Shown here: positions 1 through 64,000 of the stretch, piece by piece
Position numbering within the stretch: the stretch's first letter is position 1
Layout of the letters: every line of letters begins with the position of its first letter
Assembly (NCBI GenBank): GCA_963812265.1
Contig: CAWEUL010000005.1
Span: 55,915 to 119,914 of the forward strand
DNA: 64,000 nt
Source of the DNA: an uncultured Actinomycetota bacterium
Lineage (GTDB): Bacteria > Actinomycetota > Actinomycetes > Propionibacteriales > Nocardioidaceae
Direction of reading: 5' to 3'
The notes under the pieces: model-generated
Databases searched by the model: none
What the model saw: only the letters and a program-made list of their open reading frames with translations
Told to the model about the DNA's origin: nothing
Made by a program: the position numbers and the translations under genes

Positions 1-345
1 GGTTCTTCGCGTTGGCGTCGGGGAGGGGGTGAAGGTATTTCTGGGGGTGGTGATCTGGGCGTGGCCCATCCGGCCCATGACGGACTTGAGGTCGGTGCCG
101 CCTGCCAGTAGCCAGGGGCGTGGGCGTGGCGCAGGTCGTGGACACGGACGTCGAAGTCGACTCCGGAAGCTTCGATGGCGGTTCGCCAGACGCGGGTGCG
201 GAAGGTGTTCCGTGAGGTCGGCGTGCCGTCGCGGGTGGCGAACAGCAGGTCATTGGGACCCAGGCGCCGAGCGTTGATCGAGTCGGCGAGCGTGTCGACC
301 AGGTCGGGTGGGAGGCCCATCGTGCGGGGTTCGTTGTCCAGGTCG
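1..345 (-). pseudogene. Tyrosine recombinase/integrase C-terminal remnant (frameshifted)
   Basis: Manual minus-strand translation gives ...ATRDGTPTSRNTFRTRVWRTAIEASGVDFDVRVHDLRHAHASWLLAGGTDLKSVMGRMGHAQITT / QKYLH. This carries the HxLRH and LGH..T..Y catalytic boxes, with two single-base frameshifts and an upstream TAG near 347. Absent from the ORF track. Confidence 0.8.
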
Positions 346-926
346 AACTAGGCGACCTCTTGGCAGCCGACCCAGAGATCAGCGGGCCTGGCGGAGACGG
401 TTACGCTTGCTGACAGGGGCTGGGGGGAGTGGGGCCTTCCCGAGCCTGGCGCCGTTTTCAGGCAATCGCGTGAGGCAACCCGGGCGTTGAGAGGTGCGTC
501 CTACCGCCCACTGTGGGCGCCGTGCATGGCCCACTCCCGCGCTCGTACGGCGACCGACCCCATGTCCGGGTCGGGGGCACCTCGCCGCACGCTCGCGCGG
601 GAGTGTCACCTCGGCCGACCTGCCACCACTCGGACAGGCGATCAACCAGCCTCGGTCGACGTCACCGCGTGGCGCACCGGCGGGCCGCCCGGGTTGTCTG
701 TCCGACCGGTTGCCTTGTCTTGCACGCGGCCATGTGTGTAGTAGACCGGTGTCGTTCGCCGCGGCAGCTGGGATCACGAGGAAGTTGGCGGGTGCAACGG
801 GGTCCGCGTGGCCGCGCACGGCCCTTCGGGGTATTTGTGCGGATCGGCAACCGGCGGCCGCGCTGCGGCGAAGGAGAGTCATAGGGTCGCCGCGCCGCTG
901 CGACCATCGACGACAGGAGAACCCCC

Positions 927-1583
927 ATGCGCATCCGCACACGACTCGTCGCAACGGCTTCGGCGCTCGCGCTCGCCGCAGCTGGTGCCGCCGCTTCCGC
1001 TCCCGCCGCCATGGCGTCAGGTTCCACCGGGACCACACCCCTGTCGGACGTGCTCCTGGCAGACGGCGACATGTTCGACAACAACAAATGGGACTACGAC
1101 ATCGTGACCCAGGCTGCACTCACGGTGATCGACGCCACCGGTGGCGACACCGATGTGGCACTGCTTACTCAAGGTGACGTTGCGCTCACCGCATTCATCC
1201 CCCGTGACGTGGCCTTCTACCGTCTCGTGAAGGATCTGACAGGTAGTTGGCCGTCAAGCGAGGAAGAGGCCTTCGCAGTGGTGGCCGGTCTCGGCGTGGA
1301 GACCGTAGAGAAGGTCCTGCTCTACCACGTGGTTCCGGGTGGCCCGATCGACTCGGCAGCAGCGCTTGGCGCCGATGGGGCCCGCCTCGCGACCGCAGAT
1401 GGCGGCAACACCTTCAAGGTGAACGTGATCACCAGGCCCAAGGGCAGTTTCGGCATCAAACTGGTGGACAAGGACCCCGACCTGCGCAATCCGTGGGTGG
1501 TCAAGACCCAGTTGGACATCAACGCAGGCAACAAGCAGCTCGCGCACGGGATCAGCAGGGTTCTGATCCCGGTTGACCTGTAG
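927..1583 (+). CDS. Secreted fasciclin (FAS1) domain protein
   Basis: Signal peptide, then LTAFIPRDVAF and VLLYHVVPG FAS1-like motifs; AGGAG RBS. Confidence 0.85.
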   Translation: MRIRTRLVATASALALAAAGAAASAPAAMASGSTGTTPLSDVLLADGDMFDNNKWDYDIVTQAALTVIDATGGDTDVALLTQGDVALTAFIPRDVAFYRLVKDLTGSWPSSEEEAFAVVAGLGVETVEKVLLYHVVPGGPIDSAAALGADGARLATADGGNTFKVNVITRPKGSFGIKLVDKDPDLRNPWVVKTQLDINAGNKQLAHGISRVLIPVDL

Positions 1584-1616
1584 AGCGGGCGCCTGGAAGG
1601 CGCTAGAACACACCGC

Positions 1617-1653
1617 GAAGGTGGGCCGACACGACACGTGTCGGCCCATCTTG
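1617..1653 (+). terminator. Stem-loop downstream of fasciclin gene
   Basis: Perfect 12-bp stem tgggccgacacg/cgtgtcggccca (1622-1648), extendable with one G-T pair. Confidence 0.6.
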
Positions 1654-1715
1654 GTATGCCATGCCCCTTCGGCCTCGGCCGTGGCAGCACCCGAGGCGGG
1701 GCGATTCACTCGCTC

Positions 1716-2252
1716 TCACAAGGCCGTCCGCCGGTCGGTCGAAGAAGGCAACGTCATCACTTGCCTCTGACCTACGACAGTGCGTCCTTGCGCAGCCTGC
1801 CGGCGTGCTCTGGCGACCGGACCTGCCGATGATCGGGCGGGTGATTTCAGGAGCGGAAGCCCTGCATCGCGCGTACCAGAGCCGGTGCGCACGAGAATGT
1901 GAGGGGAAGGACCCATCTCCTCGAGGCTGAACCACCCCAGGTCGTCGTGTTCCTCAGGAGCGACATTGGCCGGCGTTCCCTGCCAGTCATGCACCAGCCA
2001 AGCGCTCAGGACGGCCGGCTCGTCTACAGGTCCCGCGGTCAGCCGGCACAGATGAGACGCCGAGGCCGTCACGATCTGTACTCCGAGCTCTTCCTGCAAT
2101 TCCCGCGCGAGTGCGCCCAACTCCGACTCGCCAGTCTCGATGTGACCACCGGGCGAGTCCCACACGTCCGGGTTGACACGCTTGTTCGGCCTCCGATGTG
2201 CGAGGAGGACTCGACCTTCACGGACCAGCGCGCCCACCACGACCTCGTGCAT
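1716..2252 (-). CDS. NUDIX hydrolase (MutT-like), C-terminus probably extended by a +1 frameshift
   Basis: Nudix box GGHIETGESELGALARELQEELG. Removing one base near 1888 restores ...RTALVRAMQGFRS-stop at 1847. Confidence 0.8.
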   Translation of the reverse strand: MHEVVVGALVREGRVLLAHRRPNKRVNPDVWDSPGGHIETGESELGALARELQEELGVQIVTASASHLCRLTAGPVDEPAVLSAWLVHDWQGTPANVAPEEHDDLGWFSLEEMGPSPHILVRTGSGTRDAGLPLLKSPARSSAGPVARARRQAAQGRTVVGQRQVMTLPSSTDRRTAL

Positions 2253-2445
2253 CCGCCCAGACAAGCACAGCCATCCGACAATCGACGCCCTGATCTAGCA
2301 GCCGCGATCCGTTCGCTAAGGACGTGCGTCATAGCGCCGCCATTGGGCGCCCTTTCACCTGCTCGAACGGCCCATGCTGAATTGGGGGTAGGGCCGCGGC
2401 GGGCGAACCCATCCGCGGGCCGATGGAGTCGTCGCCACTACCCCT

Positions 2446-3237
2446 CTAGGTCATACCCACAGCGAGTAGATGCGCGGTGGCCGCGCACGCCGCCGCATCC
2501 TGCTCGATCGCCCCGAGAACGTCGAGGACCACCTGGCGTTGGTCAGGGTTGGCGAGCCGTCGCTCGATGTCAGGAACCCATTCGAAGACACCTTCAATGG
2601 GCAGCACCGGCCCGGGCCTCAGCCCGGCCTCTGCTACCTCATCAGCAAGGTCACTTGGATGGTGAAAGTAGGCGGTCGTAAACCGCTCCGGCACTCGGCC
2701 AGGGTTGCGGTGCACGCCGGAGCGCAGATCCTCCATCATCATCGGCAGGAAGCCAGATGCATCGACGAAACCGCGGAACAACCCGTCGAAAGCACTGGCG
2801 TACCGGGAGATGCCAGCGGCCAGAACCACCCCACCAGGTCGGCAGACCCGATGGGCCTCCCTCAAGACTCGGACGCGGTCCGCACGCTCGATGAGGTGAT
2901 ACAGCGGGCCAAGCAACAGCACAGAATCCCAGGAGTCGTCAGCCTCATCCAACGCACGGGCATCACCAACGGCCACCGTGAACCCTCCTCGGGCGCGCGC
3001 CTGGTTCACGTGCAGCGGAACCGGGTCGACCAGGTGTACGTGATGGCCCAGATCGATCAGCCAGGACGCGTACACGCCCGCACCGCCGCCGACGTCGAGC
3101 ACATCTGCCGGCGGGCTTGGAAGGAAGCGTTTCAACAGCACCTGTGTCCTGACCAACTCCAACGAGGGCAGCTCGGTCAGGCGTCCCTGCTCCGCGCCAC
3201 GGTCGTAGTACGCCTGAACCTCCGGATCAAGTTCCAC
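2446..3237 (-). CDS. Class I SAM-dependent methyltransferase
   Basis: VLDVGGGAG motif I, GDARAL and LLLGPLYHL motifs; GTG start inferred. Confidence 0.85.
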   Translation of the reverse strand: MELDPEVQAYYDRGAEQGRLTELPSLELVRTQVLLKRFLPSPPADVLDVGGGAGVYASWLIDLGHHVHLVDPVPLHVNQARARGGFTVAVGDARALDEADDSWDSVLLLGPLYHLIERADRVRVLREAHRVCRPGGVVLAAGISRYASAFDGLFRGFVDASGFLPMMMEDLRSGVHRNPGRVPERFTTAYFHHPSDLADEVAEAGLRPGPVLPIEGVFEWVPDIERRLANPDQRQVVLDVLGAIEQDAAACAATAHLLAVGMT

Positions 3238-3399
3238 GCCACGAACGCTAGCCCTCGTTGACGTGGGTGACCGGCCTGGATCGGGCCGGAGAAGCGGTCC
3301 CAGTTTCGAGCGTCGCCGACACCCAGGCAGCAAGAGCAGAAGTAGGCCGAAATGCGGAGCCGGAGGTGTGGTCGCCCAACGTACGTCTTACCGCCGCCT

Positions 3400-3985
3400 G
3401 TCGGCGTCCTTCTTGACGGCCCACAATCCCAGTGAGTGGTACGGGACGAGGAGCCGGTGTGAAGGCCCGCGACGAGGTGAACCCGGCCGGTGGACCCGCC
3501 GGCAGCCGGGCCCTGATGGACGACGCCATCGCGCGCCCCTCCGCTGCGACAGGTCTGGTCTTCGAGAGCGAGGGTTCCACCGAGAGGCGGCCGTTCACCT
3601 ACGACTACGTGCCGGTCGGCACAGACAAGCCGGTCGTGATCGGCTGGGGCCACGCGGCGAGTTCCCCGAGTTCCCCGAGTTCCCCGAGCTCGCCGGCGAC
3701 GTCGCCGGCATCGGCGGCGGTGCTGCCGAGCAGGGAGTGCTGGGTCGCCGCTACTACGTCACCGGCGCGATCGCGCTCGACACCGAAGCTTTCACCGCCG
3801 CCACGATCGAGCAGCGACCCCGCACGATGGAGGCGATCGTGCTGCACGAGATCGCCCACGTCATCGGGCTCGAGCACGGTCCGGAGCCGAGCGAGCTGAT
3901 GGCCGCGAGGAACAACGGCCAGGTCGAGCTGGGGCCCGGGGACAGGCAGGGGCGCGCGACGCTCGGCTCGTTGCCCTTCAGCTGA
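3400..3985 (+). pseudogene. Matrixin-like (M10) zinc metalloprotease, frameshifted and 5'-degraded
   Basis: One frame reads VNPAGGPAG...PVVIGWG; another continues ELAGDVAGIGG...HEIAHVIGLEH...ELM (HExxHxxGxxH plus Met-turn). Confidence 0.7.
3658..3688. repeat. 9-bp tandem repeat (cgagttccc x3.4)
   Basis: Read directly; encodes EFP EFP EFP in the protease frame. Confidence 0.9.
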
Positions 3986-4075
3986 CCCGACCCGGGACCA
4001 TCGATGCAGGGGGTTCCCCTACCCCATCAAGGGTGGCAATGTGACTCCCATCACACTCGCCCGGAGGGTTTTGCC

Positions 4076-7000
4076 ATGCGCCGTCTCCTGTCAGCCGTCG
4101 CCGTCGCCGTCGTTGTCGCCGCCCTGGGGGTCGGTCTCGCGCCGCCCTCCTCGACCTCGCCACCGGCCGCGGCGCCGCGCACCGCTGACCCGCTCGACGC
4201 CTACGTCGCACGCGGCGTGACCAGCGAGCAGCTCGAAGCACTGGCGCGCGCCGGCTACGACCTCGCCGAGGCCCACCCGACGGGCGACACGACCCGGGTC
4301 GACCTGGTGCTCGCCACCGACCAGGCGGAGACGCTGCGCGCCCAGGGCCTGAAGCTCCGCCTCGCACGGGTCAGGGGCGGCAAGACGGTGCGCCAGTTCG
4401 CCGCCGAGCAGGCCGCCAGTGGCTACACCGTGTGGAGGTCCTACGACGAGCCCGGAGGCATCCGCGACCAGTTGGTCGCAGCGTCGCGGACCTACCCCGG
4501 CGTGACCAAGCTGGTGAAGCTCGGGACGACCTACCAGGGTCGCGACATCCTCGCGCTGAAGGTCACCCAGGGTGCCCGCGGCCAGAAGGACGGGTCGCGC
4601 CCGGCGGTGATCTTCAGCGCCACCCAGCACGCGCGCGAGTGGATCGCCACCGAGATCACCCGGCGGCTGATGAACACCTATCTCGAGCGGTGGAAGGCAA
4701 ACGACAAGGAGACCAAGAAGCTGCTGAAGGAGACAGAGCTCTGGTTCGTGCCGGTGATGAACCCCGACGGCTATGAATACACGTTCACCGACGAGCGGCT
4801 GTGGCGCAAGAACCTGCGCGACAACAACGGCGACGGGATCACCCAGGTCGGCGACGGTGTCGACCCCAACCGCAACTACCCCTCGCACTGGGGCTACGAC
4901 AACGAGGGCTCCTCCGACATCGCCTCGAGCGAGACCTACCGCGGGCCGTCGCCGGCGTCCGAGCCGGAGACTCAGGCCGGCATCAAGCTCTTCAACACGG
5001 CCAAGGCCGAGTTCATGGTCAACTACCACTCCAACGGCCGGTGGCTGCTCTACAACGACGGTTGGCAGATCGGCACCCCGACGGCCGACGACCCGATCTA
5101 CTACGCCCTGTCCGGCAACCTCGACCAGCCCGCCATCAAGGACTTCCACCCGGGCCTGTCCTCGGACGTCCTCTACGTCACCAACGGTGAGATCGACGGC
5201 TACGCCCAGGGGGCCACCGGCACCCTGGCCTGGACTCCCGAGCTCTCCCCGGGTTGCCCCGGCTGCGGTTTCGTGTTCCCCGACGACGAGGCGCTGGTCC
5301 AGGAGGAGTTCGAGCGCAACCTCCCCTTCGCGGAGTCGGTGGCCGCCTCCGCGGTCGACCCGGACGACCCGAAGTCGTCGCTCGGCATCAAGACCAAGCC
5401 CTTCTACCTCGACAGCGAGGACGCCTACAAGAGCGGGTTGCCGAGCGTGCGCCTGAGCTTCACAACGTCGTACGGCGACCCCCAGCCCGTCGCCGTGCTG
5501 GCCAAGCGCAGCCTCGGTTCCGTGACCGCGAAGTGGACGGTCAACGGAGGCCCGACCCGGTCCGCGCCCACCAGCGAGTGGACCGGCGGCGAGAAGTACG
5601 GCATGACCTCGACCCACTACCACCAGATGCGCGGCGTGGTGACCGGCACCAGCCCCGGCGACAACGTGGAGGTGTGGTTCGAAGGTGGCGGCAAGCGCAG
5701 CCCGTCCTTCACCTATCGGGCCGTCTCCGAGTCGGGCAACCGGGTCCTGGTCGTGTCGGCCGAGGACTACACCGGAGCCTCTCCTGCCCAGCCCCCGGGC
5801 GGTCCGCACTACCTCGACTACTACCTCGACGCGCTGGACGCCAACGGCGAGGACGTCGACGTCTACGACGTCGACGCCAACAATCGCACCGCGCCCGACG
5901 CCCTTGGCGTGCTGAGCCACTACGACGCTGCGATCTGGTACACCGGGGACGACATCGTGACCCGTACGGCGGGCCGCGGTGCCGGCAACGTGGACCGGCT
6001 CGCGCTGGACGAGATGCTGGAGTTCCGCGCCTTCATGAACGAGGGCGGAAAGGTGATGTACACCGGCAACCAGGCCGGCGCGCAGTACACCGCCAACGTC
6101 GGCACGCAGCGCTACGACCCCCAGGGCACGATCGCCTGCAACCCGCTGCCCGCGGGCATCGACACGCGCCGCTGCCTCGCGCTGCGGGGGTCCGGCGACG
6201 GCACCAACGACGTCCTGCAGTACTGGTTCGGCGGCTACCTCGCCATCGCGGGCGACGGGCTCGACGACGACGGCAACGCCTACGGTGTGGCCGGAATCGA
6301 TGACCCGTTCGAGGGCCTCGCATGGGCGATGAACGGTCCCGAGTCGGGCGACAACCAGAACGCCACCTCGTCCTTCATCTCGACCAGCGGCATCCTGCCG
6401 TCTGCGCAGTTCCCGCAGTTCGAGAGCTGGCCCTCGGCCCGCTGGGACAAGCCTGGCGGTCCGTTCGACCCGCACACGGGTGAGCAGTACGTCTACAGCC
6501 AGATCGCCGATGTGTCCTACAAGCGGCTGACCCGGACGGTTCCCGTCCCGGCCGGAGGCGGCACGCTCGACTTCTGGACGTCCTACGACACCGAAGGCGA
6601 CTGGGACTACGTCTTCGTCGAGGCACGCACCCCCGGCGGCGACGACTGGACGACGCTGCCCGACCTCAACGGACACACCACGCAGCAGACCGGCGCGAGC
6701 TGCGCGGCGGGCTGGCGCGACCTGCACCCGCAGCTGGACCACTACCAGACCTACGACGAAGCCGCCGGGAGCTGTACGCCGACGGGTTCGACGGGCGCAT
6801 GGAACGCCGCGTCCGGCAACTCGGCCGGCTGGCAGGAGTGGAGCCTCGACCTGGGCGGCTGGCAGGGCAGGTCGGTCGAGGTGTCCCTCACCTACGCCAG
6901 CGACTGGGGCACCCAGGGACTCGGCACCTTCGTCGACGACGTCACGCTTCCCGACGGCAGCACCACGTCGTTCGAGAGTGGACTGGAGGGCTGGGCCGTG

Positions 7001-7189
7001 CCCGGCGCCCCGACCGGCAGCGCCGCCAACGGCAACGACTGGGTCGTCGCCGATGCCGGCGGCTTCCCCGTCGGCGCCGGCATCACGACCCCGGACTCGC
7101 TGCTCCTCGGCTTCGGGTTCGAGGGCATCGCGACGCCCGCCGAGCGGAACGCGGTCATGGGTAGGGCGCTGGAGCACCTGCTGGAGTGA
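4076..7189 (+). CDS. Secreted M14 zinc carboxypeptidase (carboxypeptidase T-like) with C-terminal immune-inhibitor-A-like beta domain
   Basis: Signal peptide; QHARE, RKN, NRN, NYHS zinc/substrate motifs and catalytic Glu in WTPEL; C-terminal YDTEGDWDY...SNSAGW-type segment. Confidence 0.9.
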   Translation: MRRLLSAVAVAVVVAALGVGLAPPSSTSPPAAAPRTADPLDAYVARGVTSEQLEALARAGYDLAEAHPTGDTTRVDLVLATDQAETLRAQGLKLRLARVRGGKTVRQFAAEQAASGYTVWRSYDEPGGIRDQLVAASRTYPGVTKLVKLGTTYQGRDILALKVTQGARGQKDGSRPAVIFSATQHAREWIATEITRRLMNTYLERWKANDKETKKLLKETELWFVPVMNPDGYEYTFTDERLWRKNLRDNNGDGITQVGDGVDPNRNYPSHWGYDNEGSSDIASSETYRGPSPASEPETQAGIKLFNTAKAEFMVNYHSNGRWLLYNDGWQIGTPTADDPIYYALSGNLDQPAIKDFHPGLSSDVLYVTNGEIDGYAQGATGTLAWTPELSPGCPGCGFVFPDDEALVQEEFERNLPFAESVAASAVDPDDPKSSLGIKTKPFYLDSEDAYKSGLPSVRLSFTTSYGDPQPVAVLAKRSLGSVTAKWTVNGGPTRSAPTSEWTGGEKYGMTSTHYHQMRGVVTGTSPGDNVEVWFEGGGKRSPSFTYRAVSESGNRVLVVSAEDYTGASPAQPPGGPHYLDYYLDALDANGEDVDVYDVDANNRTAPDALGVLSHYDAAIWYTGDDIVTRTAGRGAGNVDRLALDEMLEFRAFMNEGGKVMYTGNQAGAQYTANVGTQRYDPQGTIACNPLPAGIDTRRCLALRGSGDGTNDVLQYWFGGYLAIAGDGLDDDGNAYGVAGIDDPFEGLAWAMNGPESGDNQNATSSFISTSGILPSAQFPQFESWPSARWDKPGGPFDPHTGEQYVYSQIADVSYKRLTRTVPVPAGGGTLDFWTSYDTEGDWDYVFVEARTPGGDDWTTLPDLNGHTTQQTGASCAAGWRDLHPQLDHYQTYDEAAGSCTPTGSTGAWNAASGNSAGWQEWSLDLGGWQGRSVEVSLTYASDWGTQGLGTFVDDVTLPDGSTTSFESGLEGWAVPGAPTGSAANGNDWVVADAGGFPVGAGITTPDSLLLGFGFEGIATPAERNAVMGRALEHLLE

Positions 7190-7229
7190 GAGGCTGGCCG
7201 AGCGGAGTCGAGCCCCGGCGCCTAGGGTC

Positions 7230-7760
7230 GCGATCGGTGCGCGTGGACCTGGTCGGGAGCATCCTGCCCCTCTGGCGCCGACTCGAGTTGGCCAGCGACC
7301 TGACGCTGGCATAGCTGCTTGAGGTGCTCCAGACCGCGATGGGCTGGAACGACTCGCACCTCCAACAGTTCTTCGTAGGGCCGGAGCACGACCACACCGT
7401 GCAGCCGTTCCTGACGGACTTTGCGAGAAGGAGGGCGACGAGGAAATCAACGAGCGGGAGGTCCGCCTCGACCAGGTGTTGGTGGAGGTCGGGGACCGGC
7501 TCTCCCACGACTCGGACGTCGGCGACGGCTGGGACACACGCTGAGGCTTGAACAGACCCAGGAGTTCGATGCCACGGCGCGGCGAGCGCGCGTTCTGGAC
7601 GGCCGCCGGGCCTATCTGCCCGAGGACTGCGGCGGGCTCCTGGGGTACGACGAGCTACTCGACGCTTTCGCGGCGGGCCGCGGCGCCGAGAGCACCGGCG
7701 CGAGCTGCTGGAGGGCCTCGTCACCGGCGGGGTCGCTACCGGTGAGGTCCGGGGGCGCCG
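7230..7760 (+). pseudogene. Plasmid pRiA4b ORF-3 family protein, disrupted
   Basis: Fragments LQTAMGWNDSHL, EVRLDQVL, DVGDGW and DGRRAYLPEDCGG lie in different frames, with an in-frame TAG near 7312. Confidence 0.75.
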
Positions 7761-7982
7761 GGACCGGGTTCGAAGGCGTCGTCACCCTCGTCTCGGTAGC
7801 GGGCCATGAGCCTGCTGAGGGTGGCCTCCGATGGGCCGCAGGTGCGGGCGGCTTCGGCCTGGGTGAGGCCCTGCTTGGTGATGGCGGTGATGACCAGCCT
7901 GGCTTTCGACACGGGTGAGCATCACGGAGCAGGCCTTGAAGATGTCGTGAGACATGCCTTGCCGATGTCCTGAACCAGCACA
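7740..7982 (-). mobile_element. IS481-family remnant: left end plus N-terminal HTH of transposase
   Basis: Minus strand begins TGTGCTGGTTCAGGACATCGG...TGTCTCACGACATC (TGT end, repeated GACAT units). GTG at 7912 gives SKARLVITAITKQGLTQAEAART...LSRLMARYRDEGDDAFEP. No DDE domain follows. Confidence 0.75.
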
Positions 7983-8316
7983 CTGCCCCCGCTGCAAGAG
8001 AAGTAGCAGGTCGGGTTCGTGGGTTGTCATGGGCCCGGCTTCTGCGTTGCGTGTCAGCAGAATGTCCGCGGACACTGCCTCCACAGAGGCCGAGACGGGC
8101 CCCTTACGCGACGATCAGCGAAGCCTGGCGAAGCTCAGCGGAAGGTCGAGCCGTGCGGTCTCTGGGTCGTTGACCCAGAGGTCGTCACCGCAAGGTGCTC
8201 GCGGTCGCCCTATGGTGGCTGGCTCTCACCTCCGGCGGCATGGGTATCACGGAACCCCCACGCTGGGCTGCGTCGGGTGATTCCAGCCGGTTTCACGTCA
8301 CGGCCGCGCACAGGCC

Positions 8317-8679
8317 GTGACTGATGCGGCTACTCCTGTGGCGTGTCTCTCGATCGCCGACGGGAACCTGGTCCAGTCTGGTCGGATGATCCTCGACCAG
8401 ACTCCGAGAAGGCCGGGCTCGTTGACCCTGGCAGGTCCTGGGGTCGCGTTCGTGTTCGGCGTAGGGAGGCGAATGGGCATGGATGAGCGGGACTCAGCCA
8501 CCCGACGACGTGGGGAGCGGCGTCTTCCGATGGCGCTCTCGTTCAACACCGCCACGGCGTTCGGGCCTACGGATGTGTCCGCGATCCGCCACTGGTCGAA
8601 GTTGTGGCTGATGGCGGAGTCGGCCATCTCCCTGGTTCTCGCCGCTCTTGTCGTCGCCCGCGCCGTCAACGTCCTGTAG
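8317..8679 (+). pseudogene. DUF1345-like membrane protein, C-terminal fragment
   Basis: C-terminus ALSFNTATAFGPTDVSAIRHWSKLWLMAESAISLVLAALVVARAVNVL matches the family's typical end; the upstream part looks degraded. Confidence 0.5.
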
Positions 8680-8696
8680 CCCAGGGAGCCTCCAGT

Positions 8697-9368
8697 ATGG
8701 ATCCCTCACCACCTGCGCTCACCGCGCGCTTCTGGCGGACCCGTCGTTCGGCGGCGGTCGCGGGGATCGTGTTCGGCGTCCTCCTGCTCACCGGTATGAC
8801 GATGATGCGCCTCGCCCTCGGCAACGCCGACCCTCGGACGCTGCAGTTCGACGAGCACCGGCGGGCGCTGATCAGAGTCGGTCTCAATCTCGTGCCGTTC
8901 GCCGGTATCGCCTTTCTGTGGTTCATCGGGGTCGTCCGCGACCAGCTTGGGCCGGTGGAGGACCGACTGTTCTCGACGGTCTTCCTCGGCAGCGGGCTGC
9001 TGTTCCTGGCGATGCTGTTTCAGGGAGCGGTCACCACGACGAGCCTGATGATCATGCTGGCCGGACCCGATGTCGACCCGAACGCGTGGAGCGTTGGCAT
9101 CGGCACCACCCATACGCTGGTCTCGGTGTACGCGATGCGGATGGCGGCTGTCTTCACGCTCTCGGTGAGCACCGTCGGGCTGCGGACCCAGGCCCTCCCC
9201 CGCTGGGTCTCCTACCTCGGGTACGCCGTCGCGCTGGTGCTGCTGGTCGCCGCCGGGGATCACAAGTGGACGCAGCTGGTGTTTCCCTTGTGGGTGCTGC
9301 TGCTCAGTGTGGTCATCCTTCTGACCAGCCCCCCGGTCGTGGACGCCGCCACGTCAGAGACCGAATGA
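8697..9368 (+). CDS. Multi-pass membrane protein of unknown function
   Basis: About 6 hydrophobic helices; normal codon bias. Confidence 0.75.
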   Translation: MDPSPPALTARFWRTRRSAAVAGIVFGVLLLTGMTMMRLALGNADPRTLQFDEHRRALIRVGLNLVPFAGIAFLWFIGVVRDQLGPVEDRLFSTVFLGSGLLFLAMLFQGAVTTTSLMIMLAGPDVDPNAWSVGIGTTHTLVSVYAMRMAAVFTLSVSTVGLRTQALPRWVSYLGYAVALVLLVAAGDHKWTQLVFPLWVLLLSVVILLTSPPVVDAATSETE

Positions 9369-9738
9369 TACGACCCACGCCCGCCCCATCGGCTTGACGA
9401 GAGGGCAGGCGTGGCCGTGGTAGCTATCGGCGTCAGGTGAGTGCCTTGGCCGTGGGGGTGTCGACTCGGCCTGGGTGATGGCGCCGGAGATGACACCTCT
9501 GGACTCGGCGACCAGCATGACGGCAGCCGCCGAGGCCTGGCTCGACAACCTGGAGGACTGGCAGCGAACCGACGGACAGACGCCTTGGCCCTCCCGGGAA
9601 GAACGCGAGCGCTGGTACTACACGCCCACCGATCACGGCGGACTGTCCCTCGGCTCCATCGCTTCATCGAGCCACCCTCACCATCCCAGTGTCATACGTC
9701 AACGCAACAGCGCCGACCTGAGTCCTTCCTATGCTTCG

Positions 9739-10089
9739 TCAAGCAGCTGCGGACCCACTTTCAACTAGGCGGTAGAGGTCGCGTGCGACGTAGCGAGCCA
9801 GGCAGCGTTTGATCTCGCGGCTGGTCTTTCCTTCAGCGGTTCGACCAGCGACGTAGTCGCGGGTGGCGGTTTGGTTCTGGATCCGGATCTGGACCACGGT
9901 GTGCAGTGCCGTGTTGAGGTGCCGGTCGCCGAACCGGTTCAGCCGATACCGCGTGGTGACCTGGCCGCTGTTGGCGGGGATCGGTGCCACACCGGCGAGC
10001 ATCGCGAACGCGGCTTCGGAATGGACGCGGCCTGGATGGGACCACGCGCACAACACCGTTGCGGCGACGATCGGTTCCCCGAGGGTCAT
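9739..10089 (-). mobile_element. IS110-family transposase C-terminal fragment
   Basis: SEAAFAMLAGVAPIPANSG...RLNRFGDRHLNTALH...EGKTSREIKRCLARYVAR; the N-terminal DEDD domain is absent. Confidence 0.9.
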
Positions 10090-10138
10090 GCTGGGGGATG
10101 ATCCGACCGCTCGCTACGTCCAGTGCCGAGGAGCATTC

Positions 10139-11794
10139 ATGGCCCACACTCCCATCCTGCTGACCGGGTACGACGCGAAGCGGTGTGCCCGCCGGGTCCA
10201 CAACGAGTGGGACCCCACGATCGAGCAGGTCGAGTGGGAGGTACCGCCCGACCTGCAGATGAGGTTCCGGGCGGGCATCGAGTTCGAGGCGGCAGTGTTC
10301 GGAGAGCTGGCAGCCGGCCCCGAACCTGCGGCCTACGTCGACCTGTCCGACGTGCGCGGCAAAGAGGCCCTCATCGAGGCGACCGTGTCGGCGCTGGATG
10401 ACGACACCACCGTCATCCTCGGCGGATGGCTCCCGGACGATGTCGAGGGCGGCCGCACGGGACGTCCCGACATCCTTCTGAGAGTGGGACCCGGTGTCTA
10501 CGTGCCCGGGGACGTGAAGTCCCACCAGGTCACTTCGCGACGGAAGCGAGGCCTACTGACCTACTCGCTGATGAGCGAGCCTGGGACGACCCTCGAGGTC
10601 GCGGGTCTGGCCGCGCAGACCACGACGCGTTTCGACGACTACCTCCAGCTGGCCCACTACTGGCGGATACTCGAGGCGATCGGACGGGCACCGGACTGGG
10701 CGCCGACAGGCTTCATCATCGGCACCGATCAGCTGACCGACTTCGCGCTTCCCGACCGGATCCTCACCTGGATGGACCTCAGTGCACCCCTGTTCGCGAC
10801 CTTCTCCCGATCGCGGGGCGCGGCGAGGAGGTCGGCTCTGGAGCGCTACGACCACGAGCAGGGCTTCCGGCTGAAGGTGGCCGCCGCGGCTGCCGAAGGA
10901 GCTGCTGCGCTGGTGCAGCCGATCTTCACCGTCGAGTGCGACTCCTGCCCTTGGTATGAGTTCTGCCGCGACCTGACCGGCGTCGACACGGCGAGCAACC
11001 GAATCAGGGCGGGCAGGCTCAGTGTCCGCGAGTGGCACGCCCTGGCAGCGTTGGGCGTCGTCAGCATCGACGACCTGGCCGACCTCGACCTCGACGATGA
11101 GGCGTTCCGTGCGTCATACCTCCCGGAGGTCGCGCACCTCAAGGACCCGTGGGGTCGCCTGACGGTTGCCGTACGCCGAGCGGGGATGACTCGCGACGGC
11201 GTTCTGCTCGAGCGCGACACCGTCGGACCGATCGCGCTGCCACGGGCAGACGTCGAGATCGACTTCGACATCGAGTGGGACCCCGAGGACCGGGTCTATC
11301 TCTGGGGCGCGCTCGTCAACCGACCCGGTGCCGATCCGGAGTACCACCCCGTGGTCAGCTGGCAGGAGCTCGATGATGCGGAGGCTGTTCGACTGGCTGC
11401 CGAGTTCGCCGACTGGCTTCGCGGCCAGATGGCCGTCGCCGAAGCCGCCGGCCAGACGTTGCTGGTCTACCACTACTCGCACCCCGAGCCGACCTACCTC
11501 AGGCGTCTCCTGGGTGAGGAGGCGGTAGCCGACCTGGTGGAGCGCTTCGTCGACCTGCTCCCGATCGTGCGTGAGCACTTCTTCGGCCTCCACGGCCTCG
11601 GGATCAAGAAGGTGGCGCCCGTATTTGGGTTCGCCTGGCGCGACGAGGACCCTGGGGGACTGCAGTCGCAGCTGTGGCTGGCCGAGGCACGTGCTGCCAC
11701 CGATGAGGCAGTGTCGCAGGCCGGTCGGCAACGCATCCTCGACTACAACGAGGACGACGTCCGGGCCACGAGAGCGATTCGGGAAGGACTCTGA
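10139..11794 (+). CDS. TM0106 family RecB-like putative nuclease
   Basis: GRPDILLR...PGDVK PD-(D/E)xK motif, C-x2-C-x-W-x3-C, HhH-like segment, C-terminal RNase H-like DFDIE...DYNEDDV; GAGGAG RBS before ATG 10139. Confidence 0.85.
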   Translation: MAHTPILLTGYDAKRCARRVHNEWDPTIEQVEWEVPPDLQMRFRAGIEFEAAVFGELAAGPEPAAYVDLSDVRGKEALIEATVSALDDDTTVILGGWLPDDVEGGRTGRPDILLRVGPGVYVPGDVKSHQVTSRRKRGLLTYSLMSEPGTTLEVAGLAAQTTTRFDDYLQLAHYWRILEAIGRAPDWAPTGFIIGTDQLTDFALPDRILTWMDLSAPLFATFSRSRGAARRSALERYDHEQGFRLKVAAAAAEGAAALVQPIFTVECDSCPWYEFCRDLTGVDTASNRIRAGRLSVREWHALAALGVVSIDDLADLDLDDEAFRASYLPEVAHLKDPWGRLTVAVRRAGMTRDGVLLERDTVGPIALPRADVEIDFDIEWDPEDRVYLWGALVNRPGADPEYHPVVSWQELDDAEAVRLAAEFADWLRGQMAVAEAAGQTLLVYHYSHPEPTYLRRLLGEEAVADLVERFVDLLPIVREHFFGLHGLGIKKVAPVFGFAWRDEDPGGLQSQLWLAEARAATDEAVSQAGRQRILDYNEDDVRATRAIREGL

Positions 11795-12017
11795 CGCCGG
11801 CGGTGAGCGTGGCCAGCAAGCGCCAGGGCAACTTCGTGACGATCGGTTTCGGGCCATGACAAGCCCCCGCGGGTCGACCGTGGACGCACTTCTAGCAGAG
11901 TCCGCGTACGCCGCCCGGCAGGCTTGCATGACGGACCACGGTGTAGCGGTACCTGCCGACGGGACGGGCAGCTTGTTGAAGCAACCCGAGAGCTGATGAC
12001 CGACGACGGTGAAAGAG

Positions 12018-13100
12018 TTACCCGGTCGGGTGTCGCCTAGGTGGGTAGCCGCAGTCGAGGGCAGCTGCCCAGTCGAAGTGCACGTGCAGCAGAACCGTCA
12101 GGTCGACCCCTTCGGTCCCACCGAGTCCTATGGCGGCTGCGGGCTGTCCCCGACCGGAGTGCGAGAGCTTCGTTGAAGTACCAGGGGTGATCACCGTCGC
12201 ATGACGGTTCAAGGCGGAGACGTCAGGCGAGATCACACGTTCCACATCCAAGACTGGCTCAACCGTCGCCGCGACGACTATCGATTCGCTGCGATTGGCG
12301 ACGCGTAGGCCGCGCTTCCCGAGCTCGAACTCTGCACCAAGCAGCCACACTGGTGAGTCAACGCGAACGCGCACGGGAAGCCCTGGGGCGGGGTGCGAGT
12401 AGATCGTTTCGTGAGGCCGGGGAATGGCTGGCCAGGATATGGATTCTTCGCCGGTGGAAACCTGGAGTAGCCGGACGGCCTCATACTCGGCCTGCACCTC
12501 CGTGAAACGGTCCGATGCCCTCAAGTCCATCAGTCTGCTGTCGGAACCCAAGATCGCTTCTCTCACCCTGGTGGACGTAGCAGTCCGGCGCCGCTCGTTG
12601 TCGCGGTTATCCCGGCAGGCGAACTGGAAGCTCACCAGCACCTCCCGCTGCAAGATCGAAAGAGCGCGGACGAGAGCAAGCGACAAGTCCCGCGGCGAAC
12701 CACCCGCCAACCACGTCAGGCCGTACATCGCCTCAGCCCGCGCCACCTCCAGGGGTCGTCCGTGGGCTTGCCCGATTGCGTCGGCAAATGCATGCCGGGC
12801 GTTGCTCAGCATCTCCTCGCGGTGCTCCGGTCGGCGGTGCTCCGGAGCGGCGTCCTCGAGCAGGCGCCGGCCTGCGGCCATCGACGCCTCGTGAGGATCG
12901 GTGGCCAAGGAATCCAACCTTGCCTCGATGTCCTTCAGCCCCGCGTCAGCCCGGCGTTGGCCAGCCACGATTGCCTCAAGCAACGCAGTAGCCACCTCAG
13001 CGGCGTCGTCGCGACCCAGTTCGCTGCCCTCAACCGCCGCACGCAGCAACTGCCCGCCGCTCTTAAGGGCGACCGCGGTTAGTACCGACTCAATCATCAT
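12018..13100 (-). CDS. Hypothetical protein (helical N-terminus, beta-rich C-terminus)
   Basis: Long ORF with protein-like composition; start at MMIES inferred; no family recognised. Confidence 0.6.
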   Translation of the reverse strand: MMIESVLTAVALKSGGQLLRAAVEGSELGRDDAAEVATALLEAIVAGQRRADAGLKDIEARLDSLATDPHEASMAAGRRLLEDAAPEHRRPEHREEMLSNARHAFADAIGQAHGRPLEVARAEAMYGLTWLAGGSPRDLSLALVRALSILQREVLVSFQFACRDNRDNERRRTATSTRVREAILGSDSRLMDLRASDRFTEVQAEYEAVRLLQVSTGEESISWPAIPRPHETIYSHPAPGLPVRVRVDSPVWLLGAEFELGKRGLRVANRSESIVVAATVEPVLDVERVISPDVSALNRHATVITPGTSTKLSHSGRGQPAAAIGLGGTEGVDLTVLLHVHFDWAAALDCGYPPRRHPTG

Positions 13101-13204
13101 GCGCCACACCACCTTCGCGGATTTCACCATTATGCAGATCCCTGAGCGGACTATGAAGCGGCGGAGTTCGCCGGAGAAGGCGTTGACATGCGGATGTGTA
13201 GGGC

Positions 13205-13720
13205 ATGGACGAGCAGGATGATGCAGGTTCCGGCGCCGAACGTGATGACCGCCTCCCAACCCCGACCAGCCCACCGCACCACCTGCGAGAAGGTGACGAA
13301 GCCGCGCTGGCCCGTGAGCTCGTCGAGCTCCTGGAGTTGTTCGACGGGGGCAAGCCCGAGGTCGAGCTGGGCACCGGGGACCACCGCCACCTGCTCGAGG
13401 TCATGCACCTCTGGTCACGCTGGCTCGCGGATCACATTCCGCAGGCCGAGCTCCCCTGCCGCGCCGGAGGACACATCAACCGCAAGGCCAGATGGGCAGG
13501 CTCGGCTGTTCGCCTGGCGCGGACGCAGCCACATCCCAGCGGGACCCTGGCTGTGTTGGAGCCGCGCGATCGATCGCCGGATCGCGAGGTCAGCGCGGGT
13601 GTGACTTGCGGGGGTCCCCCGACCTCTTGGCCGCCCGGGCGGCCGCGTTCGGCTTGTTCCGGCCCTCCCACGCGCGCCAGCCAGCGGTCACCAGGACCGC
13701 GCCGGCCAGAGAACCGATGA
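13205..13720 (+). CDS. Possible hypothetical protein or gene remnant
   Basis: Central LARELVELLELFDGGKPEVELGTGDHRHLLEVMHLWSRWLADH looks coding; the 3' end overlaps the opposite-strand gene. Confidence 0.3.
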   Translation: MDEQDDAGSGAERDDRLPTPTSPPHHLREGDEAALARELVELLELFDGGKPEVELGTGDHRHLLEVMHLWSRWLADHIPQAELPCRAGGHINRKARWAGSAVRLARTQPHPSGTLAVLEPRDRSPDREVSAGVTCGGPPTSWPPGRPRSACSGPPTRASQRSPGPRRPENR

Positions 13721-13907
13721 TCCCGCTCGGCTTCAGGTCCAGGCCGTCGCCGGAGAGCAGGCTGATGGCCAGCCCGCCGACGAACGAGCCGACGAGCCCG
13801 GCCACGATCGCCATCGACCAGTCGACCCGGCCACGCGATCGGCCGAGAATGAGCTGGGCGCCTGCGCCGATGACCATGCCGAAGGTGATGATGGCGAGAA
13901 TGAGCAT
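13590..13907 (-). CDS. GlsB/YeaQ/YmgE (transglycosylase-associated) stress membrane protein
   Basis: MLILAIITFGMVIGAGAQLILG...IVAGLVGSFVGG...IIGSLAGAVLV pattern. Confidence 0.85.
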   Translation of the reverse strand: MLILAIITFGMVIGAGAQLILGRSRGRVDWSMAIVAGLVGSFVGGLAISLLSGDGLDLKPSGIIGSLAGAVLVTAGWRAWEGRNKPNAAARAAKRSGDPRKSHPR

Positions 13908-13939
13908 GCGCAGAGGATAGCCACGCCGGATGTCGGGGG

Positions 13940-14104
13940 TCAGACCAGGACCGGTACGGCGCGGCTCGTGGTGGTCGGGACGTCCGCCCGTAGTGCCCGG
14001 TAGCAGGGCCAGACGCTTCCGCAGACCGTGCAGAAGCCCTGCTGTGCGCAGTGTCCGTGGGTGACGAGAACAGGTGTCGTCCGGCTCGAATCGTAAGTGT
14101 TCAT
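13940..14104 (-). CDS. Small 54-aa Cys/His protein (putative metal-binding)
   Basis: GGAG RBS 7 nt upstream; contains HGHC-x4-C-x2-CGSVWPC. Confidence 0.55.
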   Translation of the reverse strand: MNTYDSSRTTPVLVTHGHCAQQGFCTVCGSVWPCYRALRADVPTTTSRAVPVLV

Positions 14105-14415
14105 CGTGATCTCCGTGGGTGGCAGCCGGCGGGGATGCCGGCGTCTCTTGATCGTCGTCCTCGCAGATCGCCCTGTCGGTCGTGTCGACCGCACACCCCA
14201 CACGGGGAGCCGCCCGGCCACGCGGGGCTGCCCGCAGGCTTGGGGGTGGGGTTCGCCGCTCGTGGGGGGTGGGCTGGCCGCACCCGCCGCTGGCCAATGT
14301 CGGCACCGGCCTGTCGCAGTGGAGTCCGCGGTGAGACAGGGCGCTCAGCTTGGTGGCTGCACAGCCGCCCTCGAGCGTGTCGGTCGCGGGCACGGGCCGG
14401 AAGCGACCTCGTGCC

Positions 14416-15624
14416 TCAACCTCGTCCCCGTGCGACCTGCTGCGCGACCCGGGCGGCGGTGGCGGCGACGTGCGAGCGGGCCTCGGCCACGTCCACGGAC
14501 GTGACCGTCCCTTCCGCGACGACCTGACGCCAGCCGACATAGACATCACTCACGTCGCTGCCGGGCGCTGCGAAGGTGAGGTACGACGCGGCGTCGTGCA
14601 ACGGCGTACCGCGGGAGCCGGTCGCGTCGACGACGACGACGTCGGCCCAGCGGCCCGGCTGCAGGCTGCCGACCTCCGGGAACCGGACCGCCTGTGCTCC
14701 CTCACACGTGGCCATGGCCAGCAGATCGTCGCCGCGGACGCTGTTGGGGTCGCGATTGACGCCACGCTGAAGGAGCACACCTGTCTTGATCTCCTCGAAG
14801 AGGTCGAGGCTGTTGTTGCTGACAACCGAATCTGTCCCTAGCCCGAGCGGGACACCTGCTCACGCACGCCGGGACCGGCGCGACCCCCGCCCCCAGCTTG
14901 AGTTTGCTGATGGGGTTGTGCGCGACGGCTACGTCGTGTCGCGCCAAGATCTCGATGTCCTCGTGCGTCGGGTGGACACAGTGTGCGACCAGGACCGGTG
15001 AATCCAGCAGCCCCAGAGCGGCAACGTGAGCGATCGGTGTGAGCCCGAAGCGGCGCTGGGAGTCCTCGACCTCGAACGCGGATTCTGAGAGGTGGAGGAC
15101 TCCGGCAGTTCGAGGGAGCGGGCGCGTGCTGCGACGTCGCGCAGCACCTCCGGTGAACAGGTGTACGGCGCGTGCGGGCCCAGCGCGATGCGGACCTGTG
15201 GGTCCCCGGCGAACTCACTGGCCAACGCCGCCGTGCCGTCGAGCAGCCGGGAATCCCACACGAACATGTCGGCGAACGTGGTCTTACCGGTCCGCAGCAT
15301 CTCGACCATGGCCAACTGCAGGCCCCAGAAGAAGTCGTCGGCGGTGAGCTCGATCTCGAAGGCCCGCACCCGTGCCAACCAGTCCTGCAGGTCCATGTCC
15401 TCGGCATAGCCACGCAGCGGCGTCATCCCCGAGTGCGTGTGCGCATTGGCCAGGCCCGGCATCAGGACTCTCCCGGTGACGTCGACGCCACCGGCCACGC
15501 CACGTCCCGGACCGACGTACGTGATCAGCCCCGTGCCCGTGTCGAATGCCACTTTGCGCACTGGACCGCGAACACCCCGGTTCACACCCCTGAACACGAT
15601 CGAAGGCAGGGGTCTGGGGGTCAA
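14416..15624 (-). pseudogene. Amidohydrolase (MTA/SAH deaminase-like), frameshifted with internal deletion
   Basis: PGLANAHTH, GPHAPYTCS, HLSE, VAHCVH, AHNP and LGTD motifs are spread over several frames; the segment after MFVW is missing. Confidence 0.85.
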
Positions 15625-15705
15625 GGGCTCGGGAGAACCGGCCAGGGACGCGCGACGGCAGGGTCGGCGGCGAGACGCCCAGAGGCATCGACCGCCTCGA
15701 AGAAG

Positions 15706-16470
15706 TCAGGCCGAGAACCGGCGCCGGTAGGTGGCCATGGCGAGGAGGTAGGCGATGGTCAGGACCGCGACGCACCAGGCGAGGGCGGTCCAGATGTCGG
15801 TGCTGACCGGCTGTTGGGCGAAGAGGTCGCGGATCGCGTCGACGATGGAAGTCACCGGCTGGTGTTCGGCGAAGGCGCGGACGGGGCCGGGCATGGTGTC
15901 GGTGGGCACGAAGGCCGAACTGATGAACGGGAGGAAGATGAGCGGGTAGGCCAACGCGCTGGCGCCGTCGACGGTCTTCGCGGTGAGGCCGGCGATGACG
16001 GCGAGCCAGGACAGCGCCAGAGTGAGAAGGACCAGGATGCCGCCGACTGCGAGCCACGCCAGCACTCCCGCTCCTGAGCGGAAGCCCATGAGGTAGGCGA
16101 CGAGCATGATGACCCCGACCGAGACCAGGTTGGCCACCACGGAGGTGAGCACGTGTGCCCACAGCACGGCAGAGCGTGCGATCGGCATCGACTGGAACCG
16201 TTCGAAGATGCCGTTCTTCAGGTCGAGGAAGAGCCGGTAGGCCGTATAGGAGATGCCCGAGGCGATCGTGATCAGCAGGATGCCGGGCAGCAGGTAGTTC
16301 ACATACGAGTCGGTGCCGGTCTCGATTGCGCCGCCGAAGACGTAGACGAACAGCAGCATGAACACGATCGGCATGATCGTGGTCGTGATGATGGTGTCCG
16401 GGCTGCGGGTGATGTGTCGCAGGGATCGCCCCAGCAGGACAGCGGTGTCGCCGAGGAAGCGCCTGGTCAT
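15706..16470 (-). CDS. ABC-2 type transporter permease (DrrB-like)
   Basis: RHITRSPD...PIVFMLLFVYVFGGAI, ERFQSMPI motifs. Confidence 0.9.
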   Translation of the reverse strand: MTRRFLGDTAVLLGRSLRHITRSPDTIITTTIMPIVFMLLFVYVFGGAIETGTDSYVNYLLPGILLITIASGISYTAYRLFLDLKNGIFERFQSMPIARSAVLWAHVLTSVVANLVSVGVIMLVAYLMGFRSGAGVLAWLAVGGILVLLTLALSWLAVIAGLTAKTVDGASALAYPLIFLPFISSAFVPTDTMPGPVRAFAEHQPVTSIVDAIRDLFAQQPVSTDIWTALAWCVAVLTIAYLLAMATYRRRFSA

Positions 16471-17219
16471 CGTGGTTCCCGACCGATGATGGCGAGGAAG
16501 ACGTCCTCGAGGGTCGGCTGCTTCTCGACGTACTCGACCTTGGCAGGTGGGAGCAGCTGCTTGAGCTCGGCCAGGGTGCCGTTCACAATGATCCGACCCT
16601 CGTGGAGGATCGCGATCCGGTCGGCGAGCTGTTCGGCCTCGTCGAGGTTCTGGGTGGTGAGCAGCACCGTCGTGCCGGCCTCGGTGAGCTCCTTGACGAC
16701 CTGCCACACGTCGATGCGCCCCTGGGGGTCGAGCCCCGTGGTCGGCTCGTCGAGGAAGACGACCGGTGGGTTCCCGATCAGGCTCATCGCAATGTCGAGG
16801 CGGCGCCGCATGCCACCGGAGTACGTCGACACCTTTCGTGCGCCCGCATCGGTCAGCGAGAAACGATCGAGCAGGTCGTCCGCGATCGTGCCGGGGTCCT
16901 TGAGGTGACGCAGCCGGGCGACCAGCACGAGGTTCTCCCGCCCGCTGAGGACTTCGTCGACGGCCGCGAACTGCCCGGTCAGGCTGATGGACTCCCGCAC
17001 CTCCGCGGCCTGCGTGGCGACATCGAAGCCACTGACGCTGACCGCCCCCGCGTCGGCCTCGAGAAGCGTGGACAGAGTCCTCACGACCGTGGTCTTGCCC
17101 GCCCCGTTCGAGCCGAGCAGGGCGAAGATGCTGCCGCGGGCCACGTCGAAGTCGACACCGCGCAGCACGTGCAGGTCGCCAAACGACTTCTCCAGCCCAT
17201 GCACGACGATGGCGGCCAT
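16467..17219 (-). CDS. ABC transporter ATP-binding protein (DrrA-like)
   Basis: Walker A GSNGAGKT, signature YSGGMRRR, Walker B VFLDEPT. Confidence 0.95.
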   Translation of the reverse strand: MAAIVVHGLEKSFGDLHVLRGVDFDVARGSIFALLGSNGAGKTTVVRTLSTLLEADAGAVSVSGFDVATQAAEVRESISLTGQFAAVDEVLSGRENLVLVARLRHLKDPGTIADDLLDRFSLTDAGARKVSTYSGGMRRRLDIAMSLIGNPPVVFLDEPTTGLDPQGRIDVWQVVKELTEAGTTVLLTTQNLDEAEQLADRIAILHEGRIIVNGTLAELKQLLPPAKVEYVEKQPTLEDVFLAIIGREPR

Positions 17220-17587
17220 CACGACTCCTCGGCCGCGGCTCGGTCGATGGCCTCGGTCAACCGGGCCCGCTCCTTGTTGATCCACTGGCCCTCGGCATAG
17301 TTGCGGAGGAACGTCTCGGCGAACTCGACAGGGTCCTCCCCGACGATCGCGCGGATCGGGGTGGCGTCGGCCGCACTCTGCTCGAACAGGTCGGCAAGGT
17401 CCTCCAGCATCGACATGAGGACGTCGCCCCTGGTGATCGCGCCGAAGTAGGTCAGGTACCGCTCCAGGGCCTCGATGGCGGCGCGGTAGTTGGCGGGGAG
17501 CTGCTTGGTGCGAGCCTGGTACGCCCGCCAGCGCTTCTTGTCCCCGAAGTCCCCGACAACCTTCTTGATCAGCGTCGAGATGTTCAT
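17219..17587 (-). CDS. DUF1048 domain protein
   Basis: KKRWRAYQARTKQLPANYRAA...GEDPVEFAE pattern; located between padR and ABC genes. Confidence 0.8.
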   Translation of the reverse strand: MNISTLIKKVVGDFGDKKRWRAYQARTKQLPANYRAAIEALERYLTYFGAITRGDVLMSMLEDLADLFEQSAADATPIRAIVGEDPVEFAETFLRNYAEGQWINKERARLTEAIDRAAAEES

Positions 17588-17589
17588 GT

Positions 17590-17919
17590 TCACTTCCCCT
17601 TCTCGTGGAGCTGTGCGAGCTGCTCTGCGAGGAAGCTCCACGTCCTCCAGAACTCTTCGAGATAGTCCTGACCCAGCGCGTTCAGCGCGTAGACCTTGCG
17701 CGGCGGCCCCTTCTCCGACGGGACCTTCTCCACATCCACGAGCCCGCGCTGCTCGATGCGAACGAGCAGGGCGTAGACCGTGCCCTCGGCGATGTCGGCG
17801 AACCCCATCTCGCGCAGCCGCGAGGTGATCTCGTAGCCGTACGCCGGGCGCCCGCCCAGGATGGCCAGGACGATGCCCTCGAGCGTGCCCTTGAGCATCT
17901 CCGTCATCTGCTTGCCCAT
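17590..17919 (-). CDS. PadR family transcriptional regulator
   Basis: LKGTLEGIVL...YGYEI...EGTVYALLVR...GPPRKVYAL. Confidence 0.95.
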   Translation of the reverse strand: MGKQMTEMLKGTLEGIVLAILGGRPAYGYEITSRLREMGFADIAEGTVYALLVRIEQRGLVDVEKVPSEKGPPRKVYALNALGQDYLEEFWRTWSFLAEQLAQLHEKGK

Positions 17920-17935
17920 CGGGCGCCCCTCCCAC

Positions 17936-17977
17936 TACTCAGCGTTACTGACTACCACTACATAGTATCACTGAGTA
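17936..17977. promoter_or_regulatory. AT-rich inverted repeat, probable PadR operator
   Basis: tactcagcgttact (17936-17949) and agtatcactgagta (17964-17977) are 12/14 complementary and lie between divergent padR and MDR genes. Confidence 0.6.
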
Positions 17978-17998
17978 GCACGCGTACAATCCCCGTTC

Positions 17999-19135
17999 AT
18001 GCCCCAGATCCCCGACACCATGCGTCAGCTCCGCAGCCTCGTCACGAGCGAAGGCCAGTTGCAGCTGTCCATCGCGACGGTGGACACGCCGCTGCCGCGA
18101 GAGCGCGAGGTGCTGGTGCGGGTCGAGGCGGCCCCGATCAACCCCTCCGACCTGGCGCTGCTGCTGGCCATGGCCGATGTGTCCCAGGCTGTGGCCGGGG
18201 GGTCGCCGACGGACCCGTCGGTGGTCGCGCCGGTCGCGGAACCGGTGATGCGCGCCCTGGCAGCGCGGGTCGGGGACTCCATGCCGGTGGGCAGCGAGGG
18301 TGCCGGGGTCGTCGTGGCCGCGGGTGACTCACCCGAGGCTCGGGCCCTGCTCGGGCGAACTGTCGGGTTCCTCGGTGAAGGGACCTACGGGGAGTACTCC
18401 CTGGCCTCGCCGCGCAATTGCCTCGCGCTGCCCGAGGGTGCCACGGCCGTCGAGGGCGCGTCGTCGTTCGTGAACCCCCTGACCGCGCTGGGCATGGTCG
18501 AGACCATGCGGCGGGAGGGTCATCGGGGGCTCGTCCACACGGCGGCGGCCTCGAACCTGGGACAGATGCTGAACCGGATCTGCCTGGCCGACGGCGTTCC
18601 GCTGGTCAACATCGTCCGGCGACCCGAACAGGCCGCGCTGTTGCGGGAGCAGGGCGCGCTGCACGTGTGCGACTCCAGTGCGGCGACGTTCGAGAGCGAT
18701 CTCGTGACGGCACTGACCGCGACGGAGGCCACCTTGGCGTTCGATGCCGTGGGTGGGGGCCGGTTGGCGGGGCAGATCCTCAACAGCATGGAGGCGGCCA
18801 TCGTCGCCCCGGGTGCGCCGTACAGCCGCTACGGCAGCGAGGTGCACAAGCAGGTCTACATCTATGGCGGCCTCGACCCGAGGCCGATCGAGCTGCGCCG
18901 CAGGTTCGGCTTCGCCTGGGGGGTGGGCGGTTGGCTGCTGCTGCCGTTCCTCGCGAGGACGAGTCGCGAGGATCTGGCCCGGCTGCGACAGCGGGTCGCC
19001 GACGAGCTCACCACGACGTTCGCCAGTCGCTACACCGACGAGCTCTCCCTCGCCGGTGCGCTCGACCTGGAGACGCTACGCACCTACTCACGTCAGGCCA
19101 CTGGTCAGAAGTTCCTGGTCAGGCCCCAGCGCTGA
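17999..19135 (+). CDS. MDR-family (zinc-binding dehydrogenase fold) NAD(P)H oxidoreductase
   Basis: AAPINPSD, GSEGAG, VNPLTA and HTAAASNLG motifs. Confidence 0.85.
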   Translation: MPQIPDTMRQLRSLVTSEGQLQLSIATVDTPLPREREVLVRVEAAPINPSDLALLLAMADVSQAVAGGSPTDPSVVAPVAEPVMRALAARVGDSMPVGSEGAGVVVAAGDSPEARALLGRTVGFLGEGTYGEYSLASPRNCLALPEGATAVEGASSFVNPLTALGMVETMRREGHRGLVHTAAASNLGQMLNRICLADGVPLVNIVRRPEQAALLREQGALHVCDSSAATFESDLVTALTATEATLAFDAVGGGRLAGQILNSMEAAIVAPGAPYSRYGSEVHKQVYIYGGLDPRPIELRRRFGFAWGVGGWLLLPFLARTSREDLARLRQRVADELTTTFASRYTDELSLAGALDLETLRTYSRQATGQKFLVRPQR

Positions 19136-19142
19136 GCGATCC

Positions 19143-20504
19143 TCACCCCACGTCTCGAAGGCTGACCTTGGCCAGGCGTTGGTCCAGGGCCTCGGCGACG
19201 GCCAGCGACTCGAGCAGCTTGGCGGCCCAGTCCGGAGGAGGGTCGGGGATCGGGTGCTTGGTGACCAGCTTGTCGATCGCCCGGTAGCGCTTGAGGATCT
19301 CGCTGAGGATCTCGGCGAGGGTGGGCGGCTTGGTGAGGTAGATCAAGGAGCCGCACCCGGCCGGCACGTCGCCGTACTGCGGGTCGTCGTAGGAGTTCGC
19401 ATACTCATAGGCGTCAGAGTAGTTGAACGCCTCGCGCACACTGACCCGCCCGTCGCTGTTGGCGTCCGGTTGGTGCCCGAGGCTCGCGCCGTACGCCGTA
19501 GCCGCGTTGACGGCCTCGAACCAGGTGCGCGCCCACTGGTCGAAGTGCGCGTCGCCGGCGCTCGGCTTGGTGGCGGGCACCGCGCTTGCGAACGAGGTCC
19601 GGCTCGCCGAGCTGTGGTCGAGGGTGGGTTGCAGGAACGCCCCCGAGTAGCACTGCTCCATGGTCACGACGAGCGTGCCGAACGGATCCATCCCGTCGAG
19701 CATCGTCGACCACTCCGCGGGGGTCAGCACCGATGAGTTGTCGACGCACAGTCCCGTCGTGGAGCCGTGGTTGTTGGTGTGGACGAACAGCAGGCTGTTC
19801 TCGTCCATGCGGGCGCTGATCTGGTCGATCGTCGTCTGGAGGTTCGCCTTGGTGGCCGAGGCGGTGACCTGCATCTGGTACGCCGTGTTGTCGCCGACCC
19901 AGGTGGCCATGTCGGCACCCGAGTAGTCGGTCGATCCGATGGTCCCGTCGTAGCAGAGCACATAGATGTTGGCGGCGGGGAACCCGAATCTGTGACGAAG
20001 GATGCGGTAGGCGAACTCGATGTCCTCCACGTGGCGACGATTGCTGATCTGGCTCGTCCACAGCAGCGCGAAGCGGTTGTCGTCCACCAGCCACGGGAAG
20101 TGGGCAACGGCATCCCAGTCAACCCGGTCATAGAGCGTCGGCAGCGTGGCGGACTGCTTGAGCGGCTCGTGGAAGTAGTCGGGCCTCAGCGCCCGGTCGG
20201 AGACCTCGGGAGGGAACTGCGCGAGCGCCGTGCCGAGCAGGGCGCCGTCGCGGATCGAGTGGAACAGGTAGCGGCACGGGTGGCCGAAGTTGGCACCGGG
20301 CAGCTGGTCCTCGAACACGACGATCGCGTCGTCCGGCACCTCGATCTCGCGGTCGACCAGCCGGAGCACGTGACCCCGGCGCAGGGCGCGCGGCACCACT
20401 CCCAGGTGATGAGCGGCGGCCCGGTCGGGGGTGAGCACCGCGAACGCCTCCGCCCGAGCACGCTCGACGATCTCTTTCCTGGGCTTCCTCAGATACTCGG
20501 CCAT
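19143..20504 (-). CDS. Clan CD cysteine peptidase (legumain C13/caspase-like) with N-terminal accessory domain and EF-hand-like loop
   Basis: HTNNHG...MEQCYSGAF His-Cys dyad in caspase/legumain spacing; ATKANL and YVLCYDG segments; DANSDGRVSVRE loop; AAGGAGG RBS; no signal peptide. Confidence 0.75.
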   Translation of the reverse strand: MAEYLRKPRKEIVERARAEAFAVLTPDRAAAHHLGVVPRALRRGHVLRLVDREIEVPDDAIVVFEDQLPGANFGHPCRYLFHSIRDGALLGTALAQFPPEVSDRALRPDYFHEPLKQSATLPTLYDRVDWDAVAHFPWLVDDNRFALLWTSQISNRRHVEDIEFAYRILRHRFGFPAANIYVLCYDGTIGSTDYSGADMATWVGDNTAYQMQVTASATKANLQTTIDQISARMDENSLLFVHTNNHGSTTGLCVDNSSVLTPAEWSTMLDGMDPFGTLVVTMEQCYSGAFLQPTLDHSSASRTSFASAVPATKPSAGDAHFDQWARTWFEAVNAATAYGASLGHQPDANSDGRVSVREAFNYSDAYEYANSYDDPQYGDVPAGCGSLIYLTKPPTLAEILSEILKRYRAIDKLVTKHPIPDPPPDWAAKLLESLAVAEALDQRLAKVSLRDVG

Positions 20505-20523
20505 GATTTCCCTCCTTGGTGTG

Positions 20524-20865
20524 TCACGGCGGTACGAGGTCAGCGATCCCGTCCGGGTCCGCAGCCACGACCCACGTTTCCGGGAGACGGCCGTAGGCCG
20601 GCGGCCGGTCGCTGTCGACGGTGAGCAGCAGCTCGCCCGAGTCCAGGTCGAGGAGCGCGTAGGTGCAGGGGTGCATCCAGTTCGCCTGCGGCATCTGGTC
20701 GCGGAAGACCAGGAGCGACCGGCCCCGGATCTGGTGGGACTCGCTGCCGAGACTGACGGCTCCCGCTTCCCGAACGGCGCGGTCGACGTAGACAACGACA
20801 CCTTCTGCTGCGCCGAAGGCGCGAACTGCCGCCTCGACTGCAACCTCGCTGTCGACCAGCGTCAT
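20524..20865 (-). CDS. 113-aa stand-alone paralogue of the peptidase N-terminal domain
   Basis: LVFRDQMPQANWMHPCTY versus VVFEDQLPGANFGHPCRY in the adjacent peptidase. Confidence 0.75.
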   Translation of the reverse strand: MTLVDSEVAVEAAVRAFGAAEGVVVYVDRAVREAGAVSLGSESHQIRGRSLLVFRDQMPQANWMHPCTYALLDLDSGELLLTVDSDRPPAYGRLPETWVVAADPDGIADLVPP

Positions 20866-21072
20866 CTGGGTCTCACCTGGATCTCGGTCCGGATGAAGGG
20901 AGCCGTGGAGTTCACCGCAGATACAGGACTTTCGCAGAGTACGGCTGATCGGACCGCGGGCACCACCGTCTCCCGGATCGTGCCCGGTCTCCCGTTGCCG
21001 TGTGCGCACGATGGTGGTTCACTGACGAGACCGGGGTTCGGGCCCTGTGGCCCGCTCCGGCGGGAGACGTCC

Positions 21073-24000
21073 ATGCGACGGAACACACGTACCCCTCAGC
21101 CAGGTCGCCGCTCGCGCCGAGCACCTGACCCGGGCAAGATCCTGCCGGAACCGCTCACCGCGATTCCGCCCGATGTGCTGGCGGCGATGCCGCGTCGGCC
21201 CTCACACCACTTCCGGGTGCTGCGCCCCGGTGACCTGGTCGTGCTCGACGTGCTCGGCTTCGGCCTCCAGTCGGCGGCTGACGACGGACAGCTGCATCTG
21301 GAACCCGCCGAGGACGACGCCTACCTCGAGGTGCGCTACACCTTCCAACACCTCCACGAAGCCGCGGAACCGGAGCCGAACGGACCCTCGCCGTTCCCGC
21401 CGACGCCCATCCCGGTGCCGGTTCGCGCCGCGAACGGCAGTCGCCTCGTGTACGACGTTCCCGACGGTGAGCAGATCCCCTACAACGTGAAGGGGGTGCT
21501 CGCCGCGATGTCGCGACTCCCGTTGCGGGTCGTGCCCCTGGCCACCCCGCGGCCCGGCCGCCGCCGGTTCACGCCCGGCGCGTTCGCCGACGCGCACACC
21601 AGCGTCGTCCTGCCAGGCGGGCTGCGCCTGCTCAACTCCGCCGAGGGGCTGGTCCTGGCTCCGCCGGCTCGGGGTGCGGTGTCGACGCCGGGCCGCCCCC
21701 GTGAGCTCCTGACGAACGCGCTCGCCCTGCGGACCGCCAGGCATCTGCTGGTCAGCCAGCGCGCGGTCGACCTGAGCGGGATCGCCCGGCCCGGCACCGC
21801 TCTCGGGCCAGGCGGGTTGACCTTCGAGCCGCCCGTGGTCCGACCTCGGCGGCAGCGCCCGCGAGCCCCGAAGCCCGATGAGACCGCCATCGAGGCGCCG
21901 TTCCGGCTGATCCTGTCGCCCAGCGTCCTGGGCGGGTTCACGCACGCGGTGAAACCTCGGCGGGTCGCGCCCGATCCCGCCCGAGCGCACGACCCTGAGC
22001 GGGTCGAGCTGTGGCACAGCCGGCTCGGGGTCCGCCGTGTCGACGAGGACGGCGTCGTGTCGGTCGACGAGACGACGGACCAGCAGAAGATCGTGAGAGC
22101 CGTCTGGACCCGCGACCTGGACAACCCGCCACCTGACCTGATCACGTTCCTGGCCTCGCTCACCGCCGAGGACCGTGAGGCGCTGGTGCGCGAGTCGGCA
22201 GACCCGGCGTACGCCACGCCGCAGCCGGTGTCCGCAGAGAAGCTGAGCCTGTCCTCGCTCGGGGCCTGGTTGGAGCTGCACGGCCGTTGGGACGACGGCC
22301 CCTACATCGACACCCCCCACATCGTCACCCGGTGGGACCACCAGGCGGCCAGCGGGCGGGACTTCTACGTGCGGGTGGACCAGCCGTACTACGTCTATCC
22401 GACCGGACACCAGGCCGTGCTCGTCACGATCACCGAGCGCAAGATCAAGGAGGTCATGAACCCGCAGGCCCGGCTCTACCAACGCAAGTTCCTGCTGTTC
22501 AAGGACCCGTTGCGCACCTACACGAGCCGCACCTGGCCGTTCACGCAGATCCGGATCCGGCCCCTCGCGACCCCCAACCTCGACTTCAAGCTGCCCCCGC
22601 CCACGCCGCCCGACGTCGCCGGCTCGGTGGGCTCCTGGGGGGACGATCTGTTCTGGCCGATGGTCGACGGCGCGCGCTACAAGTTCCTGCTCGACTGCCT
22701 CGACCACGAGGGCCGACGGGTGATCCTGAGGACACCTCTGCTTGCGGTGTCCGCGACGATGAACACCGGCGACGAGCGGGCGGCCGTCGAGAAGGCGTAC
22801 CGCGACGACGGCGACCACGTGGTGCCCGGCGACGGACAGAGTGTTGCCATGGGCCCGATCACGGTGCCCGGAGACACGGCCTACGAGACCGTGAACCTCG
22901 GCTTCGACGGGGCGGCCGAGCAAGGGACCTCCACACCCACGCTGGCCGATGCCGACATCGTGGTGCCGGCGATGCAGCACCTGGCGCCCAACGCCGACCA
23001 GGTGACGGTCTCCTACGCCGATGCCTACGCCGCATCGGGTTTCGCGGGAGCCAACGCCACCGCTCAGGTGCTGCTCAAGCTCACTACCCAGGCGAAGATC
23101 GAGTTCGGCAACGGCACCGACCGAGCCGGCGGGTTCGTCCAGCCGGACCTCCCCGTCGACGGGCTCTCTCGGGTCCTCGGCATCGTCGGCGACGTCGACT
23201 CCGTGGTCTCCCCGACGACTCCGGGGCTGGACTTCGACCCCGACAAGTTCCTGGCCAACGTGACCCCGATGCTTTTCGGGCTCTTCGAGCTCACCGACAT
23301 CCTGGCCGCCGCGGGACTGGACAAGGCCCCGCGGTTCGTGACCGAGCAGCTGGACAAGATCGCCGCCCTGTTGGCCGACGTCGACGACCTGGTCCCTGCC
23401 GTGGACCGGGCGGTCACCCGCCTACAAGACGACGCGGCGAACGCCGCCACCTCTGCCTTGAAGACGCAGGCCGAGCAGGCCCGCGCGGCGATCGCGGCTC
23501 TGCAGTCCGACCTGGACTCCACCGTCGCCGACCTGACGGCGGCACTCGACGCGCTGATGGCGCTGGACGCACCGAGCGACCTGCCGTCGGTCACCGCCGC
23601 GGTCGGGGGCCTGCTCGGTGACCTGTCGGGCTTCGTCGCCTCGCTCGACCAGTCGGTACGCCAGCTGCCGATGCCGGCCGCCGCGAAGGCCGACCTGGAA
23701 CGACTGACCGGTGCGCTGGGCCCGCTCCTGGACGTGGCCGCGGTCGCGGACACCCTCGAGGCGGTCGCGGACTTCGTCAACGGCATCGACCCGGCGAGCA
23801 TGACCATCCGGGCCCGCTATGACTGGCGCCCGACGATGAAGAACTTCCCCGACGTCATCGACCCTGCCCAGGCCCTGTTCTTCATGCCCAAGGACGGCTT
23901 CCAGCTGTCGGTCGAGGCCCGCGCCTCCGGCGCCACGGGAGTCGGCGTCGACGTGCTCGCGGAGCTGCGCGACTTCGGCCTCAACCTCTTCCTCGACCAG

Positions 24001-24831
24001 ACGCTGCTGACGATCCGGTTCGATCGGCTGGCGTTCCGCGCCGCCTCGGGTCGCAAACCCGAGGTCGACGTGGTCTTCGCCGGGATGGAGTGGAAAGGCG
24101 TTCTGGGGTTCATCGAGACCCTGCAACGGCTTATCCCGTTCGACGGCTTCTCCGACCCGCCGTACGTCGACGTCAGCACCGATGGCGTCACTGCCGGATT
24201 CGACCTTGCCCTCCCGAACGTCGCTGTCGGGGTGTTCAGCCTCGAGAACATCAGCCTCGGTGCCGACATCCGGGTCCCGTTCCTGGGCGACGCACTGACG
24301 GTCGGGTTCAACTTCTGCACCCGGGAGAAGCCGTTCAGGTTGACCGTCATGGCCATCGGCGGGGGTGGCTTCGTCGGGCTGCGGCTCTCGCCCAAGGGCC
24401 TGGTCATGCTCGAGATGGCACTCGAGGCGGGCTGTTCGCTGTCCCTCGACTTCGGGGTGGCGTCGGGCTCGGTGTCGGTCATGGTCGGCATCTACATGAA
24501 GTTGGAGGACGACAAGGGCAGCCTCACCGGCTACTTCCGGATCCGTGGCGAAGTGGACGTCCTCGGCCTCATCTCCGCCTCGATCACGCTCGAGCTGGCG
24601 CTGACCTACGACATGGACACCGGCAAGATGGTCGGTCGGGCCTCGATCACCGTCGAGGTCGAGGTGCTGTTCTTCTCGACCTCGGTCAAGATCAGCTGCG
24701 AACGCCGGCTCGCCGGCTCGAAGGGGGATCCCACCCTGGCCCAGATCCTCGGGGTGCCCGAGGACGGTACGCCACTCGGCGCCGTGCCGGCCGCCTGGAC
24801 CGACTACTGCGCCGCCTTCGCGGGAGCCTGA
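21073..24831 (+). CDS. Giant hypothetical protein A (1252 aa): beta-rich N-part, helical middle, Gly-rich beta C-terminus
   Basis: Uninterrupted ORF with strong GC3 bias; GGGAG RBS before ATG 21073; no family recognised. Confidence 0.8.
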   Translation: MRRNTRTPQPGRRSRRAPDPGKILPEPLTAIPPDVLAAMPRRPSHHFRVLRPGDLVVLDVLGFGLQSAADDGQLHLEPAEDDAYLEVRYTFQHLHEAAEPEPNGPSPFPPTPIPVPVRAANGSRLVYDVPDGEQIPYNVKGVLAAMSRLPLRVVPLATPRPGRRRFTPGAFADAHTSVVLPGGLRLLNSAEGLVLAPPARGAVSTPGRPRELLTNALALRTARHLLVSQRAVDLSGIARPGTALGPGGLTFEPPVVRPRRQRPRAPKPDETAIEAPFRLILSPSVLGGFTHAVKPRRVAPDPARAHDPERVELWHSRLGVRRVDEDGVVSVDETTDQQKIVRAVWTRDLDNPPPDLITFLASLTAEDREALVRESADPAYATPQPVSAEKLSLSSLGAWLELHGRWDDGPYIDTPHIVTRWDHQAASGRDFYVRVDQPYYVYPTGHQAVLVTITERKIKEVMNPQARLYQRKFLLFKDPLRTYTSRTWPFTQIRIRPLATPNLDFKLPPPTPPDVAGSVGSWGDDLFWPMVDGARYKFLLDCLDHEGRRVILRTPLLAVSATMNTGDERAAVEKAYRDDGDHVVPGDGQSVAMGPITVPGDTAYETVNLGFDGAAEQGTSTPTLADADIVVPAMQHLAPNADQVTVSYADAYAASGFAGANATAQVLLKLTTQAKIEFGNGTDRAGGFVQPDLPVDGLSRVLGIVGDVDSVVSPTTPGLDFDPDKFLANVTPMLFGLFELTDILAAAGLDKAPRFVTEQLDKIAALLADVDDLVPAVDRAVTRLQDDAANAATSALKTQAEQARAAIAALQSDLDSTVADLTAALDALMALDAPSDLPSVTAAVGGLLGDLSGFVASLDQSVRQLPMPAAAKADLERLTGALGPLLDVAAVADTLEAVADFVNGIDPASMTIRARYDWRPTMKNFPDVIDPAQALFFMPKDGFQLSVEARASGATGVGVDVLAELRDFGLNLFLDQTLLTIRFDRLAFRAASGRKPEVDVVFAGMEWKGVLGFIETLQRLIPFDGFSDPPYVDVSTDGVTAGFDLALPNVAVGVFSLENISLGADIRVPFLGDALTVGFNFCTREKPFRLTVMAIGGGGFVGLRLSPKGLVMLEMALEAGCSLSLDFGVASGSVSVMVGIYMKLEDDKGSLTGYFRIRGEVDVLGLISASITLELALTYDMDTGKMVGRASITVEVEVLFFSTSVKISCERRLAGSKGDPTLAQILGVPEDGTPLGAVPAAWTDYCAAFAGA

Positions 24832-24832
24832 C

Positions 24833-27800
24833 ATGGTCATCGAGTCCTTCCTGGTCACCGCTCTTCCCCGCACCGCGGATCCCGCTCGCGGCCAGCACGT
24901 GTCGCTGTTCGTCACTCACCGGCTCACCCCGGACGGGGGAGTGGGCGTGGTCGGAGACTTCCCCCACGTCGCGGAGTGGACCGCCGCGTTGGGGAGCGCC
25001 CGGATCGAGCTGCGCGGTCACGTCGGCGGCGTCGAGCACACGATCCCGACGACCGCCCGGCTGGGACGGTTGATCCCCACCCTGTGGCCGCAGGTGTTCC
25101 CGCCGAAGCTCAGTGTCCGGCCCTGGGTCACCGCGGATCCCGCCGCGGAGGAATGGCGCTCGTTCCCGGCCCACCGGATGCAGGCGCATGCGCTGCTGAC
25201 CCACGCCGCGGCAGTCTTCTCCTCGCCCGTCGGCTCGCCGGGAGTCAGCGGCAACGTGCTCACCGGACTCCTGCTCGACGCTCTCGGGCTCCGGCAGTTC
25301 GAGGGCCGGATCTCGATGGACCTGCTCTTCGACGAGGACTTCGGCCTCGACCGGCGGGTCACCGACCTGCTCAACGAGGTCACCGAGGGTGGCCGAACCT
25401 CGCCGAGTGGCGGCCAAGACCCGCTGCTGGCGCTCGCAGCGGACGTCCACCGAGCCCGGCTCTACTACGAGCGGCCGGCCGAGCAGCGCACGTACCGTGA
25501 CCAGCCCGACCCGCAGGCCAGTCCGCCCCCGGTCGTCACACCGGACCCCGACTTCCACGAACGGGCCTCGATGCTCGGCGACCTCTCCCCGCTGCTGCGG
25601 CGGCTGGGTCTGGTGGTCGACCTGCACATCGACGACCTCGGCGCGCTCGCCGGCGTCACGGAGATCAGCGCCTCGATCGTCGTCGCGGGGCTCGACAACC
25701 CGATCAAGAACCAGCCCAGGACCGCCTGCGTGGTGGACGGCCACGGATTCTGGGTGGCCTCGGCGAGCGGTGACCACCATCGTGGCCTGCTGCGCCTGGG
25801 CGATGAGGAGCGGTTCCGGGTGCTGGACCTCGACCCGGACGCCTCCGGCCTCAAGCTCGAGCAGTATGTGCGCAACCTGCCCCGGATGTCGGCCACCGAG
25901 GAGAACGGCGATCCCGCCAGCTCGGCCCCCGCGTCGCTGCGGGCAGCCGGGTTCGCGGTCGCCCGCGTGGATCGCGCCGACCAGCTGCACGCGCAGCTCG
26001 CCGGAGCGCCGGCCCAGGACCAGGCTCTGATCTCGGGAACCGCCGCGCCGTTGACGATCGAGAGCCTCGCCCGCGGTCTCCGCCTCGAGGTCTGGGACGA
26101 CGTCTCGACGCAGTGGCACTCCCTGCACCGTCGCCGGATCGACGTCGAGGTCGACGGCGCCGGCGCCGTGCTGTCCGACACCCCGGACACCGGTTTCCTC
26201 CAGGGTGCGGCGCTCACCCGGTCGGAGGATCCCGACGGGAACACGGTCGCCGCGCCGTACTACTCCCACGAGGTGCTCGCCGGCTGGGAGGGCTGGTCGC
26301 TGTCGGTGCCCAAGCCGGGCAAGGTGGTCATCGCGGATGGAGACGACCCGGTCGACGAGCCCGACCCGGACCCCGACCCGGTCCACCCAGTGGCCACCAC
26401 CAGCCATATCGAACAGCTCACACTGCCGTGGCTGCGCTACGGACGCAGCTACGCCTTCCGTGCCTGGACCGTCGATCTGGCCGGCAACAGCGCCCCCCAC
26501 CGGGTGGCCGGCCCCGACCCGGCGGACCCGGAGGGGCCCGAGACCCCGACGGCGGCACCCCGCCGCACGCCCCGGCGCACCGGACCCGACCCGCTGGACC
26601 TGGCACAGCGTGCCGCGGGTGGCCGGTTGGCGCAGCTTCCGCACGACGCCACCTCCACCGCCGCCGGGCCGGTGCGCGACGCCGTACGCGCGCGGCATCC
26701 GGTCGAGGAGCCCGGCCCCCGCCGCGGGTCCGGGGCCCGCGGGCTCGACCTGACCGAGGTCACCCCGACCGGCATCGCCGCGGTCGACGTGGTGGTCCGT
26801 GCCCGGACGTCCGAGCGGGCCGCGCGGGACGGCGTGCCGGGACCCACCAGGCGGGCCCGCATCGAGACGGCGTTCCACCAGGCGGCCGCCGAGGTGCCGC
26901 ACCTGATGGAGCGGACCGATGTCCACCTGGACCCGGCCCTCCTCGGGTCCGCGCTGGCCTCCGCGGCCCAGACCCAGGCAGACCTGCCGGCGCTCACCCT
27001 GCCGGTCCTCAGCGAGCTCCTGGACCTGGTCACGACACCGCGGCCCTTCCTGCGGTGGGACCCGGTCGTCGAGCCGGTCGTCGTGCCTCGGCACCCTTAC
27101 ACCGAAGCCGAGTCCCAGCTGACGCTCGTCATCCGGTCTGGTGTCGAGCATCCGGACGGCGACGATCCGTATGCCGTCAGCATCGTGGACCCCGGGGCCT
27201 ACAGCGCTCAGGCCAAGGCGGCGCACCCGGAGCTGGACCTGGAGTGGCGGGCCAGGTCCCAGAGGCATCTCGCTCCACCGAAGACCAGCCAGTACGAGGC
27301 GGAGCTGCACGGTCGCTTCGACGCCGCGTTCGGCAGCGCCGACCCGGCTGTGGTCCGCGCTGCGCTCGGGGTCGCCCTGCGTGAGTCGGGCACGCTCTTC
27401 GACCCGACGGTCGCCGACCTCGACCACCCGGGTGAGCGGCTCCCGCAACCTGGGATCGCGTTCCACTCGAGCCCGACGGCCGAGGTGCCGGACGTGACCG
27501 ATCCGGCCGACCTGGAGCGGGGCGCGGGCCTGACTCCGGGTCAGTACGTCGTGCACGGCACCGACGAGCTGACCCTTCCCTATCTGCCGGATCCGCTCGC
27601 GAGCCGGTTCTCGATGACCTTCCCGGACGCGGGCCAGGGTCACCATCTGTTCGGGCTGTGGGCGATCGAGGGGGTGACGCTGCCCTACGCCGGAAGCTGG
27701 CCGCAGTGGCAGCCCTATCGCATGGTGCTGGAGTCCGGACCCACTCTCGAAGCGCGCTCGACCAGCCAGGTGGTGCGGTTCCGAGTACCTCCGGGCGAGC

Positions 27801-29416
27801 AGCTGAGGATGAACCTGTCCTCGGCGATGCGGCGCCAGGACCTCGACCTGCTCGGACTCTGGCGCTCGCTGCCGGAGGCGATCCGCTCGCTCGACGTAGT
27901 GGCCGACGCCGCCGCCGACGGCTGGCTGTGGTGGCTTACGCCCGCCACTCCGGTGCGGCTCGTCCACGCGGTGCCCAAGCCCGTCGAGGTGCCCCGCACG
28001 ACCGTCCTGGTGCCGGTGCGCGTCGCCGACGGGACCGACGTACGGCTGTTCGGCGGCGTCGACCTGCACGGCCCGAGCACCGAACGACTCGACGTCGAGG
28101 CCGAGTGGACCGAGTGGGTGGACGACGTCAGCAAGCCGGCCGGGCCGGAGCAGGTCACGGTGAGCGCGAGGGCCGCCGCCACCTCCGTGGGCTACGACGA
28201 GGACCTCGTGGTGCTCGGAGGTGAGGAGGACTCCTCGATCCCGCTGCCCGACGGAACCACGCTGGCGGTGCACGCCGCCGTGCATCAGCTCGGCGACACC
28301 CGGCACCGGATGATCGACTACCGGATGCGGGCGACCACGCGGTACCGCGAGTACTTCGACCCGCGGGTGTTGCCGACCGTCGACGACGTCTCGGTTGTCG
28401 GCCCGGCGGCCCGGCTCGACGTCCCGAACACGGCCCGGCCGAACAAGCCGATCGTGCACGACGTGCTCCCGCTGTTCAGATGGAACGAGCTCACCGAGCC
28501 GGCGCAGCCGTTCGGCTTGCGACGGACCCGGCGCTCGGGCCTGCGGGTCTACCTGGAGCGGCCCTGGTTCTCCTCGGGGGACGGCGAGCTGCTGGGGCTG
28601 GCCCTGGCGCTCGGCAAGGACACCGCGACCGAGAACCATGTCTGCTTGTGGGGTGGCGACCCGGCCTACCTCCAGGCGGGGCCGGCGCACCGCTCGATCC
28701 TGCCGCTGAGCGACCTCACCCACCTCGCCGGGCTCGACGACCGCCCCGAGGGGGGCCGACCCGTGGGCACCCCGGCCGTGCAGACCCTGGTGGACGTTCC
28801 GGGCGAGCCTCCCGTGTGGGTGCTCGGCTATGAGCCCGTGTTCTCGCCGGAGCGTGGACTGTGGTTCGCCGACATCGCCCTCGATCCTGGGACCGCCATC
28901 TGGCCGTTCGTCCGGCTCGCGCTCACCAGGTTCCAGCCGAGCTCGGTTCCGGAGAAGCACCTGTCTCCGGTGGTGCTGACAGACTTCGTGCCCCTGCCTC
29001 CCGAGCGCACGGCCACCCTCACTCGGCCGGATCGTCGACACGCGCGGGTGATCGTCACTGGGCCGATCGGGGTGCCCGACATGGGCATCGAGGGGATGGG
29101 CTTCGTCGAGTCGCTCCTGGCGTCGCGCACGATGCGGGCCAGGCTGGAGCGTCGCGTGCCCGAGATCCCGTCGGACCTCGGCTGGGAGACCATCGCGTCG
29201 CTCGACCTGCCCATCCTGGGCCTCGAGGGCACGGTCGTGTCGTGGTCGGGCGAGCTGGAGCTGCCGAGTGCCGTGCCCCCGCGTCGGCCCGGCTCGAGCC
29301 AGACCTGGCGGATCGTCCTCGAGGAGTGGGAGACCCTTCCGTCGGACGCGACGGGCAGTGCACGTGGGCTCAGCACCCAGTCGCGCGTCGTCTACGCCGA
29401 CCACCTGCCGCTGTAG
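24833..29416 (+). CDS. Giant hypothetical protein B (1527 aa), likely tandem Ig/FN3-like beta domains
   Basis: Starts 1 nt after the stop of A; YAFRAWTVDLAGN and YRMRATTRY FN3-like strands; Pro/Arg-rich internal linker. Confidence 0.8.
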   Translation: MVIESFLVTALPRTADPARGQHVSLFVTHRLTPDGGVGVVGDFPHVAEWTAALGSARIELRGHVGGVEHTIPTTARLGRLIPTLWPQVFPPKLSVRPWVTADPAAEEWRSFPAHRMQAHALLTHAAAVFSSPVGSPGVSGNVLTGLLLDALGLRQFEGRISMDLLFDEDFGLDRRVTDLLNEVTEGGRTSPSGGQDPLLALAADVHRARLYYERPAEQRTYRDQPDPQASPPPVVTPDPDFHERASMLGDLSPLLRRLGLVVDLHIDDLGALAGVTEISASIVVAGLDNPIKNQPRTACVVDGHGFWVASASGDHHRGLLRLGDEERFRVLDLDPDASGLKLEQYVRNLPRMSATEENGDPASSAPASLRAAGFAVARVDRADQLHAQLAGAPAQDQALISGTAAPLTIESLARGLRLEVWDDVSTQWHSLHRRRIDVEVDGAGAVLSDTPDTGFLQGAALTRSEDPDGNTVAAPYYSHEVLAGWEGWSLSVPKPGKVVIADGDDPVDEPDPDPDPVHPVATTSHIEQLTLPWLRYGRSYAFRAWTVDLAGNSAPHRVAGPDPADPEGPETPTAAPRRTPRRTGPDPLDLAQRAAGGRLAQLPHDATSTAAGPVRDAVRARHPVEEPGPRRGSGARGLDLTEVTPTGIAAVDVVVRARTSERAARDGVPGPTRRARIETAFHQAAAEVPHLMERTDVHLDPALLGSALASAAQTQADLPALTLPVLSELLDLVTTPRPFLRWDPVVEPVVVPRHPYTEAESQLTLVIRSGVEHPDGDDPYAVSIVDPGAYSAQAKAAHPELDLEWRARSQRHLAPPKTSQYEAELHGRFDAAFGSADPAVVRAALGVALRESGTLFDPTVADLDHPGERLPQPGIAFHSSPTAEVPDVTDPADLERGAGLTPGQYVVHGTDELTLPYLPDPLASRFSMTFPDAGQGHHLFGLWAIEGVTLPYAGSWPQWQPYRMVLESGPTLEARSTSQVVRFRVPPGEQLRMNLSSAMRRQDLDLLGLWRSLPEAIRSLDVVADAAADGWLWWLTPATPVRLVHAVPKPVEVPRTTVLVPVRVADGTDVRLFGGVDLHGPSTERLDVEAEWTEWVDDVSKPAGPEQVTVSARAAATSVGYDEDLVVLGGEEDSSIPLPDGTTLAVHAAVHQLGDTRHRMIDYRMRATTRYREYFDPRVLPTVDDVSVVGPAARLDVPNTARPNKPIVHDVLPLFRWNELTEPAQPFGLRRTRRSGLRVYLERPWFSSGDGELLGLALALGKDTATENHVCLWGGDPAYLQAGPAHRSILPLSDLTHLAGLDDRPEGGRPVGTPAVQTLVDVPGEPPVWVLGYEPVFSPERGLWFADIALDPGTAIWPFVRLALTRFQPSSVPEKHLSPVVLTDFVPLPPERTATLTRPDRRHARVIVTGPIGVPDMGIEGMGFVESLLASRTMRARLERRVPEIPSDLGWETIASLDLPILGLEGTVVSWSGELELPSAVPPRRPGSSQTWRIVLEEWETLPSDATGSARGLSTQSRVVYADHLPL

Positions 29417-29441
29417 GGAAAGGCACCGCACCGTCGGCGGG

Positions 29442-30245
29442 TCAGCCTGCCGGGGCCACGCCGAGCCGGATCGCGGCCACCCCGCGGACTCCGGACGGGC
29501 CGACCACCGTCCGGGACCGACCGTCCGCGGCGACGGCGAGCGCCGCCGCGGCGACGCGCGAGGCACCCGCCGCCGCGCCGAAGCGGTCGGCGGCATCGGC
29601 CGCCCAGGAGGAGCGAACCTCCTCAGGCAGCTGGTCGAGGCTCGCTGCCGTCCAGCACCCCGTGATCGCCGCGAGGCTGCCGCCGCCCTCCGGGGCCGCG
29701 GACAGCCGGACCGCGGCCGCCCCCTCAGCAGCGTCGGGGTGGCCGGCCAGCACCGTCGGCTCCGCAGCGTCGGCCGCGATCGCGAGCACCCGGTCGGCGC
29801 GGCCGGCGCTCAGCAGCCCGCACGCCTCCACCACCGCCTCGAGTCCCGCGTGCTCCCCGCACAGGGTCAGCGCTGGACCGGTGCAGCCGAGCAGGGTGGC
29901 GACATAGCCCACGTGCACGCTGACCACCGTGTTGGGGAAGGCCATCGGGAAGACCCGGTCGGCACCGTGCTCGGCCGCCACCTGCACGAAGTCCGCGAGC
30001 GGGGCGACGCTGGAGCGCGCCGAGCCGAGGACGAGGGCGTCGCGAGGCCCGGTCTCCGTGCCTGGGGGCAGCACCCTGGCCGCCACGCTCATCGCCAGGC
30101 GGGCGGTCCGGGAGAGCGGTCGAAGGCCGCGCAGCACCAGCGCGTCGGCGAGCAGCTCGTCGGTGACCAGCCCCGGCCGCTCGAGCTCGGTGTCGACGAA
30201 ACCCTCCGGACCGAACACGGCCGCGGCGCTGACGTACGCCGTCAC
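29442..30245 (-). CDS. Ketosynthase N-terminal-like, non-catalytic partner (chain-length-factor-like)
   Basis: RVFPMAFPNTV and GPALTL..GLEAV thiolase-fold motifs; catalytic Cys and both His motifs absent; GTGA overlap with upstream KS. Confidence 0.75.
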   Translation of the reverse strand: MTAYVSAAAVFGPEGFVDTELERPGLVTDELLADALVLRGLRPLSRTARLAMSVAARVLPPGTETGPRDALVLGSARSSVAPLADFVQVAAEHGADRVFPMAFPNTVVSVHVGYVATLLGCTGPALTLCGEHAGLEAVVEACGLLSAGRADRVLAIAADAAEPTVLAGHPDAAEGAAAVRLSAAPEGGGSLAAITGCWTAASLDQLPEEVRSSWAADAADRFGAAAGASRVAAAALAVAADGRSRTVVGPSGVRGVAAIRLGVAPAG

Positions 30246-31426
30246 GAGAGCCTCCGGAAGATGGTGACGGCGTTGCAGCCGCCGAAGGCGTAGGCCTGGT
30301 TGACCACGACATCGCCATCCCATGCACGAGGCCCGTCGGTGATGACGTCCCAGTCGCAGTCGGGGTCCTGCTCACCGACGTGCCAGGTCGGGGGCAGCGT
30401 CCGCTCGCGCAGCGAGACCACCGCGAGCACCGCTTCGAGGGCGCTCGCCGCGCCCAGGCCGTGGCCGGTCAGCGACTTCACCGACGACGCCGGTGGCCGG
30501 TGGCCGGTGTACACCGCCCGCAGCGCGAGCACCTCGGCTCGGTCGTTGGCCGGCGTGCCGGTGCCGTGGGCGCTCACCCAGCCCACGTCGTCCGGCCGGA
30601 CCCGGGAGTCCTCGAGGGCGGCCAGCACCGCCCGAGCCGCGCCGGCCCCTTCGGGGTGCGGGCTGGTCGGATGGTGGGCGTCGCACGACAGGCCGGCGCC
30701 GGCGAGTTCCGCGAGAGGCTCGGCCCCGCGTGCCTCGGCGGCCGCCCGCTCCTCGATGAGCAGGAACGCCGCGCCCTCACCCAGAACCAGACCCTGCCGG
30801 TCGAGCCCGAACGGCCGGCACCCGTCCTCGGCCAGTGCCCCGAGCCGGGCGAAGCCGATCAGCGCCGTCCGGCTGAACGCGTCGACCCCACCGGCGAGCA
30901 CCCGGTCACTGCGGCCGGCTCGGACGTCGTCCAGCGCCCGGGTCAGGGCGAAGTTGCCGGCCGCACAGGCACCACCGACCGCGGAGACCCGACCCCCGAC
31001 GCCGAGCTCGTCGGCCACCGCGGCCGCCAGGTCCTCCGGGGTGCCGCCGAGCAGCTCGCGTGCCCGGCCCGGCGGCGGTGGCGCCTGAGCCGCCTCCGCG
31101 TCCGGCCAGGTGTCGATCCAGCTCGGCTCGCCCATGGTCGTCCCCACCACGAGATCGAGCCGGGCCGGGTCGAGGGCGGCTCCGGACAGCGCATCCGAGG
31201 CCGCGACCAACCCGAGCGCCGTCGCTCGACCCCGCAGCGGCCGGCCGTCGGGGTCGCGGACCGGGCCCGGCGCGTCCGGTCCCACCACCCGCGCGACCAG
31301 CCGGCCGTCGTCGTCGCGGGTGACCCCGGAACGACCGGTGAGCGCTGCCTGCCAGGTGTGGTCCGGGCCGCGACCCAGCGGGGAGATCACCCCGAGGGCG
31401 GTGACGACCGCGACCCGGTCGGACAC
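30242..31426 (-). CDS. Beta-ketoacyl-ACP synthase (FabF/KAS II-like)
   Basis: GACAAG (Cys), SAHGTGTPAND and GHGLGA (His, His), AYAFGGCNA. Confidence 0.9.
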   Translation of the reverse strand: MSDRVAVVTALGVISPLGRGPDHTWQAALTGRSGVTRDDDGRLVARVVGPDAPGPVRDPDGRPLRGRATALGLVAASDALSGAALDPARLDLVVGTTMGEPSWIDTWPDAEAAQAPPPPGRARELLGGTPEDLAAAVADELGVGGRVSAVGGACAAGNFALTRALDDVRAGRSDRVLAGGVDAFSRTALIGFARLGALAEDGCRPFGLDRQGLVLGEGAAFLLIEERAAAEARGAEPLAELAGAGLSCDAHHPTSPHPEGAGAARAVLAALEDSRVRPDDVGWVSAHGTGTPANDRAEVLALRAVYTGHRPPASSVKSLTGHGLGAASALEAVLAVVSLRERTLPPTWHVGEQDPDCDWDVITDGPRAWDGDVVVNQAYAFGGCNAVTIFRRLS

Positions 31427-31427
31427 C

Positions 31428-31667
31428 TCAGGCCTGCTTGTGACGCACGAGCTCGGCGAGCTGGCGGACGCTGTGAACCGTCTTCAGGTCGGTGTCGTCG
31501 AAGCGCACCCCGCACCGACGCTCCACGTGGACGGCGATCTCCATCGCGAGCAGCGAGTCGATGCCGGCATCCACGAAGGGCGTGTCGAGCCCGACCTCGT
31601 CCGGTGACAGCTCGGCGAGGTCGGCGACCAGTTCGCGGAGGTCGGCGTCCAGCTCGGTCTCGGTCAC
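31428..31667 (-). CDS. Acyl carrier protein
   Basis: GIDSLLAMEI phosphopantetheine site; acidic 79-aa protein. Confidence 0.9.
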   Translation of the reverse strand: MTETELDADLRELVADLAELSPDEVGLDTPFVDAGIDSLLAMEIAVHVERRCGVRFDDTDLKTVHSVRQLAELVRHKQA

Positions 31668-32653
31668 GGGACACCTTCCAGGTCGCGGATCGGGTCAGGG
31701 AGCCCATCGGGCAGGTGGTCGGGTGGCGGGGCGAAGACCGCGCGGGCGCGAACCAACGCGTCCTCGGCCCCGAGCAGGCTCGCCAGCGGATCTCCCACGA
31801 GACGGTACGCCGAGGCCTCCGGACTCGGCGTACCGTCGCTGAGCAGCATCCTGCTCAGCAGGTTTCCGACGTCCGGCGCAGGCCCGCGTAGGGCCGTGGC
31901 GAGGGCGAGCACGATCCGGGTGTTGTCGAGATGCAGCACCGGTCTCACCGCGCCGACGGCCGCCGCGGCCGACCCCTGGAGCACGACCTGCTCGGAGAAG
32001 CTGGTGGCGACCCCACGTCGACTCGCCGTCCAGCAGGTCAACGACAGCAGCAGGCCCAGCGGCTCGGACAGCCCCTCGGGACCGGGCGCCAGGTGTGCCG
32101 CTCGGAGCCCGCGGTAGGCCGCCCACCCGCTGGGTCGTCCGTGACCGAGGTAGACCGCGGCGCCGAGGCCGAGTCCCAGCGCCGTGACCAGGTCCTCCCG
32201 GGTGATCCGCTCGGCACCCCACCGCACGCTCGGCAGGTCGCCCAGGTGGTGCACGAGACGGTCCGAGAGCCGCTGGTAGCGCGGGCTGCGCTGGCCCAGG
32301 ACCGCCACCGGCGACACCTCGTGCCGGGTGGCCACCGCGGTGGCGGCCCGGACGAAGGGCGTGAGATCGCGAGCCGCCGGCAGCCAGCCCGCCGGAATCC
32401 AGCCGTGGTCCGCGGAGCGCACGAACGGCTGGCCGGTGACCGTTCCGGGCTTCCGGCGCCGGTCGCCCACGACCAGCACCCCGGCCGCCCCGCCGGGCAC
32501 CAGCCGCGGCCACTCGTCGTCGGCCGGCAGGTCGTCCCGGGCGATCACCCGCACCGACCGGGAGGCGGAGCGCAGCACGACGAGCGGCTCGAGCTGGGGC
32601 AGCCGCGAGCGCGGGGCGACCAGCACCCAGCACCCGTCCTCCTTGGTCGGCAT
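31664..32653 (-). CDS. Gingipain (peptidase C25)-like clan CD protein
   Basis: VYLGHG His motif, LSLTCWT Cys motif, SFSEQVV...AAAAVGA and terminal YRLVGDP, the order seen in C25 catalytic domains; no signal peptide. Confidence 0.65.
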   Translation of the reverse strand: MPTKEDGCWVLVAPRSRLPQLEPLVVLRSASRSVRVIARDDLPADDEWPRLVPGGAAGVLVVGDRRRKPGTVTGQPFVRSADHGWIPAGWLPAARDLTPFVRAATAVATRHEVSPVAVLGQRSPRYQRLSDRLVHHLGDLPSVRWGAERITREDLVTALGLGLGAAVYLGHGRPSGWAAYRGLRAAHLAPGPEGLSEPLGLLLSLTCWTASRRGVATSFSEQVVLQGSAAAAVGAVRPVLHLDNTRIVLALATALRGPAPDVGNLLSRMLLSDGTPSPEASAYRLVGDPLASLLGAEDALVRARAVFAPPPDHLPDGLPDPIRDLEGVP

Positions 32654-35445
32654 CAGGCCGCCCGCACCTCCACGATGTAGGGATCGAAGTGCACCGTGGA
32701 CTGGCCGGCCTTGTTGGTCGCGTAGAAGTCCTGGACGAGCTGGGCCTGCTGCTCGGGGTTGAACGCGTCGAGCCCGTCATCCTTGTGCGCGTCGAGACCG
32801 GCGTCGCCGCCGTAGTCGTAGCCGTCGGTGGCCTGGCCGATCAGCGCGTGGGCCATGTACGCCGGGCCGGTCTGCTCGCCCTGCCACACGTGCATCAGTT
32901 CGTGGATCAGCCACGACTCCTGAGCGGGGTCGGTGTCGCTGTAGCTGTCGGGGAAGTGGATGATCCGCATCGTGGTGACCCCGGTGTCGCCTCCGGTGTT
33001 GTTCGCAGCAGCCCACGACACGAACGAGCCGACGAACAGCCGGATGTCGTCCATCGGCAGCGTGTCCTCGTAGACGAGCGTGGCCCGCTGGCGCTCGCCT
33101 GTGGTCAGCGGGCGGAACACGCCGAAGACCTCGAGCAGCACCGCCACCACCGTGAAGATCGCGCCGCCCACGATCTCGATCAGCCCGTCGAGGCACTCCT
33201 GGAGGCCGGCGCCGGCATCCTTGAGCGACTGCACCAGGTACCTCTTGTCGGCGTCGTTGAGCGTGAACGCCGGCTCGAGGATGTCCTTGACGGTCTTCCC
33301 GAGGTCGCGCATCGCCTGCACGAACAGGGCTCCGGCGTTCTGCGGTTGCTGGGCGATCGCGACCAGCAGCTGGGCCAGGCTGACTCCGAACGCGAGCGCG
33401 GCCTGCAGGACCGCCACGACGGCGCTCAGTGCCTTCCCCACCGCCCAGAGGATGATCTGGACGACGGCCAGGCCCGCTCTCAGCAGGCCGGTGACGACGC
33501 TGATGAGCCCGGGGATCAGGTCCTTGGCGACCCAGGTCAGCAGATAGCTCACCGAGTTCTTCAGCCGCACCCACACCTCACCGAGCAGGTCGAGCGCCTT
33601 CGCGCCCACGGCCTTGGCCCAGTCGATGACGTCGCGCAGCCTGCTGCCGATGTCCTCGGCGATCCGCACGATCATCTCGAGCAGGTCGGCGCCCTTCTTC
33701 AGCGCCCAGTCCAGTGCCTCGTCGAGCGCCTTGCGGACGAACCGGATCGCCAGCACGGCTTCGCGCATCAACGCGTCGATGGCGTTCCCGGCCTGGGTGA
33801 GAACCCAGTCCAGGACCTCGCCGACCTTGCGTCCGGCGTCGAGGATGCCGGTGATCATCCTGCGCAACAGGTAGTAGGTGCCCTTGGCGGCCTCCTCGAG
33901 GAGCTGGGCGAGCTTGATGCCCGCGGCGAGCGCCGCCTCGACGAACCGACGCGCGGTCCTGTACGTGAACGCGACGACCGCCTGCACGATCTCGACCAGT
34001 GCCTTCCCTGCGGCGATCAGGGCCTTGATGACGTCCCGGATCGCGGAGGTCACCAGCTTGGCCACCTCCTTGACGATCCGTAGGACGGCGTACCCGAGCT
34101 CGAGCGCCGCCTCCACGATGCGTTTGATCGCTCTCAGCCCGGCCTGGGCGAGCTCGTGGACGAGTTCCCCGAGCGTCCGGCCGATCTGCAGGAGCGCCTT
34201 GGCCACGGCCTTCGCGACGGCCACCGCGGCGTTCGCGATGAGGTGGCACAGCTCGACGAAGCCGCTCGCGATCTCGGCGATCGCCCGGACCACCTCGCTG
34301 AGAAGGTGCGCGGCCGCGCTCAGGGTGGCGTTGACGATGTCCGCGATCGCCCGGCCGAGCGCGATCAGCGCCTTCACGGTGTCGCGCAGCAGCGTGAGGG
34401 TGTACTGCGCGGCGGCGGCCAGCAGGTCGCCGATCTGACGACCGAGGGAGAGTAGTGCGCCGACCACGGACTGAAGCACACCAAGGGCGGCGCGGGCGGC
34501 CTGCTGGAGCAGGTTGCCGACGGACTTGCCGATCGCGATCAGCGCCTCGACAACTCGTCGTACGGTGTCGGCGACCTGGGTGGCGAGCCAGGAGAGCAGC
34601 TCGCTGAGCTGGTGTCCCAGGTTGTCGATGGCCCGCAGCAGGTCGACCAGCGCCTGCCCGACGAACCGTGCCGCCTGCTCGAGGATCTGGAACATCGCCT
34701 TCCCGACGTTGCGGATCGCCGAGATCATGTTGCGCACGAAGTCGTAGCCGTAGGCGACAGCGGCCTCGAGGAGGTCGAAGATCGTCTGGCCGGCGTTGAG
34801 CAGTGCCTGGGCGAGGTTGGTGAGCTTGTCGACGGTCCAGTTGACGACGGCGGAGATCGCGTCGACGAGGTCCTCGAACGCGTGGACGACCGCGTCGACC
34901 ACGTTCTCGATCACCTCCTTGATCTCGTCGACCACGTCCTCGATGAACTCGACGACCGCATCGTCGTGGTCGGGCTCGCCCTCGTCGTCGAGCGGCGGCG
35001 CCGCGCTCGTGCGGATCTGGGCGCCCATGGTGGCGACGTAGGTCCACACCTCCTCGAGGGCCGCCTTGTCCTTGCGGCCGGCCGGAGTGAGGACGTAGTC
35101 CTTCATCAGCGCGCGCCCGTGCGCCGCCGGCAGCTCACCGATGGCGTGCACGATCCACTGGTCGTGATGGGCGTCGCGGTAGCCCTTGATCAGGGTGCGT
35201 CGCTCGTCGGCGTCCCGCGAGAGCGCCACCGCCTGGAACACCTGGCGATGCTGGTCGATCGACGGCAGGGTCGTGGCGTACGCCGTCGCGAGTCTCCGGG
35301 CCGCAGGCCTCGAGGTCTTGTACATCTGGCGGTAGACCGGGCCGACCTCGCTCGGCGTCGGCTTGATCTCTGCCACCCGAGCGTTGACCACACCCATATC
35401 GGTCGGCAACGTGCCCAAGGCGTCTAGTACGCGCTGTCCAGCCAT
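32653..35445 (-). CDS. 930-aa helical-repeat protein with C-terminal HExxH (DUF4157-like) metallopeptidase domain
   Basis: RPLTTGERQRA...WLIHELMHVWQ...FNPEQQAQLV; long amphipathic repeat region; GGGAGG RBS before ATG 35445. Confidence 0.75.
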   Translation of the reverse strand: MAGQRVLDALGTLPTDMGVVNARVAEIKPTPSEVGPVYRQMYKTSRPAARRLATAYATTLPSIDQHRQVFQAVALSRDADERRTLIKGYRDAHHDQWIVHAIGELPAAHGRALMKDYVLTPAGRKDKAALEEVWTYVATMGAQIRTSAAPPLDDEGEPDHDDAVVEFIEDVVDEIKEVIENVVDAVVHAFEDLVDAISAVVNWTVDKLTNLAQALLNAGQTIFDLLEAAVAYGYDFVRNMISAIRNVGKAMFQILEQAARFVGQALVDLLRAIDNLGHQLSELLSWLATQVADTVRRVVEALIAIGKSVGNLLQQAARAALGVLQSVVGALLSLGRQIGDLLAAAAQYTLTLLRDTVKALIALGRAIADIVNATLSAAAHLLSEVVRAIAEIASGFVELCHLIANAAVAVAKAVAKALLQIGRTLGELVHELAQAGLRAIKRIVEAALELGYAVLRIVKEVAKLVTSAIRDVIKALIAAGKALVEIVQAVVAFTYRTARRFVEAALAAGIKLAQLLEEAAKGTYYLLRRMITGILDAGRKVGEVLDWVLTQAGNAIDALMREAVLAIRFVRKALDEALDWALKKGADLLEMIVRIAEDIGSRLRDVIDWAKAVGAKALDLLGEVWVRLKNSVSYLLTWVAKDLIPGLISVVTGLLRAGLAVVQIILWAVGKALSAVVAVLQAALAFGVSLAQLLVAIAQQPQNAGALFVQAMRDLGKTVKDILEPAFTLNDADKRYLVQSLKDAGAGLQECLDGLIEIVGGAIFTVVAVLLEVFGVFRPLTTGERQRATLVYEDTLPMDDIRLFVGSFVSWAAANNTGGDTGVTTMRIIHFPDSYSDTDPAQESWLIHELMHVWQGEQTGPAYMAHALIGQATDGYDYGGDAGLDAHKDDGLDAFNPEQQAQLVQDFYATNKAGQSTVHFDPYIVEVRAA
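33140..34815 (-). repeat. Protein-level tandem repeat, about 19 units of 29 aa
   Basis: VEALIAIGKSVGNLLQQAARAALGVLQSV / VGALLSLGRQIGDLLAAAAQYTLTLLRDT / VKALIALGRAIADIVNATLSAAAHLLSEV and further units; Gly usually at position 8. Confidence 0.8.
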
Positions 35446-35649
35446 GTTGATCGCCCTCCCGCGGGCGAACCGATCCCCCACCGGTTCACCGGCTGGCTCG
35501 TGTCGTGCTGCCGCCGCACAGCGGCTAACTGCTCACTGTGGCGGAACAGGCGCCGGACGGCAATAAGCCCGGTGCTCTGGCGCTCGCACGGCGGCCGACC
35601 TGGGCACCTCCGACTTACCAACGACGGAATTTCTGCCCACAATGTCGGC

Positions 35650-36051
35650 ATGCCGACCCACAGCCCAGGGACATCCCAGCGCCGCACGATCGATGAGCTG
35701 CTGAGCGAGGCGCGTGCGGGGCTCGTGCGACTCAGTCCGCACGACGGCTACGCGGCCCAGCAGGCGGGGGCGGTGCTTGTCGACATCCGGCCACAGGCCT
35801 CGCGTGATGCCGAGGGTGTCCTGCCCGGGGCGGTGGAGATCGAGCGGACGGTCCTGGAGTGGCGGCTGGACCCGGCGTCTGATGCCCGGCTGACCTGGGC
35901 GGCGTACGACGTGCACGTCGTCGTGGTCTGCAACGAGGGCTATTCCTCGAGTCTCGCCGCGGCCACACTCCAGCAGCTCGGCATCGACAGAGCGACGGAC
36001 CTGGTGGGCGGCTTCCGCGCCTGGAAGGCGGCCGGCCTCCCTACGGCATGA
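35650..36051 (+). CDS. Rhodanese-like domain protein
   Basis: LVDIRP...EWRLDP...VVCNEGYSSSLAA...DLVGGFRAW. Confidence 0.9.
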   Translation: MPTHSPGTSQRRTIDELLSEARAGLVRLSPHDGYAAQQAGAVLVDIRPQASRDAEGVLPGAVEIERTVLEWRLDPASDARLTWAAYDVHVVVVCNEGYSSSLAAATLQQLGIDRATDLVGGFRAWKAAGLPTA

Positions 36052-36080
36052 GAGCCGGCCGGCCACCGGCGGCACACAGC

Positions 36081-36117
36081 AAAGCCCCGACCCGCGCGGC
36101 GGCGCGCGAGTCGGGGC
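36081..36117 (-). terminator. Rho-independent terminator-like hairpin
   Basis: gccccgac...gtcggggc stem with inner cgcgcg pair; followed by TTT on the minus strand, downstream of the 36136 gene. Confidence 0.6.
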
Positions 36118-36135
36118 CGGCGTGGTGCTGCGGCG

Positions 36136-36690
36136 TCAGTTCTGGCGCCAGGTCTCCACGACCGGGATGTCGGCGTGGGGCACGCACAGCGCCCAGACTT
36201 GGACCTTCTCGGGTGCCTTGTCGGAGGTCGTGCCGGCGTTGCCGCCGAACTGCACGATCCAGCCGTCGAGACGGTTGTCCCGGGGGGTGTTGGTGGTCCA
36301 GTCCATACGACCGGGGAACGACGACGAGACGGGGGTGTTGCGCGAGTTCGCGCCGGCGTCCAGCCCCAGCACCTGCACGCCGCCGGAGACGGCGACGTCG
36401 GTCTCAGCACTGCACGCGACCGTCGCGATCGCACCCGCGTTGGTGTCGCCGGCGTTGTAGTTCGCCACCGAGTAGTAGGCGCCCTTGAAGGGGCTCTTCG
36501 CCAGCTTGCGGTTGACGCCCTTGCCCAGGTCGACCTTGTGGACCGCCCCGTCGCGCACGTCGATGCTGCGGATGGTGTTGTCCTGGATGGTCCGGCTGGT
36601 CACGAGGTTGCCCGCGACCGCGCCGCTGGTCCCTGCCACGACGAGCGCGGCAGCGATGCCGAGGCCCATCAGAATGGTGCGCTTCTGCAT
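36136..36690 (-). CDS. Secreted hypothetical protein
   Basis: Signal peptide MQKRTILMGLGIAAALVVAG...; AAGGAAG RBS; paired Cys. Confidence 0.75.
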   Translation of the reverse strand: MQKRTILMGLGIAAALVVAGTSGAVAGNLVTSRTIQDNTIRSIDVRDGAVHKVDLGKGVNRKLAKSPFKGAYYSVANYNAGDTNAGAIATVACSAETDVAVSGGVQVLGLDAGANSRNTPVSSSFPGRMDWTTNTPRDNRLDGWIVQFGGNAGTTSDKAPEKVQVWALCVPHADIPVVETWRQN

Positions 36691-36868
36691 GTGCACTTCC
36701 TTCTTTGTTGATCCGTCTGTTGCGACCATGAGACGTGGTCGTGGTCTAGTCATGACGGGAAGGTCTTGGAGACGCCCGTCACATCGCCGTATGCGCCCTG
36801 CCCGAGAGCGAGTGCGAGGCCGAGCCCATTAACCTCGGGGCAGCGACCGGCGAAGGAAGGCGAACTCG

Positions 36869-37387
36869 ATGGCAATCGTCGTCATGGGCGTCTCGGGGTC
36901 CGGCAAGTCAACCGTCGGCGACCTGCTCGCCCAGCGGCTCGGCGTTCGGTTCCTCGAAGGAGACGACCTGCATCCCGAGTCCAACATCGCCCGGATGGCG
37001 AACCGGGAGCCGTTGACCGACCAGGATCGTGAGCCCTGGCTCGATGCGATCGGGGAATGGCTCGACAGGCACGAATGTGAGGGCGTCGTCGCCTGCTCCG
37101 CTCTCCGTCGGGCCTACCGAGACAGGCTCCGCGCGCACTGCCCACGACTTCAGGTCCTTCAGCTCGACGGCTCTGCGGACGTCGTCCGGAGGCGCATGGC
37201 GGCTCGTGAGCACTTCATGCCGGTCGCGCTGTTGGAGTCACAGTTCGCGACCCTCGAGCCGCTGGAGCCCGACGAGGTGGGAATGGTCGTCAGTCTCGAC
37301 CTGTCGCCCCACGACATCGTGGAGCGGTTCTTGGCCGGCAGCGGGTCTCCTGATCGAGGTCGGGAACGCCGACCGGGGTCCTCGTAG
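36869..37387 (+). CDS. gntK: Gluconokinase
   Basis: MGVSGSGKST P-loop, EGDDLHP, ACSALRRAYR, HFMP..LLESQF. Confidence 0.92.
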   Translation: MAIVVMGVSGSGKSTVGDLLAQRLGVRFLEGDDLHPESNIARMANREPLTDQDREPWLDAIGEWLDRHECEGVVACSALRRAYRDRLRAHCPRLQVLQLDGSADVVRRRMAAREHFMPVALLESQFATLEPLEPDEVGMVVSLDLSPHDIVERFLAGSGSPDRGRERRPGSS

Positions 37388-37396
37388 GCTCAGAAC

Positions 37397-37729
37397 ATGC
37401 AGACCACCTCGTTGACCACGCTCGCTGACCAGCAGCTCGAGCTTGCCCGTGCCGCATCGGCGGGGCGATCGGCTCTGACCGTGTACGGCGGGCACCAGCA
37501 CGACCTTCGGCAGACCATGATCGCCCTGACCACCGGCACGGTCCTGGGCGAGCACTCGTCCCCTGGCGAAGCGACCCTCCAGGTCCTCTCGGGCAGGGTC
37601 GCCGTGCGCGCCGGCGCAGAGGTGAGCGAGGGTGCTGCGGGGGACCACATGGTCATCCCGCCTGAGCGCCACGACCTCGTCGCGCTCGCCGACGCGGTCG
37701 TGCTGCTCACGGTGGCCACCCGCGCCTGA
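37397..37729 (+). CDS. Cupin domain protein
   Basis: LRQTMIAL...LGEHSSPGEATLQVLSG...RHDLVA. Confidence 0.85.
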   Translation: MQTTSLTTLADQQLELARAASAGRSALTVYGGHQHDLRQTMIALTTGTVLGEHSSPGEATLQVLSGRVAVRAGAEVSEGAAGDHMVIPPERHDLVALADAVVLLTVATRA

Positions 37730-37795
37730 CCTGGAGAAACACGCAGCCTCGACCCAGTAGGGTGAGCCACCGCACACCATCGGTCAGGGGCGCCC

Positions 37796-38134
37796 ATGCC
37801 AGATCCAGTTGAGACCAATCCCGAGCTGTACTCGGTCGTGTTCGAGAACGACCGGGTTCGCGTGCTCCGCTACTACGACCGGCCGGGGGAACAGACCCAG
37901 CCGCATGGCCATCCGGACAGCGTCATGGTCACACTCTCGGCCTTCGAGCGCCGCCTGGAGTACGACGGCCAGCACGTCGAGGTGTCGATCCCGGCCGGGG
38001 AGATCCGCTGGCTCGACGCCCAGGAGCACTGCGGCAGCAACATCGGCCAGACCGACACCGAGACCGTCTTCATCGAGCTCAAGGAGCCCGCGCCCGCACC
38101 GGCGCGGGAGAGCCGGCTGGGTCCCCAGGACTGA
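37796..38134 (+). CDS. Small cupin-fold protein
   Basis: FENDRVRVL...HGHPD...H..NIG..T....IELK. Confidence 0.8.
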   Translation: MPDPVETNPELYSVVFENDRVRVLRYYDRPGEQTQPHGHPDSVMVTLSAFERRLEYDGQHVEVSIPAGEIRWLDAQEHCGSNIGQTDTETVFIELKEPAPAPARESRLGPQD

Positions 38135-38136
38135 CC

Positions 38137-38406
38137 TCAGGTCGGCAGCACGAGCCGCACCGCGGCCGCCTGGTCCGGCCTGAGGTCGATCGTCAACCCC
38201 ACCATGCCGGAGTCGCCGTACGCCTCGACCCGGTAGCGGCCGGCCCGGGGGACGCCGAAGGCGAAGCTGCCGTCGTCGCCGGTGAGTGCGGCGACGTCGG
38301 CCAGCGCGACCGGCCCCGCCACCAGCGCCACTCGGGCGCCGGCGACGGGCCGGTTCGAGGAGTCGGTGACGGTTCCGCGCACGACCAGCGCAGCCTCCTC
38401 GACCAT
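38137..38406 (-). CDS. Carboxypeptidase-regulatory-like (beta-sandwich) domain protein
   Basis: VRGTVTDSSNRPVAGARV...TGDDGSFAF...GRYRVEA; GGAGGAGG RBS. Confidence 0.8.
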   Translation of the reverse strand: MVEEAALVVRGTVTDSSNRPVAGARVALVAGPVALADVAALTGDDGSFAFGVPRAGRYRVEAYGDSGMVGLTIDLRPDQAAAVRLVLPT

Positions 38407-38434
38407 CAGGAACCGCCTCCTCCGGCGTCGGCGC

Positions 38435-39394
38435 TCAGGCCCGCCAGGTCACGAAGTTGTTGAAGACCGGCGTCGTGATCCGGGTGCCGCTGTTGGTGAC
38501 CGCCCCACCATAGGCGTGCACCGCAACGCCGTACCGGGCCCCGTCGACGATGCGGTAGACCCCGCTGCCGCTCTGGCCGCCGAAGGTGTCGATGTCGTAG
38601 GACACCCGGCGCGCGCTGACCGAGGCCACCCGGTTCCAGCCGTACCACTGGGTCCCGGGCGGCTTGTCGCCCGGGTAGCCGGAGATGTTGACCGTCGAGG
38701 ACGTCAGCGTCGAGTCCGAGAACGCACCGAAGCCCAGCCAGCCGGTGGTGGAGCCCAGGTCGCTGCCAAGAATGATCGCCCCGTAGTCGTAGTCGGGATT
38801 GCCACTGTTGGCCCACCCGGTCACCGTGCGCAGGTTCGACGTGGTGACCGAGCCGTAGGGCAGGGCGCTGCCGTTGCGACCGGGCATCACCTGGATGCTG
38901 CGAACCCAGCCGTCACGTCCAGGGACGCCGCTGTTCTTGATGTAGACCACGTGGCCGGCGGTCGCCAGCGTGTGCGGGCCGATGAACCAGCCGGTCCCGA
39001 TCCACCGCGAGCCGTCGCGCGCGGTGATCAGCAGCGACGCGTGCACCCGCCAGGGGTAGACCGAGGTGTTCGAGATCTGGATCCGGTTGTCCGGCCCGTG
39101 CACGACCTCGGCCGACGGCCCCGTCTCGACCGGGCCGTACGACGCCTCGCCGATCGGCCGCAGCCCGCTCAGATCGGGAACGACCTCGCCGAGCCCGAAC
39201 GACTCGGCCGCCACGACGGCGACGTCCTCGACCTCGTGCCCTGCGACGACCTGGGACTCCCCACCTTCCCCGCTGCTCGGTGCGTCGGAGACCATCTCGG
39301 TCTCCAGCTCCTCGCGCGCGGTGTCGACCTGGTTGGACACCGACAAGTGCGGGTCGGTGGCGGTCTCGTCCGTGGTGTCGACGTGTTCGCTCAT
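38435..39394 (-). CDS. V8/glutamyl-endopeptidase-like (trypsin fold) serine protease with acidic pro-region, no signal peptide
   Basis: TAGHV (His), DYGAI (Asp), GGQSGSG (Ser); NISGYPGDK. Confidence 0.88.
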   Translation of the reverse strand: MSEHVDTTDETATDPHLSVSNQVDTAREELETEMVSDAPSSGEGGESQVVAGHEVEDVAVVAAESFGLGEVVPDLSGLRPIGEASYGPVETGPSAEVVHGPDNRIQISNTSVYPWRVHASLLITARDGSRWIGTGWFIGPHTLATAGHVVYIKNSGVPGRDGWVRSIQVMPGRNGSALPYGSVTTSNLRTVTGWANSGNPDYDYGAIILGSDLGSTTGWLGFGAFSDSTLTSSTVNISGYPGDKPPGTQWYGWNRVASVSARRVSYDIDTFGGQSGSGVYRIVDGARYGVAVHAYGGAVTNSGTRITTPVFNNFVTWRA

Positions 39395-39551
39395 GATGTG
39401 TTTCTCCCCCGTGAAATGCGCGGCCCCCGCGGCCACGCGGCCCCAGGAGGAGGTCAGGGGAGCGGCTGGTGATACACGGCGAAGCCCCGGTCGGTCGGCC
39501 CGTGACGGTCGCCGCGCCAGGAACAACCGGAACGGCTGAGACGATGGGGCC

Positions 39552-40793
39552 ATGGCGCTGAGCGAAGCTGCGGGGTCGTCCACGACCGCGGCGGACCAGA
39601 TGGCGAACCGCGCCTGGGCCTGGGGACGGATCGTCGGCCTCGACATGGCCCGGTGGCTTGCTCTGATCGGCATGATCGCCACTCACGCGCTCGTCGCAGT
39701 GACGCCCGAAGGTGCGGTGACTCTGCCTCAGTCCATCGCCGGTGGCCGCGCTTCAGCACTCTTCGCGGTGCTCGCGGGGGTCTCGATGGCACTCATGAGC
39801 GGGCGGAGGCGGCCGCTGGCCGGCCGCGAGCTCCGAGGGGTCGCCGCCGGTCTGCTCGTCCGGGCCGCACTGATCGCCGCGATCGGCTTGGTCCTGCGCG
39901 AGTTCGGGAGCTCCATCGCGATCATCCTCACCTACTACGGTGCGTTGTTCGCCCTCGGCGTCCTGTTCCTGCGGCTCCGCGCGCGGACGCTGGCCCTGCT
40001 CGCGGCCTGTTGGGTGGTCCTGGCGCCCCTGATCTCGTTCTGGCTCCGGCCGATGCTCCCGGAGCGTGAGTACGGCAGCCCGTCAGCCTCCGACCTGGTG
40101 CATCCGGTCCAGCTGGCCACGGAGCTGCTGTTCACCGGGTACTACCCGGCCTTCACCTGGCTCGCCTACCTCCTCGTCGGCATGGCCGTGGGTCGCTCGG
40201 CGCTGGACCGGTCGCGCACCGGTGTCGTTCTCCTCGTCGTGGGGTCGGCCGTCGCTGCCGGCGCCTCCCTGGTCTCGGGGGCGCTGCTCGGGCGCCCCGG
40301 GGTGATGGGGGAGCTCGAGGCGACGCTCAGCTCACCACCGGGCCGGGGCGGCCTCGAGCTCACGCTCGAGCACGGGCTCTTCGGCACCATCCCGACGGGC
40401 AGCGGGTGGTGGCTCGCGGTCGCGACGCCGCACAGCGGCACCACGTTCGACCTGGCCCGGACGGGCGGGTCGGCTCTGGCGGTGATCGGGGCCTGCCTGC
40501 TGGTCTCACGGGTCGCACCGCGCACGCTCGCGGTCGTCTTCGGAGCCGGGGCGATGCCGCTGACGCTCTACAGCCTGCATGTGATCCTTCGCTCGCCGGA
40601 CCTGTTGCCCGGGGACGACCCGGCCACGTTCGGGACCCACGTCCTCCTGGTGACCATGATCGGCGCGGCCTATCGGCTGATGCGGCGCAGTGGTCCACTG
40701 GAGCGGATGGTGGCCGCCGCGGCAGCCGTCGTACGACGTCGGGTTGAGGACCGGCTCACACCGAGTCCGGACTCGCCGGCTGCCAGACCGTAG
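39552..40793 (+). CDS. DUF418/HGSNAT-like membrane protein
   Basis: RIVGLDMARWLALIGM, GRASALFAVLAGVS, IILTYYG, GAMPLTLYSLH; start uncertain. Confidence 0.8.
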   Translation: MALSEAAGSSTTAADQMANRAWAWGRIVGLDMARWLALIGMIATHALVAVTPEGAVTLPQSIAGGRASALFAVLAGVSMALMSGRRRPLAGRELRGVAAGLLVRAALIAAIGLVLREFGSSIAIILTYYGALFALGVLFLRLRARTLALLAACWVVLAPLISFWLRPMLPEREYGSPSASDLVHPVQLATELLFTGYYPAFTWLAYLLVGMAVGRSALDRSRTGVVLLVVGSAVAAGASLVSGALLGRPGVMGELEATLSSPPGRGGLELTLEHGLFGTIPTGSGWWLAVATPHSGTTFDLARTGGSALAVIGACLLVSRVAPRTLAVVFGAGAMPLTLYSLHVILRSPDLLPGDDPATFGTHVLLVTMIGAAYRLMRRSGPLERMVAAAAAVVRRRVEDRLTPSPDSPAARP

Positions 40794-40866
40794 TCGGGCG
40801 GGGCGGATCAGAGTTGGACTGCGCCAAGTGCAGGACGTGGTTGGGTCGATCTGACAGCATCGTCGA

Positions 40867-42225
40867 GTGACCCGCCACCGGCTCAACCCCGTCGATGCGA
40901 TCTGGCTCAACACCGATCGTGCCGAGAATCGGATGGTGATCGAAGCACTGGTGATGTTGGACGGCCCGCTCGACCGGACCCGGCTGCACCAGCTGCTGCA
41001 GGAGCGCGTGGTGGACGTCTTCCCCGTGTTCAGTCTCCGAACCCAGCGGTCCCGGGTGCCCGGGCGGCTGCCGCGCTGGGTGCGGACGCCCGGCTTCGAC
41101 GTCGCTGACCACGTCCGCGATGGGGTCGTGGACGCGCCCGGTGACGACGCTGCGGTCCAGGCCTACGTCGAGCGATTTCTGGATGCACCCCTGCCGGAGC
41201 ACCGCCCGCTGTGGGAGGTCCATGTGCTCAGCGGCCTTCGCGAGGGGACCGCCTTGTTCGTCCGTCTGCACCACGCGTTGGCGGACGGCATCGCACTCAC
41301 TCGCGTCCTGCTGTCGATCACCGATGCGGACGCGAAGGCAACTCCTGCCCGCCGCGAGCCCCTGCCGATGGGTGAGTCGTTGATCGATGGGATCCGCCCC
41401 GGTGTAGCGATCACCCGGGCCCGGCCCTCGACCCGTGGGCGGTCCGGGGTCCGGTTCGCCCTCCACTCCCCGCGGGTGATCCTGAAGCTGTTGGCGACGC
41501 GCAACCCGCGGACGGCGACGTCGGGCGCCGCGGGCCCGGCCAAACGCGTTGTGTGGTCCACGCCGATCTCGCTGGCGCGTGTCAAGGAGCTGGCTGCCGC
41601 GACCGACACCACGGTCAACGACGTCCTGGTCGCTGCGCTGGCCGGCGCGCTCCACCGCTACCAGACCCACCATGACGGGGTCGCGATCGACGTCCACACG
41701 ATGATCCCGGTCAATCTACGACCGCTCGACCTGCCGCTCCCCACTCGCCTGGGCAACAGGTTCGCCGTGGTTCTGATGGCGTTGCCGTCCGGACGTCTCG
41801 GTGCCCTCCCGCGGTTGGCCGAGACGAAGCGTCGGATGGACATCATCAAGGGATCCCCCGAGCCCTTGCTCACCTTCGGGTTGATCTACACCCTGGGCTG
41901 GGTCGGGACCTGGATGAGCCGGCTCGGGGTGCGCTTCTTCTCCGCCAAGGCCGATGCTGTGACCACCAACGTGCCAGGGCCCCCGGAGCACCGCTATCTG
42001 GCTGGCACCAGGATTCGAGGTCTGCTGGGGTGGGTGCCGGGTTCGAGTCATCAGACTCTGGGTACCTGCATCTTCACCTACGCCGGAGTCGTTCAGATCG
42101 GGTTCAAGGCCGATGCCGGCGCGATCCCGGACCCGGAGCGGATCCTGGCCGACTTCGAGGCCGAGCTGGCTGAGCTCCAGCTGGTGCTGTCGCCCGCCGA
42201 CGAGGCGCTGCGCGCGACGGCGTAG
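40867..42225 (+). CDS. Wax ester/triacylglycerol synthase (WS/DGAT) O-acyltransferase
   Basis: HHALADG catalytic motif, TVNDV, PVNLR, TNVPGP. Confidence 0.92.
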   Translation: MTRHRLNPVDAIWLNTDRAENRMVIEALVMLDGPLDRTRLHQLLQERVVDVFPVFSLRTQRSRVPGRLPRWVRTPGFDVADHVRDGVVDAPGDDAAVQAYVERFLDAPLPEHRPLWEVHVLSGLREGTALFVRLHHALADGIALTRVLLSITDADAKATPARREPLPMGESLIDGIRPGVAITRARPSTRGRSGVRFALHSPRVILKLLATRNPRTATSGAAGPAKRVVWSTPISLARVKELAAATDTTVNDVLVAALAGALHRYQTHHDGVAIDVHTMIPVNLRPLDLPLPTRLGNRFAVVLMALPSGRLGALPRLAETKRRMDIIKGSPEPLLTFGLIYTLGWVGTWMSRLGVRFFSAKADAVTTNVPGPPEHRYLAGTRIRGLLGWVPGSSHQTLGTCIFTYAGVVQIGFKADAGAIPDPERILADFEAELAELQLVLSPADEALRATA

Positions 42226-42320
42226 CGCCGCACTCGCTCGGGTCGCCCCGCCTCGGCCTGCCGGTGCCGGGCGTACTGTGGCCCCACGGAGCCATCCAGG
42301 CTTCCGACCAGGGAGCCACC

Positions 42321-42452
42321 ATGAGCGACAAGTCGCCGCGGCAAGGCATGTCCAAGAAGTCCGGCAAGTCAATCAAGGAGAAGCGCGCCGAGAAGCGTGC
42401 CAAGGGTCAGGAGGACCCGACCTCCCTGAACCTCCACACCAAGAAGCGGTGA
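42321..42452 (+). CDS. Small basic 43-aa protein
   Basis: GGGAG RBS; Lys/Arg-rich; its stop overlaps the GTG of the next gene. Confidence 0.6.
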   Translation: MSDKSPRQGMSKKSGKSIKEKRAEKRAKGQEDPTSLNLHTKKR

Positions 42453-43591
42453 CGCTCCTGGGTCTCGGGGTGATCGGCACCTCGGCCATGGAGAACGAGC
42501 GACGGCTTCCGCTCCATCCCGACCACCTCGCCGGCCTCGACGCGGAGTTGCGTGCCCGGATCACCCTCGAGCGCGGGTACGGCGCCAGGTTCGGCGTCAC
42601 GGACGACGACCTCGCTCCCGTGGTTGCTGGTTTCGCCTCGCGTGAGCAGATCCTGACGGCCTCCGACATCGTGCTGTTGTCCAAACCCCAGCACTCGGAC
42701 GTGGCGCTGATGCGTCCCGGCCAGGTGCTCTGGGGCTGGCCCCACTGCGTCCAGGACGCGACGATGACCCAGATGGCGATCGACCAGGAGCTCACGCTGA
42801 TCGCCTTCGAGGCGATGAACCACTGGACCTCCGACGGCGCGGTCGGACTTCACGTCTTCCACAAGAACAACGAGCTGGCCGGCTACTCCTCGGTGCTGCA
42901 CGCCCTCGAGCTGATCGGCACCACCGGCGACTACGGGCGCCGGCTCACGGCGATCGTGATCGGCTTCGGGGCCACGGCCCGTGGCGCGGTGACCGCGCTG
43001 AACGCGCACGGAGTGCACGAGGTCGCCGTGCTGACCAACCGCGCGGTGACGGCGGTCGGTGCGCCCATCCACTCGGTGCGGATCCGGCAGCTCGACCGGG
43101 ACCCTGCCGACCCGACGATGTGCCAGGTGATCACCGAGATGGGACGGATGCCGCTGGCGGCGTACCTCGCCGAGAACGACATCATCGTCAACTGCACGTT
43201 CCAGGACACCGCAGCGCCGCTGGTGTATCTCCAGACCGAGGACCTCGACGCGTTCCGCCGCGGCAGCCTGGTGGTCGATGTGTCCTGCGACGAGGGGATG
43301 GGGTTCAGCTGGGCCCGACCGACGACGTTCGACGAGCCGATGTTCGAGGTCGGTCATGGCGTGCAGTACTACGCGGTCGACCACAGCCCGTCGTACCTCT
43401 GGGCCTCGGCGACCTGGGAGAACAGCGCCGCCCTGATCCCGTTCCTCAGGCCCATGATGGAGGGGCGGTCCGCCTGGGCCGCTGACGAGACGCTCAGCCG
43501 AGCCATCGAGATCTGGGACGGCCGGATCATGAACCCATCCATCCTGGGCTTCCAGAACCGCGCCGAGACGCATCCTCACCCGGTTGGCTGA
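42449..43591 (+). CDS. ceo: N(5)-(carboxyethyl)ornithine synthase-like (AlaDH/PNT family)
   Basis: ENERRLPLHP, LWGWPHCVQ, LIAFEAMN, KNNELAGY, IGFGATARG, YAVDHSPS. Confidence 0.8.
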   Translation: MTLLGLGVIGTSAMENERRLPLHPDHLAGLDAELRARITLERGYGARFGVTDDDLAPVVAGFASREQILTASDIVLLSKPQHSDVALMRPGQVLWGWPHCVQDATMTQMAIDQELTLIAFEAMNHWTSDGAVGLHVFHKNNELAGYSSVLHALELIGTTGDYGRRLTAIVIGFGATARGAVTALNAHGVHEVAVLTNRAVTAVGAPIHSVRIRQLDRDPADPTMCQVITEMGRMPLAAYLAENDIIVNCTFQDTAAPLVYLQTEDLDAFRRGSLVVDVSCDEGMGFSWARPTTFDEPMFEVGHGVQYYAVDHSPSYLWASATWENSAALIPFLRPMMEGRSAWAADETLSRAIEIWDGRIMNPSILGFQNRAETHPHPVG

Positions 43592-43955
43592 ACCCGTGAA
43601 GTCCGGGCTGCCGTCGCGGGTGCCCGGGTCAGGCCGTCGGAACCTCGACGGTGACGGTGGTGCCGCCGTACCGTTCTCGAGGTCCCGGCCCTCGACGGTC
43701 ACCCGGTCCACGTCGTCGGGGATGGCGACCCCTGCCTGGGTGCGCGTGAAGGGCTGCTCTCCTGCGTGATCGTGACGTCGTAGGTCCCCGTCCCCGGCGG
43801 CCGAGACGTCAGCGCCCACGATGTCGGGGAACCGCTGGTCGGCAGGTCAGCCACCCCCGGGTGCCGGTGACCCGCAGCCGAGGAGCGTGACGACAGTCGC
43901 GAGCGCGAGCAACGCACGCAGCCGTCGGTCAGATGACCGCGGCATCCGTCGAGTC
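43584..43955 (-). pseudogene. Remnant of a conserved small lipoprotein-type gene (HDHxxEQPFTR motif)
   Basis: GTYDVTI in one frame joins HDHAGEQPFTRTQAGVAIPDDVDRVTVEGRDLENG in another, suggesting an internal deletion. Confidence 0.4.
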
Positions 43956-43981
43956 ATCTGGCGAGCGTCCGGTCAGCCCGT

Positions 43982-45139
43982 TCAGAACGGTGTGGTCTTG
44001 ACCATGGCCAGCGCCCGCGTCTTGCTGAAGGCGCCGTGCTTGTCCACCAGCCAGGGTCGGCAGATCCACAGGTAGCCGTCGACGTGCTTGGCAGCGGCCG
44101 AACGCAGCTTGCTGGGAAGCCCCCAGGCGGCCTTGGCGACATCGGTCGTGGGCCGGATGCCGAGGGTCACACAGTGGGTCTGCCCGACGCGCTGGCACGC
44201 GGGAGCGGTGTCCATCTTTCGGTCACCGTGGTGCTTGTGCCACCACTCGCCGGTGAAGGGGCGGCCGTTGTCCGAGGTGTCGATCACGAAGTGTCGGTTG
44301 GGCACCCCGTGGTTGGCAAGGCGCTTGACGATGCGGCGACCGAAGACGATCTGGCGGCGCACCGAGTCGTTGTGCGAGCTGTCCAGCGCGAAGCCCCGGG
44401 TCTTGGCCACCCCGCCGTCGAGCAGCATGCGCACCGCGTCGCGGGGCTTGTCGCGGAACCAGTCCGCCGAGCCCATCTCGATGTAGACCGAGGTGTTCGG
44501 CTGGGACGAGAGCCTGCCGGCCGCGTAGCTGATGAGCTTCGAGGGGAGCTTCGACCCCCGCGGGGCGCAGCGGGCGAACGGGCCGTCGGGCTGCAGCACG
44601 ATGGCTGCCCGGGTCTTGCCGACCGCGCGCGCGAAGCGGTTGATGAAGTCCTTGTACGACGCCTGCTCCTTCTTGGTCGGGAGCCGTCGGCAGGCCTCCT
44701 GCTCCCAGGGGACCATCCGGAAGATCGTCATCTGGACCAGGACCGAGGGGTTGCCGCCCGTGGCGCTCCTGATGTACTCGTGCACCTTGCGGGCGATGTC
44801 CCTGTTGGGGATCCACTTGCCGAAGAACTTGGCCTTCGGGGTGAGTGCGATCTTGGCCAGCTTCTTCTTGGTGCTGCCGCTCGCCGCGACGTACGGGCCC
44901 CACGACGGTTCGGCCGACCCCTTGTAGACACCCCATCGTCGGCCCGCCAGCGGATTGTTGGGGTTGGCGGGGTTCGCTGGACCCATGACGAACTCCCCGG
45001 CTGCTGCCGCCGCCGGCAGGGGGACCGGAGCCGGAGACGCCGCGCTCGTCGAGGGCGAGGCCAGGGGGCCCGCGAGCGCCACGCCGAGGGCGAGCGAGCC
45101 GAGCAGGACAGACGTGTGACGTATGGGGGGGAAAATCAC
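43982..45139 (-). CDS. Secreted glycoside hydrolase family 6-like protein, divergent
   Basis: Signal peptide; NPLAG, IVLQPD, VYIEMG...W, RGFALD, FVIDTSDNG, DGYLWI motifs in GH6 order. Confidence 0.75.
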   Translation of the reverse strand: MIFPPIRHTSVLLGSLALGVALAGPLASPSTSAASPAPVPLPAAAAAGEFVMGPANPANPNNPLAGRRWGVYKGSAEPSWGPYVAASGSTKKKLAKIALTPKAKFFGKWIPNRDIARKVHEYIRSATGGNPSVLVQMTIFRMVPWEQEACRRLPTKKEQASYKDFINRFARAVGKTRAAIVLQPDGPFARCAPRGSKLPSKLISYAAGRLSSQPNTSVYIEMGSADWFRDKPRDAVRMLLDGGVAKTRGFALDSSHNDSVRRQIVFGRRIVKRLANHGVPNRHFVIDTSDNGRPFTGEWWHKHHGDRKMDTAPACQRVGQTHCVTLGIRPTTDVAKAAWGLPSKLRSAAAKHVDGYLWICRPWLVDKHGAFSKTRALAMVKTTPF

Positions 45140-45287
45140 CCGTGGGACGATAGCGGAGTTACCCGCCTGTCATTCGCTGGTGTCCGGGAAATCTGATCTG
45201 CCCGCGGCGGGGTGGTCACACAGGACGTGACCGGTCTCACGGGCCGATCCATCGAGATGCCCAGTGCCCGGGTCGAACGCAGCGGGG

Positions 45288-47015
45288 TCAGCTCGGGGCT
45301 TGCTTTGCCAGGTGGAACTCCACGGCGTGCGCGATGTCGGAGTGGACGTGGTCGTCGCCGACCTCATGGATCGCCCCGGCGCGTTCCAGGACGGCGAGCA
45401 CCTGCGGCTTGACCCGCGCCAGGTGGAAGTCGATGCGCCGGCCCCGGCCCGCCTGGGCGATCTTGCGGATCATCTCGGCTCCCTCGGCGTCGATGTAGTC
45501 CACTCCCTCCATGCTGAGAATCACCCCGGTGAGCTGGTGCTCCAACCTGACCCGAGTCTGGCGAAGGTGATCGGCCAGTGCACCGGCGTTGGCGAAGAAG
45601 AGTCCACCATCGAAACGCATGATGGCCAGGCCGGGATACGTCTGTCCGTCGGGATGTTGATCGAGGTCGTAGAAGGTGTCGCTATCGGGTCTGCGGCCGA
45701 GTTCCGCGATGGAGGGGAGTGCGGAGACGGCCACGAGCCAGATCATCGAGATGCCGACGCCGATGAAGACCCCTTGGATGATTCCGAACGTGAGCACACC
45801 CAGGAGCGCCGCGAGTGCCGCCAGGAACTCGAACCGTTTGACGTCCCAGATGCGCTTCATCTCCGGGACATTCATCATCCCCATCACGACCGCTTGGATG
45901 ATGATCGCGCCGAGTACCGCGTCAGGGAGCTGGGAGAACAGGGGCGCGAGCACCAGCAGCGTCAGGATGATCAAGACGGCCTGGGCCAGATTGGACATCT
46001 GTGACTTCGCGCCGGCGGCGTCGTTGACCGGACTCTTCGACAGGCTGCCGTTGTCGAACACTCCCTGGACGATGCCCGAGGACAGGTTCGCCACCCCCTG
46101 GGCCAGAAGCTCCTGGTTGATGTCGACCTCGTAGTTGTACTTGGACGCGTACTCGCGTACGGCTGCCGTGGTCACGGAGAAGCCGACCAGCAGCAGCCCG
46201 ACGGCGCCGGAGATGACGGTCTCCAGGTTGTCCGCGATCAGGTTGAGGTCCGGTAGAACGAGGTGCGGCAGGCCACTGGGAACTGTCCCGATCAGTGCGA
46301 CGCCCTGGTCGGCGAGACCGAACACCTCCGCGGCGGTGATTCCCAGGATGACGGCAACCAGGGCGCCGGGGACCTTGGGCGCGAGGATCGCGACTCCGAA
46401 GACGAGGGCGAGCGACAACCCGCCCACGAGCACGGTCGACCCGTTGGTCTCGGAAAGGCTGGCAAGCCAGTTCCCCGCCTTCTGCCAGGTGTTGTCCCCA
46501 GACTTCTCCGTGCCGGTGATCTTGAAGAGCTCTCCCACGGCCACGTTGATGCCCACTCCGAACGTGAACCCGGTGAGGACGGCCGCGGAGAGGAAGTTCG
46601 ACACCCAACCCATCCGAAACAGCCACATCACGATGAACAGCAACCCTGCGACGAAGACGATCGCGGCCGCCATCGTGATCGCCTCGTCCGAACCTGCCGA
46701 GGCGAACGACAGTACGGCGGCGCCGAGCACCGCCGCCGTCGAGGAGCTCGGGCCTTCGGTCACATGCTTCGACGTCGTGAAGATCGCAAAGGCGATGAGG
46801 CCGAACGCCGCGGCGTACAGGCCGTACTGCACCGGGACTCCGCTGATGGTGGCGTACCCCAAGGAGGTGGGGACCATCAGCGCCCAGACCGACAGCCCGG
46901 CGATCAGGTCAGACTTCAGCCACGACCTTTGGTAGTTGGGCAGCCAGTGGACGATCGGAAGGAACCGCGCGACACCAGTGAGCGTTCTGGGGGCGGAGGT
47001 GCTGTGGTCGGCCAT
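45288..47015 (-). CDS. SulP family anion transporter with STAS domain
   Basis: DLIAGLSV...VP..LGYA, GLYAA, NQELLA.G.AN, C-terminal FDGGLFFANA STAS. Confidence 0.95.
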   Translation of the reverse strand: MADHSTSAPRTLTGVARFLPIVHWLPNYQRSWLKSDLIAGLSVWALMVPTSLGYATISGVPVQYGLYAAAFGLIAFAIFTTSKHVTEGPSSSTAAVLGAAVLSFASAGSDEAITMAAAIVFVAGLLFIVMWLFRMGWVSNFLSAAVLTGFTFGVGINVAVGELFKITGTEKSGDNTWQKAGNWLASLSETNGSTVLVGGLSLALVFGVAILAPKVPGALVAVILGITAAEVFGLADQGVALIGTVPSGLPHLVLPDLNLIADNLETVISGAVGLLLVGFSVTTAAVREYASKYNYEVDINQELLAQGVANLSSGIVQGVFDNGSLSKSPVNDAAGAKSQMSNLAQAVLIILTLLVLAPLFSQLPDAVLGAIIIQAVVMGMMNVPEMKRIWDVKRFEFLAALAALLGVLTFGIIQGVFIGVGISMIWLVAVSALPSIAELGRRPDSDTFYDLDQHPDGQTYPGLAIMRFDGGLFFANAGALADHLRQTRVRLEHQLTGVILSMEGVDYIDAEGAEMIRKIAQAGRGRRIDFHLARVKPQVLAVLERAGAIHEVGDDHVHSDIAHAVEFHLAKQAPS

Positions 47016-47087
47016 GGCGACTCCTCTTCGTCTGTGGAAAGGCAGCGACCTGGGACTCCCACGTGGCCGGGGTGCCTACCCATGTGG

Positions 47088-48353
47088 TCATGCCTGGACC
47101 GCTGGCAGCTGGGCTCGGGTGCGGATGAGCCGGATGATGACGCTGGTCAACAGGTGCGCCGTCACGACCGCGACGGCGACCGGGGCCAGGGTCACGGGGC
47201 CAAGTCCGACCGACAGGCCAGCGATCGCCGTGAGCCCGATGGGGGCCCTGATGGCCGCGCCGGGTACGGCGGAGAGCATGCAGCCCACCGCGATCGCGTA
47301 GGGCATGCTGGGGAAGAGCTGGTGCGCGACGACGCCCGCGGTGCCTCCGACGAACAGCATCGGCAGGACGTTGCCACCGATGAACCCGGTGGCCAGGCTC
47401 AACGCCATCGCCACCATCTTTCCCACCAGCACCGCCACGAGCAGCCAGGTGCTCAACGTCGCAGCATTGTCGATGACCTCGGCCAGCTGGGCGTTGCCCG
47501 CCCCCACCGTCAGCGGCAACGCGACGGCGATGAGCCCCACCAGGGCGCCTCCGACCAGGCCGCGCACATAGGAGTTGGTGAGTCGTTCTGCCGCAGCGTT
47601 CACGATCTTCACGATCACCGCGAAGATCACCATGACCAGGCTGGACGCAGCGCCGAGCAGGCCGCCGATGAGCAGGTGCGAGGGCGCGAAGTCGTCCGCA
47701 GGGATCGCGAAACTGTTCAAGAAGGTGGTTCCGACCACCCCGAAGAAGAGCGCGAACGCGACGGTGGCCGCGATCAACTGCGGCAGGATCGCCTCGACAT
47801 ACCTCGCGCGTGGTGTGGGAGCCAGCTCGCTGACCACGATGGTCCCCAGCAGTGGCGAGGTGAAGGCGCCGCCGAAGCCGCCCGCGATCCCGGCCGCGGT
47901 CGCCTCCGACCTGGCTGGCTCGTTGCCGGGCCAGCGCCGTGACGCGATCCACGAGGCCAGTCCGCCGCCCATCATCACGAGTGCGAAGGATGGACCCAGG
48001 CTCGCTCCGGCCACGGCCGAGACGAGGGCAAGTCCGACCCAGGAGGGTGCCACCCGGTGATTCACCTCACCGGACTCGATGACGGCAACGCCACCCGGGA
48101 CGTGCTCCTGGACGTTCCACCAACGGCGTAGCCACGCCACAGTGATCCCGCCCGCGGCGGTGAAGGCCACCCACCACCATTCTCCTGACCACGCCTGGCT
48201 GCGCGGCGCACCGAATGCGAGGTCCGACATCGCTCCCGTGAGGCCGAGGTAGACCAGTCCCAGAACCCCGATGACCGCGCCCACGACGGCGGCGACCACC
48301 AGCAGCTCCCGGTACCAGGATCGGTCGAGGGGAAGCAGCGATGCGGTGGACAT
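47088..48353 (-). CDS. ClC family chloride channel/H+ antiporter
   Basis: GASLGPS (GxxGPE-like, Glu replaced), AGIAGGFGGAF.SP, GFIGGNVLP, PIG motifs. Confidence 0.8.
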   Translation of the reverse strand: MSTASLLPLDRSWYRELLVVAAVVGAVIGVLGLVYLGLTGAMSDLAFGAPRSQAWSGEWWWVAFTAAGGITVAWLRRWWNVQEHVPGGVAVIESGEVNHRVAPSWVGLALVSAVAGASLGPSFALVMMGGGLASWIASRRWPGNEPARSEATAAGIAGGFGGAFTSPLLGTIVVSELAPTPRARYVEAILPQLIAATVAFALFFGVVGTTFLNSFAIPADDFAPSHLLIGGLLGAASSLVMVIFAVIVKIVNAAAERLTNSYVRGLVGGALVGLIAVALPLTVGAGNAQLAEVIDNAATLSTWLLVAVLVGKMVAMALSLATGFIGGNVLPMLFVGGTAGVVAHQLFPSMPYAIAVGCMLSAVPGAAIRAPIGLTAIAGLSVGLGPVTLAPVAVAVVTAHLLTSVIIRLIRTRAQLPAVQA

Positions 48354-48461
48354 CAGTTACCTGCCTCCGGCCGGGGACTCACGACGAACAGCTCCTCAGG
48401 CATGGCTGACCTTCCACGGGATCCGAGGAGCGTGAACAGGTCACCACATCCGTAACACTCA

Positions 48462-48700
48462 GGGTATTCGGATTTCTTTGAAGTTACTTGAAGCGGCTCG
48501 ACCCTGTCCATGCCGTGGAGCCCCGCGTTCTGGTGGCGCGGGTCACAACTTCCCTCTGCGGGATCGCCCGCCCTCGCGCGAGTCGGCGGCGTTCGCCACC
48601 GGCCTGACTCATGGGGGGTGACGATCGCCACGGGTTCGAAGCAGGTGGGGTGTCGACTTTGTCAACACGAGAAGGTAAGTTCAAAGCAAGCGGATTACCC
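48462..48700. promoter_or_regulatory. Pair of 28-bp inverted motifs in divergent intergenic region
   Basis: 48462-48489 gggtattcggatttctttgaagttactt and 48673-48700 aggtaagttcaaagcaagcggattaccc are 22/28 reverse-complementary. Confidence 0.55.
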
Positions 48701-48758
48701 GAAATATTACCTTAGGCGATCTGGGTGAAGCCGCCCGCGAGGAAGTGAGGGGAGAGCC

Positions 48759-49931
48759 ATGGCTGACGTGGCGACGAAGCACAGCACGACAGTTCCGCTG
48801 GACTGGAACGAGGTCTGGTTCACGAACTGCCCGATGGTGTCGGCGAACAACGTCGACCAGGAGCTGGGCTGGTGCCGTGAGGAGTTCAAGAAGATCGGCG
48901 TCGAGTACGCCTACTTCCGCCACGCCCCCGAGAACAACTGGTACCCGCACTACATCCACAACCTCGACAACCTGATCCGCTTCGGTGGCCTGTACCCGCC
49001 GATCCACGTCAACGCTGACCTCCGTCGAACGGTGCTGCTGGGGGCTACCTGGGTCCACGAGGGCGGCTGCATGGCCGTGCGCGCCCGCGACCCGCTGTTC
49101 CGGATGAAGGACCTGAAGGGCAAGAAGGTCGGCATCTCCAAGAGCCTGAACACCATCAAGAACGACTGGTGGCGAGTCCAGGAGCATATGGGCATCGAGA
49201 ACATGTTGAAGCTCAACGACATGACCATGGACGACATCGAGCTGGTCGAGTTCCCGTACCCGGACGACTGGTACGACAAGCCCGAGATGCTCGTGCCGCC
49301 GATGAATAATCCCTCCGAGCTGTGGATGCGCCGCGACCACAAGCACGACCTGGCCTTCCGTCCGCTGGAGACGGCGCTGCTCGACGGCACGGTCGACGCG
49401 ATCTACACCCAGAGCAAGGTCTTCCAGCACCTGCAGGAGGCGACCGGGAAGATCAAGATGATCGAGGACCTGTCGAGGTATCCGGACTGGACGATTCAGG
49501 TGGCTAACACTCCGGCAGTCATCACCTGCACCGAGGTGATGGCCCGCGAGCACCCCGAGCTGGTGGTCGCCTACTTGAAGGCCATGGTCAAGGTCGGTCA
49601 TTGGGCCAACGATCACAAGCGAGCGGCGGGGGCGATCCTGAACCGGCAGACGTTCTACCTGGACGCGGAGGACACCTACCAGGGCATCAAGGACGTCGAC
49701 ATGGTGCCGAGCCTGAACGCCACGAACATGGCGTGCATCAAGATCGGCAAGGACTTCATGCTCAGCCACGGCTACATCAAGAACGACTTTGATGTGGACG
49801 AGTGGGCGGCGCCGGAGTTCCTCGAGCAGGCCGTGAGGGAATGGGTCGAGGAGTATTGGGAGACCAAGAGTTGGAGCAGGCTTGCCGAGGGAAGCGACCT
49901 TGAGCACGCCATGGGGCTGCGCCTCGGCTGA
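48759..49931 (+). CDS. DszB-like aryl-sulfinate desulfinase / SsuA-fold protein
   Basis: TNCP (Cys27 equivalent), PHY (His60), RFGG..PP (Arg70), DLKGKKVGIS, as in Rhodococcus DszB. Confidence 0.75.
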   Translation: MADVATKHSTTVPLDWNEVWFTNCPMVSANNVDQELGWCREEFKKIGVEYAYFRHAPENNWYPHYIHNLDNLIRFGGLYPPIHVNADLRRTVLLGATWVHEGGCMAVRARDPLFRMKDLKGKKVGISKSLNTIKNDWWRVQEHMGIENMLKLNDMTMDDIELVEFPYPDDWYDKPEMLVPPMNNPSELWMRRDHKHDLAFRPLETALLDGTVDAIYTQSKVFQHLQEATGKIKMIEDLSRYPDWTIQVANTPAVITCTEVMAREHPELVVAYLKAMVKVGHWANDHKRAAGAILNRQTFYLDAEDTYQGIKDVDMVPSLNATNMACIKIGKDFMLSHGYIKNDFDVDEWAAPEFLEQAVREWVEEYWETKSWSRLAEGSDLEHAMGLRLG

Positions 49932-50031
49932 GCCGCGAGGGCCTGCGGAGCAACCACATGACCGCGGCGTGCGATCCGACGCCGCAGCGAATCCACGACA
50001 AGGGAGACGCACAAGCACAGGAGGTGCCGTG

Positions 50032-50418
50032 GTGAAGAGCGCACGTGACCTGGTCGCGGAAGCGAACGCCCAGATCGAGACCGTGTCGGTGCAGGAGGCG
50101 GCGACCGATCTCTCCGGCGAGACTGCTGTCTTCCTCGACGTTCGCGAGCCGACCGAATGGGAGACGCACATCGAAGGCGCGCTGCAGATCCCACGGGGGA
50201 TCCTGGAGGCGGCTGCTGACCCGTCGAGCCCTCGACATGAGCCGGTATTGGACCCCGAGCGTCGAGTCATCGTGTACTGCCGGTCCGGGGCACGCTCAGC
50301 GATGGCGACCGCGACTCTGAAGATCATGGGGTTCTCCCACGCGGTCAATCTCGGTGGTGGCTTCACCGCGTGGCGAGAGGCCGGCCTTCCGGTCGCCGAG
50401 CATCACGCCGGCATCTGA
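50032..50418 (+). CDS. Rhodanese-like sulfurtransferase
   Basis: FLDVREPTEW, IPRGILE, YCRSGARS, LGGGFTAW; AGGAGG RBS. Confidence 0.9.
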   Translation: MKSARDLVAEANAQIETVSVQEAATDLSGETAVFLDVREPTEWETHIEGALQIPRGILEAAADPSSPRHEPVLDPERRVIVYCRSGARSAMATATLKIMGFSHAVNLGGGFTAWREAGLPVAEHHAGI

Positions 50419-50612
50419 TACAGCAGCACCCGAACGGGCAGCTCGAGCGAGACTCCGGGCGCGAGCATGACGTTCGCCACGTCGGCTGGTCTCACCCCCG
50501 CCGGGTGTTGCGATCCCGAGACACCCGCGGTACCCAGGATCTGGGGGCGCTCGAGCGGATGCGCGTAGTTCGAGGAAGCGCCCGAGAGGGCCACTCAGGA
50601 GGGGTGAACAGT

Positions 50613-52460
50613 ATGGGCGACTACCCGCTGATTGCAGACCACGGGCTCATCGGCGATCTTCAGACGGCTGCGCTGGTCGCCACGGACGGTTCGATCGACT
50701 GGTTCTGCGCGCCTCGCTTCGACTCACCCAGCGTGTTCGGTGCACTGCTCGACCACACCGGAGGCGGTCACTTCCGGATACGCCCGACCGAGGACGTGTT
50801 CACGACCAAGCAGCTGTACTTCCCCGACACCGCGATCCTCATCACACGGTTCCTCGCCGAGACCGGGGTCGGGGAACTCGTTGACTTCATGCCCATCACC
50901 GGCAGCGACGAAACGATCCGGCACCGGATTGTCCGGCTGGTGAGGTGCGTCCGGGGCGAGATGACCTTCACAGTCGATCTGGCGCCACGATTCGACTACG
51001 GTCGTGAGACCCACGAGGTGCACCTGACTGAAGCTGGGGCGGTCTTCCGAGGCAGCCAGACCTCGATGACGGTTCATGCGGTCCGCGAACCTGACGATGA
51101 ACGGCTGGCTGAGGCGCGGGTGACCGCGGAGGGCGATTTCCGTCTCCTGGTCCCGCTGCGGGCCGGGCAGATGCGAGGACTGGTTCTCGACACGGACTCG
51201 ACGGACCCGCCGAGGCAGGTGCGTGTTGCCGAAGTCCAGCAGCTCTTCGAAGAGACAGCCGCGTTCTGGCGTTCATGGGTCGCCCAGTCGACCTACGTCG
51301 GACGATGGCGTGAAGTGCTCCACCGCTCAGCCATCACGTTGAAGTTGATGACGTACGCCCCCAGCGGAGGGTTGATCGCGGCACCAACGGCAGGTCTCCC
51401 CGAGCAGGTCGGCGGCGAACGGAACTGGGACTACCGCTACACCTGGATACGGGACGCCTCGTTCTCGGTCTATGCGCTGCTCGGTCTGGGCTTCACCGAA
51501 GAAGCAGCGGCCTTGGGGCGCTGGCTCCAGGACAGGCTCCGAGAGCAGGCCGAGGCCGGTCGACCCAGGCCGCTGAACATCATGTACCGGGTCGACGGGT
51601 CGACCGATCTGACCGAGGAGGTGCTCGACCACTGGGAGGGCTATCGGGGGTCGCGCCCGGTCCGGATCGGAAACGGTGCCGCGGACCAGCTCCAGTTGGA
51701 CATCTACGGGGAGGCGATGGACAGCATCTACTTCGCGGACCGGCGCGGGCTCCATGCCGGCCATGAGGCGTGGATGACGATCGTCCGGTTGTTGGACTGG
51801 GTCTGCGACAACTGGGACCAGACTGACGCGGGCATCTGGGAGACCCGAGGCGGGCCGCAGAACTTCACCTACGGCCGGTTGATGAACTGGGTGGCGCTGG
51901 ACCGCGGTATCCGGCTTGCGACCAGCCACGGGAGGCCGGCGCCGCTGGACCGGTGGCGCCGCGAACGCGACGCGATCTACGAGCAGATCATGGACCGAGG
52001 GTGGAGCTCGAAGCGCCGGGCGTTCGTACAGCACTACGACACGGAGGTTCTCGACTCGTCCCTGCTACGCATGTCGACGGTCGGGTTCATCACCCCGCGC
52101 GACCCGAGGTGGCTCTCGACGCTCGAGGCCATGGACGACGAGCTTGTCACTGACAGCCTGGTGTACCGCTACGACCCAGCCGCGTCACCCGACGGCCTAC
52201 GCGGCTCCGAGGGGACGTTCTCGTTGTGCACTTTCGCCTACGTCGACTCCCTGGCCCGAGCGGGGCAGCTGGACAAGGCACGCATGGTCTTCGAGAAGAT
52301 GCTCACCTACGCCAACCATCTCGGGCTCTTCTCCGAGGAGGTCGCCCTCACCGGCGAGCAGATCGGCAACTTCCCCCAGGCATTCACCCACCTGGCCCTC
52401 ATCGATGCTGCGATCACCCTGGACCGCGAGCTCGACAAGCGGAACGGGGCCAGGCCGTGA
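50613..52460 (+). CDS. Glycoside hydrolase family 15 (trehalase/glucoamylase-like)
   Basis: IGDLQTAALV, RNWDYRYTWIRD, QLDIYGE, GIWE.RG, GLFSEE, GNFPQAFTH. Confidence 0.93.
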   Translation: MGDYPLIADHGLIGDLQTAALVATDGSIDWFCAPRFDSPSVFGALLDHTGGGHFRIRPTEDVFTTKQLYFPDTAILITRFLAETGVGELVDFMPITGSDETIRHRIVRLVRCVRGEMTFTVDLAPRFDYGRETHEVHLTEAGAVFRGSQTSMTVHAVREPDDERLAEARVTAEGDFRLLVPLRAGQMRGLVLDTDSTDPPRQVRVAEVQQLFEETAAFWRSWVAQSTYVGRWREVLHRSAITLKLMTYAPSGGLIAAPTAGLPEQVGGERNWDYRYTWIRDASFSVYALLGLGFTEEAAALGRWLQDRLREQAEAGRPRPLNIMYRVDGSTDLTEEVLDHWEGYRGSRPVRIGNGAADQLQLDIYGEAMDSIYFADRRGLHAGHEAWMTIVRLLDWVCDNWDQTDAGIWETRGGPQNFTYGRLMNWVALDRGIRLATSHGRPAPLDRWRRERDAIYEQIMDRGWSSKRRAFVQHYDTEVLDSSLLRMSTVGFITPRDPRWLSTLEAMDDELVTDSLVYRYDPAASPDGLRGSEGTFSLCTFAYVDSLARAGQLDKARMVFEKMLTYANHLGLFSEEVALTGEQIGNFPQAFTHLALIDAAITLDRELDKRNGARP

Positions 52461-52595
52461 GGGCCCCGAGCCCGACCGGTCTCGGCACGTCGCCACCCGG
52501 GCGCGTCACCAGAGTGACGTCGAGGTCGCCGGGCTCCACGAGGCAGTACATCAGTTCACTCCGGACGGCGGCCGCGAGGCGCGGTCGGGCGGAGC

Positions 52596-53933
52596 GTGGC
52601 AGAGGAGCGTGAGAAAGTGAACGTCGACAGCAAGAGCATGACAGTCAGGCAGGCTGCCTTCATCGGCGTGGGGGCCATGGTCGGCGCGGGGATCTTCGCC
52701 CTGCTTGGTCCCGCGGGAAGTGTCGCTGGAGCAGCCGTGTGGATCTCGTTCCTGATGGCTGGGGTGATTGCCGCGCTCCAGGGGTACTCCTTCGGACGAC
52801 TGGGAGCCAAGTTCCCCTCCGGCTCGGGGATGATCGAGTACGTGTCCCGGGGATTCGGTGACGGGCACGTCGCTGGGATCACCGCGTGGCTCGCGTTCGG
52901 GTCACAGTTCATCGTCACGGCGATGGTCGCCGTGTCGTTCGGCGGCTACGCCAGTGCGATGTTCGCCGGCGGCGAAGCCGGCTGGGCCAAGACCTTCACA
53001 GCGCTGCTCCTGTTGGTCATGGCGGCGCTGAACGTGGTGGGCGCCAAGGCCGTGGCCAAGGCCCAAGGACTCATCGTCCGGGTGGTGATCACCATCCTCG
53101 TGTTCTTCGCCGTCGTCACGATGGCCACGGCCGATTGGTCGTTGCTCGCCCCTTCGGGGTACCCGAGCCTGCGCGTGATCTTCTCGAGTGTCGCGCTGAC
53201 CTTCTTCGCCTTCCTCGGGTTCGGCGTCATCACCTTCACCGCGAACGACTTGGCGGAACCCACCCGCGAGCTCCCACGGGCGATGTATCTCGCGCTGGGG
53301 ATCGCAACGGTCGTGTACGTCGCGATCTCGCTCGGGGTCTACGGCACGTTGACCGTCGATGAGGCCATCGCCGCCGGCGACACGGCCGTGGCCGAAGCGG
53401 CAAAGCCAGCTCTCGGTGACATCGGCTATGTGCTGATGGCCGTGACGGCTCTGTTCGCCACGGCGGGTGCGACCAACTCCGGTCTCTACCCGGCGGCTGG
53501 GCTGTCGAGGGACCTGGCAGACAAAGGCCAGTTCCCACCGGTGCTCGGCAAGAACCTAGGACGTCTCCCGGTGGGTCTCCTGGTCATGGTCTTGGCTACC
53601 CTGGCGATGGCTCTGTTCCTGGACCTGACCGCGATCGCATCGATCGGCAGCGCCGTGGCCCTGTTGATCTTCACCTTGGTGACCATCGCCCATGTGCGTG
53701 TTCGCGAGACCACCGGCGCGCGCCTGTGGGTCCTGATGCTCGCCTTGCTGACGACGGTCGCGACCCTGGTCGCGTTCGCGACAACCACCCTCGCGGAGGA
53801 GCCTGCGACAGCCAGCACGCTGGTGGCACTGCTCGTCCTCGCGGTCGCGCTGGACCTGGTGTGGAAGCACCTTCGGGCTGGACGCGAGTCGCGCTCAGAC
53901 GCGGCGGAACCGCACCAGGTCGCTGGCGGATGA
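52596..53933 (+). CDS. APC family amino acid permease
   Basis: GVGAMVGAGIF, FFAFLGF; about 12 TM helices. Confidence 0.9.
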   Translation: MAEEREKVNVDSKSMTVRQAAFIGVGAMVGAGIFALLGPAGSVAGAAVWISFLMAGVIAALQGYSFGRLGAKFPSGSGMIEYVSRGFGDGHVAGITAWLAFGSQFIVTAMVAVSFGGYASAMFAGGEAGWAKTFTALLLLVMAALNVVGAKAVAKAQGLIVRVVITILVFFAVVTMATADWSLLAPSGYPSLRVIFSSVALTFFAFLGFGVITFTANDLAEPTRELPRAMYLALGIATVVYVAISLGVYGTLTVDEAIAAGDTAVAEAAKPALGDIGYVLMAVTALFATAGATNSGLYPAAGLSRDLADKGQFPPVLGKNLGRLPVGLLVMVLATLAMALFLDLTAIASIGSAVALLIFTLVTIAHVRVRETTGARLWVLMLALLTTVATLVAFATTTLAEEPATASTLVALLVLAVALDLVWKHLRAGRESRSDAAEPHQVAGG

Positions 53934-53978
53934 GATTCAGCTGACTGAGATCGGTCGACACGGCAACAGGAGGACAAC

Positions 53979-56681
53979 ATGAGCGCCGAGTCCGCGCGCA
54001 TCGCCACGTTCGGCCATCTCGAGGACGGTCTCCGCCAAGGAGGCGACTGGTACCGCTGGGGCCCGTACCTGAGCGAGCGCCAGTGGGGCACCGTCCGCGA
54101 GGACTACAGCCCCGGCGGCACCGCATGGGAGTACCTGCCGCACGATCATGCCCGTTCTCGCGCCTACCGGTGGGGGGAGGACGGCCTCGCCGGGTTCAGC
54201 GACGTCGAGCAGCGACTGTGTCTCTCGCTCGCCCTGTGGAACGGGGCAGACCCGATCTTGAAGGAGCGCATCTTCGGACTGACCGGCAACGAGGGCAACC
54301 ACGGCGAGGACGCCAAGGAGTACTGGTGGTTCACCGACGCCGTGCCCAGCCACGCTTGGAACCGGTGGCGCTACCACTACCCGCAGCGGGAGTTCCCCTA
54401 TGGTGACCTGGTTGCGGAGAACGCCCGGCGCGGGAAGGGCGACCCTGAGTTCGAGCTTCTCGACACGGGCGCGTTCGACGACGACCGCTATTGGATCGTC
54501 GAGGTCGATTACGCCAAGGCCGAGCCCGACGACCTGGTGATGGTCGTGCGGGCCACGAACGCCGCCGCCGAGGCCGCCACCTTGCATGTCCTCCCGACCG
54601 TGTGGTTCCGCAACACGTGGTCGTGGGACGAGGGAGCCGAGCGTCCGGAGCTGCGCGCCGGGAAGCATGCCGACCTCGACATCGACCATCCGTTCCTCGG
54701 CCCGCTGGAGGTGCTGGCAGGGGCCGGGCCGGACGGCAGCGCTCCGGCGGCATTGTTCTGCGACAACGAGACCAATACTGATCGGTTGTACGGGGTGCCG
54801 GGTCCGGCCTACCCCAAGGACGGGATCAACGACCATGTGGTGACCGGGGCACCCACCGTGAACCCCGAGCGCCGCGGCACCAAAGCAGCGCTGTGGTACC
54901 AGCTGGAGGTCGACGGCGGGTCGACCGTCGAGCTGCGCCTGCGGATGCGCCCGCGGGGCTCGACGCCCCCGCGCGAGAGGGCTCTCGGTGCAGCCTTCAC
55001 CGAGGTGCTGGAGCAGCGAGTGGTGGAGGCCGACACGTTCTACGCGGACCTCACACCGCCCGGCACCACCTCGGATGAGGCGCTTGTGATGCGCCAGGCG
55101 TTCGCTGGCATGCTCTGGAGCAAGCAGCTCTACGCCTACGACGTCTCCCGCTGGCTGGACGGGGACCCGACCCAACCTGCGCCGCCGGATTCCCGCAGTT
55201 CCGGACGCAACGCCCACTGGAGGTCGTTCAACGCCTTCGACCTGATGTCGATGCCCGACACGTGGGAGTACCCGTGGTTCGCGGCATGGGACCTGGCCTT
55301 CCACTGCGTGGCACTCGCGCACGTCGACCCCGCCTTCGCCAAGTATCAGCTTCTGCTGCTGTGCCGCGAATGGTTCCAGCACCCCAATGGGGCGCTGCCG
55401 GCCTACGAGTGGTCCTTCGACGACGTGAACCCACCGGTCCAGGCCTGGGCGGCGCTCGAGGTCTTCGCCATCGACGGGGCCCAGGATCTCGACTTCCTGG
55501 AGAGGGTCTTCACCAAGCTCCTGGTCAACTTCACCTGGTGGGTCAACCGCCTCGATGCCGACGGCACCAACCTCTTCGAGGGCGGCTTCCTCGGTCTGGA
55601 CAACATCGGGCCTCTGGACCGCTCCCACCTTCCGGTGAAGGGCCGGCTCGAGCAGGCCGACGCCACCGCCTGGATGGCCTTCTACGCCATCGACCTGGCG
55701 ACGATGGCGTCCCTACTCAGGAATTCCGGCCGCCCGACCGGGGATCTGGTGGTGAAGTTCCTCGAACACTTCGCCCAGATCCGGGATGCGATGGATGGCC
55801 GGGAGCTGTGGGACGACGTCGACGGGTTCTTCTACGACCGGCTCGTCGGTGAGGACGGGTCGACCACGATCGTCCGGGCGCGCTCCATGGTCGGTGCCCT
55901 TCCGCTGCTGGCCAGCACGGTCATGGGTGAAGCGGCCGTGGAGCGACTGCTGGCACTCGGCAAGTCGGCCGCGGGCCGCTTCGGTCAGCGCGTCATCGAG
56001 GACGAGCGGCTGCGGTCACAGGGGATGCTGAGGGGTGCGCCCGGCGACCGCAGGATGATGATGGGTGTCGTCGAGATCGACCGAGTCCGGCGCGTGCTCC
56101 AGCGGCTCCTGGACCCCGCCGAGTTCCTTTCTCCCCATGGCCTGCGGGCCCTCTCCCGCTGGCACCTCGACCATCCATGCGAGCTGGACGTCCAAGGCGT
56201 TCGAGCCACGGTCGACTACGAGCCGGGCGAGTCGACGACGTCGATGTTCGGCGGCAACTCGAATTGGCGTGGACCTGTGTGGTTCCCGCTGAACCACCTG
56301 CTTGTCAGCGCGCTCGACCGCTACGGCTGGTTCTTCGGAGACGAGCAGACCATCGAGTACCCGACCGGCTCCGGGACGCAGTGGACCTTCCACGAGGTGG
56401 CCGACGACCTCCGGGATCGGCTCATCTCCACCTTTCTCCTGGACGACCGGGGCCGTCGACCGTGCTACGGGTGGGTGGATCGATTCCGCGACGACCCGAG
56501 GTGGCGCGACCAGCTGATGTTCCATGAGTACTTCCACGGCGACAACGGCGCGGGGCTCGGCGCCTCGCACCAGACGGGCTGGACAGGGCTCGTCGCCGAC
56601 CTCATCATTCGACGCCGCGGAGCGGCCGTCCCCACCATCTCCGAGATCCTCGACCGCGCGATCCGGGCGTACGACTCGTGA
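53979..56681 (+). CDS. MGH1-like / GH63 glucosidase
   Basis: WGPYLSERQWGTVREDYS, SMPDTWEYPWFAAWD, NWRGPVW, FHEYFHGDNGAGLGASHQTGWT. Confidence 0.92.
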   Translation: MSAESARIATFGHLEDGLRQGGDWYRWGPYLSERQWGTVREDYSPGGTAWEYLPHDHARSRAYRWGEDGLAGFSDVEQRLCLSLALWNGADPILKERIFGLTGNEGNHGEDAKEYWWFTDAVPSHAWNRWRYHYPQREFPYGDLVAENARRGKGDPEFELLDTGAFDDDRYWIVEVDYAKAEPDDLVMVVRATNAAAEAATLHVLPTVWFRNTWSWDEGAERPELRAGKHADLDIDHPFLGPLEVLAGAGPDGSAPAALFCDNETNTDRLYGVPGPAYPKDGINDHVVTGAPTVNPERRGTKAALWYQLEVDGGSTVELRLRMRPRGSTPPRERALGAAFTEVLEQRVVEADTFYADLTPPGTTSDEALVMRQAFAGMLWSKQLYAYDVSRWLDGDPTQPAPPDSRSSGRNAHWRSFNAFDLMSMPDTWEYPWFAAWDLAFHCVALAHVDPAFAKYQLLLLCREWFQHPNGALPAYEWSFDDVNPPVQAWAALEVFAIDGAQDLDFLERVFTKLLVNFTWWVNRLDADGTNLFEGGFLGLDNIGPLDRSHLPVKGRLEQADATAWMAFYAIDLATMASLLRNSGRPTGDLVVKFLEHFAQIRDAMDGRELWDDVDGFFYDRLVGEDGSTTIVRARSMVGALPLLASTVMGEAAVERLLALGKSAAGRFGQRVIEDERLRSQGMLRGAPGDRRMMMGVVEIDRVRRVLQRLLDPAEFLSPHGLRALSRWHLDHPCELDVQGVRATVDYEPGESTTSMFGGNSNWRGPVWFPLNHLLVSALDRYGWFFGDEQTIEYPTGSGTQWTFHEVADDLRDRLISTFLLDDRGRRPCYGWVDRFRDDPRWRDQLMFHEYFHGDNGAGLGASHQTGWTGLVADLIIRRRGAAVPTISEILDRAIRAYDS

Positions 56682-58612
56682 GCCTGCGATTCGGAGCTGC
56701 GACCGTCGGCGACCTCGCGGCCGGCGCGTCACGCGAGTGGTTGGCCACCGACGGTCTGGGCGGCTACGCCATGGGGACTGTCTCCGGCCTTCGGACTCGG
56801 AGGTACCACGGGCTGCTCGTCGCTGCGGTCGGCGGGCCTTCCCAGCGGATGCTCGGGCTGGTCACCCTGGACCCTGTCCTGGTGGTCGGGGATCGGCGGA
56901 TCCGGTTGGCCAGCCATGAGTGGCGCGGTGGCGTGGTGGATCCCGCCGGGCATAGCCTGTTGGCGACCTTCGACCTTGAGGACGGGCTCCCGCGGTGGCG
57001 CTGGCAGGTCGGCGACGTGGTGGTCGAGCGGGAGTTGGCGATGTCCCGTGGACGCGCCGCGGTCGGTGTGGTGCACCGGCTGGTCCGCTCAAACGGGTCG
57101 GTCCGGGTCGAGCTCACGCCGCTGTGTACCTGGCGGTCGGTGCATGCCGAACGCTCGGCATCGGGGACTCCCAAGGTTGCTCGGGTCGCCGACGGGTTCG
57201 TGTTCGAAGACGCCTACCGAGTGGTCGGACCCGGCTGGGAGCCCGGTGGCGAGTGGTACTTCGGGGTCCGCACCCGGGAGGAGGCGGCCCGAGGCCTGAG
57301 CGACCTCGAGGACCTCTGGGCCGCCGGACGCTTCGCCGCGGAGCTCGAGCCCGGCGCCGCACTCGAGGTGTCGGCCTCGACCGCGCCGTTCGACGAGGCG
57401 CTGCCCTCGCCCGCGGCCATGGTGGCGGGGGCTCGGGCGCGAGCTCGGGCATTGGTCACACAGGCGGGTGCGGAGACGGCCGCCCGCCGGCAGCTGGTGG
57501 CAGCCGCGGACGCTTTCGTCATCGACTCGCCGACGGGCTCGGGTGCTGTCGCTGGATACCCTTGGTTCGGTGAGTGGTCCCGCGACACCATGACGTCGTA
57601 CGAGGGGCTCTTCCTCACCAGTGGGCGCTACGACGAGGGACGGTCGGCGCTGCTCCGTGCTGGTGCCACCGTGTCGGATGGGATGCTCGCCAACACTGCT
57701 GACACCGGAACCCTTCAGTACAACACGGTGGACGCGGCCTTGTGGTTCGTGCACGCTGTCGGCCGGCACGTCGCCGTCACGGGGGACGATTCCCTCGCCG
57801 CCGAACTGGCCGCGCCGGTCGGCGCGATCATCGACCACCACATCGCGGGCACCCGCTTCGGTATCGGGACAGACGCCGACGGACTCCTCCGGCAGGGAGC
57901 CGACGGTCTTGCTCTCACGTGGATGGATGCCCGGGTCGATGGACGCCCCGTGACCCAGCGGGCCGGCAAGCCGGTGGAGATCAACGCCCTGTGGGTACAG
58001 GCCGTGCGCCTCGAGGGCATCCTGGCCTCCAGAGCCGGGAGATCTGTGCCGGACCGTGTCGGCTTGGCGGAGGCCGCCCGGGCCTCCTTCCTGCGGCGCT
58101 TCCCCCGGCCCGACCGCCGCGGCCTCTTCGACGTGGTCGACGGTCCGTCCGGGGACGACGCATCGATCCGGCCCAACCAGCTCATCGCGGTGGGCCTGCC
58201 TGAGGGTCCGTTCTCCAACTCCGACCGGAGTGCCTCCACCGATGCTGCCGCGCAGAGGGTCGTCGAGACGTGCGGCGCAGCGCTGCTCACCCCCATCGGC
58301 TTGCGCACCCTCGACCCGGCCGACCCTCGATTCGTGGGAGCACACCGCGGCGGGCCGGCCCAGCGGGATGCCGCCTACCACCAAGGAACGGTCTGGCCCT
58401 GGCTCCTCGGGCCCTACGCCGATGCCGCGAGGCGGACGGGCACCCCCATCGACCACCTGTGGGAGCCGCTCGCCGCGCACCTGGGTGAGTACGGCGTCGG
58501 GTCCGTCTCAGAGACGGCTGACGGGGCAGCACCCCACGCCGGAACCGGAGCCCCCTTCCAGGCCTGGTCCGTCGCGGAGGTTCTCCGCGCGCTCGCCTCC
58601 TGGGACCGGTGA
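56678..58612 (+). CDS. Amylo-alpha-1,6-glucosidase (glycogen debranching, GDE N+C)
   Basis: EWLATDGLGGYA, RRYHGLL, AGYPWFGEWSRD, LTWMDA, GKPVEINALW, YHQGTVWPW, FQAWSVAE. Confidence 0.92.
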   Translation: MSLRFGAATVGDLAAGASREWLATDGLGGYAMGTVSGLRTRRYHGLLVAAVGGPSQRMLGLVTLDPVLVVGDRRIRLASHEWRGGVVDPAGHSLLATFDLEDGLPRWRWQVGDVVVERELAMSRGRAAVGVVHRLVRSNGSVRVELTPLCTWRSVHAERSASGTPKVARVADGFVFEDAYRVVGPGWEPGGEWYFGVRTREEAARGLSDLEDLWAAGRFAAELEPGAALEVSASTAPFDEALPSPAAMVAGARARARALVTQAGAETAARRQLVAAADAFVIDSPTGSGAVAGYPWFGEWSRDTMTSYEGLFLTSGRYDEGRSALLRAGATVSDGMLANTADTGTLQYNTVDAALWFVHAVGRHVAVTGDDSLAAELAAPVGAIIDHHIAGTRFGIGTDADGLLRQGADGLALTWMDARVDGRPVTQRAGKPVEINALWVQAVRLEGILASRAGRSVPDRVGLAEAARASFLRRFPRPDRRGLFDVVDGPSGDDASIRPNQLIAVGLPEGPFSNSDRSASTDAAAQRVVETCGAALLTPIGLRTLDPADPRFVGAHRGGPAQRDAAYHQGTVWPWLLGPYADAARRTGTPIDHLWEPLAAHLGEYGVGSVSETADGAAPHAGTGAPFQAWSVAEVLRALASWDR

Positions 58613-58885
58613 CGGATGAGGCCGACGGCTTGAGCCACACCACGCACACCTCGTGGGCCAGAAGTCGTTCGAAGAGCTCGCGCTCAACATCGTGCAGGGC
58701 ATCGAGGCCGAACTACGTCTCGCCAGTGCCGCGGTCCTCCCGGTCAGCCTCTCTGGGCGGTCATCGTTGCCGGGCACGGCAGGTCGAGTGAGGAACCCAC
58801 CAGCCGCACGGCGGCGGTGCTGCCGGCGCCCATGTGGCCCAGGACGACCGCGTGGTGAGGAGTCCTTCGTTCGGGGAGCGGCGAT

Positions 58886-59821
58886 TCAGCCACGGGTCAC
58901 CGCGGTCCACCACGCCCGATCAGGGTCGAAGGCCACCGCCGGACGTCCGGTGGCGAGGGTGTCGTAGCGGTAGACGAGCCCCGCCGTGGGCTCGGCCAGA
59001 CGTTCATCCTCGCTCCAACCTTCGGTTGCGGTGGTGACGTACAGCCGGTTCAAGTTGGGTCCGGCGAACCCGCAACAGGTGGCCTGTGCCGCCGGGACGG
59101 CGAGGACCTGGCGCAACTCGCCACCAGACGTGAAGCGGAGCACGCACCCGCCGCCATAGACGGCCACCCACAGGTCTCCAGTCGTGTCGACGGTCATCCC
59201 GTCCGGCGCCCCTTCGTGCTCGCCGAGCTCGACGATGATCCGTTGTCCGGAGATGGTGCCGCTGTCCGGGTCGAAGTCGAAGGCGTAGACCACCCGGGGT
59301 CCACTGTCGACGAGGTACATCGTGCGGCCGTCCGGGCTCCATCCAAGCCCGTTGGAGATCGTCAGCCCCTCGAGCACCGTTTCGCATCGGCCCATTGCGT
59401 CGAGTCGGTAGAGAGCGCCGCCACCTGGGCGGTGGTCGTCGGCCAGGGTCCCAGCCCACATGCGGCCGGCGGGATCGCAGGCCGCGTCGTTCATTCGCGT
59501 TCCTTCGGGGGCAACCTCAAACACCATGCGGGACGAGCCGTCGGGGCGTAGGTGGGCGAAACCTCTGTTGGTGGCGAGCAGCCAGCCATGATCCCCGACC
59601 ACAGGGGCGATAGCGCCAACAGTCCCGGGGAGGTCGTATGTGCAGACAGGCACGAGATCGCCGTCCGCGGCGATCCGCTCCCGGATCACCCGTCCCGCGA
59701 GGATGTCCACTCGGAGCAGTTCCTCTCGGTGCGCGTCCCAGCGCACGCCCTCCCCGAGCAGTGTCTGCTGCGTCGTGCAGGCAATAGCCTGGGGAGCGTT
59801 TCCCGTCTCGGGTCCTCCCAT
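58886..59821 (-). CDS. SMP-30/gluconolactonase/LRE family protein
   Basis: LGEGVRWD, RMNDAACDPAGR, TISNGLGWSPD, PDGMTVD, FAGPNL..LYVTTA. Confidence 0.92.
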   Translation of the reverse strand: MGGPETGNAPQAIACTTQQTLLGEGVRWDAHREELLRVDILAGRVIRERIAADGDLVPVCTYDLPGTVGAIAPVVGDHGWLLATNRGFAHLRPDGSSRMVFEVAPEGTRMNDAACDPAGRMWAGTLADDHRPGGGALYRLDAMGRCETVLEGLTISNGLGWSPDGRTMYLVDSGPRVVYAFDFDPDSGTISGQRIIVELGEHEGAPDGMTVDTTGDLWVAVYGGGCVLRFTSGGELRQVLAVPAAQATCCGFAGPNLNRLYVTTATEGWSEDERLAEPTAGLVYRYDTLATGRPAVAFDPDRAWWTAVTRG

Positions 59822-59828
59822 GCCGCAA

Positions 59829-61532
59829 TCAGTCCGCGGCTTGTTGCGGGGCGAGAATCGCGTGGGAGAGCATCCCACCGGATCGGAGCCTGGCGTCGAA
59901 GCCGTGCTGCAGAAGGATTCGCGTCGCGTAGTAGGCACGCTGGCCGGAGCGGCACACGACGTGGATCGTCCGGTCCCCAGGCAGCTCGTCGAGTCGCGCG
60001 CGGAGCTGACCGAGCGGAATGTTGACCGCGCCGGCGACTCCCTCCACTCGAAGTTCTGGGCCCTCGCGCACATCCAGGACGAACTCGTCGGGGTCCTGGT
60101 CGCTCCAGTGGCTCACCGGCATATCACCGCGCAGGACGCCGGCGGCGACCATGCCGGCGAAGTTGACCGGGTCCTTGGCGCTCCCGAACGGGGGTGCGTA
60201 GCAGAGCTCGGCCTCCTCGAGGTCGTAGACCGTCGCACCCAGCTGAATCGCGAGAGCGATCTCGCTGATGCGCTTGTCGACGCCATCCTCTCCGACAGCC
60301 TGGGCGCCGAGCACGCGTCCGTCGGACGTATGGAACAGGAGCTTCATGGCGATCGGCTTGGCGCCCGGGTAGTAGCCGGCGTGGGAGTTGGGGTAGAGGT
60401 AGACCTTCTCGTAGTCGGTTTCGCCGCGTTTCTGCAGGCTCTTCTCGTTGCTGCCGGTCCAGGCGACCGTGGCGCCGAAGAGACCAACGACGGCGGTCCC
60501 CTGGGTTCCCCGGAACCGCGAGTCTCGGCCGGTGATGACCTCGGCGGCGATCCGGCCCTGTCGGTTCGCAGGTCCGGCGAGTGCCATCAGGTTCCACTCG
60601 CCCGTACCGACGTCACGAACCTCCACCACGTCGCCGACGGCGAAGATGTGGGGATCACTGGTGCGCATGTGGTCGTCGACCCGGATTCCGCCGAGGTCGC
60701 CGATCTCCAATCCGGCCGCCCTGGCGAGCGTGGTGTCGGGTCGGACGCCGAGGGCGAGGATGACGATGTCTGCAGGATGCTTGGCGCCGGAGGTCGTCGT
60801 GACCAGCAGGGAGTCGCCGTCGTCCTGGTCGAACCTGGCGACGCCGTCGCCCAGCACCACGCGGACGTTGTGGAGGCCGAGGAAGTCAGAGACCAGCTGC
60901 CCGTACTCGTGATCGAGCGGGGCAAGCACCTGGTCGGCCATCTCGATGACCGTGACGTCGAAGCCCCGGTGGACGAGGTTCTCGGCGGTCTCGAGCCCGA
61001 TGAAGCCGCCGCCCACGATGACCGCACGCTTCGGGGGTCGCACTGTCTGGAACCCGGAGTAGTGATCCATGCCCGTGAGGAAGGAGGTCCCGCGGTCGAC
61101 CCACTCGCGGATCTGGCGTGCATCGGGCACGGTTCGAACCTCGAAGACCCCTGGGAGGTCGATGCCGGGAAGAGGTGGTCGGATCGACGAGGCGCCCGGG
61201 GAGAGGACCAGCGCGTCATAGGACTCTGTGGTCACCTCTCCCGTGGCGACGTCGCGCAACTGCACGGTCCGGTCAGCAGGGGAGATGTCGACGACCTCAC
61301 AGCGGGTCCGACAGTCCACGGCGAACTGCTCCCGAAAGACCCGCTCGTTGGCGACCAGCAGGCTCGCCTCGTGCTCGATGACGCCCCCGATGTGGTACGG
61401 CAAGCCACAGTTCGCGTATGAGACATACGCGCCCCGCTCCACCATGAGGATCTCGGCCTCCTCGTCCAACCGTCGCAGCCGCGCCGCGCACGACGCACCA
61501 CCAGCCACCCCACCGACGATGATCACCTTCAT
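59829..61532 (-). CDS. cdr: CoA-disulfide/persulfide reductase with C-terminal rhodanese domain
   Basis: GGVAGGAS, SYANCGLPY redox Cys, GGGFIGLE, YAPPFGSAKDPVN, C-terminal LDVRE...CRSGQR. Confidence 0.88.
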   Translation of the reverse strand: MKVIIVGGVAGGASCAARLRRLDEEAEILMVERGAYVSYANCGLPYHIGGVIEHEASLLVANERVFREQFAVDCRTRCEVVDISPADRTVQLRDVATGEVTTESYDALVLSPGASSIRPPLPGIDLPGVFEVRTVPDARQIREWVDRGTSFLTGMDHYSGFQTVRPPKRAVIVGGGFIGLETAENLVHRGFDVTVIEMADQVLAPLDHEYGQLVSDFLGLHNVRVVLGDGVARFDQDDGDSLLVTTTSGAKHPADIVILALGVRPDTTLARAAGLEIGDLGGIRVDDHMRTSDPHIFAVGDVVEVRDVGTGEWNLMALAGPANRQGRIAAEVITGRDSRFRGTQGTAVVGLFGATVAWTGSNEKSLQKRGETDYEKVYLYPNSHAGYYPGAKPIAMKLLFHTSDGRVLGAQAVGEDGVDKRISEIALAIQLGATVYDLEEAELCYAPPFGSAKDPVNFAGMVAAGVLRGDMPVSHWSDQDPDEFVLDVREGPELRVEGVAGAVNIPLGQLRARLDELPGDRTIHVVCRSGQRAYYATRILLQHGFDARLRSGGMLSHAILAPQQAAD

Positions 61533-61586
61533 GCCGTTCCTCCTCTTCGTAGGCGCGACGACCGTGTCTCCTGTGACTGGTGTCGC

Positions 61587-62990
61587 TCAGATCCAGGGAC
61601 CGCGCCACCCACCCACGTCGGCAACGAGCTCGTCCGCGGCCGCCGGGCCCCACGACCCCGGGGCGTAGGTCTGGACGGGTGGCGGGTTGTCGATCAGTGG
61701 TTGCATCACCCGCCAGGCCTCCTCGACGGTGTCCTGCCGGGAGAACCTGATGTTGCGGCCGAGCATGGCCGCGTGCAACAGCACCTCGTACGGGGTCGGT
61801 CCCTCTCCGCCAGCCTGCGCGAAGGTCATGTCGAGCTCGATCGCCTTGGGCAGGGCCACGTCGGCGGGCTGCGCCATCAGGACGAGTTGCACCCCGGTAG
61901 TCGGATCGAGCCTCACGACGAACTGGTCCGGTTGGCTGTCGGGTTGGCGCAGGCCGAAGCCCAACTTGGGCGAGTCCTTGAACACGAGCCGGATCTCGGT
62001 CTGGCGCACCGGCAGGAGCTTGCCGGTGCGGATGATGATGGGAACCCCGGACCACCGCCAGTTCTCGATCTCGAGCCGGACGGCGCTGTAGGTCTCGGTC
62101 TCGGAGCCGGGCGCGACACCCTCGATCGACCGGTAGCCCTCGTGTTGCCCCCGCACGCAGAGGCTCGGGTCGGCCGCGACCGTGGCGCGGAGCACTGCCG
62201 TCTGGGCATCTCGGATCGTCTCGACGTCCCCGCGCGCGGGTGCCTCCATCGTCGCGGCAGCCATGAGTTGGAGCAGGTGGTTCACCACGACGTCGCGCAT
62301 CGCCCCGACCGGGTCGTAGAAATGCCCGCGGGTCTCGACACCGAAGTTCTCCGCCAGTGTGATCTGGATGCATTCCACGAAGTTCCGGTTCCAGATCGGC
62401 TCCAGCATCGTGTTCCCGAAGCGCAGGTAGCCGATCTGCTCGAGACCCATCTTCCCGAGGTAGTGGTCGATCCTGTAGATCTGCGACTCGTCGACATACT
62501 CATGCAGCTCGTCGGCCAGCGCCTGGGCTGAGGGGAGATCGTGTCCGAACGGCTTCTCCACCACCACGCGACCTGTCCGGGTCAGCCCGGCCCCGGCGAG
62601 CCCCTTCACCACGGTGCCGAAGAGGAAGGGGGGGATCTCCAGGTAGAACACCGGGCAGGTGACTTCCGCCAAGACCCGGGCCAGCTGTTCGTAGGTCGCA
62701 TCGTCGTTGAAGTCGCCCTGTACGTAGGACATGCGGGCGGCGAGGCGCGCGAACACGGCCTCGTCGAGGTCCTCGCCGGTGCCGATGATCGAGGTGCGGG
62801 CACGGTCCAGGAGCTGGTCCTGGGTCCAGTCGTCGACGGCAACGCCGATGATCGGGCACTCGATGAGGCCCCGCTGCTCGAGCCGGTACAGCGACCGGAA
62901 GGTCATCACCTTCGCCAGGTCACCCGTGATGCCGAAGACAACGAGAGCGTCGCCCCGTTGCTCAGCAGGAGTCTGCCTGCTCCTGATCAT
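61587..62990 (-). CDS. zwf: Glucose-6-phosphate 1-dehydrogenase
   Basis: GITGDLA, VVEKPFG, RIDHYLGK, RDVVVNHLLQ, RWSGVP. Confidence 0.95.
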   Translation of the reverse strand: MIRSRQTPAEQRGDALVVFGITGDLAKVMTFRSLYRLEQRGLIECPIIGVAVDDWTQDQLLDRARTSIIGTGEDLDEAVFARLAARMSYVQGDFNDDATYEQLARVLAEVTCPVFYLEIPPFLFGTVVKGLAGAGLTRTGRVVVEKPFGHDLPSAQALADELHEYVDESQIYRIDHYLGKMGLEQIGYLRFGNTMLEPIWNRNFVECIQITLAENFGVETRGHFYDPVGAMRDVVVNHLLQLMAAATMEAPARGDVETIRDAQTAVLRATVAADPSLCVRGQHEGYRSIEGVAPGSETETYSAVRLEIENWRWSGVPIIIRTGKLLPVRQTEIRLVFKDSPKLGFGLRQPDSQPDQFVVRLDPTTGVQLVLMAQPADVALPKAIELDMTFAQAGGEGPTPYEVLLHAAMLGRNIRFSRQDTVEEAWRVMQPLIDNPPPVQTYAPGSWGPAAADELVADVGGWRGPWI

Positions 62991-63111
62991 GTGGTCTCCT
63001 GGATCGAGTCGGAGGTACCGCACGCGCTGGCGCACGGGTGGTCGAACCCACGACCCTGAGCCTTCCACGACCCCAGGCACTGCACATCACTCGCGACGGG
63101 TGAGTCCCCAT

Positions 63112-63186
63112 GGACGTGGGTGGGTGGCCCCGTCAGATCCAGGGACCGCGCCACCCACCCACGTCCGCTACGAGCTCGTCCGCGGC
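63112..63186. repeat. 54-bp copy of the zwf 3' end plus 17-bp inverted repeat
   Basis: 63133-63186 matches 61587-61640 at 52/54; 63112-63128 is the perfect reverse complement of 63150-63166. Confidence 0.85.
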
Positions 63187-63199
63187 GTGGCCCCCAGTC

Positions 63200-63847
63200 T
63201 CACCGAGCCCCTGACTCCAGGAAGGTCACGACGGCGAGCACCCGTCGATGCGTCGTTCCGTCATCGTGAAGCCCCAGCTTGGTGAACACCGAGCGCATGT
63301 GTGCCTCGACGGTCCGCTCGGACAGCCCCAACACCGTGGCGACCGACGTGTTGGAGTGGCCCTGGGCGACCAGCCCCAGCACCTCGCTCTCCCGGCCGGA
63401 GAGCTCGTCGATGCTCGACGGCACGGTGCGCGAGCGGACCAGCGCCCTGACGACGTCGGGATCCAGTGCGGTGCCGCCCTCGGCGACCCGGCGCAGGGAG
63501 GAGTCGAACTCGGCCAGGTCCAGGACACGGTCCTTGAGAAGGTAGCCGAAGCCGGGGGTGCCGATCAGGGTGTGACAGGGCCGCAGCTCGAGGTGTTGGG
63601 AGAGCAGGAGCAGGCCCAGCTCCGGATACCGCTGACGCAGCAGCACGGCGGCGTCGGCTCCGTCTGACTTCAGCCCGGGGGGCATCCGCACATCTGCGAT
63701 CACGAGGTCCGGCAGCTCGGCGTCTACGGCGTCGACCAGCGCGGGTGCGTCAGCCACGGCGGCGACCACGCCGTGGCCCTGCTCCCCGAGCAACCGCACC
63801 AGTCCTTCGCGGAACAGCACCGAGTCCTCGGCCACCACGATGCGCAT
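63200..63847 (-). CDS. NarL/LuxR family response regulator
   Basis: VVAEDSVLFREG, DVRMPP, YLLKD, LSGRESEVL...GHSN...TVEAH. Confidence 0.95.
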   Translation of the reverse strand: MRIVVAEDSVLFREGLVRLLGEQGHGVVAAVADAPALVDAVDAELPDLVIADVRMPPGLKSDGADAAVLLRQRYPELGLLLLSQHLELRPCHTLIGTPGFGYLLKDRVLDLAEFDSSLRRVAEGGTALDPDVVRALVRSRTVPSSIDELSGRESEVLGLVAQGHSNTSVATVLGLSERTVEAHMRSVFTKLGLHDDGTTHRRVLAVVTFLESGAR

Positions 63848-64000
63848 CACAGGATCGCCCGGATCGTCGTGCCTCGACCGGCTGGGCTCGAGACCCTGAG
63901 TCGACCACCGACGGAGAGAACCCGGTCCCGGAGTGCTGTCATCGGCTCGTTCGCGTCGACACCACCGATGCCGTCGTCGGCCACCTCGACCGCAAGCCGA
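63847..64000 (-). CDS. Sensor histidine kinase C-terminus (partial, runs off window)
   Basis: Manual translation RLAVEVADDGIGG...LRDRVLSVGGRLRVSSPAGRGTTIRAIL-stop, overlapping the regulator start. Confidence 0.8.
   Translation of the reverse strand, partial: RLAVEVADDGIGGVDANEPMTALRDRVLSVGGRLRVSSPAGRGTTIRAIL

Follow-up and report, generated by a model that had tools for sequence, protein, structure and literature searches.

The stretch of DNA analysed here (the window; 64,000 nucleotides from an uncultured Actinomycetota bacterium of the Nocardioidaceae) carries on its minus strand a gene whose product combines a long array of amphipathic helical repeats with a C-terminal HExxH domain. What kind of protein is this, and what might it do together with the genes that follow it?

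The repeat-protein gene and its domain layout

The gene, here called REP, and its parts are located as follows. Amino acids are numbered from the GTG at 35481, and 33140..34815, where the repeats had been placed by an earlier note on this DNA, corresponds to aa 223-781.

32653..35481, minus strand: whole repeat-protein gene REP, 942 aa counted from GTG 35481 (ORF list)
34987..35445, minus strand: N-terminal all-helical domain, aa 13-165, about nine helices (AlphaFold)
34885..34971, minus strand: acidic amphipathic helix, aa 171-199, counted as unit 0 of the repeats (register table)
33754..34884, minus strand: 13 canonical 29-residue units, aa 200-576, without indel (unit HMM, position profile)
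33127..33753, minus strand: degenerate helical units and hydrophobic helices, aa 577-785 (weak unit-HMM matches, AlphaFold, hydropathy)
32656..33126, minus strand: DUF4157/VgrG2b-type gluzincin metallopeptidase head, aa 786-942 (PDB 6h56, Pfam eCIS_core, pLDDT 80-95)
32890..32904, minus strand: HELMH motif, aa 860-864 (H860, E861, H864), predicted zinc-binding/catalytic
32752..32754, minus strand: E910, predicted third zinc ligand (alignment with the Glu of VgrG2b NIEQQ)

The true start is probably the ATG at 35445, which has a GGAGG 9 nt upstream and would yield a protein of 930 aa; the alignment of homologues begins at about residue 8, and the GC3 of the ORF (32653..35481) is 0.93. The N-terminal domain is modelled by AlphaFold with pLDDT values above 90 over aa 20-160 and is constant across the family, variants with other heads included. 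It has no match in Pfam, NCBIfam or the PDB, and no known trafficking domain is found among the matches. The acidic helix that had been noticed ahead of the repeats is indeed present, but it is itself an in-register unit of the array, with Asp replacing Gly at position 3. The region of aa 577-785 is modelled as helix pairs and forms, together with the head, a module that is also found fused to a secreted PKD-array protein (P0133 architecture).

The 29-residue period

When REP is compared with itself (BLOSUM62), its self-similarity peaks solely at lags of 29, 58 and 87 residues. The score at lag 29 is 0.81 vs a shuffle maximum of -0.51 +/- 0.046 (z = 28.6; 2000 shuffles, with the maximum taken over lags 20-44), and it was reached by none of the 2000 shuffles. 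Lags that keep the helical phase (18, 22, 25, 33 and 36) score about zero or lower, and the period therefore exceeds generic amphipathicity. The strict 29-residue period claimed in the earlier note is borne out by this test, and its repeat pattern, (V/I/L)xALxxxG and so on, agrees with the per-position profile phi2-G3-[KR]4-x-phi6-x-[DE]8-phi9-phi10 ... phi24-V25-x-A27-L28-[LI]29. Repeats of the apolipoprotein, apolipophorin-III and perilipin type were considered and rejected: lags 11 and 22 score about zero or lower, aa 171-656 contain no Pro, and the Pfam matches stay below their cut-offs.

The 13 units of aa 200-576 each match the unit HMM with E-values of 1e-9 to 1e-12 and without indel. 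Counting unit 0, the perfectly registered part of the array amounts to 14 units (aa 171-576); behind it come some 6-7 degenerate ones, reaching to aa ~785 (unit HMM, AlphaFold). The previous count of about 19 units over some 560 aa, with the last few irregular, was accurate. The repeat is invisible in the DNA, as had been stated, since TRF detects no 87-nt repeat and the units share 46% nucleotide identity in register vs 34% out of register; their amino-acid identity is 23%. Across 24 long-form homologues, drawn from several phyla, the Gly at positions 231+29k varies little or not at all. Long forms have about 22 units across phyla, and in them W215 and HExxH lie ~640-661 residues apart; in short forms this distance is 202, 231, 260, 289, 376, 405 or 434 residues, all of which equal 28 mod 29. 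Unit number among the homologues shifts by exact multiples of 29, the kind of variation for which the earlier note had proposed to look, and the 29-residue units of REP are best regarded as ancient, diverged modules.

How one unit may fold

In a logo of 938 units taken from 172 proteins, Gly occupies position 3 (98%), K/R position 4 (68%), T/S position 5 (56%) and E/D position 8 (66%), i.e., a Gly C-cap and, right after it, an S/T-x-x-E/D capping box, and Pro is nearly confined to position 17. In the AlphaFold model computed from 41 sequences, the stretches with pLDDT 70-95 (aa 180-260 and 480-640) all have two helices per unit; aa 266-476 fall below pLDDT 50 and are drawn as long helices. The logo and the model together point to two short helices per unit, most likely helix A at positions 6-14 and helix B at positions 18-30, with a turn between them and the Gly turn after helix B. 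Stacked on each other, such units would most likely build an alpha-solenoid stalk of ~20-22 units. This is the best structural reading, and the idea of a possibly novel alpha-solenoid held up; neither Pfam nor NCBIfam has a dedicated model for the repeat family. Foldseek searches with the REP model returned solely generic alpha-solenoids with TM-scores of at most 0.25. Among 41 members of the REP family, TPR, ANK, PPR and ARM models found no match, and HEAT models matched a single member weakly (HEAT_RRP12_N, E = 0.0021). The period of 29 is distinct from those of TPR, ankyrin, PPR and HEAT/ARM, as had been argued. The earlier note had also asked whether a known family stands behind the repeat: for HEAT, ARM and TPR the answer is negative bar the one weak match, while Phasin_2 lies just above its cut-off (see below).

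The same period could also belong to a continuous 29/8 coiled-coil rod or molecular ruler, like SF-assemblin or a tape-measure protein, in which a hydrophobic spacing of 4-3-4-4-3-4-4-3 (11+11+7; 3.625 residues per turn) would generate long, unbroken helices assembled into bundles. We consider this very unlikely. The hydrophobicity Fourier spectrum of REP does peak at exactly 3.625 (power 1139 vs 6 at 3.5), but this peak is the harmonic expected of any strict helix-containing 29-residue repeat. The a/d-like spacing runs on across the Gly, and aa 171-656 are free of Pro; however, helix ends are signalled by the 98% Gly followed by T/S-x-x-E/D and by the Thr/Gly/Pro of position 17. Helices of 70-85 residues are drawn by AlphaFold from 4 sequences, a run judged unusable, whereas the deeper run splits every confident unit into two helices. 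Weak profile matches to tape-measure proteins and the ZorA tail, the ~22 units of the long forms across phyla, and the precedent of SF-assemblin for a 29-residue segmented coiled coil (PMC2119799) speak for a rod, but a two-stranded coil would need a far narrower apolar face than the ~200 degrees seen here. An SF-assemblin-type coil was rejected as a template for REP: its period fits; the 11+11+7 spacing, the 200-degree face and the Gly-turn/capping signals do not.

The C-terminal metallopeptidase head

The HExxH domain recognized earlier behind the repeats is present as HELMH (aa 860-864) and is, in addition, of a known kind. Against PDB 6h56, the head gives E = 3.8e-9 with a 4-sequence profile and 3.3e-12 with a 41-sequence profile over ~130 residues. 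The Pfam model eCIS_core (PF13699) scores 23.1 bits in the window protein vs a cut-off of 22, and it is found at E <= 0.01 in just 4 of the 41 family members. E861, H864 and E910 are invariant among these 41 proteins and H860 is present in at least 90% of them, while all four residues are invariant in the 24 long forms. E910, ~45 residues downstream of HExxH, is aligned with the NIEQQ Glu of 6h56, which is the third ligand E983 of VgrG2b. The C-terminal domain of VgrG2b is a gluzincin toxin in which E983 is the third zinc ligand (PMC6899460). By these comparisons, the REP head qualifies as a DUF4157/VgrG2b-type gluzincin, a known kind of toxin domain, with its predicted catalytic residues intact. 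No T6SS or eCIS (CIS) genes are conserved within +/-10 kb of 82 REP loci.

The C25 peptidase partner and the spread of the family

REP is followed by a gene for a putative cysteine peptidase:

31664..32653, minus strand: C25-family (gingipain/PorU-like) cysteine peptidase, 329 aa (Pfam Peptidase_C25, profile matches)
32141..32143, minus strand: H171 of the predicted catalytic dyad
32033..32035, minus strand: C207 of the predicted catalytic dyad

The ATG of the C25 gene overlaps the REP stop codon (TGATG), and a C25 gene lies directly downstream of REP in 72 of the 82 loci, with a median offset of -7 nt. The earlier note had missed this near-universal partner, as it had the swappability and the gluzincin identity of the head. 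The window protein matches Peptidase_C25 (PF01364) with 30.4 bits vs a cut-off of 23, and a profile of its orthologues finds RgpB (4ief, 7.8e-6) and PorU (6za2, 9.4e-6), aligning both dyad residues: Y-x-GHG corresponds to His211 and the strand-end Cys to Cys244 of RgpB, and the Y-x-L-x-GDP end motif aligns with PorU. The dyad is retained in nearly all orthologues (H171 in 72/73, C207 in 71/73), and also in minimal 170-aa versions. Clan CD enzymes can be transpeptidases, as PorU is, and need not be simple proteases. The C25 protein has no extra domains (no pro-domain, no T9SS CTD), inspection of its N-terminus (MPTKEDGCWVLVAPRSRL) reveals no signal-like segment, and none of the five window proteins has, by inspection, an evident signal peptide.

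The REP family comprises 178 cluster representatives at E < 1e-30, and 355 matches were found among species genomes from more than 10 phyla. Its members range in size from 500 to 1200 aa and are annotated merely as hypothetical; judged from these searches, REP represents a widespread, undescribed bacterial protein family. The same N-domain and stalk also occur with other heads (Metallophos, DUF4474 and unassigned domains), and in all five of these variants (5/5) a C25-like gene that has kept GHG...SC is located directly downstream. The C25 gene follows the N-domain-plus-stalk scaffold whatever the head. A head-specific immunity gene is not present with any head type examined; C25 follows every one of them. 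That the head is swappable on the stalk points to an effector system rather than to a lipid carrier. At the 82 loci there is no conserved upstream gene, no conserved gene beyond C25 and the ACP, KS and CLF-like genes described below, and no conserved pha or other lipid-body gene nearby.

The ACP, KS and CLF-like genes

Three further genes complete the putative operon in the window:

31428..31667, minus strand: acyl carrier protein (ACP), 79 aa (ORF, NCBIfam ACP models)
31554..31556, minus strand: phosphopantetheine Ser38 of the ACP, in GIDSL (motif)
30242..31426, minus strand: FabF-like ketosynthase (KS), 394 aa (Pfam ketoacyl-synt N and C domains)
30965..30967, minus strand: Cys154 of the KS, accompanied by His in CDAHH and His in SAHGTGT
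29442..30245, minus strand: truncated KS-like partner (chain-length-factor-like, CLF-like), ~267 aa from GTG 30245 (Pfam Ketoacyl-synt_2, PF13723)

The start of the ACP gene overlaps the C25 stop codon (GTGA) and that of the CLF-like gene the KS stop codon (GTGA); stop/start overlaps tie four of the five genes, and the ACP-KS spacer is one nucleotide. These junctions indicate that the five window genes REP-C25-ACP-KS-CLF are translationally coupled. FabF in the PDB, Iga11 (6kxd) and AmcF are among the nearest solved relatives or models of the KS. The CLF-like protein lacks the C-terminal His-His half, and in the alignment to the KS the residue opposite the KS Cys is not Cys. By its motifs, the trio is a type II KS/CLF/ACP module with a Cys-His-His KS, a predicted non-catalytic partner and a discrete ACP with a DSL serine; KR, DH, ER, cyclase, thioesterase or acyltransferase genes are absent from the cassette. 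A KS is present in 38 and an ACP in 34 of the 82 loci, the ACP/KS/CLF-like extension being found, window included, in ~45%; a PP-binding gene occupies the position of the window ACP in locus L001. The earlier note had tied the repeats to the neighbouring acyl-chain enzymes. This finds support in the order REP-C25-ACP-KS-CLF, which is kept in Actinomycetota, Chloroflexota, Bacteroidota and Pseudomonadota, but not in the fact that KS/ACP genes accompany REP at only ~45% of the loci.

A possible effector module and its alternatives

The reading that we favour, though with considerable reserve, is that REP and C25 form an undescribed, horizontally spread effector module with a solenoid stalk, a swappable head and processing by the C25 enzyme; the window subfamily would then be this module extended by the ACP, KS and CLF-like genes. 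In such a module, the stalk might serve as a rigid docking platform bound by the C25 enzyme, which may cut REP, either in the variable linker that follows the N-domain or where stalk and head meet, and thereby free or activate the head. By analogy with the metallopeptidase toxin VgrG2b, the released head might attack a protein target. In the KS-containing subfamily, KS/CLF/ACP could conceivably supply an acyl or polyketide chain as acyl-ACP, which might be bound by, or attached to, the stalk. Several observations were counted against the effector module: the low AlphaFold confidence over aa 266-476, the possible transpeptidase nature of clan CD enzymes, the lack of an evident signal peptide when the C-terminal domain of VgrG2b is harmless in the cytoplasm (PMC6899460), the lack of a visible immunity gene, the 55% of loci without KS/CLF/ACP, and the direction-specific Phasin_2 similarity, which is compatible with surface binding.

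REP could instead be a giant phasin- or apolipoprotein-like coat whose repeats lie on or wrap a hydrophobic body (lipid, polyketide or polyester) to whose synthesis KS/CLF/ACP would contribute, with the head tethered to its surface. We regard this as unlikely. Phasin_2 (PF09361) scores 31.9-35.3 bits in the window REP vs a cut-off of 24.9, matches 24 of the 41 members and is lost in reversed or shuffled sequence; the corresponding NCBIfam model phasin_2 (TIGR01985) reaches 18.7 bits vs a cut-off of 99.7. The apolar, uncharged character of 17 of the 29 positions (a face of ~200 degrees), the conserved ACP/KS/CLF synteny and the low mid-array AlphaFold confidence, as for a conditionally folded protein, would also suit a coat. 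However, the 98% Gly, the capping box and the two-helix AlphaFold units indicate a compact folded hairpin, there is neither an 11/22-mer period nor Pro punctuation, over half of the loci lack lipid genes, and no pha or other lipid-body genes are conserved nearby. The ApoLp-III, Apolipoprotein and Perilipin matches are weak and all under their cut-offs; the earlier suggestion of apolipoprotein-like lipid binding finds little support, and the capping signals and AlphaFold hairpins argue for a folded solenoid over 11/22-mer helices spread on a surface.

That the C25 enzyme is an immunity or antitoxin partner of the DUF4157 toxin is hardly credible and already largely refuted: its His-Cys dyad is kept in 71-72 of 73 orthologues, and the gene stays when the head becomes Metallophos, DUF4474 or an unknown domain, whereas immunity proteins co-vary with the toxin head. 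What speaks for such a role is that the gene, translationally coupled to REP, sits at the immunity-gene position of VgrG2b-type cassettes (PMC6899460). Decidedly unlikely, in our view, is a sortase-like lipid anchoring in which C25, acting like PorU (C25) and GPI8 (C13), would cleave REP and ligate the new end to an amine-bearing lipid, built in KS-containing loci by KS/CLF on the dedicated ACP, so that REP becomes a lipid-anchored effector. Over His, Cys and the GDP motif at the end, the C25 profile fits PorU no worse than gingipain, and PorU itself works as a transpeptidase, coupling its cargo to anionic LPS (PMC4560394, PMC8545088). The five genes are tightly coupled, and with neither a thioesterase nor an acyltransferase in the cassette, chain release has the Cys-His enzyme as its sole candidate. 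Yet the amine-bearing acceptor lacks support, a KS is missing from 55% of the loci, the system looks cytoplasmic, unlike PorU and GPI8, and REP ends in a peptidase domain with no conserved C-terminal sorting signal.

Comparison with known systems

As a structure, the predicted stalk resembles HEAT, ARM, PBS-lyase HEAT-like and designed helical repeats in its helix-turn-helix units and elongated superhelix, and CRM1, importin-alpha, p120 catenin and designed DHR proteins are among its solenoid matches (Foldseek/profile). It differs from known solenoids in its shorter period (29 vs TPR 34, ANK 33, PPR 35, ARM 42 and HEAT 37-47), in predicted helices of merely ~9 and ~13 residues, and in a strictly indel-free register. 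SF-assemblin and beta-giardin share with REP the 29-residue repeat and the overall 29/8 helical periodicity (PMC2119799). SF-assemblin, however, is a eukaryotic two-stranded rod of four heptads plus a skip residue, while REP has the Gly turn, capping boxes and 200-degree apolar face and shows no sequence similarity to it. With phasins, REP shares a direction-specific match above the gathering score, a helix, G-x-T, helix motif and amphipathic helices; phasins, though, are stand-alone proteins of 100-200 residues encoded beside pha genes, and REP proteins (500-1200 aa) carry enzymatic heads without pha context.

The head is placed C-terminally on a long carrier, as in VgrG2b and PAAR fusions, and has the HExxH and downstream Glu in N-x-E-Q-Q of a thermolysin-like gluzincin. 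The REP carrier is neither a VgrG nor a PAAR spike, and the gene after REP encodes a C25 peptidase, whereas the VgrG2b cassette has a small immunity ORF. Cargo of eCIS consists of a disordered NTD, then DUF4157, then a CTD, a layout absent in REP, whose folded N-domain and stalk both precede the DUF4157 domain at the C-terminus. The C25 partner resembles gingipains and PorU in its Pfam C25 score above the cut-off, its His-Cys order and its end motif. In contrast to them, it measures only ~170-330 aa without signal peptide, pro-domain, Ig-like domains or T9SS CTD, occurs in Gram-positives and many phyla without T9SS, and is always coupled to REP.

The FabF-like KS, PF13723 partner and discrete ACP recall highly reducing type II PKS/FAS-like systems (Iga11/Iga12, AmcF/AmcG), although the window trio is embedded in a protease/effector operon and not in a biosynthetic cluster. 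Polymorphic toxins combine a constant trunk with a variable C-terminal toxin and an in-built releasing peptidase. REP loci are like them in having a constant N-domain and repeat trunk, interchangeable C-terminal heads and a trunk-associated peptidase, and unlike them in lacking a head-specific immunity gene or a recognisable secretion-system domain and in encoding the peptidase as a separate gene product.

A 29-Residue Repeat within a Single Gene

The repeat region (aa 223-781) lies entirely inside one gene, which encodes the repeat protein (REP), composed of an N-domain, a repeat stalk and a C-terminal enzymatic domain, the HExxH head:

32653..35481, minus strand: REP, 942 aa when counted from GTG 35481, codon-position GC 0.71/0.41/0.93

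In the window, whose GC content is 68-75%, these codon-position values are typical of a real gene. The mechanically called start is probably too long; ATG 35445, with a GGAGG 9 nt 5' of it, appears from its sequence context to be the likelier start. Residue numbers used here count from GTG 35481.

Self-similarity of REP (BLOSUM62) shows sharp peaks at lags 29, 58 and 87 only, and the lag-29 score of 0.81 compares with a shuffle maximum of -0.51 +/- 0.046 (z = 28.6; 2000 shuffles, with the maximum taken across lags 20-44). When the protein is set out in rows of 29, the register is perfect from aa 171 to aa 576; each of 13 canonical units (aa 200-576) is matched by an HMM built from the protein's own units (E 1e-9 to 1e-12), which also weakly matches about five more degenerate ones. 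The repeat, which the earlier note had described as about 19 tandem helical units of 29 residues in front of an HExxH domain, is real and statistically overwhelming, and the description is confirmed in every respect. The acidic amphipathic helix seen to precede the array is likewise present; it occupies aa 171-199 and is itself a repeat unit in register that lacks the Gly. The periodicity had been called invisible at the DNA level, and this is borne out: TRF found no 87-nt DNA repeat in the REP gene, and the units share 46% of their nucleotides in register vs 34% out of register, with an amino acid identity of 23%.

Structure of the Repeat Unit and of the Stalk

In the unit of the window REP, uncharged apolar residues take up 17 of the 29 positions and span about 200 degrees of the helical wheel. 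The hydrophobic spacing is 4-3-4-4-3-4-4-3, with a Fourier peak at exactly 29/8 = 3.625; since this harmonic is expected of any strict helix-containing 29-residue repeat, it is by itself no proof of a continuous helix. A logo of 938 units taken from 172 family proteins begins with x, [ALI], G (98%), [KR] (68%), [TS] (56%), phi, x, [ED] (66%), phi, phi, and later has [GTA] at position 17, where alone Pro is appreciably frequent, followed by phi, V, x, A (75%), L and [LI]. A C-capping Gly with an S/T-x-x-E capping box behind it signals that one helix ends and another begins.

AlphaFold modeling of REP with four sequences gave a mean pLDDT of 43.8 and unusable repeats. With 41 family members, the pLDDT rose above 90 for the N-domain and lay at 84-95 across aa 180-260, at 70-87 across aa 480-640 and at 80-95 in the head; the mid-array segment (aa 266-476) stayed below 50. 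In the confident repeat stretches, every unit is predicted to pair helix A (positions 6-14) with helix B (positions 18-30), with one turn between them and the Gly turn after helix B. Foldseek comparison of the whole model with the PDB returned generic alpha-solenoids only (designed repeat proteins, CRM1, importin-alpha, p120 catenin; TM <=0.25), and profile searches of the PDB matched, weakly, designed helical repeats and tape-measure proteins. Overall, the array is most likely a new alpha-hairpin solenoid of very short period; a continuous coiled coil, for which the 3.625 peak alone cannot speak, is a minor rival to which the capping signals and the two-helix units run counter.

The most conserved non-Gly stalk residues of the long forms (T506, Y507, A510, L528, Y536, R540, W559) cluster at window positions 33900-34020 (aa ~490-560, units 11-13), which is also the part of the array that AlphaFold models most confidently. 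Here, where an F-T-Y-R / T-Y-Y patch is conserved at aa 505-540, a partner may bind. By hydropathy, aa 655-710 and 763-794 stand out as putative transmembrane anchors; the aa 655-710 segment is charged in the homologue P0001 and so is not a family feature.

Extent and Modular Evolution of the Family

A word-indexed homologue search yielded only 3-5 relatives, as low-complexity words saturate the candidates, and an exhaustive HMMER search and a genome scan were therefore needed. Among 50%-identity representatives, HMMER retrieved 3564 proteins with E <= 1e-3, of which 178 reach E <= 1e-30. The scan, which took a single genome from each species, brought up 355 coding stretches in Actinomycetota, Chloroflexota, Bacteroidota, Pseudomonadota, Acidobacteriota, Verrucomicrobiota, Nitrospirota, Gemmatimonadota, Cyanobacteria, Planctomycetota and Fibrobacterota, plus one Saccharimonadales MAG. 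The closest cultured relative is Nocardioides halotolerans DSM 19273 (85% identity). Every named member seen is labelled 'hypothetical', neither Pfam nor NCBIfam holds a dedicated model, and no published description of the system formed by REP with its peptidase and ketosynthase genes was found in the literature searched. The repeat defines a widespread and undescribed family whose known members number several hundred and span more than 10 phyla. None of the RNA-seq runs contained the locus, which was found in soil and sediment metagenome DNA only.

Nearly all full-length members possess the N-domain, a middle of period 29 (or 58) and the HExxH head. In short forms, the distance from the conserved Trp W215 to the HExxH motif is 202, 231, 260, 289, 376, 405 or 434 residues, all equal to 28 modulo 29, so that whole units must have been gained and lost; in long forms it clusters at 640-661 (about 22 units) across phyla. 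Repeat number thus varies among homologues, as the earlier note had proposed to check, and it does so in exact multiples of 29. Several short forms (P0005, P0008-P0011, P0019, P0024, P0027) have their strongest self-similarity, up to 1.48, at lag 58 rather than 29, and their sequences suggest a recent duplication of two-unit blocks. An unusually short helical hairpin repeat whose register never shifts while its copy number changes by exact units matters for both the evolution and the design of repeat proteins.

The HExxH Head and Its Replacements

The family profile matches the crystal structure of the C-terminal effector domain of VgrG2b (6h56) with E = 3.8e-9 when built from four sequences and 3.3e-12 when built from 41, over a span from R790 through HExxH as far as an N-x-E-Q-Q motif. 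The VgrG2b domain is a thermolysin-like gluzincin annotated as DUF4157, which is toxic in the periplasm only and is partnered by a small downstream immunity ORF (Wood et al., PMC6899460). The ligands of the gluzincin head are intact in REP: H860, E861, H864 and E910 are invariant in 24 long forms, and among 41 members E861, H864 and E910 are invariant and H860 is kept in at least 90%. Pfam eCIS_core is barely over its cut-off in the window REP; a role of REP as eCIS or T6SS cargo was rejected, as no such genes are conserved near the REP loci.

The same N-domain and repeats also carry other heads, namely Metallophos (P0125, P0129), DUF4474 (P0104) and domains without family assignment (P0061, P0132). 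A gene for a C25-like cysteine peptidase lies immediately downstream in all five of these variants, and some of its products have shrunk to about 170 aa while retaining GHG...SC. Conversely, the 1946-aa protein P0133 (locus L093) fuses the terminal helical segment and DUF4157 head of this family to a signal peptide and an array of about nine PKD domains; it looks secreted, has Asp-rich motifs resembling calcium-binding sites, and possesses neither the N-domain nor a C25 neighbour. Since the peptidase is kept with swapped heads and is absent beside the head of P0133, it belongs to the scaffold and not to the head. This association, together with the intact dyad, all but rules out a function of C25 as an immunity protein, and it is in keeping with an effector made up of trunk and head that has its own enzyme for processing or ligation. 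The flanks of three alternative-head loci (L090, L091, L092) carry genes for a HipA/HTH toxin-antitoxin pair, an N6/N4 DNA methyltransferase, and SSB and ArdC, which hints, in a very small sample, at mobile or defence-island contexts.

The Five-Gene Cassette

REP is the first of five chained minus-strand genes that are translationally coupled. Its stop overlaps the start of the C25 gene (TGATG), the C25 gene overlaps that of an acyl carrier protein (ACP; GTGA), a single nucleotide separates ACP from the ketosynthase gene (KS), and KS overlaps (GTGA) the fifth gene, whose product is a truncated KS-like partner (CLF-like; PF13723) that lacks the catalytic half. The mechanically called start of the latter is again probably too long, the overlap with the KS stop pointing to GTG 30245. 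A Candidatus Thiodiazotropha locus has the identical order of REP, Peptidase_C25, PP-binding, KS and a small fifth gene. Synteny is conserved more widely: a C25-like gene directly follows REP on the same strand in 72 of 82 loci (median offset -7 nt), 38 loci contain KS or CLF genes, and 34 contain ACP. KS genes are almost confined to long forms (31/57 long vs 3/25 short). Residues specific to the REPs of KS-containing loci (Y68, H78, Q83, G100, Y101 and others) may merely mark a clade.

The C25-like protein exceeds the Pfam cut-off. A profile of its orthologues aligns the catalytic His and Cys with those of gingipain R2 (7.8e-6) and of the T9SS sortase PorU (9.4e-6), and of 73 orthologues 71-72 retain Y-x-G-H-G and the Cys. 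The protein represents an apparently cytoplasmic, minimal gingipain/PorU branch tied to a single substrate-like partner. The KS resembles FabF and has Cys154 and the two His residues, and the Iga11 KS, part of a KS/CLF pair, is among its nearest solved relatives. KS/CLF/ACP genes are here built into an operon for a protease and an effector, and this arrangement is conserved.

No gene is conserved upstream of REP across the 82 loci, except in six long-form loci without KS genes (L038, L041, L042, L046, L047, L050), where a 400-660 aa protein is encoded directly upstream on the same strand. Its repeated motifs (FxGGSIYWHP...GxLGYPxTDE) are what we take to be LGFP-like. These loci stem from Nitrospirales, Opitutaceae, a Verrucomicrobiae bacterium, Nodosilinea, Terriglobales and a betaproteobacterium, and the protein may be an alternative accessory replacing the KS/CLF/ACP trio.

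Other Genes of the Window

3986-7189, plus strand: M14 carboxypeptidase with InhA-like MAM domain
19143-20861, minus strand: second clan CD peptidase (Peptidase_C13/legumain-like, 572 aa), about 10 kb from the C25 gene
20413-24831, plus strand: giant ORF G1, about 1250 aa after a plausible start, convergent to the cassette
24605-29416, plus strand: giant ORF G2, about 1527 aa after a plausible start, convergent to the cassette
38137-39682, minus strand: trypsin-like peptidase beside a CarboxypepD_reg domain protein
40855-42225, plus strand: wax ester synthase/diacylglycerol acyltransferase (WS/DGAT), about 5 kb from REP

G1 and G2 lack the 29-residue period and match no Pfam family over cut-off, G2 has no PDB match, and tblastn found neither within 10 kb of REP at any related locus, N. 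halotolerans included. With neither conserved adjacency nor the period, they were rejected as members of the REP system. A weak C13-like match lies downstream of REP at locus L067. PADLOC gave only a weak ZorA-tail match, judged compositional. The adjacency of the WS/DGAT gene to REP is not conserved elsewhere; the window organism probably makes neutral-lipid bodies.

Possible Functions and Comparison with Known Systems

The earlier note had proposed a lipid-binding scaffold, and this proposal fared unevenly. Phasin_2 is over its cut-off in REP and matches 24 of 41 members; since the match is lost on the reversed and shuffled sequence, it is not purely compositional, and a helix, G-x-T, helix motif common to both is its probable source. 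Synteny with genes for acyl-chain enzymes points the same way. Against it, no apolipoprotein-type match exceeds its cut-off, and the array has neither an 11/22-residue period nor Pro punctuation. A surface- or lipid-binding role is not the best-supported reading, and we regard it as unlikely. Gingipains cleave after Arg or Lys, for which reason it was also considered whether REP is a precursor of multiple core peptides that is cleaved behind the Gly-Lys/Arg in every unit; this is unlikely because the units are only 23% identical and are conserved mainly at structural positions.

In the scheme that we envision, the units would stack into a solenoid stalk, C25 would dock on this scaffold and cleave or transfer REP so that the head is activated, released or anchored, and the KS/CLF/ACP proteins would supply an acyl chain used by the subfamily that has them. 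If C25 matures or lipid-anchors the effector, this would constitute a new activation or anchoring logic of bacterial effectors. A bolder version, highly speculative and in our view improbable, would make REP, C25 and ACP/KS/CLF a cytoplasmic machine that lipidates or anchors proteins, in which the stalk binds acyl-ACP and C25, in the manner of PorU or GPI8, cleaves REP and joins it to a polyketide or fatty chain dedicated to this use. If true, it would amount to a lipid-tethered protein with swappable enzymatic heads, and more than 10 bacterial phyla would share a novel way of lipidating proteins. In a weaker form of this version, the array would be a giant phasin-like coat of a KS-made hydrophobic body.

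Compared with known systems, the DUF4157/VgrG2b head is found here in a setting without any contractile injection system, and components that are each of a known kind (a probable alpha-solenoid, the DUF4157 gluzincin, the C25 peptidase and the KS/CLF/ACP set of type II) appear to be combined in an undescribed arrangement.
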